Origin: Macrostomum lignano
Lineage: Eukaryota
Assembly: GCA_002269645.1 (NCBI GenBank)
Contig: NIVC01001471.1
Span: forward strand, 62,001-126,000
Direction: 5' to 3'
DNA: 64,000 bases
Below, piece by piece: positions 1-64,000 of this stretch; position 1 is the stretch's first letter; every line of letters begins with the position of its first letter. Under the pieces are notes generated by a model. The model made no database searches. It was given only the letters and a program-made list of their open reading frames with translations, and was not told the origin of the DNA. A program made the translations under genes and the position numbers.

Positions 1-1945
<1,945 letters not shown>

Positions 1946-2663
1946 TTAATTATTTATTATTGAATATTTTCAACTAGCTCGTTCGTATCACTTGTCGTCG
2001 GTCTAGCAAGACTGTAGCATGCAACGGCGAGAGACGTCACAGTTAATTAAATATTTGCGAATAACATTTCCGGAATAACATTAACTCTCTCCTTAGTCCT
2101 TTCTGTCCTCTCATTGGCTGAGCTAGATTGGGCTTGCCCCCTCGACTAAGTTTCGCCCTTCTTGCGTTCACTTGAGTACATCGAGTTAAATACTTGTTGT
2201 TCATTCTTAACCCCATATGCTCCTGAGGCAGCAAACCCCGAAGAAGGAAAGGAAATTTCAGCTGCCACACATTAAATTTAAGTGACACTGCAAAGACAAA
2301 CTAAATAAACAGTAGACGTTCTACTTTTTCAAAGCTGTAAAGTGGCATATTTAGTTATTCTAGTATCTGTGTTGTAACATTCAGAGGACGCAAAAAATCC
2401 TCCAAAAACGCAAAACAAAAAACCCGCATCTTAGGATACCAATATGCACACAGACACACATACTCGTGTATATATAGAACTAGATAAGCAGATTATAACA
2501 CAGACAGGGCTACCGCAACCAGTTAAACTCATTAGCTAATGAGAACAAAACGTAAATAGCACAACAGCAAAAGTCATAAATATGATGGGATTTAATCAAT
2601 CACAACTATTTAAGCAACACAATGGATTGATTAGACAGACGGACAGGCTATAACAGCAACAGT

Positions 2664-5600
2664 TCACTTCTTAGCGGAAGCAGATTTCCAAGCTTTGCCG
2701 AGCTCCACAATCCGAGGAAAAATGGCATCAATTTCTTCTGAAGCAGTTTCGTCTCGTTTAGCTCGTCGAACTACCAATTCCTGGGCAGATTGAAGCAGTT
2801 CGCCAGCGTTCGGATCGCGAAGCCGATTATTTGAGCGCAGATAGTTGATTAGCTGGGGCACTGCTCGGCCAGGGGCGTGCACAGGCAGGCCGGTACAGGC
2901 CTGGACCAGTAGGGAGACAGTCACCAGCAGGGTGAGCTCGGGTTCGGCAGAGTCGAGCGAGTCAACCAGGAGGGCGGCGGTTTCGGCGCAGAGCGTCTTC
3001 TCCGCTTTCTTGTCGGCCGGCTTTAGAAGGAGGCCGAGACGGTTGCACATGCCGTCCACGTGGGAGTGGATCTGCAGCGGCAGTGGCAGTGTGGGACAGA
3101 ATTGTAGGGGCAGAAAACGCAGAGGCAGATTCAATGGCTACTTATACAGCCGAGGCAGATTCAAGGGCTGCTGAGACAGTGGAGGGGCAGATTCAATGGG
3201 TACTGAGACAGTGGAGAGGAGTAGTATGTATAATTACGAGTATGGATCTGGGAGCACTATTTTAATAAGGGGGTTTAAGTAGTCTAGTGGGGGGGGTACT
3301 GGGGCAAAATCACTAACATCACAAAATTCGCATCTCACACCCCCGCTCGCACCATCACATACCATCTCCCATACCCACAACGACACACTCGATGCGAATT
3401 TTGTTTTAAATATTTTTTTCCTTTGGTTATTCCGAAGGTATGCAAGTGTAAACACTTCATTTATTATAGTTTAAAAACGATTATTGTGGCAACCGGCCGC
3501 GGGGAGTAGCTCGTAGGACTGTTATTTTGAGTTATTATCTGCTAGTTTCTGTTTTGTTAATTAGTGTGTTTTTGTGTATTGGTGTGTTTTTGTGTATTAG
3601 TGTGTTTTTGCTGTCTAGAGGGGGGTACTAAAGACTTCAATTGTGTTTCTTAATTGGATCTAATGTAGTACTATGTAGTAGTATGTATAGTTACGTGGAT
3701 GGAGATGTGGGTTCTATTTTAATAAGGTGGTTTAAGTGGTCTAGTGGGGGTACTAGGAGGCAAATTATACTCAGTCTAATGACTAACACAGGAATTCAGG
3801 GTTTTCTATTATACTCATCATATACCGAAGCGCCAACCTTAGACCCAAACTGGCTACAGCAGGAAAGTGAGTTGCTTACTCATGAAAAGCTTTTATTATT
3901 TTCAGCACTCCACCTCAAGCTCTAATTGAGAGTATAAGAACGACGAAATCTAAAAAAACTAAAAATTTAGGCACAACTCCATATATCTGTCTTTTATAAG
4001 AACTAAGAAACTTATTTATCATGGCTGTATCAAAAGAAGCAAAGATTTCATCTATTGTCGAGATGGCTACTAATTTGTCAAAGAAGAATACGTCGCTAAT
4101 TAGTTGTTGTCTTAAAGATTTCTCGGAGAAGGAATTGGAGACCTTTTAAATTAGTTTAGAAAAGTTGGATGGAGTGAGTGAAAAAAAGGTGTAAGTAAGT
4201 TTATATTTCTTAAAAGCTTCGCTTTTATATTGTAGGTTTCAACGAAAATCCTGACGTGGAAGACACAGAATATGCTACTGAGAGCGACACCGAAGTCCGA
4301 GAGGTGCTCGAGAGTGGAAAATGGGTGAAGAAGTAAACAATTTGCATTCTATTTTCCACTTCTACTAAACTGACTATCTTTTTAGTGTATACATGATTTT
4401 TTCTAAACGTTGAGAAAAATTTATGTGTGTTCCAAAGTCTTTTTAGTGTATACATGATTTTCTCTAAACGTTGAGAAAAATGCATGTGCTGTTTTACACA
4501 CAATGCGCCGAGGACAGAGAAAAATGGCCACTCATTAAATAAAAAGCTTCTATAGTGCTCCAGCGGGGCAGGCCATTTGCGCCATCGGGCATAGCCCGCG
4601 AACCATAGGTTCATTCTTTGGATAGAGATTCTCTTGTGTTCGCGACTTATTTATTCTCTATACAAGAAGATTAAGAAAATGAGCTATAAAATAAAACCAC
4701 TCGAGATGCTTGAGTACTAGCTTTGTCTTTTGTGTCTGCGCCTTCATTTCATTTTTTTCTGTAACTAAAAATAGACGGGTAAGCCTAGCTTCCCACCCCC
4801 GTTTAACAACAACAACTAAAAATAGACAAAAATGACGCACATTACACACGCATACAATCTGAATAAATTGCAAATAGGAGACTCAGTAGAATACCGGGCC
4901 GGTTGAAGGCCTTTTTGACATAATAGGCAATAAATTTGTTAATTTAAAAATTATTCATATTGATATTGCCGCTACGAGTGCCAATCTCTGTATCAACATA
5001 ATTCTTATCGACTACTCTGAGTTGTTGGTATCAAAATCATTTATAATTCTATTGCTATTCATATCCACGGTTCTAGTTGCAGTATTTTGAACATAACGCG
5101 AATCAGAATCAGTTCGACAATAAGAATCCGTTATATCTCTTTTTAAATTAACAGCAGAATCAACTTCAGCTTTGCTATAAGAATCAGTGGTATTTCGTTT
5201 TAAATTTAATGAATTATTGATTTCAGTTTTGCTATAAGAATCGGCAGTATTCGTTTTAAATTTAAAGAATTATAAAATTTCGGTTTTGGTATAAGAATCT
5301 GTTTCTTTCTAAATCAAATTTGGTATTTAATTCAGATTTTTTATATCCTTTATCTTCATTAATATATCTTGCATCTGCAAATGATACATTTATACCACTT
5401 GATTCACCTTCACTAGCTCGTGCGGTTCCGCTCTATGAGGGTGTTCCAGAAAATACCATTTTAGAGTATATTTTTACTATTTTAAAGTGTATCTAAAATA
5501 TTTTGAAATCCACGGGTGTTTCACTCGGGTGTTTCATTTGATTTGTTAATTCGATATAGAGAATATAACGCAGCTTGTCCACAATATTTTTTGTCAAAAG

Positions 5601-8600
5601 TTTGAAATTGTTCGTGATAATCTCCACATAATCGATTTTTGGTATGATTAAATTTATCTTTTATTTCTTGCAATGAGGGTAAAGCATAGGAATAAAAAAG
5701 TAAACAAGTTTTGGTTTTGTATTAACAGCAGACGTTATTAACATTGAAAGATCCATATTGTGGTAAATTTTTTATTTCATCTCGCATAACACATCTGAAT
5801 GGTTTTATTTTTAATTCGCGTGCCCACCCCATATCTTTGTTTGAAACTATCCTAATTCATTATATGTTACTGAAAAACTATTTGTCTAAGTAAGTTTGGT
5901 AGTTCGGGGTTTTAACAATTCTTTGCGAGTTTTTTCTGCTTGAAGTTGCTTTAATTTAGTTAATTCGCTTTCGTAATTGTTTTTTGCTTTTTGTACTTTG
6001 GAGACATGGAGAAATGAGACAGCGGAGAGGCAGATTCAAGGGCTACTGAGACAGTGGAGAGGCAGATTCAAGGGCTACTGAGATAGTAGAGAGGCAGATT
6101 CAAGGGCTGCTGAGACAGTGGAGAGGCAGATTCAAGGGCTACTGAGATAGTAGAGAGGCAGATTCAAGGGCTGCTGAGATAGTAGAGAGGCAGATTCAAG
6201 GGCTACTGAGATAGTAGAGAGGCAGATTCAAGGGCTGCTGAGACAGTGGAGAGGCAGATTCAAGGGCTACTGAGATAGTGGAGAGGCAGATTCAAGGGCT
6301 GCTGAGACAGTGGAGAGGCAGATTCAAGGGCTGCTGAGACAGTGGAGAGGCAGATTCAAGGGCTGCTGAGACAGTGGAGAGGCAGATTCAAGGGCTACTG
6401 AGATAGTAGAGAGGCAGATTCAAGGGCTGCTGAGACAGTGGAGAGGCAGATTCAAGGGCTGCTGAGACAGTGGAGAGGCAGATTCAATGGCTACTGAGAC
6501 AGTGGAGAGGCAGATTCAAGGGCTACTGAGATAGTAGAGAGGCAGATTCAAGGGCTGCTGAGACAGTGGAGAGGCACATTCAAGGACTGCTGAGACAGTG
6601 GAGAGGCAGATTCAATGTCTACTGAGACAGTGGAGAGGCAGATTCAATGGCTACTGAGACAGTGGAGAGGCAGATTCAATGGCTACTGAGATAGTGGAGA
6701 GGCAGATTCAATGGCTACTGAGACAGTGGAGAGGCAGATTCAATGGCTACTGAGATAGTGGAGATGCAGATTCAATGGCTACTGAGATAGTGGAGAGGCA
6801 GATTCAATGGCTACTGAGATAGTGGAGATGCAGATTCAATGGCTACTGAGATAGTGGAGAGGCAGATTCAATGTCTACTGAGACAGTGGAGAGGCAGATT
6901 CAATGGCTACTGAGATAGTGGAGAGGCAGATTCAAAGAGAGCCAAAGCGGCAGGCTGCATACCTTCTCCATGGAGTCTCCATTGAGCGCCAGGTTGATGA
7001 GCGTGAGCCAGTCCCTGTCCTCGCCAGCGGGCAGCTGCTCCACCAGTTTCTGCCGCTGGTCGCCAGTCAGGCCGGCAGAGGCAGTAGCTGACGCGGCAGC
7101 GGCAGCCTGTTTGGCGCAGTCGTCGAGGCCGCAGCTCAGAGCGGCGTACTCCAGCAAAGTGCACATGAGAGCGGCACCCAGCGACTTAGCCAAATGCTTA
7201 TTAAGCGTAGCCTGCAGATCCGCATCGCCCAGAGCAGCCGCTCCGCGCTCAAACAGTCGCATCTGTTTGACCAGGGCGGCGGCGCGGGCCTGACAGGCGC
7301 CGCTAGCCTGCCGTTTATTAGCCGAATCGGCAGTTAAAACGCTGCCTAATCGACTCTGCAGATTAGAATTCAAAGTCGGCGACAGCAATTCGTAGACAGA
7401 TTCGATCAGCTCATCGCTAACGGAAGACTCGCCGAAGCCGGCCGCTTCTTCCTGCTTCTCTAGGGCTTGTCGAAGCTGGTTGGACACGTCCGAGAGGCTG
7501 ACCGTGACCGAGTCCCGGTCCCTGCCGCTGTCAGTGCCCGCTTCAGACGCTGCCGCCTTGCCGCCGGCTTTGTTGGCAGCCCGGCCAGCGGCGTATTTAT
7601 TTTTAGTGTTCTTCACTTTGATTTCCCGGCCCTGCGTACCGCCGCCCGATTTGATCTTGCCGATCGCTTGGCCGCCGCCTCCGTCATCGTCGGCATCTGT
7701 AGGGTCTAGCTGATGCTGGCGCCGCTGATGCTGCTGCTGCAGCAGGCTGGGATCTGATTTTACTAAAGCTTCGGCTCGCTCGTTTAGAAACTGATCGAAC
7801 GATTGGCACAGATCGGCCAGCCACTTCCTGCTGATGACGTAATGCCCGGCCACCTGAACCAGGTCTGGCCGGGATCCTAGACGGGATAATTGGGGATATT
7901 ATTTATGATTATTCCAGTCTACCTTCACCTGATAACTGATCTATTCCAGAGTCTACCTACCTACACCAGATAACTGATCTATTCCAGAGTCTACCTACCT
8001 ACACCAGATAACTGATCTATTCCAGAGTCTACCTACCTACACCAGATAACTGATCTATTCCAGAGTCTACCTACACCAGATAACTGATCTATTCCAGAGT
8101 CTACCTACACCAGATAACTGATCTATTCCAGAGTCTACTTACACCAGATAACTGATCTATTCCAGAGTCTACCTACACTTGTGTACCCTGATGAAAACGG
8201 TACCTAGACCAAGAGACGTCCAAGAGTCCCTTTAAGTCCCCTTAGAGTCGTTTCAGAGTCATTGCAGGTTACACAGGTAAAATAAGAAAGAAGTGACTCG
8301 AGAGGACTCTAAAACAACGAGATGTCCCGGTACAACTCGCCAAAAAGTCGTCAAAGAGTCAATTTGAGGCGTTTAATTGCCTGCGACCTGAGGCGCTTTT
8401 ATATTGACTTTGGGGCTGTAGAGTCGTATCTGAGGGGCGCTAGAGTCGCTGTAGAATCACTGAGTTACGTCGAAAGCGCATCTGCGTCACTTCATGAATT
8501 AGAATCGCATTTCGCATTTATAACAACTCCATTTAGTCTACTTGAGTGAGTAGAAAGTTAAGCGCTAACACAACGACTCTTGGACGACTTTCGTAACTCC

Positions 8601-11202
8601 TACGATCCTGCAAAGAAAGTCAGAAGAGTCGCCCTTACCCAGCATAGGACTCAGCAGAGCGTCAACATCCGCATCAGTCAGTGGCACTGTAATCGCTTGG
8701 CCAACGTCCAGCCAACGAACGCCGTCTAGAGCGGCCTCTAATCCGGCTGACACATCCGGGCTGACAACGCAGGTCTTGAGCACAATGGGCTCCTGGCCGC
8801 TGTCAGCTAGCAGGCGGCGTAGGTAAGCCTTGGGCTCGGATACTAAACCGCAGCGGCGAACGGCTTCCAGCTCCATGTACTGATTCTGCGCGTAGAATCG
8901 GCGCGCCCAGTCGTCGTGAGCGGCGCTAAACGCGGACGGAACGTACGTGGACTTGCCGCCCTGCGAGTGTATGTGGGGAGGAATAGGAATTGCTGCGCGC
9001 TTGTATGCCTGCTCAGGGGAGTCGGCGGAATGGGCAGTAATGCCTCTTGCCGGTTGTGTGCCTATGTCGCTTAAAGTGCGCCAGGGTGCACACAACCCCC
9101 CTGCCTCTAATAAAAATAGGAATTGCTGGCTGAGCTTTCAACCATCAAAAATTAGATACCAATCCTAAGACATAAGCGCCATTTTGGGTGTCAGAGGCGC
9201 CACATTGGGTGTCAGAGGCGCCATATTGGGTGTCAGAGGCGCCATATTGGGTGTCAGAGGTGGCGCTTCGGGACTGGGGCAATCAGATGCGCAGATTTGA
9301 GCGGTAAGGTCGTAAAATAACTAAATCAGTAGTTTTACTACTTACTAAAGTAGCGTATCTTACAATTGAGTAGCAGGCATCCTAGCCGTAGGGATCAGCT
9401 CATAATTTCGTATTTTATGAATCCAAAGGTAGAGACAGTATCCAGAATAAGAATTTTAATTGGCTGCATTCATGCGCATCAATAAATTAGGATGCAGTTA
9501 ATTATCGGCTTCGTTTGATCTAAAAAAACACGCAAAAATACGTGCATATATAACGGTATGCATCAGAGACAATAATAACTAGATGGGTCATGGGCACTTG
9601 GCTTGGTAAAACTGTCTCGCTCGCTACTTTCAGTTCAGTAGCAAGGAAGAATGTGTAAGGTATTTTATAAAAATATGTACATTAGCCAGCGCCACTGGAA
9701 ATGTACATGACAGGCAGCTATAGGGATTAGGCTGAAACACTGAGGAAGGCAATAAATGAGTCTTGTATTAAAATACATTAACATGCCTCTATTATTTCTA
9801 CTGAACTGACAGTAGTTTACACGCAACTAATTTAGTATCCAATATTTAATATCTGCTGTGCCGAAGCCCGCTCCGCGATATCACTAATTGGACGCCATAG
9901 CATGATCGACGAGAAAGATTTTGTTATACAATATAAAAAACACAAAAACGCTTACTTAGAAAGAAACAAGATCTGTGCGTTTTAATCCTCAGCACTGAGT
10001 ACGAACATGAATGCTTTAAAGCATCTAGACCTTTTATCTAAAGACCGATACAACCTGAGCATACTCAACAAAAGCCCTTGAGCAAGCACGCTGAAGAAAA
10101 GTCAAGCAATTGTTATCTATCGAGCTCTTTGGCCTGTATTTAACTAATTTACCTGGAGCCCCCATAAATTCCATTGTAGCTTTTACGATTAAATCCTCAA
10201 AAATTCCTCTAGCCTTCACAGTCCTGAGAAATCTAGCCTTCCCAGTCCTGAGCAATTCCTCTCTAGCCTTCACAGTCCTGAGAAATTCCCCTCTAGCCTT
10301 CCCAGTCCTGAGCAATTTCCCTCTAACCTTCACAGTCCTGAGCAATCCTCCTCTAATCTTTACAGTCATGAGTGATTCCAAAGACCCCCAGCGTTCGTTT
10401 TACAGTCACAAGCTATTCAGTCTGAAAATTCATAATCCAGTACAATTTCCCGTTAAACCTGAAACCATAGTCTGAGTTTCATCTTTGATCAAAAAAGCAA
10501 TCGAACCTGAAATGCTCCTCGCAATTCTCCAGCCGAGTGCAACTCGTCCAGAACAGTTCTTAACAGTTTCTCTGGCATTCGCAGCTGACTGGCAGCCTGT
10601 TGAACAGTCAACGGCCTGATTGCCGCATTGAAACAGCCGCGCATTCTGGCCCGGTGCCGACGCAAATAGCGATCGGTGAACAGCGCGTCATCCTCCTGGC
10701 TGCCCTGAATCACCGTGCCAGTGTACTGTCGCACAATCGACGTTAAAGTCTGCGTTGGCAAGCCGTGCAATTTAGTTAATTCGCCCAGCGTTACGTGACC
10801 ACGTTCGTAGAGAGCCTCATTAATTTCGTGAGCAACCCGACGAAAATAGACTTCGTGCATTAGCTCGCCATTAACTAGGTGCAACTCTGGGTCGGATTTG
10901 ACCAGTTCGCGAACTCTCTGCTCCACAGTGCCCAGGTCGATGTTCAAAGCCTCCTGCAAGGCGACAACATTGACTCGATGCTGGTGCAGCTCCAGCTCTT
11001 CGCGAATCTCTTTAGCCAACTCGGCTTCCGTTAGGAAAGCTTTACCGTCGCAGGTGTACACTAGTTTAATAAGGCCCATTTGGCTTAGTCGCTGCACAAT
11101 TTCTATACAGTTTCGTTCTGTCAGACGCTGTTTAGCGCTAGCCAGTTGAACTCGTTGCAGGTCGGCGGCGAGGCCGCGAATTTCGTCCCAGGTGGCTGAC
11201 AT
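2664..11202 (-). CDS. UFL1: E3 UFM1-protein ligase 1, about 779 aa. Exons 11202-10507, 8960-8639, 7876-6963, 3071-2664.
   Basis: N-terminus MSATWDEIRGLAADLQRVQLASAKQRLTERNCIEIV matches the UFL1 family start (WEEIRRLAADFQRAQ...QRLSERNCIEIV). The middle has GGTQGREIKVK and the C-terminus has PVHAPGRAVPQLINYL. All three introns are GT-AG with compatible phases 0, 1, 0, and the exons sum to 2340 nt, a multiple of 3. Confidence 0.95.
3118..3219. repeat. Left remnant (about 3 units) of the 32-bp minisatellite GAGACAGTGGAGAGGCAGATTCAAGGGCTACT in UFL1 intron 3
   Basis: Same unit as the 6015-6935 array. It ends abruptly at 3219, where unrelated AT-rich DNA starts. Confidence 0.9.
3220..6010. mobile_element. 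Decayed, truncated Polinton/Maverick-like (virus-like DNA element) fragment interrupting the 32-bp array
   Basis: Starts exactly with AGTAGT at the array breakpoint, a typical Polinton terminus. A second related terminus copy starts at 3677. The DNA is AT-rich and holds a broken ORF with phage-tail-fibre-like repeats. No right TIR, integrase or polB was seen. Confidence 0.55.
4900..5459 (-). pseudogene. Frameshifted ORF with 19-aa repeats (DSYSK[TA]E[IV]xxxLNLKRxxT) followed by DMNSNRIIN and VDKNYVD; tail-fibre/Polinton accessory-protein-like
   Basis: Manual translation of 5320-4940 gives ETDSYTKTEI..TADSYSKTEINNSLNLKRNTTDSYSKAEVDSAVNLKRDITDSYCRTDSDSRYVQNTATRTVDMNSNRIIN, then after a frameshift VVDKNYVDTEIGTRSGNINMNN. 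It has in-frame stops and frameshifts. Confidence 0.6.
6015..6935. repeat. 32-bp minisatellite, about 28 copies, in UFL1 intron 3
   Basis: Tandem GAGACAGTGGAGAGGCAGATTCAAGGGCT[AG]CT units. Confidence 0.97.
7930..8180. repeat. 36-40 bp minisatellite (GATAACTGATCTATTCCAGAGTCTACCTACACCA) in UFL1 intron 2
   Basis: About 7 tandem units visible. Confidence 0.93.
9178..9262. repeat. 21-bp tandem repeat (TTGGGTGTCAGAGGCGCCA[CT]A), 4 copies
   Basis: Directly visible in UFL1 intron 1. Confidence 0.9.
10205..10365. repeat. About 36-bp tandem repeat (CTCTAGCCTTC[AC]CAGTCCTGAG...) in UFL1 intron 1
   Basis: 4-5 units. They explain the shadow ORFs 10034-10381 and 10110-10475. Confidence 0.88.
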
Positions 11203-11740
11203 GTCTGTTTTTTAGCTGCAATCGATGTTTTTTTTATTTTAGATGAGGCAGTGTCAGAAAGAATTACTTGACAATTAGACAAAAAACTTCTTAGAAGCAG
11301 GGCCTGGTTTTTGTAGTCAAAATATAAATTTACTACGTTTTCAATCAAAGTTTTTCGTGTCTATTGAAAAGATTGCTTAAATTTTGTTGATCCTTTCTTA
11401 GGTATCAGAAATGTCCCAGGCGCTTGAGTCAATAAGCGAAAACTAGGCATGTATAACACAGTTTGGTTTTTATCTTGACTAACTGACGCAAAATTCAATT
11501 ACAATTTATTCTGCAGCACTTAGCACTTAGACGGTAGACACTGCCACACAACAGGTTCCCCTTTGTGTAGGCCTAACTGACGGAGCAACGCTTGATTAAA
11601 AAGAACTTTTAAAACTTTAAAACGTACTGAACAGCAATAATTGCACCCTATTATAGAGCTCTCGCCCAGTCGTGACTTTGATGAAAATAAAAAAATTCTG
11701 TTTGACTGGCTTAATTACGGGTAGTAACTAAAAAACCAAG

Positions 11741-14505
11741 AAATGGAATGAGAAACTTACATCCATGCTGATATAAGTGATGATCAGGAGATGGAATGAG
11801 AAACTTACATTCATGCTGATATAAGTGATGATCAGGAGATGGAATGAGAAACTTACATCCATGCTGATATAAGTGATGATCAGGAGATGGAATGAGAAAC
11901 TTACATTCATGCTGATATAAGTGATGATCAGGAGATGGAATGAGAAACTTACATTCATGCTGATATAAGTGATGATCAGGAGATGGAATGAGAAACTTAC
12001 ATTCATGCTGATATAAGTGATGATCAGGAGATGGAATGAGAAACTTACATTCATGCTGATATAAGTGATGATCAGGAGATGGAATGAGAAACTTACATTC
12101 ATGCTGATATAAGTGATGATCAGGAGATGGAATGAGAAACTTACATTCATGCTGATATAAGTGATGATCAGGAGATGGAATGAGAAACTTACATTCATGC
12201 TGATATAAGTGATGATCAGGAGATGGAATGAGAAACTTACATTCATGCTGATATAAGTGATGATTAGAGATGGAATGAGAAACTTACATCCATGCTGATA
12301 TAAGTGATGATTAGAGATGGAATGAGAAACTTACATCCATGCTGATATAAGTGATGATTAGAGATGGAATGAGAAACTTACATCCATGCTGATATAAGTG
12401 ATGATTAGAGATGGAATGAGAAACTTACATCCATGCTGATATAAGTGATGATTAGAGATGGAATGAGAAACTTACATCCATGCTGATATAAGTGATGATC
12501 AGGAGATGGAATGAGAAACTTACATCCATGCTGATATAAGTGATGAACAGGAGATGGAATGAGAAACTTACATCCATGCTGATATAAGTGATGATCAGGA
12601 GATGGAATGAGAAACTTACATCCATGCTGATATAAGTGATGATCAGGAGATGGAATGAGAAACTTACATCCATGCTGATATAAGTGATGAACAGGAGATG
12701 GAATGAGAAACTTACATCCATGCTGATATAAGTGATGATCAGGAGATGGAATGAGAAACTTACATCCATGCTGATATAAGTGATGATCAGGAGATGGAAT
12801 GAGAAACTTACATCCATGCTGATATAAGTGATGATCAGGAGATGGAATGAGAAACTTACATCCATGCTGATATAAGTGATGATCAGGAGATGGAATGAGA
12901 AACTTACATCCATGCTGATATAAGTGATGATCAGGAGATGGAATGAGAAACTTACATTCATGCTGATATAAGTGATGATCAGGAGATGGAATGAGAAACT
13001 TACATCCATGCTGATATAAGTGATGATCAGGAGATGGAATGAGAAACTTACATCCATGCTGATATAAGTGATGATTAGAGATGGAATGAGAAACTTACAT
13101 CCATGCTGATATAAGTGATGATTAGAGATGGAATGAGAAACTTACATCCATGCTGATATAAGTGATGATTAGAGATGGAATGAGAAACTTACATCCATGC
13201 TGATATAAGTGATGATCAGGAGATGGAATGAGAAACTTACATCCATGCTGATATAAGTGATGATCAGGAGATGGAATGAGAAACTTACATCCATGCTGAT
13301 ATAAGTGATGATTAGAGATGGAATGAGAAACTTACATCCATGCTGATATAAGTGATGATCAGGAGATGGAATGAGAAACTTACATCCATGCTGATATAAG
13401 TGATGATTAGAGATGGAATGAGAAACTTACATCCATGCTGATATAAGTGATGATTAGAGATGGAATGAGGAACTTACATCCATGCTGATATAAGTGATGA
13501 TTAGAGGTGGAATGAGAAACTTACATCCATGCTGATATAAGTGATGATTAGAGATGGAATGAGAAACTTACATCCATGCTGATATAAGTGATGATTAGAG
13601 ATGGAATGAGAAACTTACATCCATGCTGATATAAGTGATGATTAGAGATGGAATGAGAAACTTACATCCATGCTGATATAAGTGATGATCAGGAGATGGG
13701 ATGAGAAACTTACATCCATGCTGATATAAGTGATGATTAGAGATGGAATGAGAAACTTACATCCATGCTGATATAAGTGATGATTAGAGATGGAATGAGA
13801 AACTTACATCCATGCTGATATAAGTGATGATCAGGAGATGGATGAGAAACTTACATCCATGCTGATATAAGTGATGATTAGAGATGGAATGAGAAACTTA
13901 CATCCATGCTGATATAAGTGATGATTAGAGATGGAATGAGAAACTTACATCCATGCTGATATAAGTGATGATCAGGAGATGGGATGAGAAACTTACATCC
14001 ATGCTGATATAAGTGATGATCAGGAGATGGGATGAGAAACTTACATCCATGCTGATATAAGTGATGATCAGGAGATGGGATGAGAAACTTACATCCATGC
14101 TGATATAAGTGATGATTAGAGATGGAATGAGAAACTTACATCCATGCTGATATAAGTGATGATCAGGAGATGGAATGAGAAACTTACATCCATGCTGATA
14201 TAAGTGATGATCAGGAGATGGGATGAGAAACTTACATCCATGCTGATATAAGTGATGATCAGGAGATGGGATGAGAAACTTACATCCATGCTGATATAAG
14301 TGATGATTAGAGATGGAATGAGAAACTTACATCCATGCTGATATAAGTGATGATCAGGAGATGGAATGAGAAACTTACATCCATGCTGATATAAGTGATG
14401 ATTAGAGATGGAATGAGAAACTTACATCCATGCTGATATAAGTGATGATCAGGATGGAATGAGAAACTTACATCCATGCTGATATACTCGTAAGTGATGA
14501 ACAGG
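11741..14505. repeat. 47/48-bp satellite (AGATGGAATGAGAAACTTACATCCATGCTGATATAAGTGATGATCAGG), about 57 copies
   Basis: Highly homogeneous array. The 48-bp (GATCAGG) and 47-bp (GATTAG) variants occur in blocks. Confidence 0.98.
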
Positions 14506-15016
14506 AGAAAGTTTCGTGCACATCCCCGATCCCACAATATGGCCGGAGTACATAAGGCTTAATTTACAACAAAAAATACTACGCTCGTAAAAAAACCTGT
14601 CCCGGTGCGTGACAAAACTAGAGAGGAAGATTGAGACAAACCCCAATCAAACTTAAAGCTCTAACTGCCAACAAACCTGTGCTAATCATCTACCGAGTTC
14701 CTGCTAAATTACTTTCTCAAAAAAATGAAACGAACAGAATCGATAAATAATTCCAAAGACAAAAAATCAACAGCGACACTAGGAAGGGCCGGGTTATACC
14801 AGTGCGCTATTCCGACATTATCGGCGCTCTCAGATATATTTGCTTAGAAATTCTCTAAACAGCATATAAACTGTAACGAAGCGCGTCATTGCGCTCAAGC
14901 ATTGGCGTCGAAAATAGCGATACCTGGCAGAAAAAAGAGTGCCTGGTTGGCTTATCTAGACCATGAACTCGTGCAGAACGCAGTGTCCATCAGCGTCTGG
15001 TGCCAGAGTGTTCTCT

Positions 15017-15094
15017 TTACTTGCTTCTTTCCCTCATCTTCCTGCGCTTGCGTTTTAGCCGCCTCATACGCTTCTTGCGCCACTTGGCTCGCAT
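15017..15094 (-). CDS. RPL41: Ribosomal protein eL41 (RPL41), copy a, 25 aa MRAKWRKKRMRRLKRKRRKMRERSK
   Basis: Hand translation from ATG at 15094 to TAA at 15017 gives the canonical eL41 sequence pattern. A strong acceptor TTTTTTGCAG lies 6 nt upstream of the ATG. The ORF is too short for the ORF track. Confidence 0.96.
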   Translation of the reverse strand: MRAKWRKKRMRRLKRKRRKMRERSK

Positions 15095-15281
15095 TTAGAA
15101 CTGCAAAAAAGACAGACAATGGGTGACGCAAATTGAAAAGGAATAGTTTTGACTGCTATCTATGAAACTAACGGATTAGCCTAGAAAAACCTTCGTGCAC
15201 ACGTGTTAGGACGAACAAAAGGGGACGAAATTAAGAGGGACATTTAGCTGCTTCAAATTGCTTACTAATTTGACTTTAGGG

Positions 15282-15627
15282 CAGGGGTCGGTAAACTTTT
15301 TTTTAACTCAAGGGCCAGATAGAGAACCTAGCGCAAGACTGCGGGCCAGAGGAGGGAAGAGAGGAGAGGCAACACAGAAGAGCGATAGAAGGAGACGCAA
15401 TGGAATAAAGGAAAAGAGAGGAGAGACGAAATAGGAGACGAAAGAAGAGAGGAGAGGGGAGCGGAGAGGAGAGAAGAGGAGAGAATAGAGGAAAAGAGAA
15501 AAGAGAGCTGAGAAGAGACAAACCTTGAGCGGTCCAGATTACTAATAGTGAATTTTCAAAGGACCCGAGGGTCTGATAGAGGCTATGCGGGCCGCAATGT
15601 GGGGATCAGCAAGAAGCCGAATACCTG
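15282..15627 (+). mobile_element. hAT-type MITE with internal GA-rich tract, copy 1
   Basis: Starts CAGGGGTCGGTAAACTTT and ends GCCGAATACCTG. Its internal segments (CTAGCGCAAGACTGCG; TTTCAAAGGACCCGAGGG) match the copies at 40983 and 47176. No clear TSD. Confidence 0.75.
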
Positions 15628-16137
15628 TGCAAACTTAGTTAAGCTGCTGAATATTGGAGAAAGGCGATATCTTTAGCTAGTATAAACCGGTGATTAGTGT
15701 TTTGGGGATTTGGTTAGTCAAGGAAGTCAAGTCAAGGAAGCAGTTAAAACCTCCCATAAATGCCTAATAATAGCGCAAAGATTTTCGCAGGTTAAATACA
15801 ATCGTGAGCAGCTTACTTGCATAATTAGATGGAAATATATAGACTATTTAGTAAACTAAAACAGTGCATTAATTTTAAAGCTGAATGCTCAACTTAGAAA
15901 ATTCTACACTACGTTCGACAGTTAAAATAATAGCATGTGCAAGTTGGGGCAAATCGGGTAGATTAGATCATTTCAAGTGGCTTCAGACTGTCTGGTTTGA
16001 AAACTAACGACGCAATTAAGGTTAAAAAGCTTTTTATTTTTTAGCTTCAGAAAATAGGGTGCAGACGTGCAGTATAAGACTGTCCACGTCGTTTTTGGCG
16101 ATATAATTTATAGATACATATTAGCTGTCTTGGTGAG

Positions 16138-16260
16138 CGCAAAGCGCATGCGCCTTTTCAAATCCATTCCTTAGAACGCAGATTGCTCTTGACCTGCTTA
16201 GCCATGTTTGGGCAGAAAAATCAAGAATCCCTGAACCAACGAGCGCATGCAAGCAGTGAG
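16138..16260. promoter_or_regulatory. Candidate bidirectional promoter between RPL41a (-) and orphan membrane gene 1 (+)
   Basis: Perfect NRF1-type palindrome GCGCATGCGC at 16144-16153, a YY1-like GCCATGTT at about 16201, and a second GCGCATGC at about 16242. The flanking genes diverge from this region. Confidence 0.4.
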
Positions 16261-16451
16261 CAGTGAGCACACCCTAAGAAACCGAGTGTACAATACTGCC
16301 AAATGACTAAGTGACGAATAGAGATAACGAATTAGGCTCGAGAACAATTTCTTAAGCCTAGATAAAAGCAGGTGCCACATGCACGAGATTGCTACGACTG
16401 CTTACACGCGCCGTTGAGCTTTTCAGCTGCAGGTTACATATTAGCGAAGCA

Positions 16452-17546
16452 ATGTGGCTTCGACTCGCTGTATTATTGCTATGCATGAAAGCTGCTCTGT
16501 CGACAGCAAACGAGCACGGCCTGCGACCTCTAGACAATGCTAGATGCTGGTGCGACTTTGAAAGTATGGCGACAGAATTGCAAGATCTTAATAAGCCAGA
16601 TAGCAACCATGCGGAACAAGTCTTCAGCTTTGTAAACACGCTAATCTCGCTCAACTTTAAACTGACGAATTACTTCACGGACTTCCGTCAGTGCGTCAGA
16701 CACTGGTTAGACAGCATTGGCCAGTGTCAGGCTAAGTGCTCGTGCCGAAAGGATACGGTCTGTTGCCGGGACAATGTCTTTGGTACTCTAGACAAAGGCA
16801 TATTAACACTAAAGAAACAGGTAAAGCAGTCATTTACAGCTTATTCGCACATACCATTTTTAAATGACTATCACGGCGCAACATTCGACATCGTAAATGT
16901 ATACTCTGGCGCTTTCTTCGAATTCCTGACGGCACTGAAGACGGAAAGGACTAAAGCGGAGAATGAAATTGCGCATTTTTCTGCCTTCTACAGGCGCATG
17001 GAAAAGGGAAAACCCTTGGATTCGATTTTTGCGATAACAATGCAGGGCAAAAATGGATCGAAATCAATAGTAACACGATTGGCTGATTTCTATGAATGCG
17101 ATACAACTCTAGTGTTACCATTCTACCGGAATGTTTACGGAGTAGTGCTCCAATTTCTAATGATGCGCGAGCTACACTCAGAGCTACACGCACCGCAAGG
17201 TAGCAGTCCAATTAGCCAGTTCAGCAGCGAGCCGGAATGGAAACACTATCTGAGACTGTCGGACAGCATGACAAAGAAGATAATCTATTGCAGCAGTAAA
17301 GAAATTTATCAGATCAGATCTCAAGAAATAAAAGACAAAGACATGGCGATGCGAAACGCAGCAATCGTGTTTAGTTGCTTCATACTGGCGCTAGTTATAA
17401 TCATTGCTTTAATAGTATTCTTCGCGTGCAGGTCCAAGGCGGAAACTACCGTGACTATGCGCGAAGAACCTATCGGAAGATCCTACGAGGGTCAGGGTTA
17501 CGGACATGACGCCCTAATGAAGCGCTACTACGAAACAGACGCGTAA
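16452..17546 (+). CDS. Orphan single-pass type I membrane protein 1, 364 aa, intronless
   Basis: First ATG at 16452. Signal-peptide-like MWLRLAVLLLCMKAALSTA, a Cys-containing helical ectodomain, TM segment AAIVFSCFILALVIIIALIVFFAC, and a short Tyr-rich tail ending YYETDA. Confidence 0.85.
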   Translation: MWLRLAVLLLCMKAALSTANEHGLRPLDNARCWCDFESMATELQDLNKPDSNHAEQVFSFVNTLISLNFKLTNYFTDFRQCVRHWLDSIGQCQAKCSCRKDTVCCRDNVFGTLDKGILTLKKQVKQSFTAYSHIPFLNDYHGATFDIVNVYSGAFFEFLTALKTERTKAENEIAHFSAFYRRMEKGKPLDSIFAITMQGKNGSKSIVTRLADFYECDTTLVLPFYRNVYGVVLQFLMMRELHSELHAPQGSSPISQFSSEPEWKHYLRLSDSMTKKIIYCSSKEIYQIRSQEIKDKDMAMRNAAIVFSCFILALVIIIALIVFFACRSKAETTVTMREEPIGRSYEGQGYGHDALMKRYYETDA

Positions 17547-18787
17547 CTGCTAACACGTATGAGCCAATGTCTTGTTTGCAAAAAAATGTTCCTAAGCTTC
17601 TGAACTAATGACTGTCGTGTAATAACATTAAATGTTTGCAGACTCAACTAGTAAACCTATGATCGCCATCTGAAGTAATCGTTTAATTTGTAAAACTGCA
17701 GCATAATCTTACTGGCATTCTTAGCATTCCTGAATGTAAATAGACGCTAAAAGAAACGCTATTTAAACTGGCAAGATCATTGTAATTCACACTATTCTGC
17801 AAGAAACTCGTGAGGTCCCTCTTTAGCATTGTAACCCTCAAACGTAATTTGCCATAGTTTTATGAATGAATAGAGCAACTATGCATGTAAAGTATGCAGA
17901 ACTTTAAGAGCTTTAGTTTACCATATTTTCTGTCAAGAGCTTAATTAATCAACCGTAAGTGTAACTAAATTTAATTTACTTCTTTTTGAAAGAAAACACT
18001 TTTGAGCCAGGAAAATTTAGTTTATTCACTAATGTTTGTGCACAGAAACATTTTTTTTTCTAAAATATACACTGTTACTGCTTATTTCTATTTTGAAATG
18101 CCAGATTACTTTGGCAACAAACTGGGGCAGAAGCTTGCGCTTTAAATATTTTGTGTCAATCTTAGTCTAATCCCTTATGAAAGTAATTAAGCCACCGTAT
18201 TCTAATTGCAGTAAGGAATAAGAATAAATACAATATGTGCAATGTACATCATACTTACTAGACATCATACGAACTAGATTAGAAGTTCTTAACAGTGGCA
18301 TCCTAACAATCATTGAAATGACCCCCTGCGCTAGGCTAGTGGCACCATATATTGCTTATAGAACTGCTTAAACTTAAACGACTCGTAACTTGTTATTGTC
18401 CTCATCCTTATCAACATTCACAAAACTGCAGGTACTTTAACACTTGGAGTTAACATAAAGCTCATAGTTAGGGACTGAAGCACTGTGAAGGCACTAAAAA
18501 CCAGCAAAGCACACAAGTTTAGAGCTATTTGGCTAGCACAAACGTGTTATAGAACTTCCTGCCAAAAGGCTGAAGGTAAGGTGTGGGTGTCTTAACTACT
18601 AAGCCTAGCGACGGAGTGGGCTCTTACCAATAAACAAACAGTCGATGTGGTAAGAGAAGTGACAGACTATACCTATAAAATTAAGCTGGTTAAGTATCAA
18701 AGCATGGCTAATTCTTAGACAGAGACAAAAGCCGCCGCATGGGCCAGAAAGAAAATTAGCGCCTAGCAAATGCTTTCTACAGCAAAC

Positions 18788-20041
18788 ATGAGACCCGAAG
18801 TGGTCCTTTGCGCTGCACTGCTGCTAACAGCATGCACTGGTTTAGAAGCCGAGTGCAGGTGTAAATTTGCGCAACTCAAGCTCCAATTGAATACGATGCA
18901 CGCTACAGAGTCATCGGACTTCGAAAAGATCAGCAGCTTCATGGAAGGCCTGACAATACTCGACGATGTTCTGTTCACCAACGGAGGAAGTTTTGTCGGG
19001 TATTGTGACCGAATTAGCAGTTGCAATGCATCGATACTGCATGACCTGCTTGATGTAAATCTGCAACTGCTGACATCGGCTGGAAGATCGGCACTGGCGC
19101 ACCTGCCGCAACTCAGCGTAGCTGTCAAAATAATCGAGTCGAATTTTTATTACTTTGACAACTATATCAAAGAACTGGCCAGGCTTAGGCCTGGACATAC
19201 CGAGTTTCAGTTCGAATTTAAGCAAGAACAAGAGAGGCTACATAACGCAATGAAATCGGTGTGCTTTGTGAGCAATCGGACAAGCGAAAATGCTAATCAG
19301 TAAGAAGCCAGTTACAATCTGCATTTTAAAAATTTGTGAACCAACAAAGCAAACAGAAACGGGATGAAGGGGGAGGTGAAAGACAATATAGAATGTATGT
19401 AAAATTCAGGTTCCCTAGAGTTCCTATCTTTGTAAGCCTTATATATGGTAAAGTCTTATCTCTTAGCTTCTAAAAGCCCAAATCTAAAAAAACAAATATA
19501 GAAATTTAAACCAAACTTTACTACTGGTAGTAAGTAGTCAATTATTAAGCACATTATTAAGTCTGTTAAAACCTCACATAACTAAACTATTTACAGACCA
19601 ACTCCGGAACTAAGTGAGATCGTGCGACAGACCCGATGCGAGCCGCAAGATTATCTACCCATATGCTTCAAGCTGCACAGTGCAGCTCTACAATTCCTAC
19701 TGATGCTACAATCGTACTCTGATCTATCAAGTATTAACCCTAAACACTGGAGCAACGTACAAGAGTTTGCCTACTACAACAATTTCAGACATAAATTAAT
19801 TGGCTCGATCGACTACTGCCGAACAAAGCGGGTGAAAACGGTGGTGAAAAGTGAAAGTCAATCTAAATTAGAGTTCCAACTAACCGGTATAGTCAGCTTC
19901 TCAATTGTGCTGCTAATCATAATTCTAGCTGTCGCTCTGGCGATTTGGATGGCAACAAACAGACAACGGACTAATCGAGCAGGCTTTGATCGTGTGGTTA
20001 CCAACTCCGAAGGCTACCACTATGAAACTGGTTTCGTATGA
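18788..20041 (+). CDS. Orphan single-pass type I membrane protein 2, about 318 aa, paralog of the 16452 gene. Exons 18788-19299 and 19597-20041.
   Basis: Signal-like MRPEVVLCAALLLTACTGLEA. A phase-2 intron (CA|GTAAGA ... TTACAG|A) joins the two ORFs in frame. TM segment GIVSFSIVLLIIILAVALAIWMA; tail ends YHYETGFV. Shares motifs with gene 1. Confidence 0.82.
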
Positions 20042-20571
20042 CGATAGCAATTAAACCTTCCCCCACCTGCGGAATTGTTTCATAACCTCGATATTTTTGT
20101 ATATTTTTGCAAGCAAAAATATTTAAAGAATCTCGAAAATTTTCCTAAACAAATGTACCACTATGTATGTACAGCATAATAGTCTCGTTGTTTTACAAAC
20201 ATAGTGAATAAGATGCGGAACTAAAGGTGGAGGATAAAATGAATGTACTCAAAACGAATGTACCAGATACTGTTTTCTAACCTCTCACCTACCGTAGAGA
20301 GCTACAAAATCTCTATAACAGCTACTTATGCTAATAAAAAGTAATTGGAACACAGAAGTCTTTTTATCCAAACCACTGCACTAAATATATTTTTATTAAT
20401 CATTAACATGTACTCACACATACAGATATACAAACTGATGCAGTACAACTAATTAACACACTCCAAAAACGAAGGTGGAGGCAATCTTGCAAATGGCATT
20501 CAATTCGACGTAGGAGCTGCCCCAGCTGCATTGGCATTAGATTACAGCCTGTAAGAGCGAGCTCAAACAAT

Positions 20572-20649
20572 CTACTTGCTCCTTTCTCTCATCTTCCTGC
20601 GCTTGCGCTTCAGCCTGCGCATCCTCTTCTTACGCCACTTTGCGCGCAT
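20572..20649 (-). CDS. RPL41: Ribosomal protein eL41 (RPL41), copy b, same 25-aa protein
   Basis: ATG at 20649 to TAG at 20572 translates to MRAKWRKKRMRRLKRKRRKMRERSK. Acceptor TTTTTTTTAATTTCAG lies 4 nt upstream of the ATG. Confidence 0.96.
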   Translation of the reverse strand: MRAKWRKKRMRRLKRKRRKMRERSK

Positions 20650-21043
20650 TGCGCTGAAATTAAAAAAAATTCTGGGAGTAAATTATGACATCAAATTATG
20701 AATGAAAAGGCTGACTGAGTTACTGTACAAGATGCGAGTCTTTTGAAAAATAAAAGTTATTTTATATGGGTTGAGTGTGATACTTAAAACAATTGGCGAG
20801 ATATTCTGACAGGCTTTTGACTGATGCTGGCGCCCTGGACCTAACTGGGGGTGTGACTTTCTGAGGCCTATGGCCCAGAGACGCGCTCTCTGACTTCTCC
20901 CCCTCTTTCTGGCCACTGTGTGGCTGGCGGGTGAAGTACTTTGTTGTTGTTGTTGCTGTTTTAAAACGATTTTGTTTAGTTAAAAGTGACAGTTTAGGGT
21001 TGGGTGCTGTGTAAGCTATGGCACAAAATAAGGGTTGAAATGA

Positions 21044-21520
21044 CAGGGATGTAGCCAGGGAAAGAGGGACAACAGCCCATCCCCAAATGGCTGCTAAAAA
21101 CAATGCATTCATGCCAATCCTAATAAAAGTCCTGCATTTAAGTTGATAATGAATATAAATAATCACACTATAAAGTTATCCACTTGCAGTTTCTTGTACA
21201 TTAAATTATATATTTAATTTAAAACAGGTTAGTTCTATATCAGCCTTTGACTAATTTAAAGTTTTTAAAAACATATCTTTATATTTGTTTCATAACCTTT
21301 TTTATTTGATCAATTCAATTTAAATTGGATAAATTAAAATAATTTCTCTAAAAACTGACTTACACTTGTAAAATAGAGATGTAATAAAAACATATATATA
21401 TATTGTTGCTAAATGCTACCACGTGACTCTGTCATAGCACTTTTACCTTGGTGCATCCCACCCCCTGTAGAAAATTCACCTTGGTATATCCCCCATAGGA
21501 AATTCCTAGCTACACCCCTG
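21044..21520. mobile_element. Old short TIR element (hAT-like MITE)
   Basis: Termini CAGGGATGTAGCCAGG and the reverse complement of CCTAGCTACACCCCTG match at 14/16 positions. No TSD is retained. Confidence 0.5.
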
Positions 21521-22676
21521 ATCAATAGTTATATATAATTACTGATATACTATCTTTGTTACAGGCATTTCTTTTTTACAACTATAGAAAAATGAATATT
21601 AGTCTTTGTTATAGTAGATAAAGCCTATAAAAATCAAATAAAAAGTTTTAAAATTGATATAATATATTTATATATTCTCATATTTGCATAAGAAGTTGGG
21701 TTGTGCAGCTTGGTTTTAAAACCTTTTAACTTATACTCAAAGGTATTTAAATAATCTTATCTCAAATGTAAAAAGCAATAAATAAGAAAAAATTAAGTAT
21801 TCATAAAGCCTGTATAATAAATATTACTGGTATTTTTATTAAAAATATTATTAACAAAAAGATATTGACAATCAACTTTTTAGCCTTGATAATATTTTAT
21901 TTGAGCAGTCAGATCTTAAAATCCTATATAAGCCTAGTATCTTAGCATTCAATACTAATCAAACTTTATTCTATTTAATTTTTGGCTTATTAGCAATTCC
22001 CACTTCATCTTTGGGATTTTTAACATTTTTGAAAGCCTTGGAATCCTAGCAACTCATTAGTGAACAATGGCATCTCAGTAACTTTCCCAGAGTCATGGTT
22101 TTTAATAAACCTTTATTGTACAAAATGCTTAATACAACATTCTATATAATTTTTTAATGGTTTGTTCAATGCTTTATAGTTTACACTAAGCTTTGTATAG
22201 TCTTCTATCTAATATATTATATAATGCTTTGTGAAATGCTTTATAACATTCTTTGCAAAACTCTATAAATTTTTATATAGTATTATATATAGTGCCATAT
22301 ACTTTAAGTATATTGTTTAAAAATGCTTCATTTAATGCTCTATAATTTAGTTCTCTAGTATAGTGTTAAAAGATGTTATATACAATATATTATCTATAAT
22401 AAAAATATTCAAAATCTTGAAGCTATTTATTTATTATTATTAATTGGCTTGCACTTGTTTAATTATTATTTTGTTGAAAACCTTTTGTTGTTCTAGCAAT
22501 TAAATACTTATATATTTACATTACATTGTAGCACTTTGTTTCCCACTGTCTGCGATTAATAAAAGTACTTTAATTTGAATGTCCACAAGCTAGGTAATCT
22601 ATGAACCAAACTCCAACTTTTGGTTTCAGCCTCAAACTAATTGTACTTTATTTTTTATTAAATAGAAATGATCACC

Positions 22677-24193
22677 TAGGGGGCGACCCAGTCCCGGGCC
22701 CGGGCCCGAAAAGTCGGGAATCCCGACCAAAATCGTGGCCCGACCCGGGCCCGGGCCCGACCCTAAAAAAGTCGGGAAATCGGGACAAGTCTTTTTTCCC
22801 TAAAGGCACAGTCTAACCGCGTGCAAATAAGAATAAAATTATTTTTATTCACAGCACAGCACAACACTCAGTTAAGCATTGCATCAGCACTCAAGACTCA
22901 AGCACTGCACGACTGAAGTAATAGTAATAGATGATATGATGTGAAGTAGCAATATCATTGATTCGTAGTAGGCTCTAAGCGTGAGCGTCTGTGACCGTGA
23001 GCGTCAGCCACAGCCAGTTTCCACTTTCCAGGAAGATCGGATTTTTTCCAGGAAGATAAAATTAAAACATAGTTGATGCAATATTGATTCCACTTTACAC
23101 GCTGCAGGCTGCAGCCTAAAAGCAAAAATATGATTCTTTAAAAAGTTGATTTGTCATTTTCAAGCTTTTGTAAATAACATTTCCTATTTACGTTCCAAGA
23201 AGTACCTATTAAGGGCCAAGGCTACCATTTTTCCAAGAAGTTTGCTATCTATCAGAGTTTGTAATCGTGTTCATATTTGCGGGTATTGTATTCGTAGGTA
23301 GTTGTAGTTGTAGACTCAGTATTGTATTCGTAATCATATTCGTTTAGGTAGGTAGGTGAGCAGGTAGGCAGGTATCAGCTAATTACTTGTATTTCCATTG
23401 TCTGTTTGCCTGTTCTGTTGAGACAGTTGAGTGTTGTGTTGTGTTGTCACTTCACTTGTGTTCTGTTCTGTTGTCTTGTCTTGTTGTCTTACTGAATACT
23501 GACTGTGTACATGGCTCTTTACATTGAAGCTATGTAAAGAAACTAAAAATTCAAATAAAAGAATCAATCAATTGATTTGGTTCTTACTTCCTTACTGCTT
23601 CCAATGCCAAGTGCCTTACACTTAATGCTTCAGCTTTTCTTCTTTTTGCTTACTGCCACTGCCAGTGCCAGCCGCACTACCGCAGTGCCTGCTTGCCTAC
23701 CTCACTGCCTGTTAAGTGTTAGTGTCACTGTCACTGGCACACACACAGTACTTGTGCCACACAGTGACATTGAATTTGAACTATTGAGTATATTGATATT
23801 TGAGTATTAAGTCTTTTAATGTAACTCTTATCTATTCTGAAGTCTTAACTAATGTATTAAATAAAAATAATATTTATTATATATTTAATATAATATATTA
23901 TATTTATATATTATTATATATTTCATATATTTATATATTATAATATATTTAATGTTTATCATATATTTATTATACATTTAATATATTATATTAGATTTAA
24001 TATATTAATATATTTATTATATATTTAATAGTAATCCGCATATGCTAAAAGTATTAAGATTTATTATGATTTTTTTCCAATTATTGAGCTGTCTTAAAGA
24101 TCTTGTCCCGAATTCCCGAGGCCCGACCCGGGCCCGAGTCCTCATTCCCGGGCCCGACCCGGGCCCGACTTTGGCCGTCCCGGTCGCCCCCTA
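22677..24193. mobile_element. Non-autonomous hAT DNA transposon, 1517 bp
   Basis: Perfect 12-bp TIR TAGGGGGCGACC, perfect 8-bp TSD TGATCACC (22669-22676 and 24194-24201), and subterminal CCCGGGCCCGA repeats at both ends. No intact transposase. Confidence 0.92.
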
Positions 24194-24596
24194 TGATCAC
24201 CCCCTAGCCGAGGTTTAACCTCTTGCTCAACTTAATAAATAATCTTCATCCTTTGGTAGCCAGCGCTACAACTTATATTACATACCATGCTTAAAATCAA
24301 AATCAAAATTATGATATCATTTTGCATTTATCAAAAAGTTTAAACTCAAATAAATAAAAAAATTTTCTACCTATCTTTTATACTATTAGGCTTTTTTGAC
24401 CAATATTTCTACTAGAATTTTTTGTAAAAAGTAATGCATAAATCTAATAATACTTAGTTTTTGTTCTAAGTATCTAAGAGCTGATATCTAAAAAGGAAAG
24501 ATGAAAATAATATTTTATATAAATCTTAAATGTTCTTGATAATAGCAATGGAATATCTTATTTTAGGCTTAAAGTGTGTTATAACTTGGGTTTTTG

Positions 24597-27357
24597 AAGG
24601 TGGCAACTGAAATCTAGTCGCCAACTAAAAGAAATCCAGTTGCCAACTGGCCTTTTGAGCTCAAAATCTAGTTGCCAATGGCTATTTTTGGTTGCCCATT
24701 GGCAACTAGCCAGATTCTCAAGGATGGATATTTCCAAGGCAGCATTTGAAAAGCAGAAATTTCATTTATAAAATCATTTTTAAAATTGGCAAATGGCATA
24801 GGGAAAATGAAGTTGTCAGATTGGCCTCTTATTAGCAACTAAGATTTTAGTTGCTAATAAGATTTTCAAGGGGCCAAAAAACCCTTTATGGCCCAAAAAG
24901 GTTATAACTCAAACTTTTTTGCCAAAAAAAACCATGTAAAACATTGAAACTTATATTTAGAACCAATGCTATTATTATCATTTAGGAAAACAAATATTTT
25001 TTAATTTCAAAATTTTTATCTATTGCTAATAACATAGATCAATGGATAATAGACCAGCTAAATATTATATTTTATCTAACCTAATAAGTGCCCTCTATGA
25101 GTTAGAGAGGTTTCCTAGAGAAGTTACATTAACAAATTATTTATAAATTCACTTTAGGCTATTTATAACTTTCTTTCATTTTAAGCAATATACCTAACAA
25201 TGTACCTTGGTATACAAAATGCATTGTAATATATTCATTTTTTTTACTTTTTCTTTATTTTACTTGCTAAGTAAGCCATTTTACCAGATTTTTACTCAAG
25301 GACAAGGATAAAAGTGTTAGATAAACAAATAATAGTTAGATAATTGGATTTAGGCTAAATTCCTTTAAATCATAATGTAGCAAAGCAAGAACAAAACTAC
25401 CAATTTATTATCTATGTATATTATACAAAGCAATGATAATTTTTTTTAATAAACATAGAAACAGAATGCAAAATTTTTAATACAAGATTTTTAATATTAA
25501 AGTTTAGATAAAGCTAGTTAAAAAGACCTTTGCTACTTTATTAATACTATATAACATACTTTAGCCAAAAAATAAGCTAGACCTAGTTTAATTGAATATA
25601 AGCACTAATGAGACTAATGACAAATGAAAATTTGCTATTGGTTACAACTTTTTATGAGGGCTATTCCAAGTCTTTAGTCTAACATCTTTTTTTTAAATAG
25701 TTATTATTCTCAAACTTGATTTACATAATATCCAATATGCCATATAACTTATAGTTATAAAAGACAAAATATTAAATTTTCAATATGTATCTATATCTAT
25801 TGATAAGACATTTCTTATATACCAATACAAAAAAGCATTAACTTAAAAATTATGACTTAAGCAATGATGCTTTATGACTTCTATATAGCTTAACAAGGTA
25901 ACAATGTTATAAGCAGCTTGTAACTACTTTTAGAGGTTAAGCTCTAGTCAAAAAACTGATATTTCAGGTTTATTAATAGCTAGACAAGTTAGCAAACAAG
26001 TGCAACCTCCAAAATTTAGTCAGCTGTGCAACTTAGTTTTAACAAAAATGCAATATAGTTTTTTGCCAAAAAATATAACTTACATGTAAAAAACCCTAAA
26101 GCAAAATTAATGCAACTTTGGGTAAATGGTAGGAGTAACTTTGACTATCTTATTAAGGCAAAATGCCTCATCATCTACTTAGTAATACTTTGGTATTTAT
26201 TCGAGTGGGCATTTTTGCAACTTACCTTAGTTGGCCGCCAAATTGGTTAGCTAGATTGGCCAACTTGGCCAACTATTGCGCATGTATGCAAGTTAGTTTG
26301 ATAAGAATTAAAGCAGCTAACTTGCTACTATTATAATACTAGGATTAGTAGTTTTGTAAGCCCTAAATATAGAATAGATAGAATATCTAATATAGGCAAT
26401 TTGCTAAATTATAATAAAGTTGTAGGCTTAACATACATGCACAACAGTTGGCTGAGTCAGCCAATCTGGCTGACTGATTTGGTGGCCAACCAAAGAAGTT
26501 GCAAAAATGCCCACCCAAAAAAATACTTAAGTAGTAATACTAAGTAGCTGATGAAGCATTTTGACTTAATAAGACAGTTAGAATTACTCTTGCTGTTGAC
26601 CCAAAGTTGCATTAATTTTGCTTTAGGGTTTTTTACATGTAAGTTGCATTTTATTTTTAGGCCAAAAACTATGCTCTATTTTTATTAAAACTAAGTTGCA
26701 TGGCCAACCGAATTTTGGAGGTTGCGCATATATGAGGCTTAAGGCATTAGGGCCAACTACTTTAGACTAGTGAAATAAGTACAGAATGTCCTTTATAACT
26801 ATTAGTATCTTAATGTTTAAAAGTTATATACCTAATAGATATCCCTTTTGCTTATAGAGCTATAAAATTTAGCTTTTCCCATATAGTGATGCTATCCTTT
26901 AGGTTATAAACTAAAAATCAAATTATTTCTAACTTTGATAATGATATAAAAAGATTAATTACAACATATTATACTATTTTACCTTTAGTTTTGAATAAAA
27001 ACTTTGAAACCTAACAAACTCCTCTTTAATATTGACATTATAGTCTAGGTTTTTTGGCCCTTAGAAAATCTGGCAACTTTATTTTCCTATACTAGTTGCC
27101 AATTTCAAAAAATGATTTTGTAGGTATAAAAAATTGCTATATGAATTGATATAATAGAATTATTAATAATAGTTTGTTATTGTTTGCAGCATAGATAGCA
27201 ATCTTAGAGTTGAAAGAACAAAATTCTGCTTTTTAAATGCACATTTAGAAATATCTATCTTTGAGAATTTGGCAATTACTAATGGGCAACCAAAAATAGC
27301 CATTGGCAACTAGATTTTGAGCCTAAAGGGCCAGCTGGCAACTGGATTTCCAACCTT
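24597..27357. mobile_element. Old element with long degenerate terminal inverted arms (about 24600-24900 versus 27050-27357)
   Basis: For example GAAATCCAGTTGCCAACTGGCC..CTCAAAATCTAGTTGCCAATGGCTATTTTTGGTTGCCCATT is mirrored at 27280-27350. Confidence 0.75.
26000..26730. mobile_element. Foldback/MITE-like element with about 290-bp inverted arms nested in the 24.6-27.4 kb element
   Basis: Arms 26000-26290 and 26430-26730 are reverse-complementary (for example TTACATGTAAAAAACCCTAAAGCAAAATTAATGCAACTTTGGGT) around a spacer of about 140 bp. Confidence 0.8.
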
Positions 27358-28297
27358 AAAAAACCTATTAACAATGCTATGTTTATGGCATTTTTTGAAA
27401 CATACAACCAAGAATAAATATAATAACTTAATAAGGTAAGGTAGTAATCAAAATTGATTATGAACTATTCAATATTGATTAGGGATTATCAAAAATGGAA
27501 TGGACTTTTTGGGTATTCAAACCATAGTGTCAGTTTTAAAGCAACTCTATCAAAATAGAATTAGACTAGCCTAATAGACTTTATACAGTTTATAGACTAA
27601 GTAATCAGGCTTTTTTAGCTTGTATATATGTAAAAGAATGGAGAAAAATAAATTTAGCAATACTTTTAGATCCCATGTCACTTAAAGTCGCTTGTGTGCC
27701 TATGTCGCTTAAAGTGCGCCAGGGTGCACACAACCCCCTGCCTCTAATAAAAAATAAATAAATAGGCCCTAATGTTACATAACAGAACAGAACTTAGGCC
27801 CTAAAATTATTATTTAATTTAGCCTATGCAGCTCTGTGGCAATGCCACTTTATAAAGGACTACTTACAGGGTAGGCCCCTAGGGTATCATAAATACTGGT
27901 TTTTTTGAATTGGATGTATTAGCCTATTATTAGGCCTAGCCCCACCCCATACGGCCTAGACAAAGTCAAAGATTAAAATGATATCCAAAAACGCACTAGT
28001 ATGACAAGTACTAGTACTATGTGACAACCTAAATTATTTTTGTAAACATACAGTAAGCGCATCTATCTATCTTAAGTTCTTCAGGCCTGTCTTAGTGTCC
28101 TGTTAGAAATGTCACGTAGGCTTGTCCTAAGTAAAATCTGGTCGAAATTATTGCGTTATACAACACGACAGCATATGGCCGTTTGAATTGGCGCTAAAAC
28201 GCCTGTCTGAGCAATCTGTAAATTTTTGTTATAATGGCTTGTAGCGGGTAACGCTTTGAAAAATTTAACTTGAGAATTTTTGCTCATTTTTTTTACC

Positions 28298-31200
28298 ATG
28301 GCTACCTTTGACTTAACAGATATAACTGCAAACCTGCCATCAGTTCAGTTTGAAAGTGCATTAACAGAGGAGCAGTATGCTGAAAACTATCTGCGAAATA
28401 AATGCCACAGTCTTTTATACAATGCCTGCGCACAATCTGTATATTTTGTGTCCTCACTTAACGAATTCAGGTATGCGTATGTCATTCTCGAACAGAGTTT
28501 AAATAGGAAGCCTTTGAATTTATTCAGACATTTAATATTTTATCCATGTTTTTTACTTTGTGAAACTTCAATTTTTTCAGGATAAACTTGTCTTTTACTC
28601 TGATTAGTGACTACATGCCTGCTAATAATACTATATTAACATAGGCAGCAAGTTATGCATATTGTACTAGGCATAAGTGCGATGCTTTAAATACATTTTT
28701 TATCCAAACTGCTCAACTGAATGACATATTAAAGTCCCATTTTTTCGCAACTTTTTAGGTTGTGGTTAAAAAACTCGATAACAAATATCTAGTTAACAGT
28801 GCGAAAAGCTATTCCATAGTTCACTATGTCTTATATATATTTTATTAATTTTTAACAACTTAACGCTTTTAGTTATAGTTGAAGTAGTGAGGTATTTTAC
28901 ATTTTTTTGCACAAGCTCCACACAACGTCCAAAATAATTTTTTTCCAATGTCTCATTTGCTTTTTTGTCAAATTATGGCCCTGTGTGTTTCTAGTCTTTA
29001 AAAGCATTCTATGAAATAAAACTTAATCCATCCTAAAAAATACAGGTATTTTGGAATTTAATTTAGTAAAATCAAAATCTTTAGTTCAAAAAGACATTGC
29101 TGCAATTGCCAGAGCACTGGGAACAGGGAGGTTGCAAGAGAGGGCAGCTGCCACCAGGCATTGAGATGGGGCACTGCTCCCTTCTGGAATTTGAGATCAT
29201 TTCTTAACCGCAAAATAGGAGCCAACCAGGGGAGTTCAAGAGGGCCAGATGTTCCGTAGTGAAAATGGGGTCCTTTTCCTGGATAAATCTTGTTTGCAGC
29301 GCAAAGTTAACGTCAAATGTAACTAAAATCAGTGGGACTCTTTCCCGTCGGGCAAGAAATGTTTCGTGGTGCCTGTATGGCAAAAACGAATAGTTCAAAT
29401 CGATACAATATTTTTATTAGTCACCAGCAGCCCGAGCTATAACTCGCATTTTCCCACGCGCAGGGAGAACCGCCTGTTGGTGCTGCACCCGAACGATAAG
29501 AAGCTCTCCAACAAACTGCTGAAAGACATGCAGGCCAAGGAGCCGCTGCTGGTTGGCATCATCGGATTCGGACGGCTGGGCTCTCGGCTGGCCAACTTTC
29601 TGGTGCGCGGTTCAGGCCTAATGCCGCAGGAATTGAAGATCTCCACGAGAAGGCCTGAGCTGGCTTGTGAGTTCTACGTTGAACAAGGATTTTCTAGTAG
29701 CAGTGACTATTTTACTTTTGCGTAGCTTTGGATATCTTTAAGTAGCTCTGAGTAGTCTGTGAGTTAACTGTAGCTTAGTCCGTAACTTTTTGTAGCGTTG
29801 AGTAGCTTTGCGTAGCTTTTTCCATGACCTGAGACGCTTAGTCCGTGAGCGGAGTAGCTTAGTTCGTGAGTTAAGTAGCTTAGTCCGTGAGTTGAGTAGC
29901 TTAGTCCGTGAGTTGAGTAGCTTAGTCCGTGAGTTGAGTAGCTTAGTCCGTGAGTTGAGCAGCTTAGTCCGTGAGTTGAGTAGTTTAGTCCGCGAGCTGA
30001 GTAGCTTAGTCCGTGAGCTGAGCTAGAATATTCATTCCCTCCTTCTGGTATCAGAAATGTGTCAGAATGGTGCTATGGGGAGGGCTGCAAAGCTGCAAGA
30101 CATCATAGAGTACGCTTTCACTATCGCTTTGCAGCGGACCTGACTGCCAGAGGCTGTATCTGCGTGTTTGACAACGCCAAAGTTGCCTCCTCTGTTCACC
30201 TGCTGTTTCTGTGCTGCCCTCCGGCCGCGCTGCCCAGCGTAGCCGATGAAATTCGCGACCACCTGTCGCCTAGGACCATTGTGTACTCGTATGTGACCGG
30301 CTACAGGTGAGCAACGCTCCATCTGTGTTGGTACAGAGTGATGGAAAATCTAGAAATGAGATGTCTCTGTGGATCTTAATCTCAACTAATAAAGTATGCA
30401 AATTTGCTTCAAGTTCTACTAACAGTCATATAAAGCGTGAAGTAACGTTTTCGTTACATTTTACCGCTTGAAGGGAGAGAAAACTACGCCAACTACTGGA
30501 CCACGAGGCCCTGATTTGTCCGGCCTTCAGCTGCCGGCCGGCCCTCGCTTCCGTCTGGCCAATGTCGGCCGAAATGGTCGACCTGATGATGCGGCCAGCC
30601 ACCGCTCTGGCCGCCTGTCCAGTGGCGCCTCCAGCCAGCTCCCAGGATGAAGAAGACTGCGATAACGAGGTGCGTCTGATTTCGCACTCGGGGTGTTAGG
30701 AGTTTTTAGAGTCTGAGGCGCTAATTAAGCGCCTCAGAGGTGCTTGAGGTGCATTTCGTGTCAGATCATGGACAACTGATGCAGAATGACGCTCACTCGA
30801 CTTTCTTAGAAATAAGCTGGAAGCCGGCAAGTAACGGATATTTGTCGTATCGTTCTGGACAGAATTCGTCTGTGGCGCAACCCCATTCAGCGCTATGCAT
30901 TCTCCAGATCATACTAAAAGCACTGTCGATAGGACACATCTACATTCCTTACATCACTCAGCTCATTTATAAGAAAACCATGTGCAGCGTCCTTCTGCTT
31001 CCGCTGTCTATGTGTCTTGACTTACTTGACTTAGCTGCAGGGCTGTCCCGAAGGGGACACAGCGGGAAGGCTCGGGCGCCCATTCCGCTAGTCCCTGAAC
31101 GGCCGACGCGTCGCTATGGACGGAGGGTTGGCGCCGCCCAGGGAGGTCCCCCAGTGTCGCCAGCAGCTATGGTGCTCTCTGGAAAGGAGAGTTCAGCCCT

Positions 31201-34200
31201 GCGGGTGGCCCGAAGGTAGCGCATGAGCTGATTAAAGTTTTCGGGTTTGCACGCTTCAGTAATAGATGTGTGTGGCCCGAGGTAAGTGAGTCTGGCCCGC
31301 GTGAAGGCGGGACAGATGCTGACGAAATGCTCAGCGGTTTCGTCACCTGAGTTGCAGAAACTACAGGTGGCGTTGGTGGCGTTGCCCTGCAGGTACTGGT
31401 GCCTGGAGAAGCAGCCGTGACCAGAGAGGGTCATGGTGGCAGCCCGGATGTCTCTGCGCGAGAGGCGCAAGAGGAGCTTCCGGAGCTGGTGAGAGGGCTG
31501 AGGGACAGCGCCTCTGGATTGCCTGCAGTTCGTGCGGTTCGCCCAAGTCGAGCGGTGCTGAGTCCTGATCCACGCTTTGATGCGCGAGTCGATGACACAG
31601 CCAGGAATCGGGACAAGAGGTTCGGGGCCGAGAGAGGAGCCGGAGGCACCAACTTTTGCAAGGGTGTCAGCCAACTCATTTCCTCGGATCCCCACATGCC
31701 CCGGAACCCACTTAAGGGTAATTTTGTTGGCGGAACCCAACATGTTGAGGAGTTTGATACAGTCGAGGACTGTAGCAGAGTTGGTGCTGCAGCCACTGAT
31801 GGCGTGCAAGGCAGCTTGGCTGTCCGAATGGAAAATGATGTTCTTACCAGTAACGCCAGTGGCGAGAAGCTCTGCAGTGCAGGAGCTGATGGCCAGAACT
31901 TCATTTTGGAAAACACTGGAGTTGACCCCAGTGTATTGAGCGTGGGTAGCGATGACCCTCCCGTTCAGAAAGATTCCAACACCAAAGCCGGTGTTGGCTG
32001 ACTGCTTAGAACCGTCGGTGTAGCAATGAAGCTCACCAGGGTTCCATTGGTCATTGATGTTATCGCGCGAGTCGATAGCTACGGAGTAGCGCTGTCTCAG
32101 GTTGAGCGTTGAGGCAATGCCATCGGTGAAGACGCGATTGGCCTGACACTCGTTGAGAATGTTGAGGCACAGATCGCTATGCGGGACAAGGTTCCGCTTA
32201 GCAGGTGCTCTCATGTAAATGAATTTGACGCCGGCATCAATTAGACGCCGCGTCGTTCTAGCCGCCTCACCCCTGATGAAGAGGTCAAGAGGCGGAAGAT
32301 TAAGGAAGGCCCCCATGCCAGCAAAGGGCGTGGACCTGGTGGCGTTGCAGATGAGCCTACACGCTCTGCCTTGGATCGTGTTGAGCAGGTCTGCATGGCT
32401 TTTGACCTGGGTAGCGCTAACCCAGACAACAGAGGCGTACGTAATGGCAGGTCTAACTACGGAAGTATAGATCCACCAAAGCCGCTTTGGGGATAGACCC
32501 CAAGAAGTGCCAAGTGCTCGTCGGAGCTGGGCCAGGATGGCTGAGGCACGCTTGGCTTTTGCTTTCACGTGGGAGGACCAGTTGAGCCGGTGGTCAAGTA
32601 TGACCCCGAGACATCTGGTCTGGTGCGCGAAGGCAATATCTCTGCCGTAGAGCTGCAGAGGACGTATGTTCCAGCGTAGTCTGCTGGTAAACATAATGGC
32701 AACGGTTTTGGGCTCAGAGAGTTCCAGACCATTGTCATTGGCCCAGGATTCTGCTTTGCGGATAAAGCTCTGCATCAGATCCCTGAGCGTGCTGGGAGAC
32801 GGTCCTGCCACAATGGCCGTGACGTCATCAGCATACCCGACTTTGAAGACGGGGTCGGGTCGGGAGTCACTCAAAAGAGCGTCCATGACCAGGTTCCAGA
32901 GCGTCGGGGTGAGGACTCCGCCTTGGGGTCCACCCTTACAGACTCTGGTGGAGGCAGTTTGCCCAAGAAGTTGGGCAGTGACCGTACGGTTGGAGATCAT
33001 GTACATGATCCACCGTATGAGGGTAGCATGAGCTTTGCGATTTTGAAGGGCCCTCTGAAACGCTTCAAAGATAACGTTGTCGAAGGCGCCAACAATGTCA
33101 AGAAAGAGAGCCAGAGCGTAACCGTCACCCAGTACCGCCCTTTCAATCTTCTCGACAATCGCATGCAAGGCGCTGTCAGTCGACCTCCCGGTACGGAAGG
33201 CGTGCTGATTATTGCTGAGGGGCATCGCTGTCAGCTCGCAGGACAGCAGCCGCCAGAGAATAAGCCTCTCAGTGAGCTTAAGCATTGCTGACGTTAAGCT
33301 AATAGGCCGGAAGGCCTTGACGCTTTGGTAGTCACCCTTCCCAGGTTTGGGAATAAAGACTACCCGAGCTTCAGTCCAGCATTTGGGAACGTATCCCAGC
33401 TGGATAGAGGCCCGCATAAGATTGCGGGTGAGTCTCAGGAACGAGGGTATCTTGGCTGCTTCACGAAGGAGAACAGGGTAGATACCATCAGGTCCAGGAG
33501 ATTTGAAGGGTTTGAAGGTTCTGACCGCACGAGCGATTAGGTCTTCAGTGACAATGCCCGCCGCTAGGGTGGCTCCATCCATCGAATGGTTGGGCTCCGG
33601 TCTAGCAGTAGGTACCCTCGGGAAGAATGTGCTAAGCATTTGCTGAAGCACTTCTTCAGGGTCTTTAGTAAGAGAGCCATCATCTTTTTTGATCATGGCT
33701 AATTTGGACATTTTGTCCATTGTAAGGGCCTTGACAAGCCTAGAAGTAGGTCTGTCTTGATCCAATTCATTGCAGAATTGGCGCCACTTACATTCCTTGG
33801 CCTTGCGCACTTCAGATTTGAAATTGCGGGAGGCTTGCCGGAAAAGCTCCATGTCCTCCGGGTTTCCGGTCTTCATGGCACGGCGATGAAGGCTTTTGGC
33901 CTTCCGCCTGAGTTTCCCCAGCTCCGGGTTCCACCACGGCGCCGAGGTCTTGCCTTTGTAGGCGCGAGCAGGACAAGCCGCTTCGTAGGCTTCAATAATG
34001 CAACCTGTCAGCGTCTCAGCCATATGATCCACATCCTCGCAGGTCTCAATCGGACGTAAGTCCGTGAGTTCCTGCAGGTGCAGATCAAGGGCAGCCTTGT
34101 AGGCCGCCCAATCAGTGTTGCGGATATTGCGTCTCCAAGTGATCGGAGACGGGGTTTTAGTGTCCGCGATGTTAAAGGCGATAAAGCAGTGGTCAGACAG

Positions 34201-37200
34201 GGAGGGCTCCTCAGACCAGACTCTCCACTCCTTGACTCTGTCAAAGAGTCTTGGGGTAACGAGTGTGGCGTCGAGGACCTCGGTCCATCTGCCATTATTA
34301 AAGGTAGGAGTGCTGCCGCGGTTGCAGAGCATGAGGTTTGTGTTAGAGATGAGGGCCAGAAGCTCCTCTCCTCTAGTGTTGGTATCTTTGCTGCCCCAGT
34401 GCTTGTGGTGCGCGTTGAGGTCGCCCCCTAAGCACAGCTCAGCGTTCTGGGACTCGCAGTACTGCGCGAGGCGCAGTAAACTCTCAGGAGCAGGGTCTCT
34501 GTCGCCTGGGATATAAACCGAGGCAACAAGACACGTACGCGGAAAGAAATGATTAGATTGGATGACGCAAAGGTCTCCATCAGAGAGATCAGTCCTCAGC
34601 CAAGCCTGGAGATGGCTAGCAGCGAGGATAGCCGCTCTAGGGCGACTGTTCCCCGGGCCACACACATAAAAATCAGAGTAGCCAGAGGGAATGTTGGGCA
34701 ACTTACCGTTGCGCATCCAGGGTTCCTGGATCAGGATGAGGCCTGGCCTGTACAGCTCAGCAATCTTCATCAGATTTACTGACGCAGATACGCAATGCTG
34801 TAAATTAATTTGCAGACAGAATGTCGCTCCTTTGGCAGCGTGGAGCTTAGTCATACTGTATTAAATGCAATTTCTGGCTAGAGCCCAGGGCCATCAAGGA
34901 GACTTGGACAACAGATCGTCCTCGTCCCAGGCCGCTGAGGCTTGACTGGGAGATGGGAGTTGGTCGACGTCCATGGCCTCCTCACCCCCACCGGCCCCCC
35001 CCCAGCAGAGTCCTCAGGCTCCGATGACAGGATGGAGGAAGCTTCCTCACCTGCATCTTTACCTTCAGACCCCACCAGGGTGGCCGAGGAGAGCTCGGAT
35101 TCCGAAGACCCGGCCTCGTCCTCAACTCCTTCTCCGACTGGCAGGTTTGGTTCCCGGGGCTTGGCCGGAGCCGTTACCGCGGTCGCCGAACTGCTGCTAG
35201 CAGAGGGGCGAGACGCAGCTTTGGCTTTGGGATCGGCTTGCGCCTTTCCTTGGGCCTTAGACTGCGCCCCGCTCTTGCCGGAGATGCCGGGGTTGGCAGT
35301 AGCCTTCCCTTTGGCAGACTTTCCTCGGCGCATCTTGAGCTTGAGGGCACCCAGCTGGAAAGAGGATCCATTAGGGTACCGACTCGCCCAAGTGCTGGAA
35401 AGGCCGAGGACAATTGAGTTGCCCGTCTCCCCCTGCGGACTTTGCGGTGATACACCAGTCCACTAGCAGGGAGGTCGGGGTTCAGACGCAGTAGGACCCG
35501 GCGAATAACGTCTGGTCCAGCTGCGGTGCTCTTAGCAGGGACGAAAACCACATAGGGTATCGTCTTTGGACGCTGGCCCTCGCGAAGAAAAAGAGCTCCG
35601 CCAAGGTCAGCATCCAAGGAGACCGTCGGTAGCCGCTGGAGCAGCTGCCGAGCGTCCTCCTCGCTGCTAGGAGCAATAAGAACGAATGTGCTTCGCAGCA
35701 CCATCCGCTCAATGCCGATGGAGATTCCCTCCTCGACAGTCAGCTCAATCAGATAGGAGTCAACAGCACTCCACACTTTTTGAAGCTGATCAGTGGTCCA
35801 GTCCTGGTCGCGACCTTGGATGATCACTCCCGGGATTTTGGCCTTGGCCTTCGCCGCAAAGGTAGCTCCCGAAGGAACCTCCTTGTTGGCAGTGGCCATT
35901 TGTTGCGCCGTGGTTTCGGCCTCAGCAGCCGCGGCAGCAGCTCCAGGGAGCGCCGCCGCTGAACTACTGGAGCTTCCACCGGCCGGCCCGTCTGGTTGCC
36001 TTGGGACGCCAGTCGCTTCAGCATCCATGGTGGACGCCGCCGCTTTGGCCCCCGCAGCTCCCTTCTTTACCTGCCTTTTGGCGCGTTGTTTAGCGCGTTT
36101 GCGCTCAAGCCGAGCCCGCTGAGCTTCGTCGGATCTGCCAGATTTGGCCGGTCCTTTAGGCTCAGAGCTCGCGGTTCCCTTAGATCCACCAGCGGAGCTG
36201 GCAGGTCTTTGGGTATTTTGAGTTTGGTAGCTCTGGTCGGATCTGCCAGCAGAGCCAGCCGGTCCTTCCTTTGCCACAGTTGAATCAGTCGGTTGGGATC
36301 TGCCAGCAGGGCCGGCCGGTCCTTCGGACTGAGGTTGGGGTTTAGAAGGGTCCCCGTCCCTAGAAATAGCTTGTTTATCCATAGACGGCTCGAAGGCCAT
36401 GATAGAAGGTTGGTGGGCTACCCTCAAAGGGGCGCGGTACCCACCCGGCCGCTCCACCTGACCGGGCAGTAGGCCAATAGCACCCTCAAGGCTGGCCCGA
36501 CACCAGGAGGGGGACCGCTTGCGACCGGACTACTCCCCGGCCTTCCAGCCCATCGGCACGGTCAACACCTTAGGCATTAGAGAGTACGTTGAGCAGTACC
36601 ACGGCCTGCAGGTTGGCGAGCCAGACCCGCATACCCAAATTCGGCCGAAGCCACTGGATAGGGTCGCCAGCGCCGGAGCCCAGTCTGTCCAGCAGCCCTA
36701 GGGACTGCCTTGAACACACGCGGGGACGAGTACCCTGGGTCGACTTGCGAGACAGCGTGGGGGGGGGGGTCTGCGGCTGCCAGAGGCAAATAGAGGGTGC
36801 AGACCTCCCACCAGCCTTGACCTGCTGAAGATAGGGGCAGGCGTGAAGCATCGCAGACCTTAGCCCATGGGCCTAGTCTGTCTCATACTTCACTGGCGTG
36901 CTGAATACGCCTTCGCGTGCGCTGTCTATGTGTCAGATTGTGTAAGCTTGGTGTGCATTTGGTTGCATCTGATGTCAGAGGTTTCAGTTTGGTGTCGGGG
37001 CATGAACCTGGGTGCCAAAGAGCTTCGATTTGGATGCCAGGGGGGGGGGGGCGTCCATTCATATGTCACGACGACCCCAGCGCACTACTGCTGCCACAAC
37101 CCCCCGTTCAATCTACGCGTCAGCCTGGAGCGTTTCTCCGCACGGACCCGAAGCTGATCACTCTGTGGATCTACTCGCTAGCCAATCTGTGCACGCTGAA

Positions 37201-38586
37201 GCGGCACACGGTAGACGAGACTCTGGCCATCGTCAATCACATCTGCGTGCGCAGCGCCATCAAGCCGGCTCGACCTACCGGCGAAGATGATGACGAAAAG
37301 CAGCTGCTGAATGAGGCGGCGGCTGCCGAGGCGGAGGCTGCAGCGGCCGCCCTGCTGCTTCAGCCGCGCGACCTCATCCGGGGTCTGGACGCCAGCGACG
37401 AGTGAGTGGATCCCCAATGGCTAGCCAAAAGATTCTATGGCTTTAGAGGCAGAATTGGCTCCCTCAGTGGGATTTCCAAAATTCCAAGGGTTTCACAATC
37501 AGGGGCACGATAGCTGAGGTGCTTTCGTTTAGAACCAGGTGCACCAGAACCAGGTGCGCCAGAACCAGGTGCGCCAGAACCAGGTGCACCAGAACCAGGT
37601 GCGCCAGAACCAGGTGCGCCAGAACCAGGTGCGCCAGAACCAGGTGCGCCAGAACCAGGTGCGCCAGAACCAGGTGCGCCAGAACCAGGTGCGCCAGAAC
37701 CAGGTGCGCCAGAACCAGGTGCGCCAGAACCAGGTGCGCCAGAACCAGGTGCGCCAGAACCAGGTGCGCCAGAACCAGGTGCGCCAGAACCAGGTGCGCC
37801 AGAACCAGGTGCGCCAGAACCAGGTGCGCCAGAACCAGGTGCGCCAGAACCAGGTGCGCCAGAACCAGGTGCGCCAGAACCAGGTGCGCCAGAACCAGGT
37901 GCGCCAGAACCAGGTGCGCCAGAACCAGGTGCGCCAGAACCAGGTGCGCCAGAACCAGGTGCGCCAGAACCAGGTGCGCCAGAACCAGGTGCGCCAGAAC
38001 CAGGTGCGCCAGAACCAGGTGCGCCAGAACCAGGTGCGCCAGAACCAGGTGCGCCAGAACCAGGTGCACCAGAACCAGGTGCGCCAGAACCAGGTGCGCC
38101 AGAACCAGGTGCGCCAGAACCAGGTGCGCCAGAACCAGGTGCGCCAGAACCAGGTGCGCCAGAACCAGGTGCGCCAGAACCAGGTGCGCCAGAACCAGGT
38201 GCGCCAGAACCAGGTGCGCCAGAACCAGGTGCGCCAGAACCAGGTGCGCCAGAACCAGGTGCGCCAGAACCAGGTGCGCCAGAACCAGGTGCGCCAGAAA
38301 CCAGGGGCGTCAGCACCAGGTGCGCCAGAACCAGGTGCGCCAGAAACCAGGGGCGCCAGCACCAGGGTATTAGCCCCTTCTCCCCCTAGAAGAGACCCAA
38401 CCTTTGCCGCAACCCCATTCCAACTGCAGGCACCTGCCACTCTTCGACCTGACGGAGATTTCTCAGCAGGCGACCTTCTTGGATGATCGGCTGCGTCGAG
38501 ACGCCGCACTGAGGCGGTCGTTTACTGACAGATTCTGCCAGCGCCTGGGCGCCGCCTGCACAAAGCTGAAGTTTCACAGCGGCTGA
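28298..38586 (+). CDS. NOXRED1: NADP-dependent oxidoreductase domain-containing protein 1, about 392 aa. Exons 28298-28470, 29464-29666, 30135-30306, 30474-30669, 37124-37401, 38430-38586.
   Basis: Motifs SVQFESALTEE, NACAQSVYF, Rossmann VGIIGFGRLGSRLA, LKISTRRPE, LLFLCCPPAALPSVADEI, IVYSYV and PLFDLT follow the NOXRED1 family order. All five introns are GT-AG with matching phases, and the exons sum to 1179 nt. Confidence 0.9.
29833..30023. repeat. 21-bp tandem repeat (AGCTTAGTCCGTGAGTTGAGT), about 9 copies, in NOXRED1 intron 2
   Basis: Directly visible. It explains the SSLVREL ORF. Confidence 0.93.
31114..34854 (-). CDS. LINE ORF2, 1246 aa, uninterrupted: APE endonuclease, reverse transcriptase, RNase H, C-terminal Cys/His motif
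   Basis: APE: QINLQHC, IQEPW, GGDLNAHH, SDHC. RT: FRPISL, QGGVLTP, YADD. RNase H: YTDGSK, HSDSQAAL, WVPGHVGIRGNELAD. Cys/His motif: CSFC...EHFVSIC. Confidence 0.96.
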   Translation of the reverse strand: MTKLHAAKGATFCLQINLQHCVSASVNLMKIAELYRPGLILIQEPWMRNGKLPNIPSGYSDFYVCGPGNSRPRAAILAASHLQAWLRTDLSDGDLCVIQSNHFFPRTCLVASVYIPGDRDPAPESLLRLAQYCESQNAELCLGGDLNAHHKHWGSKDTNTRGEELLALISNTNLMLCNRGSTPTFNNGRWTEVLDATLVTPRLFDRVKEWRVWSEEPSLSDHCFIAFNIADTKTPSPITWRRNIRNTDWAAYKAALDLHLQELTDLRPIETCEDVDHMAETLTGCIIEAYEAACPARAYKGKTSAPWWNPELGKLRRKAKSLHRRAMKTGNPEDMELFRQASRNFKSEVRKAKECKWRQFCNELDQDRPTSRLVKALTMDKMSKLAMIKKDDGSLTKDPEEVLQQMLSTFFPRVPTARPEPNHSMDGATLAAGIVTEDLIARAVRTFKPFKSPGPDGIYPVLLREAAKIPSFLRLTRNLMRASIQLGYVPKCWTEARVVFIPKPGKGDYQSVKAFRPISLTSAMLKLTERLILWRLLSCELTAMPLSNNQHAFRTGRSTDSALHAIVEKIERAVLGDGYALALFLDIVGAFDNVIFEAFQRALQNRKAHATLIRWIMYMISNRTVTAQLLGQTASTRVCKGGPQGGVLTPTLWNLVMDALLSDSRPDPVFKVGYADDVTAIVAGPSPSTLRDLMQSFIRKAESWANDNGLELSEPKTVAIMFTSRLRWNIRPLQLYGRDIAFAHQTRCLGVILDHRLNWSSHVKAKAKRASAILAQLRRALGTSWGLSPKRLWWIYTSVVRPAITYASVVWVSATQVKSHADLLNTIQGRACRLICNATRSTPFAGMGAFLNLPPLDLFIRGEAARTTRRLIDAGVKFIYMRAPAKRNLVPHSDLCLNILNECQANRVFTDGIASTLNLRQRYSVAIDSRDNINDQWNPGELHCYTDGSKQSANTGFGVGIFLNGRVIATHAQYTGVNSSVFQNEVLAISSCTAELLATGVTGKNIIFHSDSQAALHAISGCSTNSATVLDCIKLLNMLGSANKITLKWVPGHVGIRGNELADTLAKVGASGSSLGPEPLVPIPGCVIDSRIKAWIRTQHRSTWANRTNCRQSRGAVPQPSHQLRKLLLRLSRRDIRAATMTLSGHGCFSRHQYLQGNATNATCSFCNSGDETAEHFVSICPAFTRARLTYLGPHTSITEACKPENFNQLMRYLRATRRAELSFPESTIAAGDTGGPPWAAPTLRP
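34878..36400 (-). CDS. LINE ORF1 (gag-like, DUF4780-like region) with one apparent frameshift at the G5 run 35433-35429
   Basis: First ATG at 36400. RRVLLRLNPDLPASGLVYHRKVRRG continues sensibly as ETGNSIVLGLSS...LKLKMRRGK only if one G is added. The corrected frame ends 24 nt before the ORF2 ATG. Confidence 0.7.
37531..38366. repeat. 15-bp minisatellite AGAACCAGGTGCGCC, over 50 near-perfect copies, in NOXRED1 intron 5
   Basis: Directly visible. The unit is a multiple of 3 and has no stop codon, hence long ORFs on both strands. Confidence 0.98.
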
Positions 38587-38887
38587 CTGTCGGTTTTTTT
38601 ATTTTTTATCTTAACTGCATCCAAATTACGCTACTAATAGTAAACCAGTTTGATATTCATTCTTATTTTTATTGGAGCTGTTTTACGTTTCGTGCGTTGC
38701 ACAAAGTACGAGTTGAAATTTCAAGTAAGCAGAATTTTTTGTAAGTAAACCACCCAAATCGCTTTTTTCAGTTAAAAGTTTCTCTTTTAGAACACGTCAA
38801 GTCTTCTGTTTAATTTTAAAACTTGTATCTCAGAATATAGCACTAACTGTGTAGGAAATCCAAAAGTGTAGTTTTCAAGTAAACAGC

Positions 38888-39348
38888 AGTCCCGAATCCC
38901 CAGTCCCGAATCCCCAGTCCCGAATCCCCAGTCCCGAATCCCCGGTCCCGAATCCCCTGTCCCGAATCCCCGGTCCCGAATCCCCAGTCCCGAATCCCCA
39001 GTCCCGAATCCCCGGTCCTGAATCCCCAGTCCCGAATCCCCAGTCCCGAATCCCCAGTCCCGAATCCCCAGTCCCGAATCCCCAGTCCCGAATCCCCAGT
39101 CCCGAATCCCCAGTCCCGAATCCCCAGTCCCGAATCCCCAGTCCCGAATCCCCAGTCCCGAATCCCCAGTCCCGAATCCCCTGTCCCGAATCCCCAGTCC
39201 CGAATCCCCAGTCCCGAATCCCCAGTCCCGAATCCCCAGTCCCGAATCCTCGATCCCAAATCCTCGATCCCAAATCCTCGATCCCAAATCCTCGATCCCA
39301 AATCCTCGATCCAAAATCCTAGATCCCAAATCCTCGATCCCAAATCCT
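38888..39348. repeat. 14-bp minisatellite CCCGAATCCCCAGT grading into CCCAAATCCTCGAT, between NOXRED1 and TTC6
   Basis: Directly visible. Confidence 0.96.
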
Positions 39349-39425
39349 AAATTCTGGGTCTTGTATTCCGCACCCTTGTTTGAAAGCGGTGACCAGAAGT
39401 CTCATGTGACGCCCCATCCACAGCC

Positions 39426-42400
39426 ATGTCTGCAGACCCCTTGGACAGCGGCGCAGGCGGTGGCAGTGGCGCCCTGCGGATGAACCTGAATCGGCGCCAG
39501 CGAATGGAGATTGACCGCGACTGGCGCGACGTCAACTGGCGCGGCCGAAGCGCAATCATGGCCGATCGGGATGGCCGAGCGCGCCGCGCAGATCTCATGG
39601 CCGACATTGAGCGCAAACTGGCGCCAGGCTACGCGCCGCCAAAGAAGCCGCGCCAGCTGCCCCCGCAGCAGCCGCAGAAGCCGGGAAATTTGCAGGTGCT
39701 TCTGGCAGGTAAACCGGCCGTCTCTCCAAGAAACCTGGCGCCGCACCAGCCATCCGCGACAGGTGCTGCGCCATCCGCCGCCGCAAGCATCGCCGCGCTG
39801 ACCGAGGCCAATCGGATCTCCCAAGACCCGGTCGACAGCGAAGCCGCCAGCGACGATGCGGGAGAGAACAGAGACGCCGATATCGGTTCGCCGCCGCCCC
39901 TGCAGCAGCCGCGGACCGCCTCGCCGCCGCCGCGTCCTCCGGCGATCATCGCCAGCCAGGGCGCCGTCCGCCAGGCGCCGGTGGCCATCAAAGCCGAGCG
40001 GCCGCCGCTGCCGCCGCCGACAGCGCAGAAGCAAATTAACAAGAAGAAGAAGAAGAAATCGCTGGTGTCGAAGTCGCTCTCAGCCGTCGATCCGGGCGCA
40101 GCCGACGCGGCGGAGATGGAAGCGGCGGAGGGCAAGTCGGAGCAAGCGCTGTTGGAAGAGGCTCGAACCCTGGCCCAGCTGACTCGCCGGGATCCGGCGC
40201 CGCCTCTCCAGTCGCCGGAGGAGGCGACAGCGGCGCCATCAGAGCCAGCCGCCGATTCTCAGCAGCGGCCGGCCCAGCAGTCCTTGGCTCCGCGCAGCAT
40301 CAACCAGATTCTGAGCAGCATGCAGGAGACGGGCGGCAGGCTGCCGCCTACAGCGGCGGATCGCCAGATCGAGCAGCTCATGCGACGGTTCGCCGAACGT
40401 CGAGGTGAAGAGTTTCACGGTTTCGAAGACGATCAAGAAGCCGAGGAGGCGGCCGCTGCTGAGGCGGAGGCCGAGGCCGCTGTAATCGCTGAGGCTGAGG
40501 CCGCAGCGACTGCTAAGAGAGAGTCGGAAGAGGCGGCTGCTGCTGCTGAAAAGGCAGGACCAAAGTCGGTGCAGGCTGAGCTGCAGCTGGCCGAACTGAT
40601 GGAGGTACGGCTCGTATGGCCTTGTCTATTTTCTTTTAATTGTGGTAGTACGCGAATCAGGTCCACAGTGGCTTTTGTTCCGCAATTGTTTCTTTGATGA
40701 CGCCTTAGAGATTACGCCTTTTTAAACTGTAACAACTTTTGAACCAATCAAGACACAGTCGTGAAACTATATAGAATTAAACAGTAGTTGATGAGAATTT
40801 AAGCTGAGCTGAATTGAGCTGAAATACTTGTTACAGTTTGAAGTTGGACGTATAGTTACTTCTGTCGACCATATGCATCCTCTTCCAGCCATCCCAAATT
40901 CCTAATGTCTTCCTTGACAGGTCTTCCTTTACAAAATTTGTCTTTATAAAATCGCTTTCAAGCCTTCCTGATCGCCTTAAGACAGGGGTTGGCAAACTTT
41001 TTTAACGTAAGTGCCGGATCGATATAAAATCTAGCGCATGACTGCGAGCTAGTGAGAGGAGAGGAGAGAAGAGAGAGGCGAGATGGGGGGAGAGATGAGA
41101 GAAGGGAGAGGGAAGATGAGGGGAGAGAGAAGAGAAGGGAGAGGGGAGATGAGAAGAGAGAAGAGAAAGGAGAGGAAGATGAGGTAGAGAGGAGAAAGGA
41201 GAAAGAGGAGGAGTGGCCCGCGGGCCGGAATCAGCTGACCCTGCCTTAATGTTCATCCGATCGGCCCCCGATGGTATCCTTATTCAAGCCTTTCTGAACA
41301 AAATGTTCACTGCATTCAAGGAAGATAAATGCCTATATTTCTACTAACAGTAGCCTAAATATAACCTTTAACTTTTCATTGTCACATTCTTTTTTAAAAG
41401 GAGTCGCGCCAAGCCGATGAACTGACAGATTTGAAGCTCGAGAGCCTGGAAGATCGGCTCACAACGGCGAGGTCGGCGCTGCGATCTGGTCGATCTGCCT
41501 CGACGTCGGCTAGGACGCCTTTCATGACTGATAGAGAGGTGAGTGCATTTTTTTCTTAATAGACTTGCGAAAATTGTTTTACCAACGGTTAGCGAGACAG
41601 GATTCTTGAGTTTTTAATCAGCACAGCATGCTATAATTGCATGTACATGTAAGGTCACTATAAGTGCAGCAATCGGTTTGGACTTTTCCGTTGATAGCTG
41701 ATAGCTGAAAACCAGAGCTCAGTCCCGCCCCCCCCCGTCGACCGTCGTTGATAGCAAACCCTGGACTTTGCGCTTTTTCCGTATACAAAATGTACTAATT
41801 CGTAACGCCGGAGTGTCAGGCTGATTTCCAATTGTTTGTTAGACCCGTTATCTTTCCTAGACTAAGGCGGTGTTTATTATAGTTCTTATCAATGCCCGTG
41901 CCAGTGCCCCGCTTATCTAATTGAAAACAACTTCGCTTTTTTCAAGCGCAGTGTCCTTGCGAGACCCTTAATTAGAATTGTTTAGTGCTAGCTTGATTAT
42001 ATTGTAGAAATTACTTGGGTAGTATAGACGGACAGACCACGCGGGGGCGACATGCCCCTGCCTGATCACGCTTGAACTGCGTGACGTCTAAAACAGGTTG
42101 TCTGAATTGGTAGACTTTTTCAATTTGGTTAGCAGTCGTTTAGTACGTAGTCGTAGGTTATTTTAGAATCTTGGAATGGGAAAATTTCTCTATTCAATTG
42201 GTTTAGGCGCCGTTTTACTAAACATTTGAGCCAGTCAGATGAGTCAAATGTAATGTATTTTTATCGCTAGAAATTTTAGTTTACACAGATATGCACAAGA
42301 GGATTAATTTTTACAGTGGAAGACTGAGTGTAAGTTTATTGTAAATTTTACAAGGCTAGGTAGGACATTGAAAAATTGACTACAAGAAAGCCATGAAGAA

Positions 42401-45400
42401 TCAGGAGTAAAAGTATACGCAAAATTTTGAATTTAACAAGGGAAAACATACTTCTAACTTGGAAGTTCAGCTTAAGCAGACCAATGCTCCCTAACCAAGA
42501 CTGATGCAAGCAATGAATTTTTTATACACGAATATTCCGCGATTATATCATTACGCAAAACTAATTAATCACAGAGGAAGTCAGAATGATTTTCTAAAAA
42601 TCAATTGGCTTGATTCGCAGTTTGTTTTAAATTGTTATTCAGTCTTCTAATTTCTAGGAAACACGCGGAGAATCAAAGATAAAAGGTAATCCCCGATCCA
42701 GATTAGGTGAAGCACGAGGAAGAAATCAAATCGCTAAATGCAACGCTACAATGAAGAGAAGTTAAATTTTAAAGTCCGTCTGTTTTAAGAGTCGCTAGCT
42801 GAACTCATCGAGTAGCTCCGGCAGCCGGCGCGCGACGACGACGCGGCGGACGAAATCGAAGAGGCCCGACTGCGAGACGAGGCTCGACTAGACGGCGAAG
42901 CCGGCGACGAGGCGACCAACCGGCCGATGATTGGCAGGCCGGACAGCAGCATGAGCGGCAGGCCCAGCAGCAGCAGGCCAGCCAGGGTTTTCATGCTGGG
43001 GTTGCTGTTGCTGCTGCTTGCCTTGGATTTGGTGGCCCGTCGAGCATTCGGAGACGCTGACTGCTGCTGCTAAAAAGTAGTGAAAATGAAAAATCTAGAT
43101 TTTAGTTATATAGCTAGATTCAAACAAATTTTGAAGTGATTTCGTAGAAGGCAAATTAAAATTTTAATCAATCAATTAGGACTTACCATAGAACCAAAGC
43201 AGACTCGCAGTATGAGCAACGGTAGGTATCTGATGAATTGGTACAGGCAGCAGACAGAGTAAAAGGCTACAATCAAGTTGCTGTGCTGGCCGTCGCCAGA
43301 TGATCGCTTCTTTCTTGTTGACGACGAATTGCAACTATCAGAATTAGAGTCTGCCTGCCTCTCTGTCCTATTGCTGTTGGTGGTCTTTGCCTGCTTGCTG
43401 GCGGTTGACTCGCCTCGATGGATGACAGTGAACGAAGGCGGCGGCGGTAGAAAATCCGCCTCTGTTGAAAGTATCGAATTTACTTGCGTCAGCGTGGCGG
43501 CCATTATACTGCTGTACGAGACAGAGTGGCACAACAGATATGCAGCGTTTGCGAGAAAATCAAAATGAATATAGAAATAGGTTTTAGGCTTGGCCGTATT
43601 TATATCCAGACAATAAGCTCCCCCCTCTCTTTCATTCCCCCTGTATATAACGTTATGTCATGCACAGCCCTCGTGTGCCATTTGCGACCTACGTGTTTGG
43701 AAATGCGGGGTTGGGTTGGACGAGCGGCGACTGAGTGAGATAGAGATAAAGAAAGAGAAGTAAAGGCCGCAGCAATGTACAGTGGGAGAGTCAGGGATTT
43801 ACCGCGTGACGGGGAAACCCCTCTCCTTCCTGCCATATCACTTCTTATTCATTCCACCTCCTCGTGGGCTTTGCTAACAGCCAATGAGAGAGCGGCAGAC
43901 CTTGAGTGAGGAGAGGGGGTACTGGCTGTTTTGACTGACTTCCCTGGCCGTCATGTTTAGCCACGATGGTACTTGAATGTACTTTTTAAATTGCTGATAG
44001 CGCTTTTCCCAGCTTAGCTTTCTCAATTATCTTACTTTCCAACTTTGCCAGTTAATTGTAGTTTAAAGCAATTTGAATAGGGTCAATGAAATGATTGGCA
44101 GGTTAAGTTAGATAATAATATAATTATCGGGGGTTGCCCCCGGTACTTGTTTTGTCAAAATATTATTTTTTGTTATGCATTCAGAATCATTTTCTGTTTA
44201 AAATAACATGTTCAAAGTGAGCAAATCAATTTTTTAACTCGAAAATTAAGTGGGTTGTGTCCATTTAAAAAAATCATAATGACAAAATGGTATTTTTTGA
44301 ACATAAATGACAGAACTGTTTTTAAAAGTACAAAATAGTATTGTATCGTTACGTAGTATATTAATGCAATGATAGGGGTGTACTGATCTACTACTCCTAC
44401 AAGTAAATCACTGGTGGAACTAGTAGTATGATAAAAATAGCAAGATTGCACACTCTCCCTTGAAAAAAAATAAGGTCCTCGAGTTGAGCCGCCTGCCCGC
44501 CGAGGTCTCTATCACGGATGTCGTCAGCGTCCAGGGTCGTCATGCGACTATGTCACAGAAGAAACCGACGCAGCCGGGGCGCCCCGAGGAGGCGGCTGAC
44601 AACACGGGCCCGGCAGTGTACATCGAACCGATGATGCCAACTTCAAAGCCGGACATTCACTCGCTCTGTCTGAAGGACGACACCGATTGGCGTCGCACTG
44701 AGCCGGCTGAGCGTCGGGACCGGAAGGAGCGCCATCTGCTGACGCGTCTACCAGCGGCGCCGTTACAGGCGGAGCCGACGATGCCGACAAAGTCGCTATC
44801 AGACGCCGAGACAGCCGGCGTAGATCGGATCATGAAAGAAATTGAAAGCTACGAAGCCTGGCAGAAGCGCGCCATGGAGGCGCTCCGACAGCTGCAGGCT
44901 GACGAGGCCGAGGAGGCCGCCGCCGCCGCTGCCGGCGTCGACTTAAACAGCCGTCGGACTCCCCAGCTGGAGCTGGTTGGCAGTCGAGTCCAATTTCTCG
45001 GCCAGACGGCTCGCCGAGTCGACATGCTGGAGCCGCCGCCGCCGCGAGCTCAGGCCGGGCCGGAGCAGGTCCGAGCCGCTCTGTTTAAACAGTACGAGAG
45101 CGCGCTACCCTCGGACGAATTCGGAGCAGTCGGCCGCGGATTCAGTCCGGTCAGCGCTAATGCCGAACGGCGTCAACGCAACGGCACCGACTTTACTGGC
45201 ACCGGCGCGGCGGCGGGGGCTGCCATGGTTGGCTCCGCGAATGGCGACGTTGTTGAAGGAATCGCTATGACCGACGTTGTCGAAGTGGAAGAGGGAGCGC
45301 TGACCCGGATGAGGTGAAGAATCAGTTTTGATTTTTTTCTTCTGATGTCGCTGGCGACCCCTGAGTTTCAGTCTGGCGCCAAGGAGAGCGCCCCGCCCAC

Positions 45401-48400
45401 CAAGGAGAGTGCCTCCCCCAAGGAGAGCGCCCCGCCCCCCAAGGAGAGCGCCCCGCCCACCAAGGAGAGTGCCTCCCCCAAGGAGAGCGCCCCGCCCCCC
45501 AAGGAGAGCGCCCCGCCCACCAAGTAGAGTGCCTCCCCCCAATGAGAGCGCCCTGCCCCCCAAGTAGAGTGCCTCCCCCAAGGAGAGCGCCCCGCCCCCC
45601 AAGTAGAGTGCCACCCCCAAGGAGAGTGCCTCCCCCAAGGAGAGCGCCCCGCCCACCAAGTAGAGTGCCTCCCCCCAATGAGAGCGCCCTGCCCCCAAGT
45701 AGAGTGCCTCCCCCAAGGAGAGCGCCCCGCCCCCAAGTAGAGTGCCACCCCCAAGGAGAGCGCCCCGCCCCCAAGTAGAGTGCCACCCCAAGGAGAGCGC
45801 CCCGCCCCCAAGTAGAGTGCCTCCCCCCAAGGAGAGCGCCCCGCCCCCAAGTAGAGTGCCTCCCCCAAGGAGAGCGCCCCGCCCACCAAGGAGAGTGCCT
45901 CCCCCAAGGAGAGCGCCCCCCCCCCAAGGAGAGCGCCCCGCCCCCCAAGTAGAGTGCCACCCCCAAGGAGAGCGCCCCGCCCCCCAAGTAGAGTGCCTCC
46001 CCCCAAGGAGAGCGCCCCGCCCCCAAGTAGAGTGCCTCCCCCAAGGAGAGCGCCCCCCCCCCAAGGAGAGCGCCCCGCCCCCAAGTAGAGTGCCACCCCC
46101 AAGGAGAGTGCCTCCCCAAGGAGAGCGCCCCCCCCAAGGAGAGCGCCCCGCCCCCCAAGTAGAGTGCCTCCCCAAGGAAGCGCCCCCCCAAGGAGAGCGC
46201 CCCGCCCACCAAGGAGAGCGCCCCCCCCCAAGGAGAGCGCCCCGCCCACCAAGTAGAGTGCCTCCCCCCAATAAGAGCGCCCCGCCCCCCAAGTAGAGTG
46301 CCTCCCCCAAGGAGAGCGCCCCCCCAAGTAGAGTGCTTCTCCAAGGAGAGCGCCCCGCCCCCAAGTAGAGTGCCTCCCCCAAGGAGAGCCCCCCCCAAGT
46401 AGAGTGCTTCCCCAAGGAGAGCGCCCCGCCCACCAAGGAGAGTGCCTCCCTCAAGGAGAGCGCCCCCCCCCCAAGGAGAGCGCCCCGCCCACCAAGGAGA
46501 GTGCCTCCCCCCAATAAGAGCGCCCCGCCCCCCAAGTAGAGTGCCTCCCCAAGGAGAGCGCCCCCACCCAAGGAGAGCGCCCCCCCCAAGGAGAGTGCCC
46601 TCCAAGGAAAGCGCACCCCGAGAGCGCCCCCGCCCTAAAGAGAGCCCCCCCCAACGTGAGCGCTTCCCTTAAGAAGAGCTCCCCTTTCTAATAATGAGTT
46701 TAACAAAGCCTTTCTAACGGAAGAAGGTTATATCTAAATGTCGTGCAAATCAAGAATCCAAAATTTACTACGAGTACACTACCGAACTTCAGGCTGCAAA
46801 ATCGTCTAAGTCGAAGCATTGAAAGGCTCAATGCCGAGTACAGAAATGAAGGCGGCGTTGAAAGCTTCTTCGGTGAGCCATTGGTTTGTCTGAGACGGTC
46901 TTTCTACTGTAGAGTCTTAGCTGACATCCTACATTTCTAGGACTTAGAAGACGAAACAGGCCCTTACAGCCAACCAACGATAATCCTGGACCTTCAAAAT
47001 AAACTCCACTTTTCAGGCCTCAGACGGAGCAGGTCGTTACCAACAGTTCATCTGGACGAAGAAGACAATCTGGTGCTGAATCTGGACTATAATTCCATAG
47101 AGAAAGAGGTAAGCTTTGCGGACGGAACTATTCAAAACTTTGAGCCACTTTCTGTGGCCCATGAAGTCTCTAAAGCAGGGTTCGGCAAAGTCCGGCCCGC
47201 GAAGCCTTTCTACCCGGCCCTCGGGTCCTTTGAAACTTCACAATAGCAATCCGGCCCGCTTAAGGTTTGCGTCTCTCCCAGCTCCCTTATTTTTTCTCCT
47301 CTCCTCCACTCTCAGCTCCTCTCCAATCTCCCTTCTCTCATCTCCCCTCTCCCTTCTCTCCTCTCCCCTCACCTTCCCTCCCCTCTAACTTCTCTCCCCT
47401 CATCTCCTCTCTCCTCTTCTCTCCCCTCATCTCCTCTCTCCTCTTCTCTCCCCTCTCTCCTCTCTTCTTCCCTTTTCTCCTCTATTCTCCCTCTTCTCTC
47501 TTCCCCTCTCTGGTCCGCAGTCATGCGCTAGATTTTATATCTGGCCCTTAAAAAAGTTTGCGGTCAACCCTGCTCTAAAAAGTCTAATTCGAGTTCATCA
47601 GTAGCAACATCTCGATCCTCAATCCTAACTTGAATTTTGTTTCAGCTTCAGGCCCAGACGCGTCTGATGGTAGAAGAAGAGAATCGAGTCAAACTAAATG
47701 AGGCGAGCCAATCTGCTGAAGAGCAGCAGCAGCAGCAGCAGTCCGAGCAGGGAGAAGGTGTACAAGAAGGCGAGCGAGCCGGTTCCACGGCCGGCGGCGA
47801 AGAAACGAGTGCCAAAACTGATGCCCCACGCTCCAAAGTGCTTCAACAACTGGCGATTAAAGGTACGTTAACGCGTGAAAAACAAAGGGGTTTTAGTAGA
47901 AATCATATTCACGACAAGGTGGCCGGGAAGTTGTCGTGAATTCGCAGCCATGATGGCCAACCCCCAAGGCGCAGACAGTGTACGTGCCTGACGATTGATC
48001 AAGAAAGTCAAAGGGCCGCTGTTCATCCTGTGAGAGCCTGTGTATGAGTGTGTGCCTGCGCAAGCCTCCTACAGTTATCATTAATATCAATATTATTAAT
48101 ATCCTACCGAGAATTTTACCTGCAGCATCAGAATGGAGCTCAGAAACAAACCGACTGACTAAAAGCAGCAAAACGTCATTTGAAACTTTGCAATAGCAAT
48201 CCTCAAGTAATCCACAATCGTTTAAGGTTCTCTACGGTCTTCTAAGCTCTTTTCTCTCTTCTATTCCTTCTCCTTTTCTTTGAGTTAATTTTATGAGCTA
48301 AACAAATCAATCTGATTAAAATTGCCAATTTCAGAGCCCGAACCGACGCCAGCTCAGTTGGCTTTGGCGGCGGGCAGAAAATACGTGATTTTGCCCAGAC

Positions 48401-51400
48401 AGTAAGTGTGTGAAATGCGTACATTGTTTGCTGCTATTTTACACTTGTGATACCAATCTATAATCGCTTGTAATTGCTTGTCTGGCCCATAGTGACTCAG
48501 TTGTGCAACCTTTTCAGTAATTTAGGGCGGCAGATATGCCGGTAATTTACCCCCGACGCCGGTCCAACGGTCAAAGGTGGCTCTCGCCTAAAGCAGAGAT
48601 ACCTTATCTTGTTATGGCCACTCTTCACGCGTGCCTCACTCATAGGGGCTGCTTTGTTTGAATCCAGTTTGTCCTGTCCTCTTTGCCTGCTTTTATCTGC
48701 CTGCCTTCTATAGTGGCGCAATACGTATTAACTCGCCTCTATTTAGAATCTATTTTCATTTCCTACTTTCCCGTGTCTCTTCTAGAAGAATAGCGGGCGG
48801 CAGTATTAACTTTGCAACCTTTGCTCAGCCCGTGAAATCGAAGCATACGGGGGTGTGGTCTGAGCCACACCACTCGATCAATAATCATAGCAAATGACCT
48901 ACACTTGTCATTGAGGTCATGACAAGTTCGCGGACTTTTGGGCAGTAAACAAGTTTTTCGGAATGTGTTACGGGGTTTTAGTTGAATGCTTGCTAGGAAC
49001 AGCGTTCTAAGAAAATGAACCTACCCGTTAATACGTGTAAAAATTTTTTTTTTAAAAGTAAAATTGAGTTTCTCTGCAATCACCCTATAGTAAGAATTGT
49101 CAATAAGCCAATTTTTTCAGCAGTATTCTATAATTCTAATTCGATGCCTACTATAAGTAGTTTGAAAACTTCTTGTCTTCCAACAACTATAAGCCTTGCT
49201 ATCAAGTCACGCGAGGTGACTGGTGAGTGTCCTGACCCTATAGATCCGGATTTGAATGACTTGTCGCTAGCAAACTTTGAACTTTGAACTTTTCTTACAC
49301 AGTTTTTCAGCATTAATCATATAAAATATTGCCGTCTGATAGAATATAATTCACTGTTTCAAAGCGTGAAATCTTTTGGAAAAGTACCCGAAACTCCTCT
49401 ATTAATTAAAAAGGCGATGTAGAGACAGTGCAAATTAAATTGTCAAGAAATTCTAAAAAGGCAATGCCAAAATTATGAGAGCATACATGTATTTTAAGAC
49501 TTGCGTCTTAGAGAACAGCTAAAGCCTTCGTGCCTCTGATTCTAAAGTACAGTTTAGAGTGAGCATGCGGTGCCACGTGTGTTCATGAACGGAGCTCACT
49601 GTGTTATATTAGTGAAGGGAGATCATTGGCCCTTCCAGTCATCATGAATTAGGGTCATTGCCCTTCCAGTCATCATGAATTAGGGTCATTGCCCTTCCAG
49701 TCATCATGAATTAGGGTCATTGCCCTTCCAGTCATCATGAATTAGGGTCATTGCCCTTCCAGTCATCATGAATTAGGGTCATTGCCCTTCCAGTCATCAT
49801 GAATTAGTGTCATTGCCCTTCCAGTCATCATGAATTAGGGTCATTGCCCTTCCAGTCATCATGAATTAGGGTCATTGCCCTTCCAGTCATCATGAATTAG
49901 AGTCATTGCCCTCCCAGTCATCATGAATTAGGGTCATTGCCCTCTCAGTCATGTAAAGAGGTCATTGCCCCCTCCGCCATAAAGGGAGGTCATTGACCTA
50001 TCAGTCATGTAGGGGGGCCATTGCCCTCTCAGTCATGTAGGGGGAGCATTGCCGTCTCAGTCATTGTGGCAGCCAGCCGCTTTAGTTTCTTATTCATGCA
50101 TAAATTATTGTCTATGGACAAACTCAAATATACTTGTAAAGGGTGTGTGGCTGCGCCCACAGTCTCGCCAAGCGCGAATACTCCTAATACATTCAAACAC
50201 ACAACATGGTGTCAGAGGTAAAAGACTCCAATTAGATAATTGCTTTGTGCGTCGTTTTTGGTGGCAACTACAGCGGCATGTCCGACACAGCTGGACTGCG
50301 ACCTCCAGGGCCCATGGTATTCGATGAGGCCAAGTCAGAACGCTGGAGAAAATGGATCGGCGCATTCAATTTATACATGACCGCCACAAAGCGCGACAAG
50401 GAGGCTGACAGCATGAAGAATGCGATTCTGCTGACCGCCATCGGTGAAGAAGGCAGGGACATATTCGAGACATTCGAACTCTGCACTGACTCTGCTCACA
50501 AAGGCATAATTGACAAATTCGAGAAATTCTGCATTCCTCTGGACAGCGAAACATTTGATCGCTATAAGTTTAGAATGCGTAAGCAGGAGCAGTATGAAGA
50601 TTTTGATCACTTCATAAATGAGCTACGATTGTTAATAAAGCGATGCAGTTTTTCAAAGCCTAAAAATGGGCAATGCATTGACGATGCCATGCTTCGAGAT
50701 CAGATAGTATATGGGGTTCATAATTCAGCACTCCGTGAACGGCTCCTTGAGGAAGAGAAGCTGACACTGGAAAAGGCTATTGTTCTGTGCCGTGCCACCG
50801 AAGCTTCAAAGATGCAAGCCAGGCAGATGACAGGTATAAAGAGTGAAAACAGAACTCTGTCAGTCGAATTGTAAAAGACCCTGATCACAAGTTGCAGCAA
50901 TCAACCAGAGCCAAGTCCAAGTCTATCACACGAAAGGCTCCTACAGGACAACAGGCATGCAGATACTGCGGCAAGAACCACAAATTTGGTCACACCAACT
51001 GCAGTGCCTATGGCAAGACCTGCTTGAACTGTGGACAAAAGAACCATTTTAAGGCCATGTGCCGGAAAGAGAAAACAAAACAATCAAAACAAATTCGTAC
51101 AGTTGAAGATGAGCTTACTGACGTGACTGAAACATCGAATTCTTACCAAGCTGCTGCATGGGATGTAAGTAAATATTCTATGAATTATTATAATGGAAAT
51201 GAAGTGAAAGCCGTTTCAAGAACAGTTGTGTCGCTAGACACTGAGTTTGGACACATTGTCAACTACAAAATTGATACCGGCGCTGATGTGAATATTATGT
51301 CCGAGAAACGTTTAAGAACAATCACAGACAACCCATTAGAAAAAGATCACACCAGACTATCAGTGTATAACAATCAGACGCTTAATAAGAAGGGCAAGAT

Positions 51401-54400
51401 TAAATTGCGACTCTCGCACAAAGACGCCGTGCATACAGTAGAATTCACCATCATTGAGGAAGACAATACACCTCTATTAGCGACCGACACAGCTGAGAAA
51501 TTAGGCCTGATTCAAATCCTCAACGTAACAAAGACTACAGATAAAGAAGTGCTGACGGAATCAAAGATCTTTAAGGAATACAGCGATGTGTTCGAAGGAA
51601 TTGGATGTCTGCCTGGAGCGCATCACATTTCATTGAGAGAAGGTGCAATACCGAAAGTCCAAGGCCCAAGGAAAGTCCCATTTGCGGCTATGAAGGCCCT
51701 GCGTGAAGAGCTTGACCGTTTGCAGAGCCAAGGAATAATAACGAAATGCGACCAGCCGGCAGATTGGGTGTCCAATGTTGTTATTGTCTGGAAGAAGGAT
51801 AACTCGATTAGACTGTGCTTAGATCCAAAGAATTTAAATGATGATATTGTCAGAAATCGATAGCCCATTCCAACTTATGACGAGATGATTAGCGAGATGA
51901 CAGGAGCAAAATACTTCTCAACATTTGATGCTAAGTCTGGCTTCCATCAAGTTCAGTTGGATCAAGAAAGTTCACTTCTTACTGCATTTCACACTCCGTT
52001 TGGTGTTTACAAATGGAATCGACTAGCTTTTGGTCTAAAGGATGCACCTGAAGCTTACCAAAGGCGCATCAAAGAAGAAGTGACAAGTCAAGTAGAAAAA
52101 TGTGCTAACTACATCGATGACATCATAGTATGGGGAAAGACTCGGGAAGAGCACGACCAAGCAGTTCGAAATCTTTTGGAGCAATGCAGGAAAAAGAACC
52201 TGACTCTGAACAGGCAAAAGACGAGCATTGGCAAAATCGAGCTTCGATTTCTTGGACACATACTAACTGACAAAGGTGTGAAAGTAGATCCACAAAAAGT
52301 AAACAGCATAAAAAAAATGCCGCACCCAAACAGTTTTGAACAGCGTGCTGAAAAGCAAGCGCAGCTCCAACGGTTTATTGGTAGTGCAAATTACTTGTCA
52401 AGATTCATAGCAAACTTTTCTGCACTGACAAGTCCTTTGAGGGAACTCATGAAGAAAGAATCCGAATGGGTGTGGACCAACGACCAAGAAAAGGCGTATC
52501 AAGGAATCAAGCAGTGCCTCTGCGAAGCACCTGTGCTTGCGCCATTTGACCCGAATAAAGACCTAATTTTATCTGTCGACGCCAGCAAAGATGGCTTGGG
52601 AGCAGCACTACTGCAGGAAGGACATGTCATTGAGTATGCATCATCAGCTCTAACATCCGCTCAAAAGAAATATGCCCAGATAGAGAAGGAAATGCTTGCG
52701 ATAGTATTTGGCTGTCGAAGGTTCAGACAGTATCTCTGGGGACGTAGAGTCTCCGTCGAGTCTGACCACAAACCGCTGCAGTATATTATGAAGAAGCCAA
52801 TGGATGAACTATCGGCTAGAATTCAACGTCTGATACTCAAGATCCAAGAATTCGACTTAGACGTGCAATACAAACCGGGAAGATATCTTTATTTGGCTGA
52901 TACATTAAGCCGTGCTTTCTTGCAATCCGTGCATTCGGCGAATGACATAGACTCTGAGCTTGAGAATCAAATCTTGGGTATCCAAAAGGTTTGTCTACCG
53001 GAAGACCTACTTAAGAAGATCCAGGAACACACATATGCAGATTCAACTTGCCATGCGATCAAGAATCTCAGAAACCAATTGCCAGAACAACTAAAGCCTT
53101 TCTGGAATGTTCGTCACGATTTAGCCGAGCACGACAGATTAATTATGAAAACCAGCAAGATATTTATACCACTGACCATGCGCCACGAATTCTTGAACAT
53201 CATTCATGAAGGACATCAAGGCATTGAAAAAACACTGCTAAAAGCAAGAGGATCGGTATACTGGCCTCAGATGCGTCGGGACATCCAGAACTACATAGCA
53301 GCATGCGATGCCTGCCAAAGCAGCCAATCCCGACCACAGAAAGAAACAATCATTCAAAGTCCGCATCCTGATTATCCATTTCAAGAGTGCGCGACTGACC
53401 TGTTCGATTTTAAAGGTCGAAAATTCATAGTTTTAGTGGACAGATACCGCCGATGGATCTGTGCAGATCCATTAAGATCAAATACAGCTGAGTTTGTTAT
53501 CCTGCAATTAAAGAAATATTTCTCCACATTCGGAACACCTGAGAAGTTGCGATGTGACAACGGACCGCCATTCTCGTCCAACGCATTCCAATTATATGCT
53601 AAATCAAGCGGGATAGCGCTTGTAACATCATCACCAAGATATCCACAGTCCAATGGATTAGCGGAGCGAGCTGTGCAAACAGTGAAATTCTTCTTGAGAA
53701 AGAATGAAGACTTTGAAAAAGCAATGCTTCACTACCGTAATACTCCGATTGAGCGTGGGTTACCGACCCCAGCAGAGCTACTGATGGGAAGGAAATTGAG
53801 GTACGAACTACCTGTACCAATAATGGAATTGATACCAAAACGAACATGGACGAAGAATGATTTGTAAACACTGAACGCCATGCGAAGGAAGGACGCGATT
53901 CGCTACAACAGTACAGCTAGGGATTTGAAGCCACTGGAGACTGGAGAGCAAGTCTGGTTGTACGAGGACAAGAGACAGTGGATTCCAGCAGAAATTCGAT
54001 CGCGGGATCATACGGATCCAGAACGATCGTACCAAGTGCAAACTGCTGATGGTAAATGCTACAGAAGGAACCGACGATTTTTAGCACCCAGAGTTGCGAA
54101 CTCCAGACTGTCTGCAATACCGAAACATCTAGCGCTACAGCGACCAGTAGATATCTCAGAGAGTCATCTGAAAGATTCAACTGCATCATCCGGAATTCAG
54201 CCAACTCATGAGCATCCAATAACAAGTAATCCTGCTGAAGATGCTAACCGACAAACGACCAATGCTGACACAAATGCGCCATATGTGACACGATCGGGCC
54301 GTACTGTCAAACAGACGAGATTCTATCAAGCTGTTTAATGATGAATTTTTTTGTTTATGAACAAACTATGCAATTAACGAACAATGTTCTTTTGAAAAAA

Positions 54401-57400
54401 GGGGGATGTGGCAGCCAGCCGCTTTAGTTTCTTATTCATGCATAAATTATTGTCTATGGACAAACTCAAATATACTTGTAAAGGGTGTGTGGCTGCGCCC
54501 ACAGTCTCGCCAAGCGCGAATACTCCTAATACATTCAAACACACAACAGTCATGTAGGGGGGTCATTGCCGTCTCAGTCATGTAGAGGGGCCATTGCCCT
54601 CTCAGTCATGTAGGGGGAGCATTGCCCTCTCAGTCATGTAGGGGGAGCATTGCCCTCTCAGTCATGTAGGGGGGCCATTGCCGTCTCAGTCATCTAGGGA
54701 GGCCATTGCCGTCTCAGTCATCTAGGGAGGCCATTGCCGTCTCAGTCATCTAGGGAGGCCATTGCCCTCTCAGTCATGTAAGGGAGGTCATTGCCCTCTC
54801 AGTCATGTAAGGGAGGTCATTGCCCTCTCAGTCATGTAAGGGAGGTCATTGCCCTCTCAGTCATCTAGGGAGGTCATTGCCCTCTCAGTCATGTAAGGGA
54901 GGTCATTGCCCTCTCAGTCATCTAGGGAGGTCATTGCCCTCTCAGTCATGTAAGGGAGGTCATTGCCCTCTCAGTCATCTAGGGAGGTCATTGCCCTCTC
55001 AGTCATGTAAGGGAGGTCATTGCTCCCTCCGCCATAGAGGGAGGCTCCCTACGCCATGAAGGGAGATCATTGTTCTCTCAATCATGTAGGGGGTAATTTT
55101 GACCCTATCTAAATGAAGCCATTTCACGATAAAAGAGCAAAGAGAACGCTCCCGCGTCACGGAGGCAGACGATTGTGTCCCCATGAAACTGAGAAACTGT
55201 CATTTCCTCATCCTAACAGAGTGCAGCAGGCGCAGCAGCAGCAGCAGCTGATGCGGCAGCGGCGCGGTCTGGTCAGCATGGCTCGCATCGACGCTATCGA
55301 GCGTTTCCTGAACGAGCCGGCGAATCAACTGGCCCGGCGCGAGTCCCTCGACTCGGTCAAGAAGCCCGCCGATTGGGAACTGCGAGTGCCCAAGTGAGCT
55401 TCGTTTATTAATTTAAGCACCAGCTCTTGTTAATACTATCAGTAGGCTAAATAGCGAATTGCGACTAGAATAATTCTACTTGCTCACAACTGCAAACTAT
55501 TTCGGCGATTCGAAAGTTCGGGCTTATGAAAAGTACCCCCGTTTATTTTTTTATGCAGACGGATTCGATCCACACGTCGGCGGAGCCTGCCGCTGAATCT
55601 GAGGGACGATTTTCCGGCTTGGGCAGCTGAGCACGGGTACCGGTGAGCACCGGTTTGCATGAATTTTGGCCCATTATGATGCAGCGAGTCTTCATTTCCA
55701 AGGTTAAGGGGGCTATGAAACTTTCCTTTGTAGCTCTTTAGGGTGCTAAACTTCCATCCAATGTCCATCTTGCATTGGCGCCAAATTTTCCTTTATCACT
55801 CTAAAATGGCGCCAAACCATCCTTCATCACTCTAAAATGGCGCCAAACTATTTATATTCACTCAAAATGGCGCCAAACCATTTATATTCGCTCAAAATGG
55901 CGCCAAACTATTTATATTCACTCAAAATGGCGCCAAACCATTTATATTCACTCGACAATGGCGCGTAACCATTTCTATTCGCTCAAAAATGGCGCCAAAC
56001 CATTTATATTCACTCGACAATGGCACGTAACCATTTCTATTCGCTCAAAAATGGCGCCAAACCGTTTACCTTCACTCGAAAATAGCGCCAAACAATCCTT
56101 CCTCACAAAAAATGGCGCCAAAACATGCTTCCTCACTCGACAATGGCGCCAAAACATGCTTCCTCACTCAAAAATGGCGCCAAACCATTTATATTCACTC
56201 AACAATGGCGCCAAACCATTTCAATTCACTCGACAATGGCGCCAAACCATTTCTATTCGCTCAAAATGGCGCCAAACCGTTTATCTTCACTCGAAAATAG
56301 CGCCAAACCATCGTTCCTACCTCACAAAAAAATGGCGCCAAAACATGCTTTCTCACTCAAAAATGGCGCCAAACCTTCTTTCCGCATTCGAAAATGGCGC
56401 CAAACGATGTTCCCTAGCCTGTACAGGCGCCAGTAATTACAAAGTAGCCGATCTCTGCAACCTTCCCAGCGGAGACGGCGACCCCCGGGACTGGGTGCCG
56501 GCAGTCTGGGACCTCTGGTTTGACGAAGTCTACCCGCCGAGTTCACGCGACGGCGATCGCGAAGTCGGCGCCGACGCCGCCGGTGGCCAATCGCAGAGGC
56601 AGCCGCAGCGACAACGGACGGATTCGGCTACATCGGATTCTGCCGTAACAGACGAACGCGCGCTGTTGAATGACCCGGAGTTCGCGCGAGTCCGTCACGA
56701 CTCGGACAGCAGCTCGGAGGCGCCGTCCGAGCATCCGGTCCAGTTGCCGGAGAAAATCCCGCCAGCTCTGGACGAAATTCCTGAAGCCGATCGGGAAACT
56801 GCGGCAGCCATTCTGGAGCAGGAGGTGGCCAAGCTGACTGCCGACATCGAGGCTGCTGAGCGGCTTGAGAAGCTGCCGAGTGCCTTTCAGCTCTGCCGAC
56901 GGGGTGCCCTGAGGCGCAAGGTTGGTTGACTGCGCTTATTTCTAACAGCATGTTCGTGCTGTTACACATTCAGGTGCTACCTGTTACACATTCAGGTGCT
57001 ATCTGTTACACATTCAGGTGCTGCCTGTTACACATTCAGGTGCTACCTGTTACACATTCAGGTGCTATCTGTTACACATTCAGGTGCTACCTGTTACACA
57101 TTCAGGTGCTATCTGTTACACATTCAGGTGCTACCTGTTACACATTCAGGTGCTGCGTATTAGACATTCAGGTGCTATCTGTTACACAATCAGGTGCTGC
57201 GTGTTAGACATTCTGGTGCTGCCTGTTAGACATTCTGGTGCTACCTGTTACACATTCTGGTGCTGCCTGTTACACATTCAGGTGCTACCTGTTAGGCACA
57301 TGTTAGTCAGGTCGGGGTGCAGCCTTCGTGAGAAACAGGCTTCAAAAGCCTCGAATTCCGAATTGGGATGCAGAATTACTCAGCCTGTGAATCCGGCCGA

Positions 57401-60400
57401 TTTCTCCTAAATCAGCCATCCCCCGCTTCCTTAACACCGCGGCATTTCGTCTCAGTGCCAGGCTTTTCCGTCTCACCGGCTCTGCTCAGAAAAGACGGCT
57501 TTTAATTAAAGGCGCGTCAGCGAGCAAGCCGAGCACACGGGCCTTGAGCTTGTCTTTGAGCTTTGAGCTTGTCTGCAGCTCGCTCAGAGTCATATACTCT
57601 CTGTGGGAGGAACCGAAGACGCCCGGGCGGTTCTCAATCCGTTTCCCTCCCGCTCGCCGTCTCCCCTCCACCCCCGCAGCGGCGCCGCGCCTTCTCCTGA
57701 CTTGATCGGCAGCGTCTACATTCCCTCCCTGAGTCCTCGAGCGCCCGATAATCCCGACCTACCATTTAAATCCCTTCGATTCTGCTGGGGGAGCGGGCTT
57801 CAGGCTATAGAACACTCTGTCTCTGTCCTATTGCTAGAGTTAAATCTTCTCACGAAATTGTTGAAAGCAGGAGTGATATTACTGATGACTGCATGCTGAC
57901 TTGATCTGTGCGCCCTGCCCTTAGAAACTCGACGCTTCTATGCAAGCTATTTATGACTTCACACTCGGGAATCTCAACAAATAGCAATCTCACCCTCTAG
58001 TCTAAAATCTCACCTTCTAGAATCTCACCCTTTATAATCCTACCCTTTCAAATTTTTCCTGTAGAATCTCACCCTCTAGAATCTTACCCTCTAGAATCTT
58101 ACCCTCTTGAATCTTACCCTCTTGAATCTTACCCTCTAGAATCTTACCCTCTTGAATCTTATCCTCTAGAATCTTATCCTCTAGAATCTTACCCTCTTGA
58201 ATCTTATCCTCTAGAATCCTACTGTCTAGAATCTTACCCTCTTGAATCTTATCCTCTTGAATCTTACCCTCTTGAATCTTATCCTCTAGAATCCTACTGT
58301 CTAGAATCTTACCCTCTTGAATCTTATCCTCTTGAATCTCACCCTCTAGAATCTTACCCTCTAGAATCTTACCCTCTTGAATCTTACCCTCTTGAATCTT
58401 ATCCTCTAGAATCCTACTGTCTTGAATCTTACCCTCTTGAATCTTATCCTCTTGAATCTCACCCTCTAGAATCTTACCCTCTAGAATCTTACCCTCTTGA
58501 ATCTTACCCTCTTGAATCTTATCCTCTAGAATCTTATCGTCTAGAATCTAATCCTTGAATCTCATCCTCTAGAATCCTACTCTCTAGAATCTGACACTTT
58601 AGAATCTCACTCTTTAGAATCCCACCCTTTAGAATCTTATCCCCTCTAGAATCTCACCCTCTAGAATCTCACCATTTAACAGCCCAACCTTAAGAATCTC
58701 ACCCTCTAGAATCTCACCCTCTAGAATCTTACCCTTTAGAATCTACCCTTTCGAATCTCAGCCTTTAGAATCTCAACCTTTAAAATCTCAGCCTTCAGAA
58801 TCTCACTATTAGAATCTACAGAATCACGCAACCTACAGACTTACAAATTTTTAAGAGATTCAATTATAACAACCCTCGTCGCACCCGCAGCTGGGCTACT
58901 TACGCGGGGCTCGAGAAGATCTGGACAGGTGCATCGGTCAGGAGCCCCGGTACCTGGATGCTTACTGGCACCGACACCTGCTGAAGGTGCTTGAGAACCG
59001 CCTGTCCGGGGCTCTAGATGACTTGAACGTGTTGCTGAAGCACACCAAAGATAACGCCAGCGCCTACAAGGCCAGGGCTGAAATCTATCGCAAGAAAAAT
59101 GACGTCACCATGGCTATTATAAATTACGGTCAGGCCATCAAGCTCAACCCGAGCGATGCCGACTGCTACCACAAGAGAGCTGGACTGTACGAGAAGGTGA
59201 CTGCTCAGTCTCACAGTTGCATTTGCTTTGACTGGGATTCACTGCGAAACACTTATTTCTCTTCTCTCTTCCAGTTCTCTTCTCCTCTCCTCTCCTCTTT
59301 TCTCATCTCCTCTCCTCTCCTGCCCTCTCCTCTCTTCTAGTTCTCATCTCCTCTCATCTCCTCTCCTCTCCTCTCCTCTCCTCTCATCTCCTCTCATCTC
59401 CTGTCCTATCCTCTCCTATCCTCTCCTATCCTCTCCTCTCCTCTCCTATCCTTTCCTCTCCTCTCCTCTCCTCTCCTCTTCTAGTTCTCATCTCCTCTCT
59501 TCTAGTTCTCATCTCCTCTCTTCTAGTTCTCATCTCATCTCCTCTCCTCTCCTCTCCTCTCCTTTCCTCTCCTCTCCTCTCCTCTCCTCTCCTCTCCTCT
59601 CCTCTCCTCTCCTCTCCTCTCATCCCCTCTCATCTCATCTCATCTCATCTCCTATTCTCTCCTCTCCTCTCCTCTCCTATTCTCTCCTCTCCTCTCCTCT
59701 CATCTCTTCTCCTCTCCTCTCTAGTGCTGCGCCACTCCAATCATACTCAATGCAAAATGTTCTATTTTCAGCGAGGCGAGATGCGCTTGGCCCTGGAGGA
59801 CTACTCCATGGCTAGCAAGCTGAGTCCGGACAAGACGGACGCTTTGTTTAAGCACGGATTGTATTACTTCCAGAATGAGTAAGCGGCTTATCGCGTTTAG
59901 TAACTTTCCGGATTTAGACGGTTTTTTGATGACGTCACCACGTCCTCAAACGCATTTTTTATTCCGAGATGATGGCGTCATTTTTTTCAAAAGATATGAC
60001 GTCATTTTCCCCTTTAATGGTGACGTCAGTCTGTAATTTTATGCCTGTGTCATTCTCCTTGTTCTGTGAGACGTCGTTTTCAGATGCTATGCCGTCACTT
60101 TGAGTCTTAGATGATGACGTCTTTCTTCTCATTTCTGTTATGCGTCGCACTTCACAGACAGTGGCAATTCGCCATCAACGACTTCACTGAGCTGCTCACC
60201 CGCGATCCCAAGGACTCTCGCGCCTACACCTACATTGGGCGTTGCTACGCCAAGCTGCAGCAGATGATACCCGCTGTGCAAGCGTTCTCATCCGCCATCC
60301 ATCTCAATCCGTACAACTGGATCGCCTTCTATCACCGAGGCCGCCTGCTCAGGCGAGCTCAGCCTGATAAAGCGCTGCGCGACCTTTCAATCTCAGTGAT

Positions 60401-63400
60401 GCTCAACGAGGACGTTGAGAATGCTATGGCTTTCATGTATCGGGGCATTCTCTACTGCGAGATGGACAGGTGAATAACTGCGCGAATTGAAATTACAGCC
60501 AATTAGAAACCAGTCAGTGTGAATGTGCAAATTCTCCTAGCCAATGTTCATTGGGGTAGAGGGCTAAAACTCCAGCCAAATAGAAACCAGTCAGTGTGAA
60601 TGTGCAAATTCTCCTAGCCAATGTTCATTGGGGTAGGGGGCTAAAACTCCAGCCAACCAGAAACGAGCCAGTGTGAATGTGCAAATTCTCATAGCCAATG
60701 TACATACACATGTAGGGGTGGTGGGGTAAAACTCCAGCCAATCAGAGATCCGAAATCGGTTTACTAAACGTAACTAAAAATAAGGAGTGTTTAAAAAATT
60801 ATGTTAGAAACTGACAGCAAGGTGACGTCAAATGGCACAATTTCAATCGAATTTCAATCCAGACCAGAAGATGCCATTCCGGATTTCGAGACCCTGGTCC
60901 GTCTGAGACAGGACATCCCCTGCGCTCACGTCAACCTTGGGCTGGTCTACCACCACACGGATCGGCACCACCTGTAAGCTATCCATACCACGCCTTGGAA
61001 CTGATATGAGTAAACTTGAATTTCGTTTTACTTAGCTCGCATGGACCGCTTATGCTTCCGCAGGGCGATTCATCACTACAGCGCCGCAATCAACGTGGAC
61101 CCGACCTACATCCGGGCAGTGCGTTGCCGAGTTGACGCCTTTGTAGCTATGCGAGAGGTTTGGAAAATTGCTTGGAAAACGAATTCATTAATTATTCATT
61201 AATCTCTTGGATTGTTTTGTTTGAGCAAAATCAAATTCATCCCAGAATTAATTTGTAACGTCTGTGAAGCTGTGAAGTTGGAAAAGTACAATCTAAAGCA
61301 ACATTTTTTCTACGCATTAGTGTGCACATTCTCAGGGGTCCTTCTCGCATAGGCCTCTGGCCAATACACAGGCAATTTGTACTCGAATTTTCAGTACCGC
61401 AACGCCCTGCTAGACATAACTCGGTGCATCCACATGAACCCGATGGACCCGTCGTACTACATGGTCAGGGGCGAAATTCTTCTCAAGATGGGCAACCTCG
61501 ACATGGCGGCCTTCTGCGTGCGGTAAGTCATCCAAACTGACGTCTGAATATTGAAGCCTTATTGAACTCAAGCCTCAAGCCTCAAGCCATTTTATTGTCT
61601 TCCAGTCTGACCATCCTGTGAAATAGCATCGTGACTCAACTATAGCTTTGTTATGCAATAGTAAGGCTTGAGGATAAATTTTCTATAAAATTACTTGTCG
61701 CTACTGAATGTGACTCTGACTAGCGCATATGTCAATTCACCGTTTTATAGGCACTAGTCACTCGCTCTAATTACTCGAAACTAATGAACGTATTATATTC
61801 ACGCATAATGACATTTACGTTCCATGCCATTTGACTCTCAAAGTCTTTCACTCTCACTCTAACTACAAGAGTTCAGTCTCCGGTGTCACCCATCACCCGT
61901 TGCTTAATCCTCCTCTCTCGCCAGCCACTCGGCCGCAATGAACCACGGTCGCCGGTCGGCAGAAGGCGCCAGTCCCACTCAGCGAGCTCTTGTGCTCAGC
62001 TTCCTCGGCCAGTTTGACGAGGCCATCAGGGTGCTGGCAGAGGAGGCTCGGTTCAGGCCCGGCAAGGACATCCTGTTCCTGCTGGGCAAGACTCAGATGA
62101 AGGCCAAGCGGTTTGCTGATGCGGCTGGCAGTTTCCAGGAGTGCCTGGAGATTCTGGTAAGATGGCTGCTCGTGTGAATTTTTTGTTTGCTTGTTAACCC
62201 ATGACAAACAATTGACTCAAAGTTTAGTATTTTACATTGAGTTTGAGCATTGAGTCTGAGCATTGATAATTGAGCATTGAGTCTGAGCATTGAGTCTGGG
62301 CATTGAGTCTCAGCATTGAGTCTGAGCAATTGATAATTGAGCATTGAGTCTGAGCATTGAGTCTGGGCATTGAGTCTCAGCATTGAGTCTGAGCAATTGA
62401 TAATTGAGCATTGAGTCTGAGCATTGAGCCTGGGCATTGAGTCTCAGCATTGAGTCTGAGCAATTGATAATTGAGCATTGAGTCTGAGCATTGAGCCTGG
62501 GCATTGAGTCTCAGCATTGAGTCTGAGCAATTGATAATTGAGCATTGAGTCTGAGCATTGATAATTGAGCATTGAGTCTGAGCATTGAGCCTGGGAATTG
62601 AGTCTCAGCATTGAGTCTGAGCAATTGATAATTGAGCATTGAGTCTGAGCATTGAGCCTGGGAATTGAGTCTCAGCATTGAGTCTGAGCATTGATAATTG
62701 AGCATTGAGTCTGAGCATTGAGCCTGGGAATTGAGTCTCAGCATTGAGTCTGAGCAATTGATAATTGAGTATTGAGTCTGAGCATTGATAATTGAGTATT
62801 GAGTCTAAGCATTGATAATTGAGAATTTGAGTCTGAGCATTGAGTCTGAGCATTGATAATTGAGAATTTGAGTCTGAGCATTGAGTCTGAGCATTGATAA
62901 TTGAGAATTTGAGTCTGAGCATTGAGTCTGAGCATTGATAATTGAGAATTTGAGTCTGAGCATTGAGTCTGAGCATTGATAATTGAGAATTTGAGTCTGA
63001 GCATTGAGTCTGAGCATTGATAATTGAGAATTTGAGTCTGAGCATTGATAATTGAGAATTTGAGTCTGAGCATTGAGTCTGAGCATTGATAATTGAGAAT
63101 CGAGTCTGAGCATTGATAATTGAGAATCGAGTCTGAGCATTGATAATTGAGAATCGAGTCTGAGCATTGATAATTGAGAATCGAGTCTGAGCATTGATAA
63201 TTGAGAATCGAGTCTGAGCATTGATAATTGAGCATTGAGCAAACCGAAGGCGATGCTATCTCAGGAGTCCATTCTATTCTGGGATAATTTTTTCAGAAAA
63301 AATCCGCATACAAGTTCGATCGGGTAAAGCCACAGGTTTTCCTCATTTCTAGCCAACTGCTGGCCTTTTTTAATTGCTGAGACTGGTTTTGATCGTTCTT

Positions 63401-63946
63401 TCATTCGACTAACATCTATAGCACTAATCTATTCTTCAGCGTACTTTCTGCTAAGATTATTTTTCTCAAATTTTTAAGCTGACAGAATTTAACACCGTCA
63501 AGTTACTGTATTCAACGACTCATTTGGAAAGTTCTGATGTTCTACCAAGTGGAATTTTCCCGCTTTGACAATTTTCTCAGCCATGAGGGCCAACCCCCAA
63601 GGCACAGAGAATGTACGTGCCTGACGATTGAAAAGTCAGCTCCGCTGTACACCCTGAGTGAGCGAGTGTGAGCTGTAATCAATTCTAGATCTGATCTGTT
63701 CACTTATAGAAAACTGTTTCTTTTTATTAAAATTTTATGCGATCAACTCAAGAATCCATCACAAACCTGACTCCGATTTCGTGTGCTTTGCAGAAGCCTT
63801 GGGGTGGCGACAAAAAGCTGGTGTGGCCCAAAGAGGCCGCCCAGGTGCACTACCTCATCGGCGACTGTCACACGGCGCTGCAGAACTACGGAGAAGGGCT
63901 GGAGTCCTACACTGCCGCTCTGGCCATCGACTCCGGCTTCGCTGAT
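39426..63946 (+). CDS. TTC6: Tetratricopeptide repeat protein 6-like, continues beyond the right edge. Exons 39426-40604, 41401-41538, 44475-45313, 46793-46872, 46948-47108, 47646-47862, 48335-48401, 55220-55393, 56434-56920, 58891-59196, 59772-59878, 60158-60469, 60863-60973, 61064-61157, 61395-61522, 61925-62156, 63794-63946.
   Basis: TPR exons read LDAYWHRHL..ALDDLN..SAYKARAEIYRKKNDVTMAIINYGQAIKLNP, NWIAFYHRGRLLRRAQPDKALRDLSIS, SPTQRALVLSFLGQ and KPW..WPKEAAQVHYLIG, as I recall for TTC6. The whole chain of GT-AG junctions is phase-compatible. The low-complexity N-terminal exons are less certain than the TPR exons. Confidence 0.8.
40983..41243 (+). mobile_element. hAT-type MITE with internal GA-rich tract, copy 2
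   Basis: CAGGGGTTGGCAAACTTT ... CTGACCCTG. Flanks CCTTAAGA and CCTTAATG form an imperfect 8-bp TSD. Confidence 0.8.
42785..43504 (-). CDS. Candidate nested antisense orphan gene, about 200 aa, Ser-rich with two hydrophobic segments. Exons 43504-43187 and 43069-42785.
   Basis: ATAATGG start context with an upstream acceptor. A canonical 117-bp phase-0 intron (ATG|GTAAGT...TTTTTAG|CAG) joins two open frames in frame. No homology recognised. Confidence 0.5.
45375..46670. repeat. GC-rich compound minisatellite (CAAGGAGAGCGCCCCGCCC / CAAGTAGAGTGCCTCCCC) in a TTC6 intron
   Basis: Directly visible. It is the source of the GGALSLG-type ORFs. Confidence 0.95.
47176..47572 (-). mobile_element. hAT-type MITE with internal CT/GA tract, copy 3 (opposite orientation)
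   Basis: CAGGGTTCGGCAAAG ... GTTTGCGGTCAACCCTG. TSD CTCTAAAG / CTCTAAAA matches at 7/8 positions. Confidence 0.82.
49620..50064. repeat. 29-31 bp minisatellite (GGGTCATTGCCCTTCCAGTCATCATGAATTA), left part, interrupted by the LTR element
   Basis: Tandem units that continue after the element at 54549. Confidence 0.93.
50065..54548 (+). mobile_element. Ty3/Gypsy LTR retrotransposon, Mag-like, 4484 bp, full-length but coding-defective
   Basis: Identical 142-bp LTRs TG...CA (50065-50206 and 54407-54548), 5-bp TSD GTCAT, PBS TGGTGTCAGAGGT (tRNA-Leu type) at 50207, and PPT GAAAAAAGGGGGA at 54394-54406. Confidence 0.96.
50278..54338 (+). pseudogene. gag-pol polyprotein with a frameshift near 50865 and in-frame stops at 51861-51863 and 53865-53867
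   Basis: Gag double zinc knuckle (CRYCGKNH..C..CLNCGQKNHFKAMC), protease KIDTGAD, RT YIDD, RNase H DASKDGLGA/ESDHKPL, and integrase HEGH..CDAC, TDLF, CDNGPPF, SNGLAERAVQ. The ORFs 50892, 51885 and 53880 are all in one frame. Confidence 0.92.
54549..55085. repeat. 29-bp minisatellite (GGGAGGTCATTGCCCTCTCAGTCATGTAA), right part
   Basis: Continuation of the array split by the LTR element. Confidence 0.93.
55777..56405. repeat. About 30-bp degenerate minisatellite with invariant core AATGGCGCCAAA
   Basis: About 20 units. Confidence 0.92.
56957..57296. repeat. 22-bp minisatellite CTGTTACACATTCAGGTGCTAC
   Basis: About 15 units visible. Confidence 0.94.
57990..58820. repeat. 15-bp minisatellite GAATCTTACCCTCT[AT]
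   Basis: About 50 degenerate units. Confidence 0.94.
59262..59722. repeat. CT-rich simple repeat (CTCTC)n
   Basis: Low-complexity pyrimidine tract in a TTC6 intron. Confidence 0.93.
60497..60745. repeat. About 77-bp tandem repeat, 3 copies, each with two AGCCAA(T) motifs
   Basis: Repeated AGCCAAxxAGAAACCAGTCAGTGTGAATGTGCAAATTCTCCTAGCCAATG. Confidence 0.85.
62225..63240. repeat. Compound minisatellite of GAGCATTGAGTCT and GATAATTGAG units
   Basis: Directly visible. It is the source of the MLRLNAQ and NYQCSDS ORFs. Confidence 0.95.
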
Positions 63947-64000
63947 GTGAGTCACTGCTCTCTAAGTCAGAGTTTTTGTTGGGTCTGTAGCGAGTTACAT

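What the first reader, a model, noticed from the sequence alone, without database searches (positions are those of the whole stretch)
16452..20041. Tandem pair of highly diverged orphan cell-surface proteins defining an unrecognised family
Seen in sequence: both + strand genes encode signal peptide, helical Cys-containing ectodomain, one TM helix and a short tail. They align by eye despite low identity: ARCWCDFESMATELQDLNKPDSNHAEQVFSFVNTLISL vs AECRCKFAQLKLQLNTMHATESSDFEKISSFMEGLTIL; LPFYRNVYGVVLQFLMM vs LPICFKLHSAALQFLLM; IIYCSSK vs IDYCRTK; and C-terminal YYETDA vs YHYETGFV. One is intronless, the other has one intron. I recognise no domain. Inference: this is an old, fast-evolving lineage-specific receptor, adhesion or recognition family with a conserved tail YET motif (possibly phospho-Tyr, sorting or PDZ-type). 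The LPxY...LxxL helix loosely recalls the central helix of Cry delta-endotoxin N-terminal-like folds, but that is only a visual resemblance.
Basis: partly seen in the sequence, partly recalled or inferred. Interest (0 to 1): 0.72.

Follow-up and report, generated by a model that had tools for sequence, protein, structure and literature searches.

The report
Orphan flatworm membrane-protein gene pair
Two neighbouring genes of the flatworm Macrostomum lignano are real, transcribed, anciently diverged paralogues. They encode single-pass membrane proteins with a helical, disulfide-braced outer domain and have no detectable relatives outside this species, which is common in this genome, and their function is still unknown.

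Summary
The window is Macrostomum lignano contig NIVC01001471.1. Gene A (16452-17546, intronless, 364 aa) and gene B (18770-19299 + 19597-20041, one GT..AG intron, 324 aa) are true paralogues: BLASTP E=2e-9, and ectodomain shuffle Z=12.7. Each has an N-terminal hydrophobic signal-like segment, one strong TM helix, six invariant cysteines and a short tail ending [YH]-Y-E-[ST].

Both genes match GenBank gene models that were built only from RNA-seq transcripts, so transcription and the splice are supported. A third paralogue, Mlig025998, is 59% identical to A and sits at another locus. The A+B pair is duplicated at about 99% identity on a sister contig.

No relative turned up outside M. lignano. 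I searched Pfam, PDB sequences, a 5.8-billion-protein index (down to E<=10), an exhaustive HMMER scan of 1.84 billion representatives, and viral and metagenome contigs. AlphaFold models were poor (pLDDT about 44), so the fold comparison says nothing. The Cry-toxin resemblance is unsupported.

Function is inferred only: probably a plasma-membrane recognition, receptor or accessory protein. About 44.5% of M. lignano genes are Macrostomum-specific, so an orphan family here is not surprising. Interest is low to moderate. In passing, two unannotated 25-aa ribosomal protein eL41 genes bracket the pair on the opposite strand.

The parts
16452..17546 (+). Gene A (Mlig015559 copy): intronless CDS, 364 aa plus stop; type I membrane protein
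   Evidence: ORF; translation. Identical to the C-terminal 364 aa of the transcript-derived GenBank model P0004, which spans 16374-17546.
16452..16508 (+). Gene A predicted signal peptide (aa 1-19, MWLRLAVLLLCMKAALSTA, small residues at -3/-1)
   Evidence: Read directly from the sequence. An N-terminal hydrophobic segment is found in the same place in paralogues A2 and B. Inferred; no dedicated predictor was available.
16509..17357 (+). Gene A ectodomain (aa 20-302): all-helical, 10 Cys of which 6 are invariant in the family (C32, C34, C92, C98, C216, C280), one NGS sequon. Includes a Cys-rich insert at aa 89-112 that is missing from B.
   Evidence: Alignments; Cys and sequon positions; AF2 secondary structure, at low confidence.
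17358..17429 (+). Gene A transmembrane helix (aa 303-326, AAIVFSCFILALVIIIALIVFFAC)
   Evidence: Kyte-Doolittle 19-residue peak of 3.41. It is the only part of the AF2 model with pLDDT 70-83.
17430..17543 (+). Gene A cytoplasmic tail (aa 327-364), starting RSK and ending KRYYETDA. The Y-E-T motif lies at 17529-17537.
   Evidence: The motif [YH]-Y-E-[ST] occurs in all three paralogues. Tail similarity alone is not significant.
18770..19299 (+). Gene B (Mlig004256g1) exon 1: signal peptide and the N-terminal two-thirds of the ectodomain. An alternative ATG lies at 18788.
   Evidence: The spliced product equals P0003 exactly.
19300..19596 (+). Gene B intron, 297 nt, starts GTAAG and ends TTTACAG, phase 2
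   Evidence: Sequence; in-frame join. It is the same intron as in the transcript-derived GenBank model and is conserved in the sister copy B'.
19597..20041 (+). Gene B exon 2: the LP...LQFLLM helix, a stalk containing RTKR, the TM helix (19886-19954, aa 274-296), and a tail ending GYHYETGFV plus stop
   Evidence: (Kyte-Doolittle peak 3.23).

Best explanation
A and B are two anciently diverged paralogues of a small gene family found so far only in Macrostomum lignano. The family has three paralogues (A = Mlig015559, A2 = Mlig025998, B = Mlig004256), each present in 2-3 near-identical copies.

Shown:
- Both genes are transcribed and intact.
- Each encodes a protein with an N-terminal hydrophobic signal-like segment, a 250-280-aa ectodomain, one 23-24-residue TM helix, and a 28-38-aa basic-start tail ending [YH]-Y-E-[ST]-x(1-3).
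- Six cysteines are invariant, and every member has an even number of ectodomain cysteines.

Inferred:
- The proteins are type I membrane glycoproteins.
- The ectodomain is a helical bundle. Conserved hydrophobic residues at 3-4 spacing form the core, and three conserved disulfides brace it, plus two extra in A/A2 and one extra in B.
- The long TM and the lack of ER-retrieval or lysosomal motifs point to the plasma membrane.
- There the ectodomain would bind a partner (a ligand, another cell, or a co-receptor in cis), and the conserved juxtamembrane/TM segment and the C-terminal Y-E-S/T motif would couple to intracellular adaptors or kinases.

The biological process they serve is unknown.
For: - Paralogy.
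- Transcript-based gene models identical to my translations. The GenBank annotation of this assembly was built only from RNA-seq transcripts (StringTie/TACO/TransDecoder; PMC5730564).
- Third paralogue and duplicate copies.
- Intact duplicate pair with the same intron.
- Long-term constraint in the A lineage: pN 0.28 against a saturated pS of 0.85; A vs A' shows 2 nonsynonymous and 5 synonymous changes.
- Topology: one N-terminal hydrophobic segment, one TM with Kyte-Doolittle mean above 3.2, sequons only in the ectodomain, and ectodomain Cys counts of 10, 10 and 8.
- Invariant residues are mainly Cys, Leu and Phe at heptad-like spacing, for example F60, L64, L67, L71 and F78.
- Both AF2 runs predict only helices in the ectodomain, and the helices are colinear in the alignment, with 84% agreement.
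- Between A and A2, the strongest conservation lies in helix 53-88 (75%), the LP helix (77%), the stalk (74%) and the juxtamembrane/TM segment (72%). The signal peptide (35%) and tail (42%) are least conserved.
- No YxxPhi motif occurs in any tail.
Against: - No experimental or expression datum could be retrieved. The gene IDs were absent from every supplementary table held, and two further papers had no supplements held.
- Both AF2 models have pLDDT of about 44, so the bundle packing and disulfide pairing are not established.
- The tail motif is not statistically supported on its own.
- Signal-peptide cleavage and plasma-membrane residence are inferred, not tested.
- B vs B' shows 5 nonsynonymous against 2 synonymous changes, so B could be under relaxed constraint.
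Confidence: 0.6

Rival explanations
1. Same architecture, but the proteins live in an internal or specialised secretory compartment rather than on the general cell surface. Examples are sperm or egg membranes, or the membranes of rhabdite, gland or adhesive-organ granules. They would act in a reproduction-related or lineage-specific cell type.
For: Macrostomum-specific genes are mildly enriched among germline genes: 48-54% against 44.5% overall (PMC5816591). Rapid turnover of reproduction-related genes is documented in this genus (PMC7336406 abstract; PMC10468722). B shows more nonsynonymous than synonymous differences between its recent copies.
Against: No expression data were found for these genes. 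The tails lack canonical sorting motifs. The A lineage is clearly constrained.
Confidence: 0.25
2. The genes are domesticated or degenerate envelope-like (class I fusion TM-subunit-like) genes of a retroelement or virus. The expected layout would be hydrophobic N-terminus, long helix, Cys loop, second helix, TM, short tail.
For: The layout looks superficially similar. A and A2 carry a C-x5-CC motif after a predicted 36-residue helix. A LINE and a Ty3/gypsy-like element lie in the same window.
Against: The spacing is CX5CC rather than CX6CC, and B lacks the motif entirely. There is no surface subunit. A and A2 have no furin site, and no fusion peptide can be told apart from the signal peptide. 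The retroelements lie more than 11 kb away, and the nearer one is on the other strand. A scan of 2.9 million viral contigs found no relative. The pair sits next to housekeeping genes (UFL1, eL41) in both copies.
Confidence: 0.03
3. The ORFs are non-functional: spurious TransDecoder calls on antisense or intronic transcription of the eL41 locus, or decaying pseudogenes.
For: The pair lies between two eL41 genes on the opposite strand. On the sister contig it lies inside the intron of an annotated minus-strand model. In that contig B' has no plus-strand model.
Against: ORFs of 364, 375 and 324 aa remain intact in every copy, although synonymous sites between paralogues are saturated. Six Cys and the hydrophobic core are conserved across 21%-identical paralogues. 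B has a canonical spliced intron conserved in both copies. A vs A2 gives pN much lower than pS.
Confidence: 0.03
4. The ectodomain is a pore-forming, toxin-like helical domain (Cry N-terminal-like or ClyA/Cry6-like).
For: The top Foldseek rows for the B model are Cry6Aa chains, at E=0.12-0.43.
Against: Those matches have TM-scores of 0.09-0.12 and rmsd of 26 A on a pLDDT-44 model, so they are noise from long helices. Pfam gives no Endotoxin_N or any other hit at E<=1. A C-terminal membrane anchor and a cytoplasmic tail do not fit a soluble pore-former.
Confidence: 0.01

Closest known systems
Macrostomum-specific 'hypothetical proteins' (taxonomically restricted genes of M. lignano; PMC5816591)
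   Same: No homologue in human, planarian or schistosome. Known only from transcript-derived models. Present in multiple near-identical copies because of the recent genome duplication.
   Different: Here the orphan is a small, anciently diversified family of three paralogues with saturated dS, a clear membrane-protein architecture and conserved cysteines. It is not a single short ORF.
Small helical-ectodomain type I membrane proteins (RAMPs; the four-helix-bundle part of IZUMO1/SPACA6/TMEM95). This is an analogy of architecture recalled from general knowledge, not a tested relationship.
   Same: Signal peptide, disulfide-stabilised alpha-helical ectodomain, single TM, short tail. These proteins act by binding a partner protein rather than by catalysis.
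   Different: No sequence similarity was detected. The ectodomain is two to three times larger than a RAMP. There is no Ig-like or beta-hairpin module and no CXXC motif as in the IZUMO/SPACA6/TMEM95 proteins. The fold is not established.
LRRNT cysteine cap of leucine-rich-repeat proteins
   Same: The insert in A and A2, C-x3-C-x-C-x4-V-C-C (aa 92-105), mimics the LRRNT pattern C-x3-C-x-C-x4-V-x-C. The only PDB sequence hits are lamprey VLR N-terminal caps (E=1-1.8). AF2 draws a small beta-hairpin there.
   Different: E-values are at chance level. No leucine-rich repeats follow. Pfam shows no LRRNT hit. The insert is largely absent from B.

Membership tests
Generic type I single-pass membrane glycoprotein | N-terminal cleavable signal peptide | tested here: inconclusive
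   A hydrophobic N-terminal segment with small residues at -3/-1 is present in all three paralogues. No dedicated predictor or experiment was available.
Generic type I single-pass membrane glycoprotein | Exactly one TM helix near the C-terminus, with basic residues on the cytoplasmic side | tested here: met
   One segment per protein has a 19-residue Kyte-Doolittle mean of 3.2-3.4. It is followed by RSK (A), KTNR (A2) or TNRQRTNR (B).
Generic type I single-pass membrane glycoprotein | Ectodomain hallmarks: N-glycosylation sequons and paired cysteines only on the lumenal side | tested here: met
   Sequons occur only in the ectodomain (1 in A, 3 in A2, 2 in B). Ectodomain Cys counts are even (10, 10, 8), and six are invariant.
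Taxonomically restricted (orphan) gene family | No detectable homologue outside the lineage | tested here: met
   Only M. lignano proteins were found in the 5.8-billion-protein index (ectodomain profile down to E<=10). The same held for the exhaustive HMMER scan of 1.84 billion representatives, Pfam, PDB sequences, viral contigs and metagenome contigs. Other Macrostomum genomes and transcriptomes could not be searched.
Three-domain Cry delta-endotoxin, N-terminal helical domain | Match to the Endotoxin_N profile, and a seven-helix bundle followed by domains II and III | tested here: not met
   Pfam gives no hit at E<=1. The protein ends in a TM helix and short tail with no beta domains.
Retroviral/filoviral class I fusion TM subunit | CX6CC loop between two heptad-repeat helices, preceded by a furin site and a fusion peptide; encoded within a retroelement or virus | tested here: not met
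   A and A2 carry CX5CC only, and B has none. A and A2 have no R-x-K/R-R site. There are no flanking LTRs or pol genes and no viral-contig relative.
IZUMO1/SPACA6/TMEM95 sperm fusion-related superfamily | Four-helix bundle with a CXXC motif, plus an Ig-like or beta-hairpin module before the TM | tested here: not met
   No CxxC occurs in any paralogue. No beta module is predicted. Pfam shows no hit. The fold-level comparison was not informative because model confidence was low.
LRRNT-capped LRR proteins | Four-Cys cap followed by leucine-rich repeats | tested here: not met
   A cap-like Cys pattern is present only in A and A2. No LRRs follow, and Pfam shows no hit.

The most novel reading that the evidence does not exclude
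The family is a previously undescribed disulfide-braced helical ectodomain fold. It would serve as a Macrostomum-lineage cell-surface recognition system, for example in sperm-egg or sperm-recipient interaction or in another fast-turnover reproductive interface of these hermaphrodites. The A-type and B-type paralogues would act as a cis-heteromeric pair, and the C-terminal Y-E-S/T motif would be the signalling or trafficking switch.
Probability: 0.12. Interest if true: 0.55.

Novelty: new variant of a known kind. Interest (0 to 1): 0.25.

Why it matters
If characterised, the family would add a new ectodomain type to the list of single-pass receptors. It would also give M. lignano, a transgenic and RNAi-tractable flatworm model, a handle on a lineage-specific cell-surface function.

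For now its value is mainly in annotation. It is a clean, transcript-supported three-paralogue orphan family with a defined architecture. It also shows that the locus holds two missed eL41 genes and one probable mis-called ORF. Because nearly half of this genome's genes are lineage-restricted, the orphan status alone is not remarkable.

Tried and rejected
- **Pfam.** Scans of A and B gave only sub-threshold TM-driven noise (FixQ, Pox_A14; E of about 0.05).
- **Protein searches.** I also ran an exhaustive profile HMMER scan. All returned the family itself only.
- **PDB sequence search.** It returned only chance-level LRRNT-cap matches.
- **AlphaFold2.** A with a 3-sequence alignment and B with a 6-sequence alignment both gave pLDDT of about 44. 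The test of whether the two structures superpose could therefore not be run meaningfully; I compared secondary structure only.
- **Foldseek against PDB.** Both models gave best E of 0.12-0.14 and TM of about 0.11. The hits were generic long-helix proteins, including BAR domains, spectrin and ClyA/Cry6-type toxins. I rejected these as noise.
- **Internal duplication.** hhalign of the N half against the C half of the ectodomain gave probability 0.1%.
- **Extra family members in the window.** tblastn found none.
- **B-like partner at the A2 locus.** None lies within +/-10 kb.
- **Viral and metagenome contig scans.** No relatives.
- **LTR- or TIR-like repeats flanking the pair.** None were found. 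The only flanking repeat proved to be two eL41 coding sequences.
- **Expression data.** The gene IDs appear in no paper's text and in no held supplement of six papers. Two further papers hold no supplements.
- **Tail motifs.** There is no YxxPhi motif and no shared PDZ class (C-termini). An acidic di-leucine is seen by eye only in A2 (ENRDLL; sequence). A 14-3-3 mode III reading (pT-x1-2-COOH) fits A and A2 but not B, so I did not adopt it.
Full report
**Source and coordinates.** A 21-kb locus fetched from GenBank assembly GCA_002269645.1 (Macrostomum lignano Mlig_3_7, contig NIVC01001471.1) is 100% identical to window 8770-30041. The window is therefore a piece of the genome of this free-living flatworm.

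Gene A is a single ORF from ATG 16452 to stop 17546 and encodes 364 aa. Gene B has two exons, 18770-19299 and 19597-20041, separated by a 297-nt phase-2 intron that starts GTAAG and ends TTTACAG. It encodes 324 aa, or 318 aa from the second ATG at 18788. The spliced B translation equals GenBank protein PAA67602.1 (BOX15_Mlig004256g1) exactly. A equals the last 364 residues of the 390-aa annotated model at 16374-17546.

**Is the resemblance real?** Yes.
- BLASTP of A against B gives E=2e-9, with 21% identity over 305 residues.
- To exclude hydrophobic-segment bias I aligned the ectodomains alone. The local scores are 99 (A-B) and 112 (A2-B), against 33-35 +/- 5-6 for 1000 shuffles (Z=12.7 and 13.3, none of 1000 as high).
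- The N-terminal and C-terminal halves are each significant on their own (Z=7.5 and 9.7).
- The cytoplasmic tails by themselves are not significantly similar (Z=0.2 and 2.0).

**Are they real genes?** The GenBank annotation of this assembly was made solely from RNA-seq-derived transcripts. The pipeline used StringTie/TACO models plus a de novo transcriptome, boundaries from trans-splice and poly(A) reads, and ORFs from TransDecoder (PMC5730564). Models identical to my translations therefore mean that transcripts exist and that the 19300-19596 intron is spliced.

The 390-aa '5'-partial' model of A starts at 16374, two or three bases after an AG (aaaagcag|gt). That fits a 5' end set by a trans-splice acceptor, though this is an inference.

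**Family size and history.** Searches found only M. lignano proteins.
- A has a 99% copy, P0001 (Mlig015559g2), on contig NIVC01001966.1.
- A 59% paralogue, here called A2 (Mlig025998), has three copies that differ by one residue each.
- B matches only itself.

The sister contig carries the whole A'+B' pair next to the same UFL1 gene. B' is 99.3% identical in DNA, has the same intron borders and an intact frame, yet has no plus-strand model. The A2 locus has no B-like gene within 10 kb.

Nei-Gojobori counts:
- A vs A': 5 synonymous and 2 nonsynonymous changes.
- B vs B': 2 synonymous and 5 nonsynonymous changes. Both of these counts are tiny.
- A vs A2: pS 0.85 (saturated) against pN 0.28.
- A vs B: both saturated.

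The three paralogues are therefore old. The 99% copies reflect the recent genome duplication of this species. The A lineage has been under purifying selection, and B may be less constrained.

**Architecture.** Each protein has a hydrophobic N-terminus and one very hydrophobic segment near the C-terminus. The 19-residue Kyte-Doolittle means of that segment are 3.41, 3.34 and 3.23, and it spans 23-24 residues. Basic residues follow it.
- N-x-S/T sequons occur only between these two segments.
- Six cysteines are invariant (A numbering C32, C34, C92, C98, C216, C280). Ectodomain cysteine counts are even in all three proteins (10, 10, 8), as expected for full disulfide pairing outside the cytosol.
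- Most other invariant residues are Leu or Phe at 3-4 spacing, for example F60, L64, L67, L71 and F78.
- Both AlphaFold2 runs predict helices only, apart from a tiny hairpin in the Cys-rich insert of A. The helices are colinear in the A/B alignment, with 84% agreement.
- Between A and A2 the best-conserved blocks are helix 53-88 (75%), the LP...LQFL helix (77%), the stalk (74%) and the juxtamembrane/TM segment (72%). The signal peptide (35%) and tail (42%) are least conserved.
- All three tails end [YH]-Y-E-[ST] followed by 2, 4 or 3 residues.
- No tail has a YxxPhi motif. The last three residues (-TDA, -ETV, -GFV) do not share one PDZ-ligand class.
- B alone has an R-T-K-R site in the stalk. 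The chance expectation is about 0.1 per protein by my estimate, so I give it no weight.

**Search for relatives and folds.** Nothing was found outside the family.
- Pfam gave nothing above noise.
- PDB sequences gave only E of about 1 matches between the A/A2 Cys-rich insert and lamprey VLR N-terminal caps.
- The exhaustive HMMER scan of 1.84 billion representatives returned only the family. So did the ectodomain-only profile at E<=10.
- Viral and metagenome contigs held no relative.
- hhalign found no internal repeat.
- AF2 confidence was poor (mean pLDDT 44.9 and 43.8). The Foldseek results carry no information: best E 0.12-0.14 and TM-score about 0.11, against BAR domains, spectrin repeats, designed bundles and ClyA/Cry6-type long-helix toxins.

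The Cry-like idea is unsupported.

**How it most likely works.**

Shown: a transcribed, constrained, three-member family of proteins with an N-terminal hydrophobic leader, a Cys-bearing ectodomain predicted (at low confidence) to be all-helical, one long TM helix and a short tail.

Inferred:
- The topology is type I, and the ectodomain is a helical bundle braced by three conserved disulfides.
- The proteins travel by default to the plasma membrane. The 23-24-residue TM is typical of post-Golgi proteins (general knowledge), and the tails show no lysosomal YxxPhi motif and, by eye, no C-terminal KKxx.
- The ectodomain binds a partner. The conserved juxtamembrane/TM block and the terminal Y-E-S/T motif couple to cytoplasmic factors.

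I put about 0.85 on the architecture and about 0.3 on the surface receptor, recognition or accessory role, and I report 0.6 for the composite. The main rival (0.25) is the same protein acting in a specialised reproductive or secretory-cell membrane. It is motivated by the mild enrichment of Macrostomum-specific genes in the germline (PMC5816591). Envelope-derived, artefact and pore-former readings are each at or below 0.03.

**Novelty and interest.** The family has no name, no Pfam entry and no homologue, so it is undescribed. But 44.5% of M. lignano genes are classed as Macrostomum-specific (PMC5816591). No other macrostomorph turned up in any of the searches, and I could not search other Macrostomum genomes or transcriptomes. 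The orphan status therefore partly reflects sampling and homology-detection limits. I found no expression or phenotype data. I rate it a new variant of a familiar kind, a single-pass membrane glycoprotein family, with interest 0.25.

**Seen in passing.** A 78-nt direct repeat flanks the pair, at 15018-15095 and 20573-20650, with 85% DNA identity. It is the coding sequence of two minus-strand genes for the 25-aa ribosomal protein eL41. Both encode [25 protein letters not shown] (Pfam Ribosomal_L41, E=2.8e-11, full length). All nucleotide differences between them are synonymous. Each ATG lies 4-6 nt downstream of a polypyrimidine-AG acceptor.

Neither eL41 gene is annotated. On the sister contig a 50-aa minus-strand CDS is annotated instead. 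It overlaps eL41 out of frame, and its intron contains A' and B'. This is probably an ORF mis-call on an eL41 transcript.

Noticed in passing
window 15017-15094 (-) and 20572-20649 (-): Two unannotated 25-aa ribosomal protein eL41 (RPL41) genes bracket the A-B pair on the opposite strand. Their peptides are identical, their DNA is 85% identical, and all differences are synonymous. Each ATG sits 4-6 nt after a polypyrimidine-AG acceptor.
   Followed up: yes
L003 8565-14055 (-), equivalent to window about 14952-20421: GenBank annotates a 50-aa minus-strand CDS whose last exon overlaps eL41 out of frame and whose 5.3-kb intron contains A' and B'. This is probably a TransDecoder mis-call on an eL41 transcript. 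It suggests that the pair is nested in, or lies between cistrons of, an antisense eL41 transcription unit.
   Followed up: partly
window 16725-16766 (A aa 92-105) and the same segment of P0002: The Cys-rich insert C-x3-C-x-C-x4-V-C-C mimics an LRRNT cap. The only PDB sequence hits are lamprey VLR caps, at E=1-1.8. No LRRs follow, and the insert is largely absent from B.
   Followed up: partly
window 19823-19834 (B aa 252-255, RTKR): A furin-type R-x-K-R site lies in the stalk of B only, about 20 residues before the TM and just after the conserved Cys. It could allow ectodomain shedding, or it could be chance.
   Followed up: no
window 11743-14486: A 48-bp tandem array with 57.7 copies and 97% matches lies between the UFL1 gene and eL41a. 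It produces long spurious ORFs on the minus strand.
   Followed up: no
window 6900-11202 (-): Exons of the E3 UFM1-protein ligase UFL1 gene (Pfam E3_UFM1_ligase E=3e-72; UFL1 E=5e-18). A 32-bp x 29 tandem repeat sits at 6015-6935. The same gene neighbours the duplicate pair on the sister contig.
   Followed up: partly
window 1379-1912 (-): The first coding exon of a beta-tubulin-like gene (Pfam Tubulin E=2.6e-51) lies next to a 24-bp tandem array at 596-1238.
   Followed up: no
window 31114-34854 (-), with 35174-36457 (-): A LINE-type retrotransposon with an intact 1246-aa ORF (endonuclease, reverse transcriptase, RNase H). The upstream 427-aa ORF has no Pfam match.
   Followed up: no
window 50245-54338 (+): A Ty3/gypsy-like LTR-retrotransposon gag-pol region split over four consecutive ORFs, with RT, RNase H, integrase zinc-binding and integrase core domains.
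   Followed up: no
window about 28298-30041 (+): The annotated gene downstream of the pair has an F420_oxidored (PF03807) domain, the NADP oxidoreductase family that includes pyrroline-5-carboxylate reductase. This comes from the locus table only.
   Followed up: no
window 37531-38366, 38887-39348, 45379-46614, 58001-58803, 62235-63239: Several long GC-rich or simple minisatellite arrays with periods of 13-18 bp generate many overlapping artefactual ORFs in all frames.
   Followed up: no
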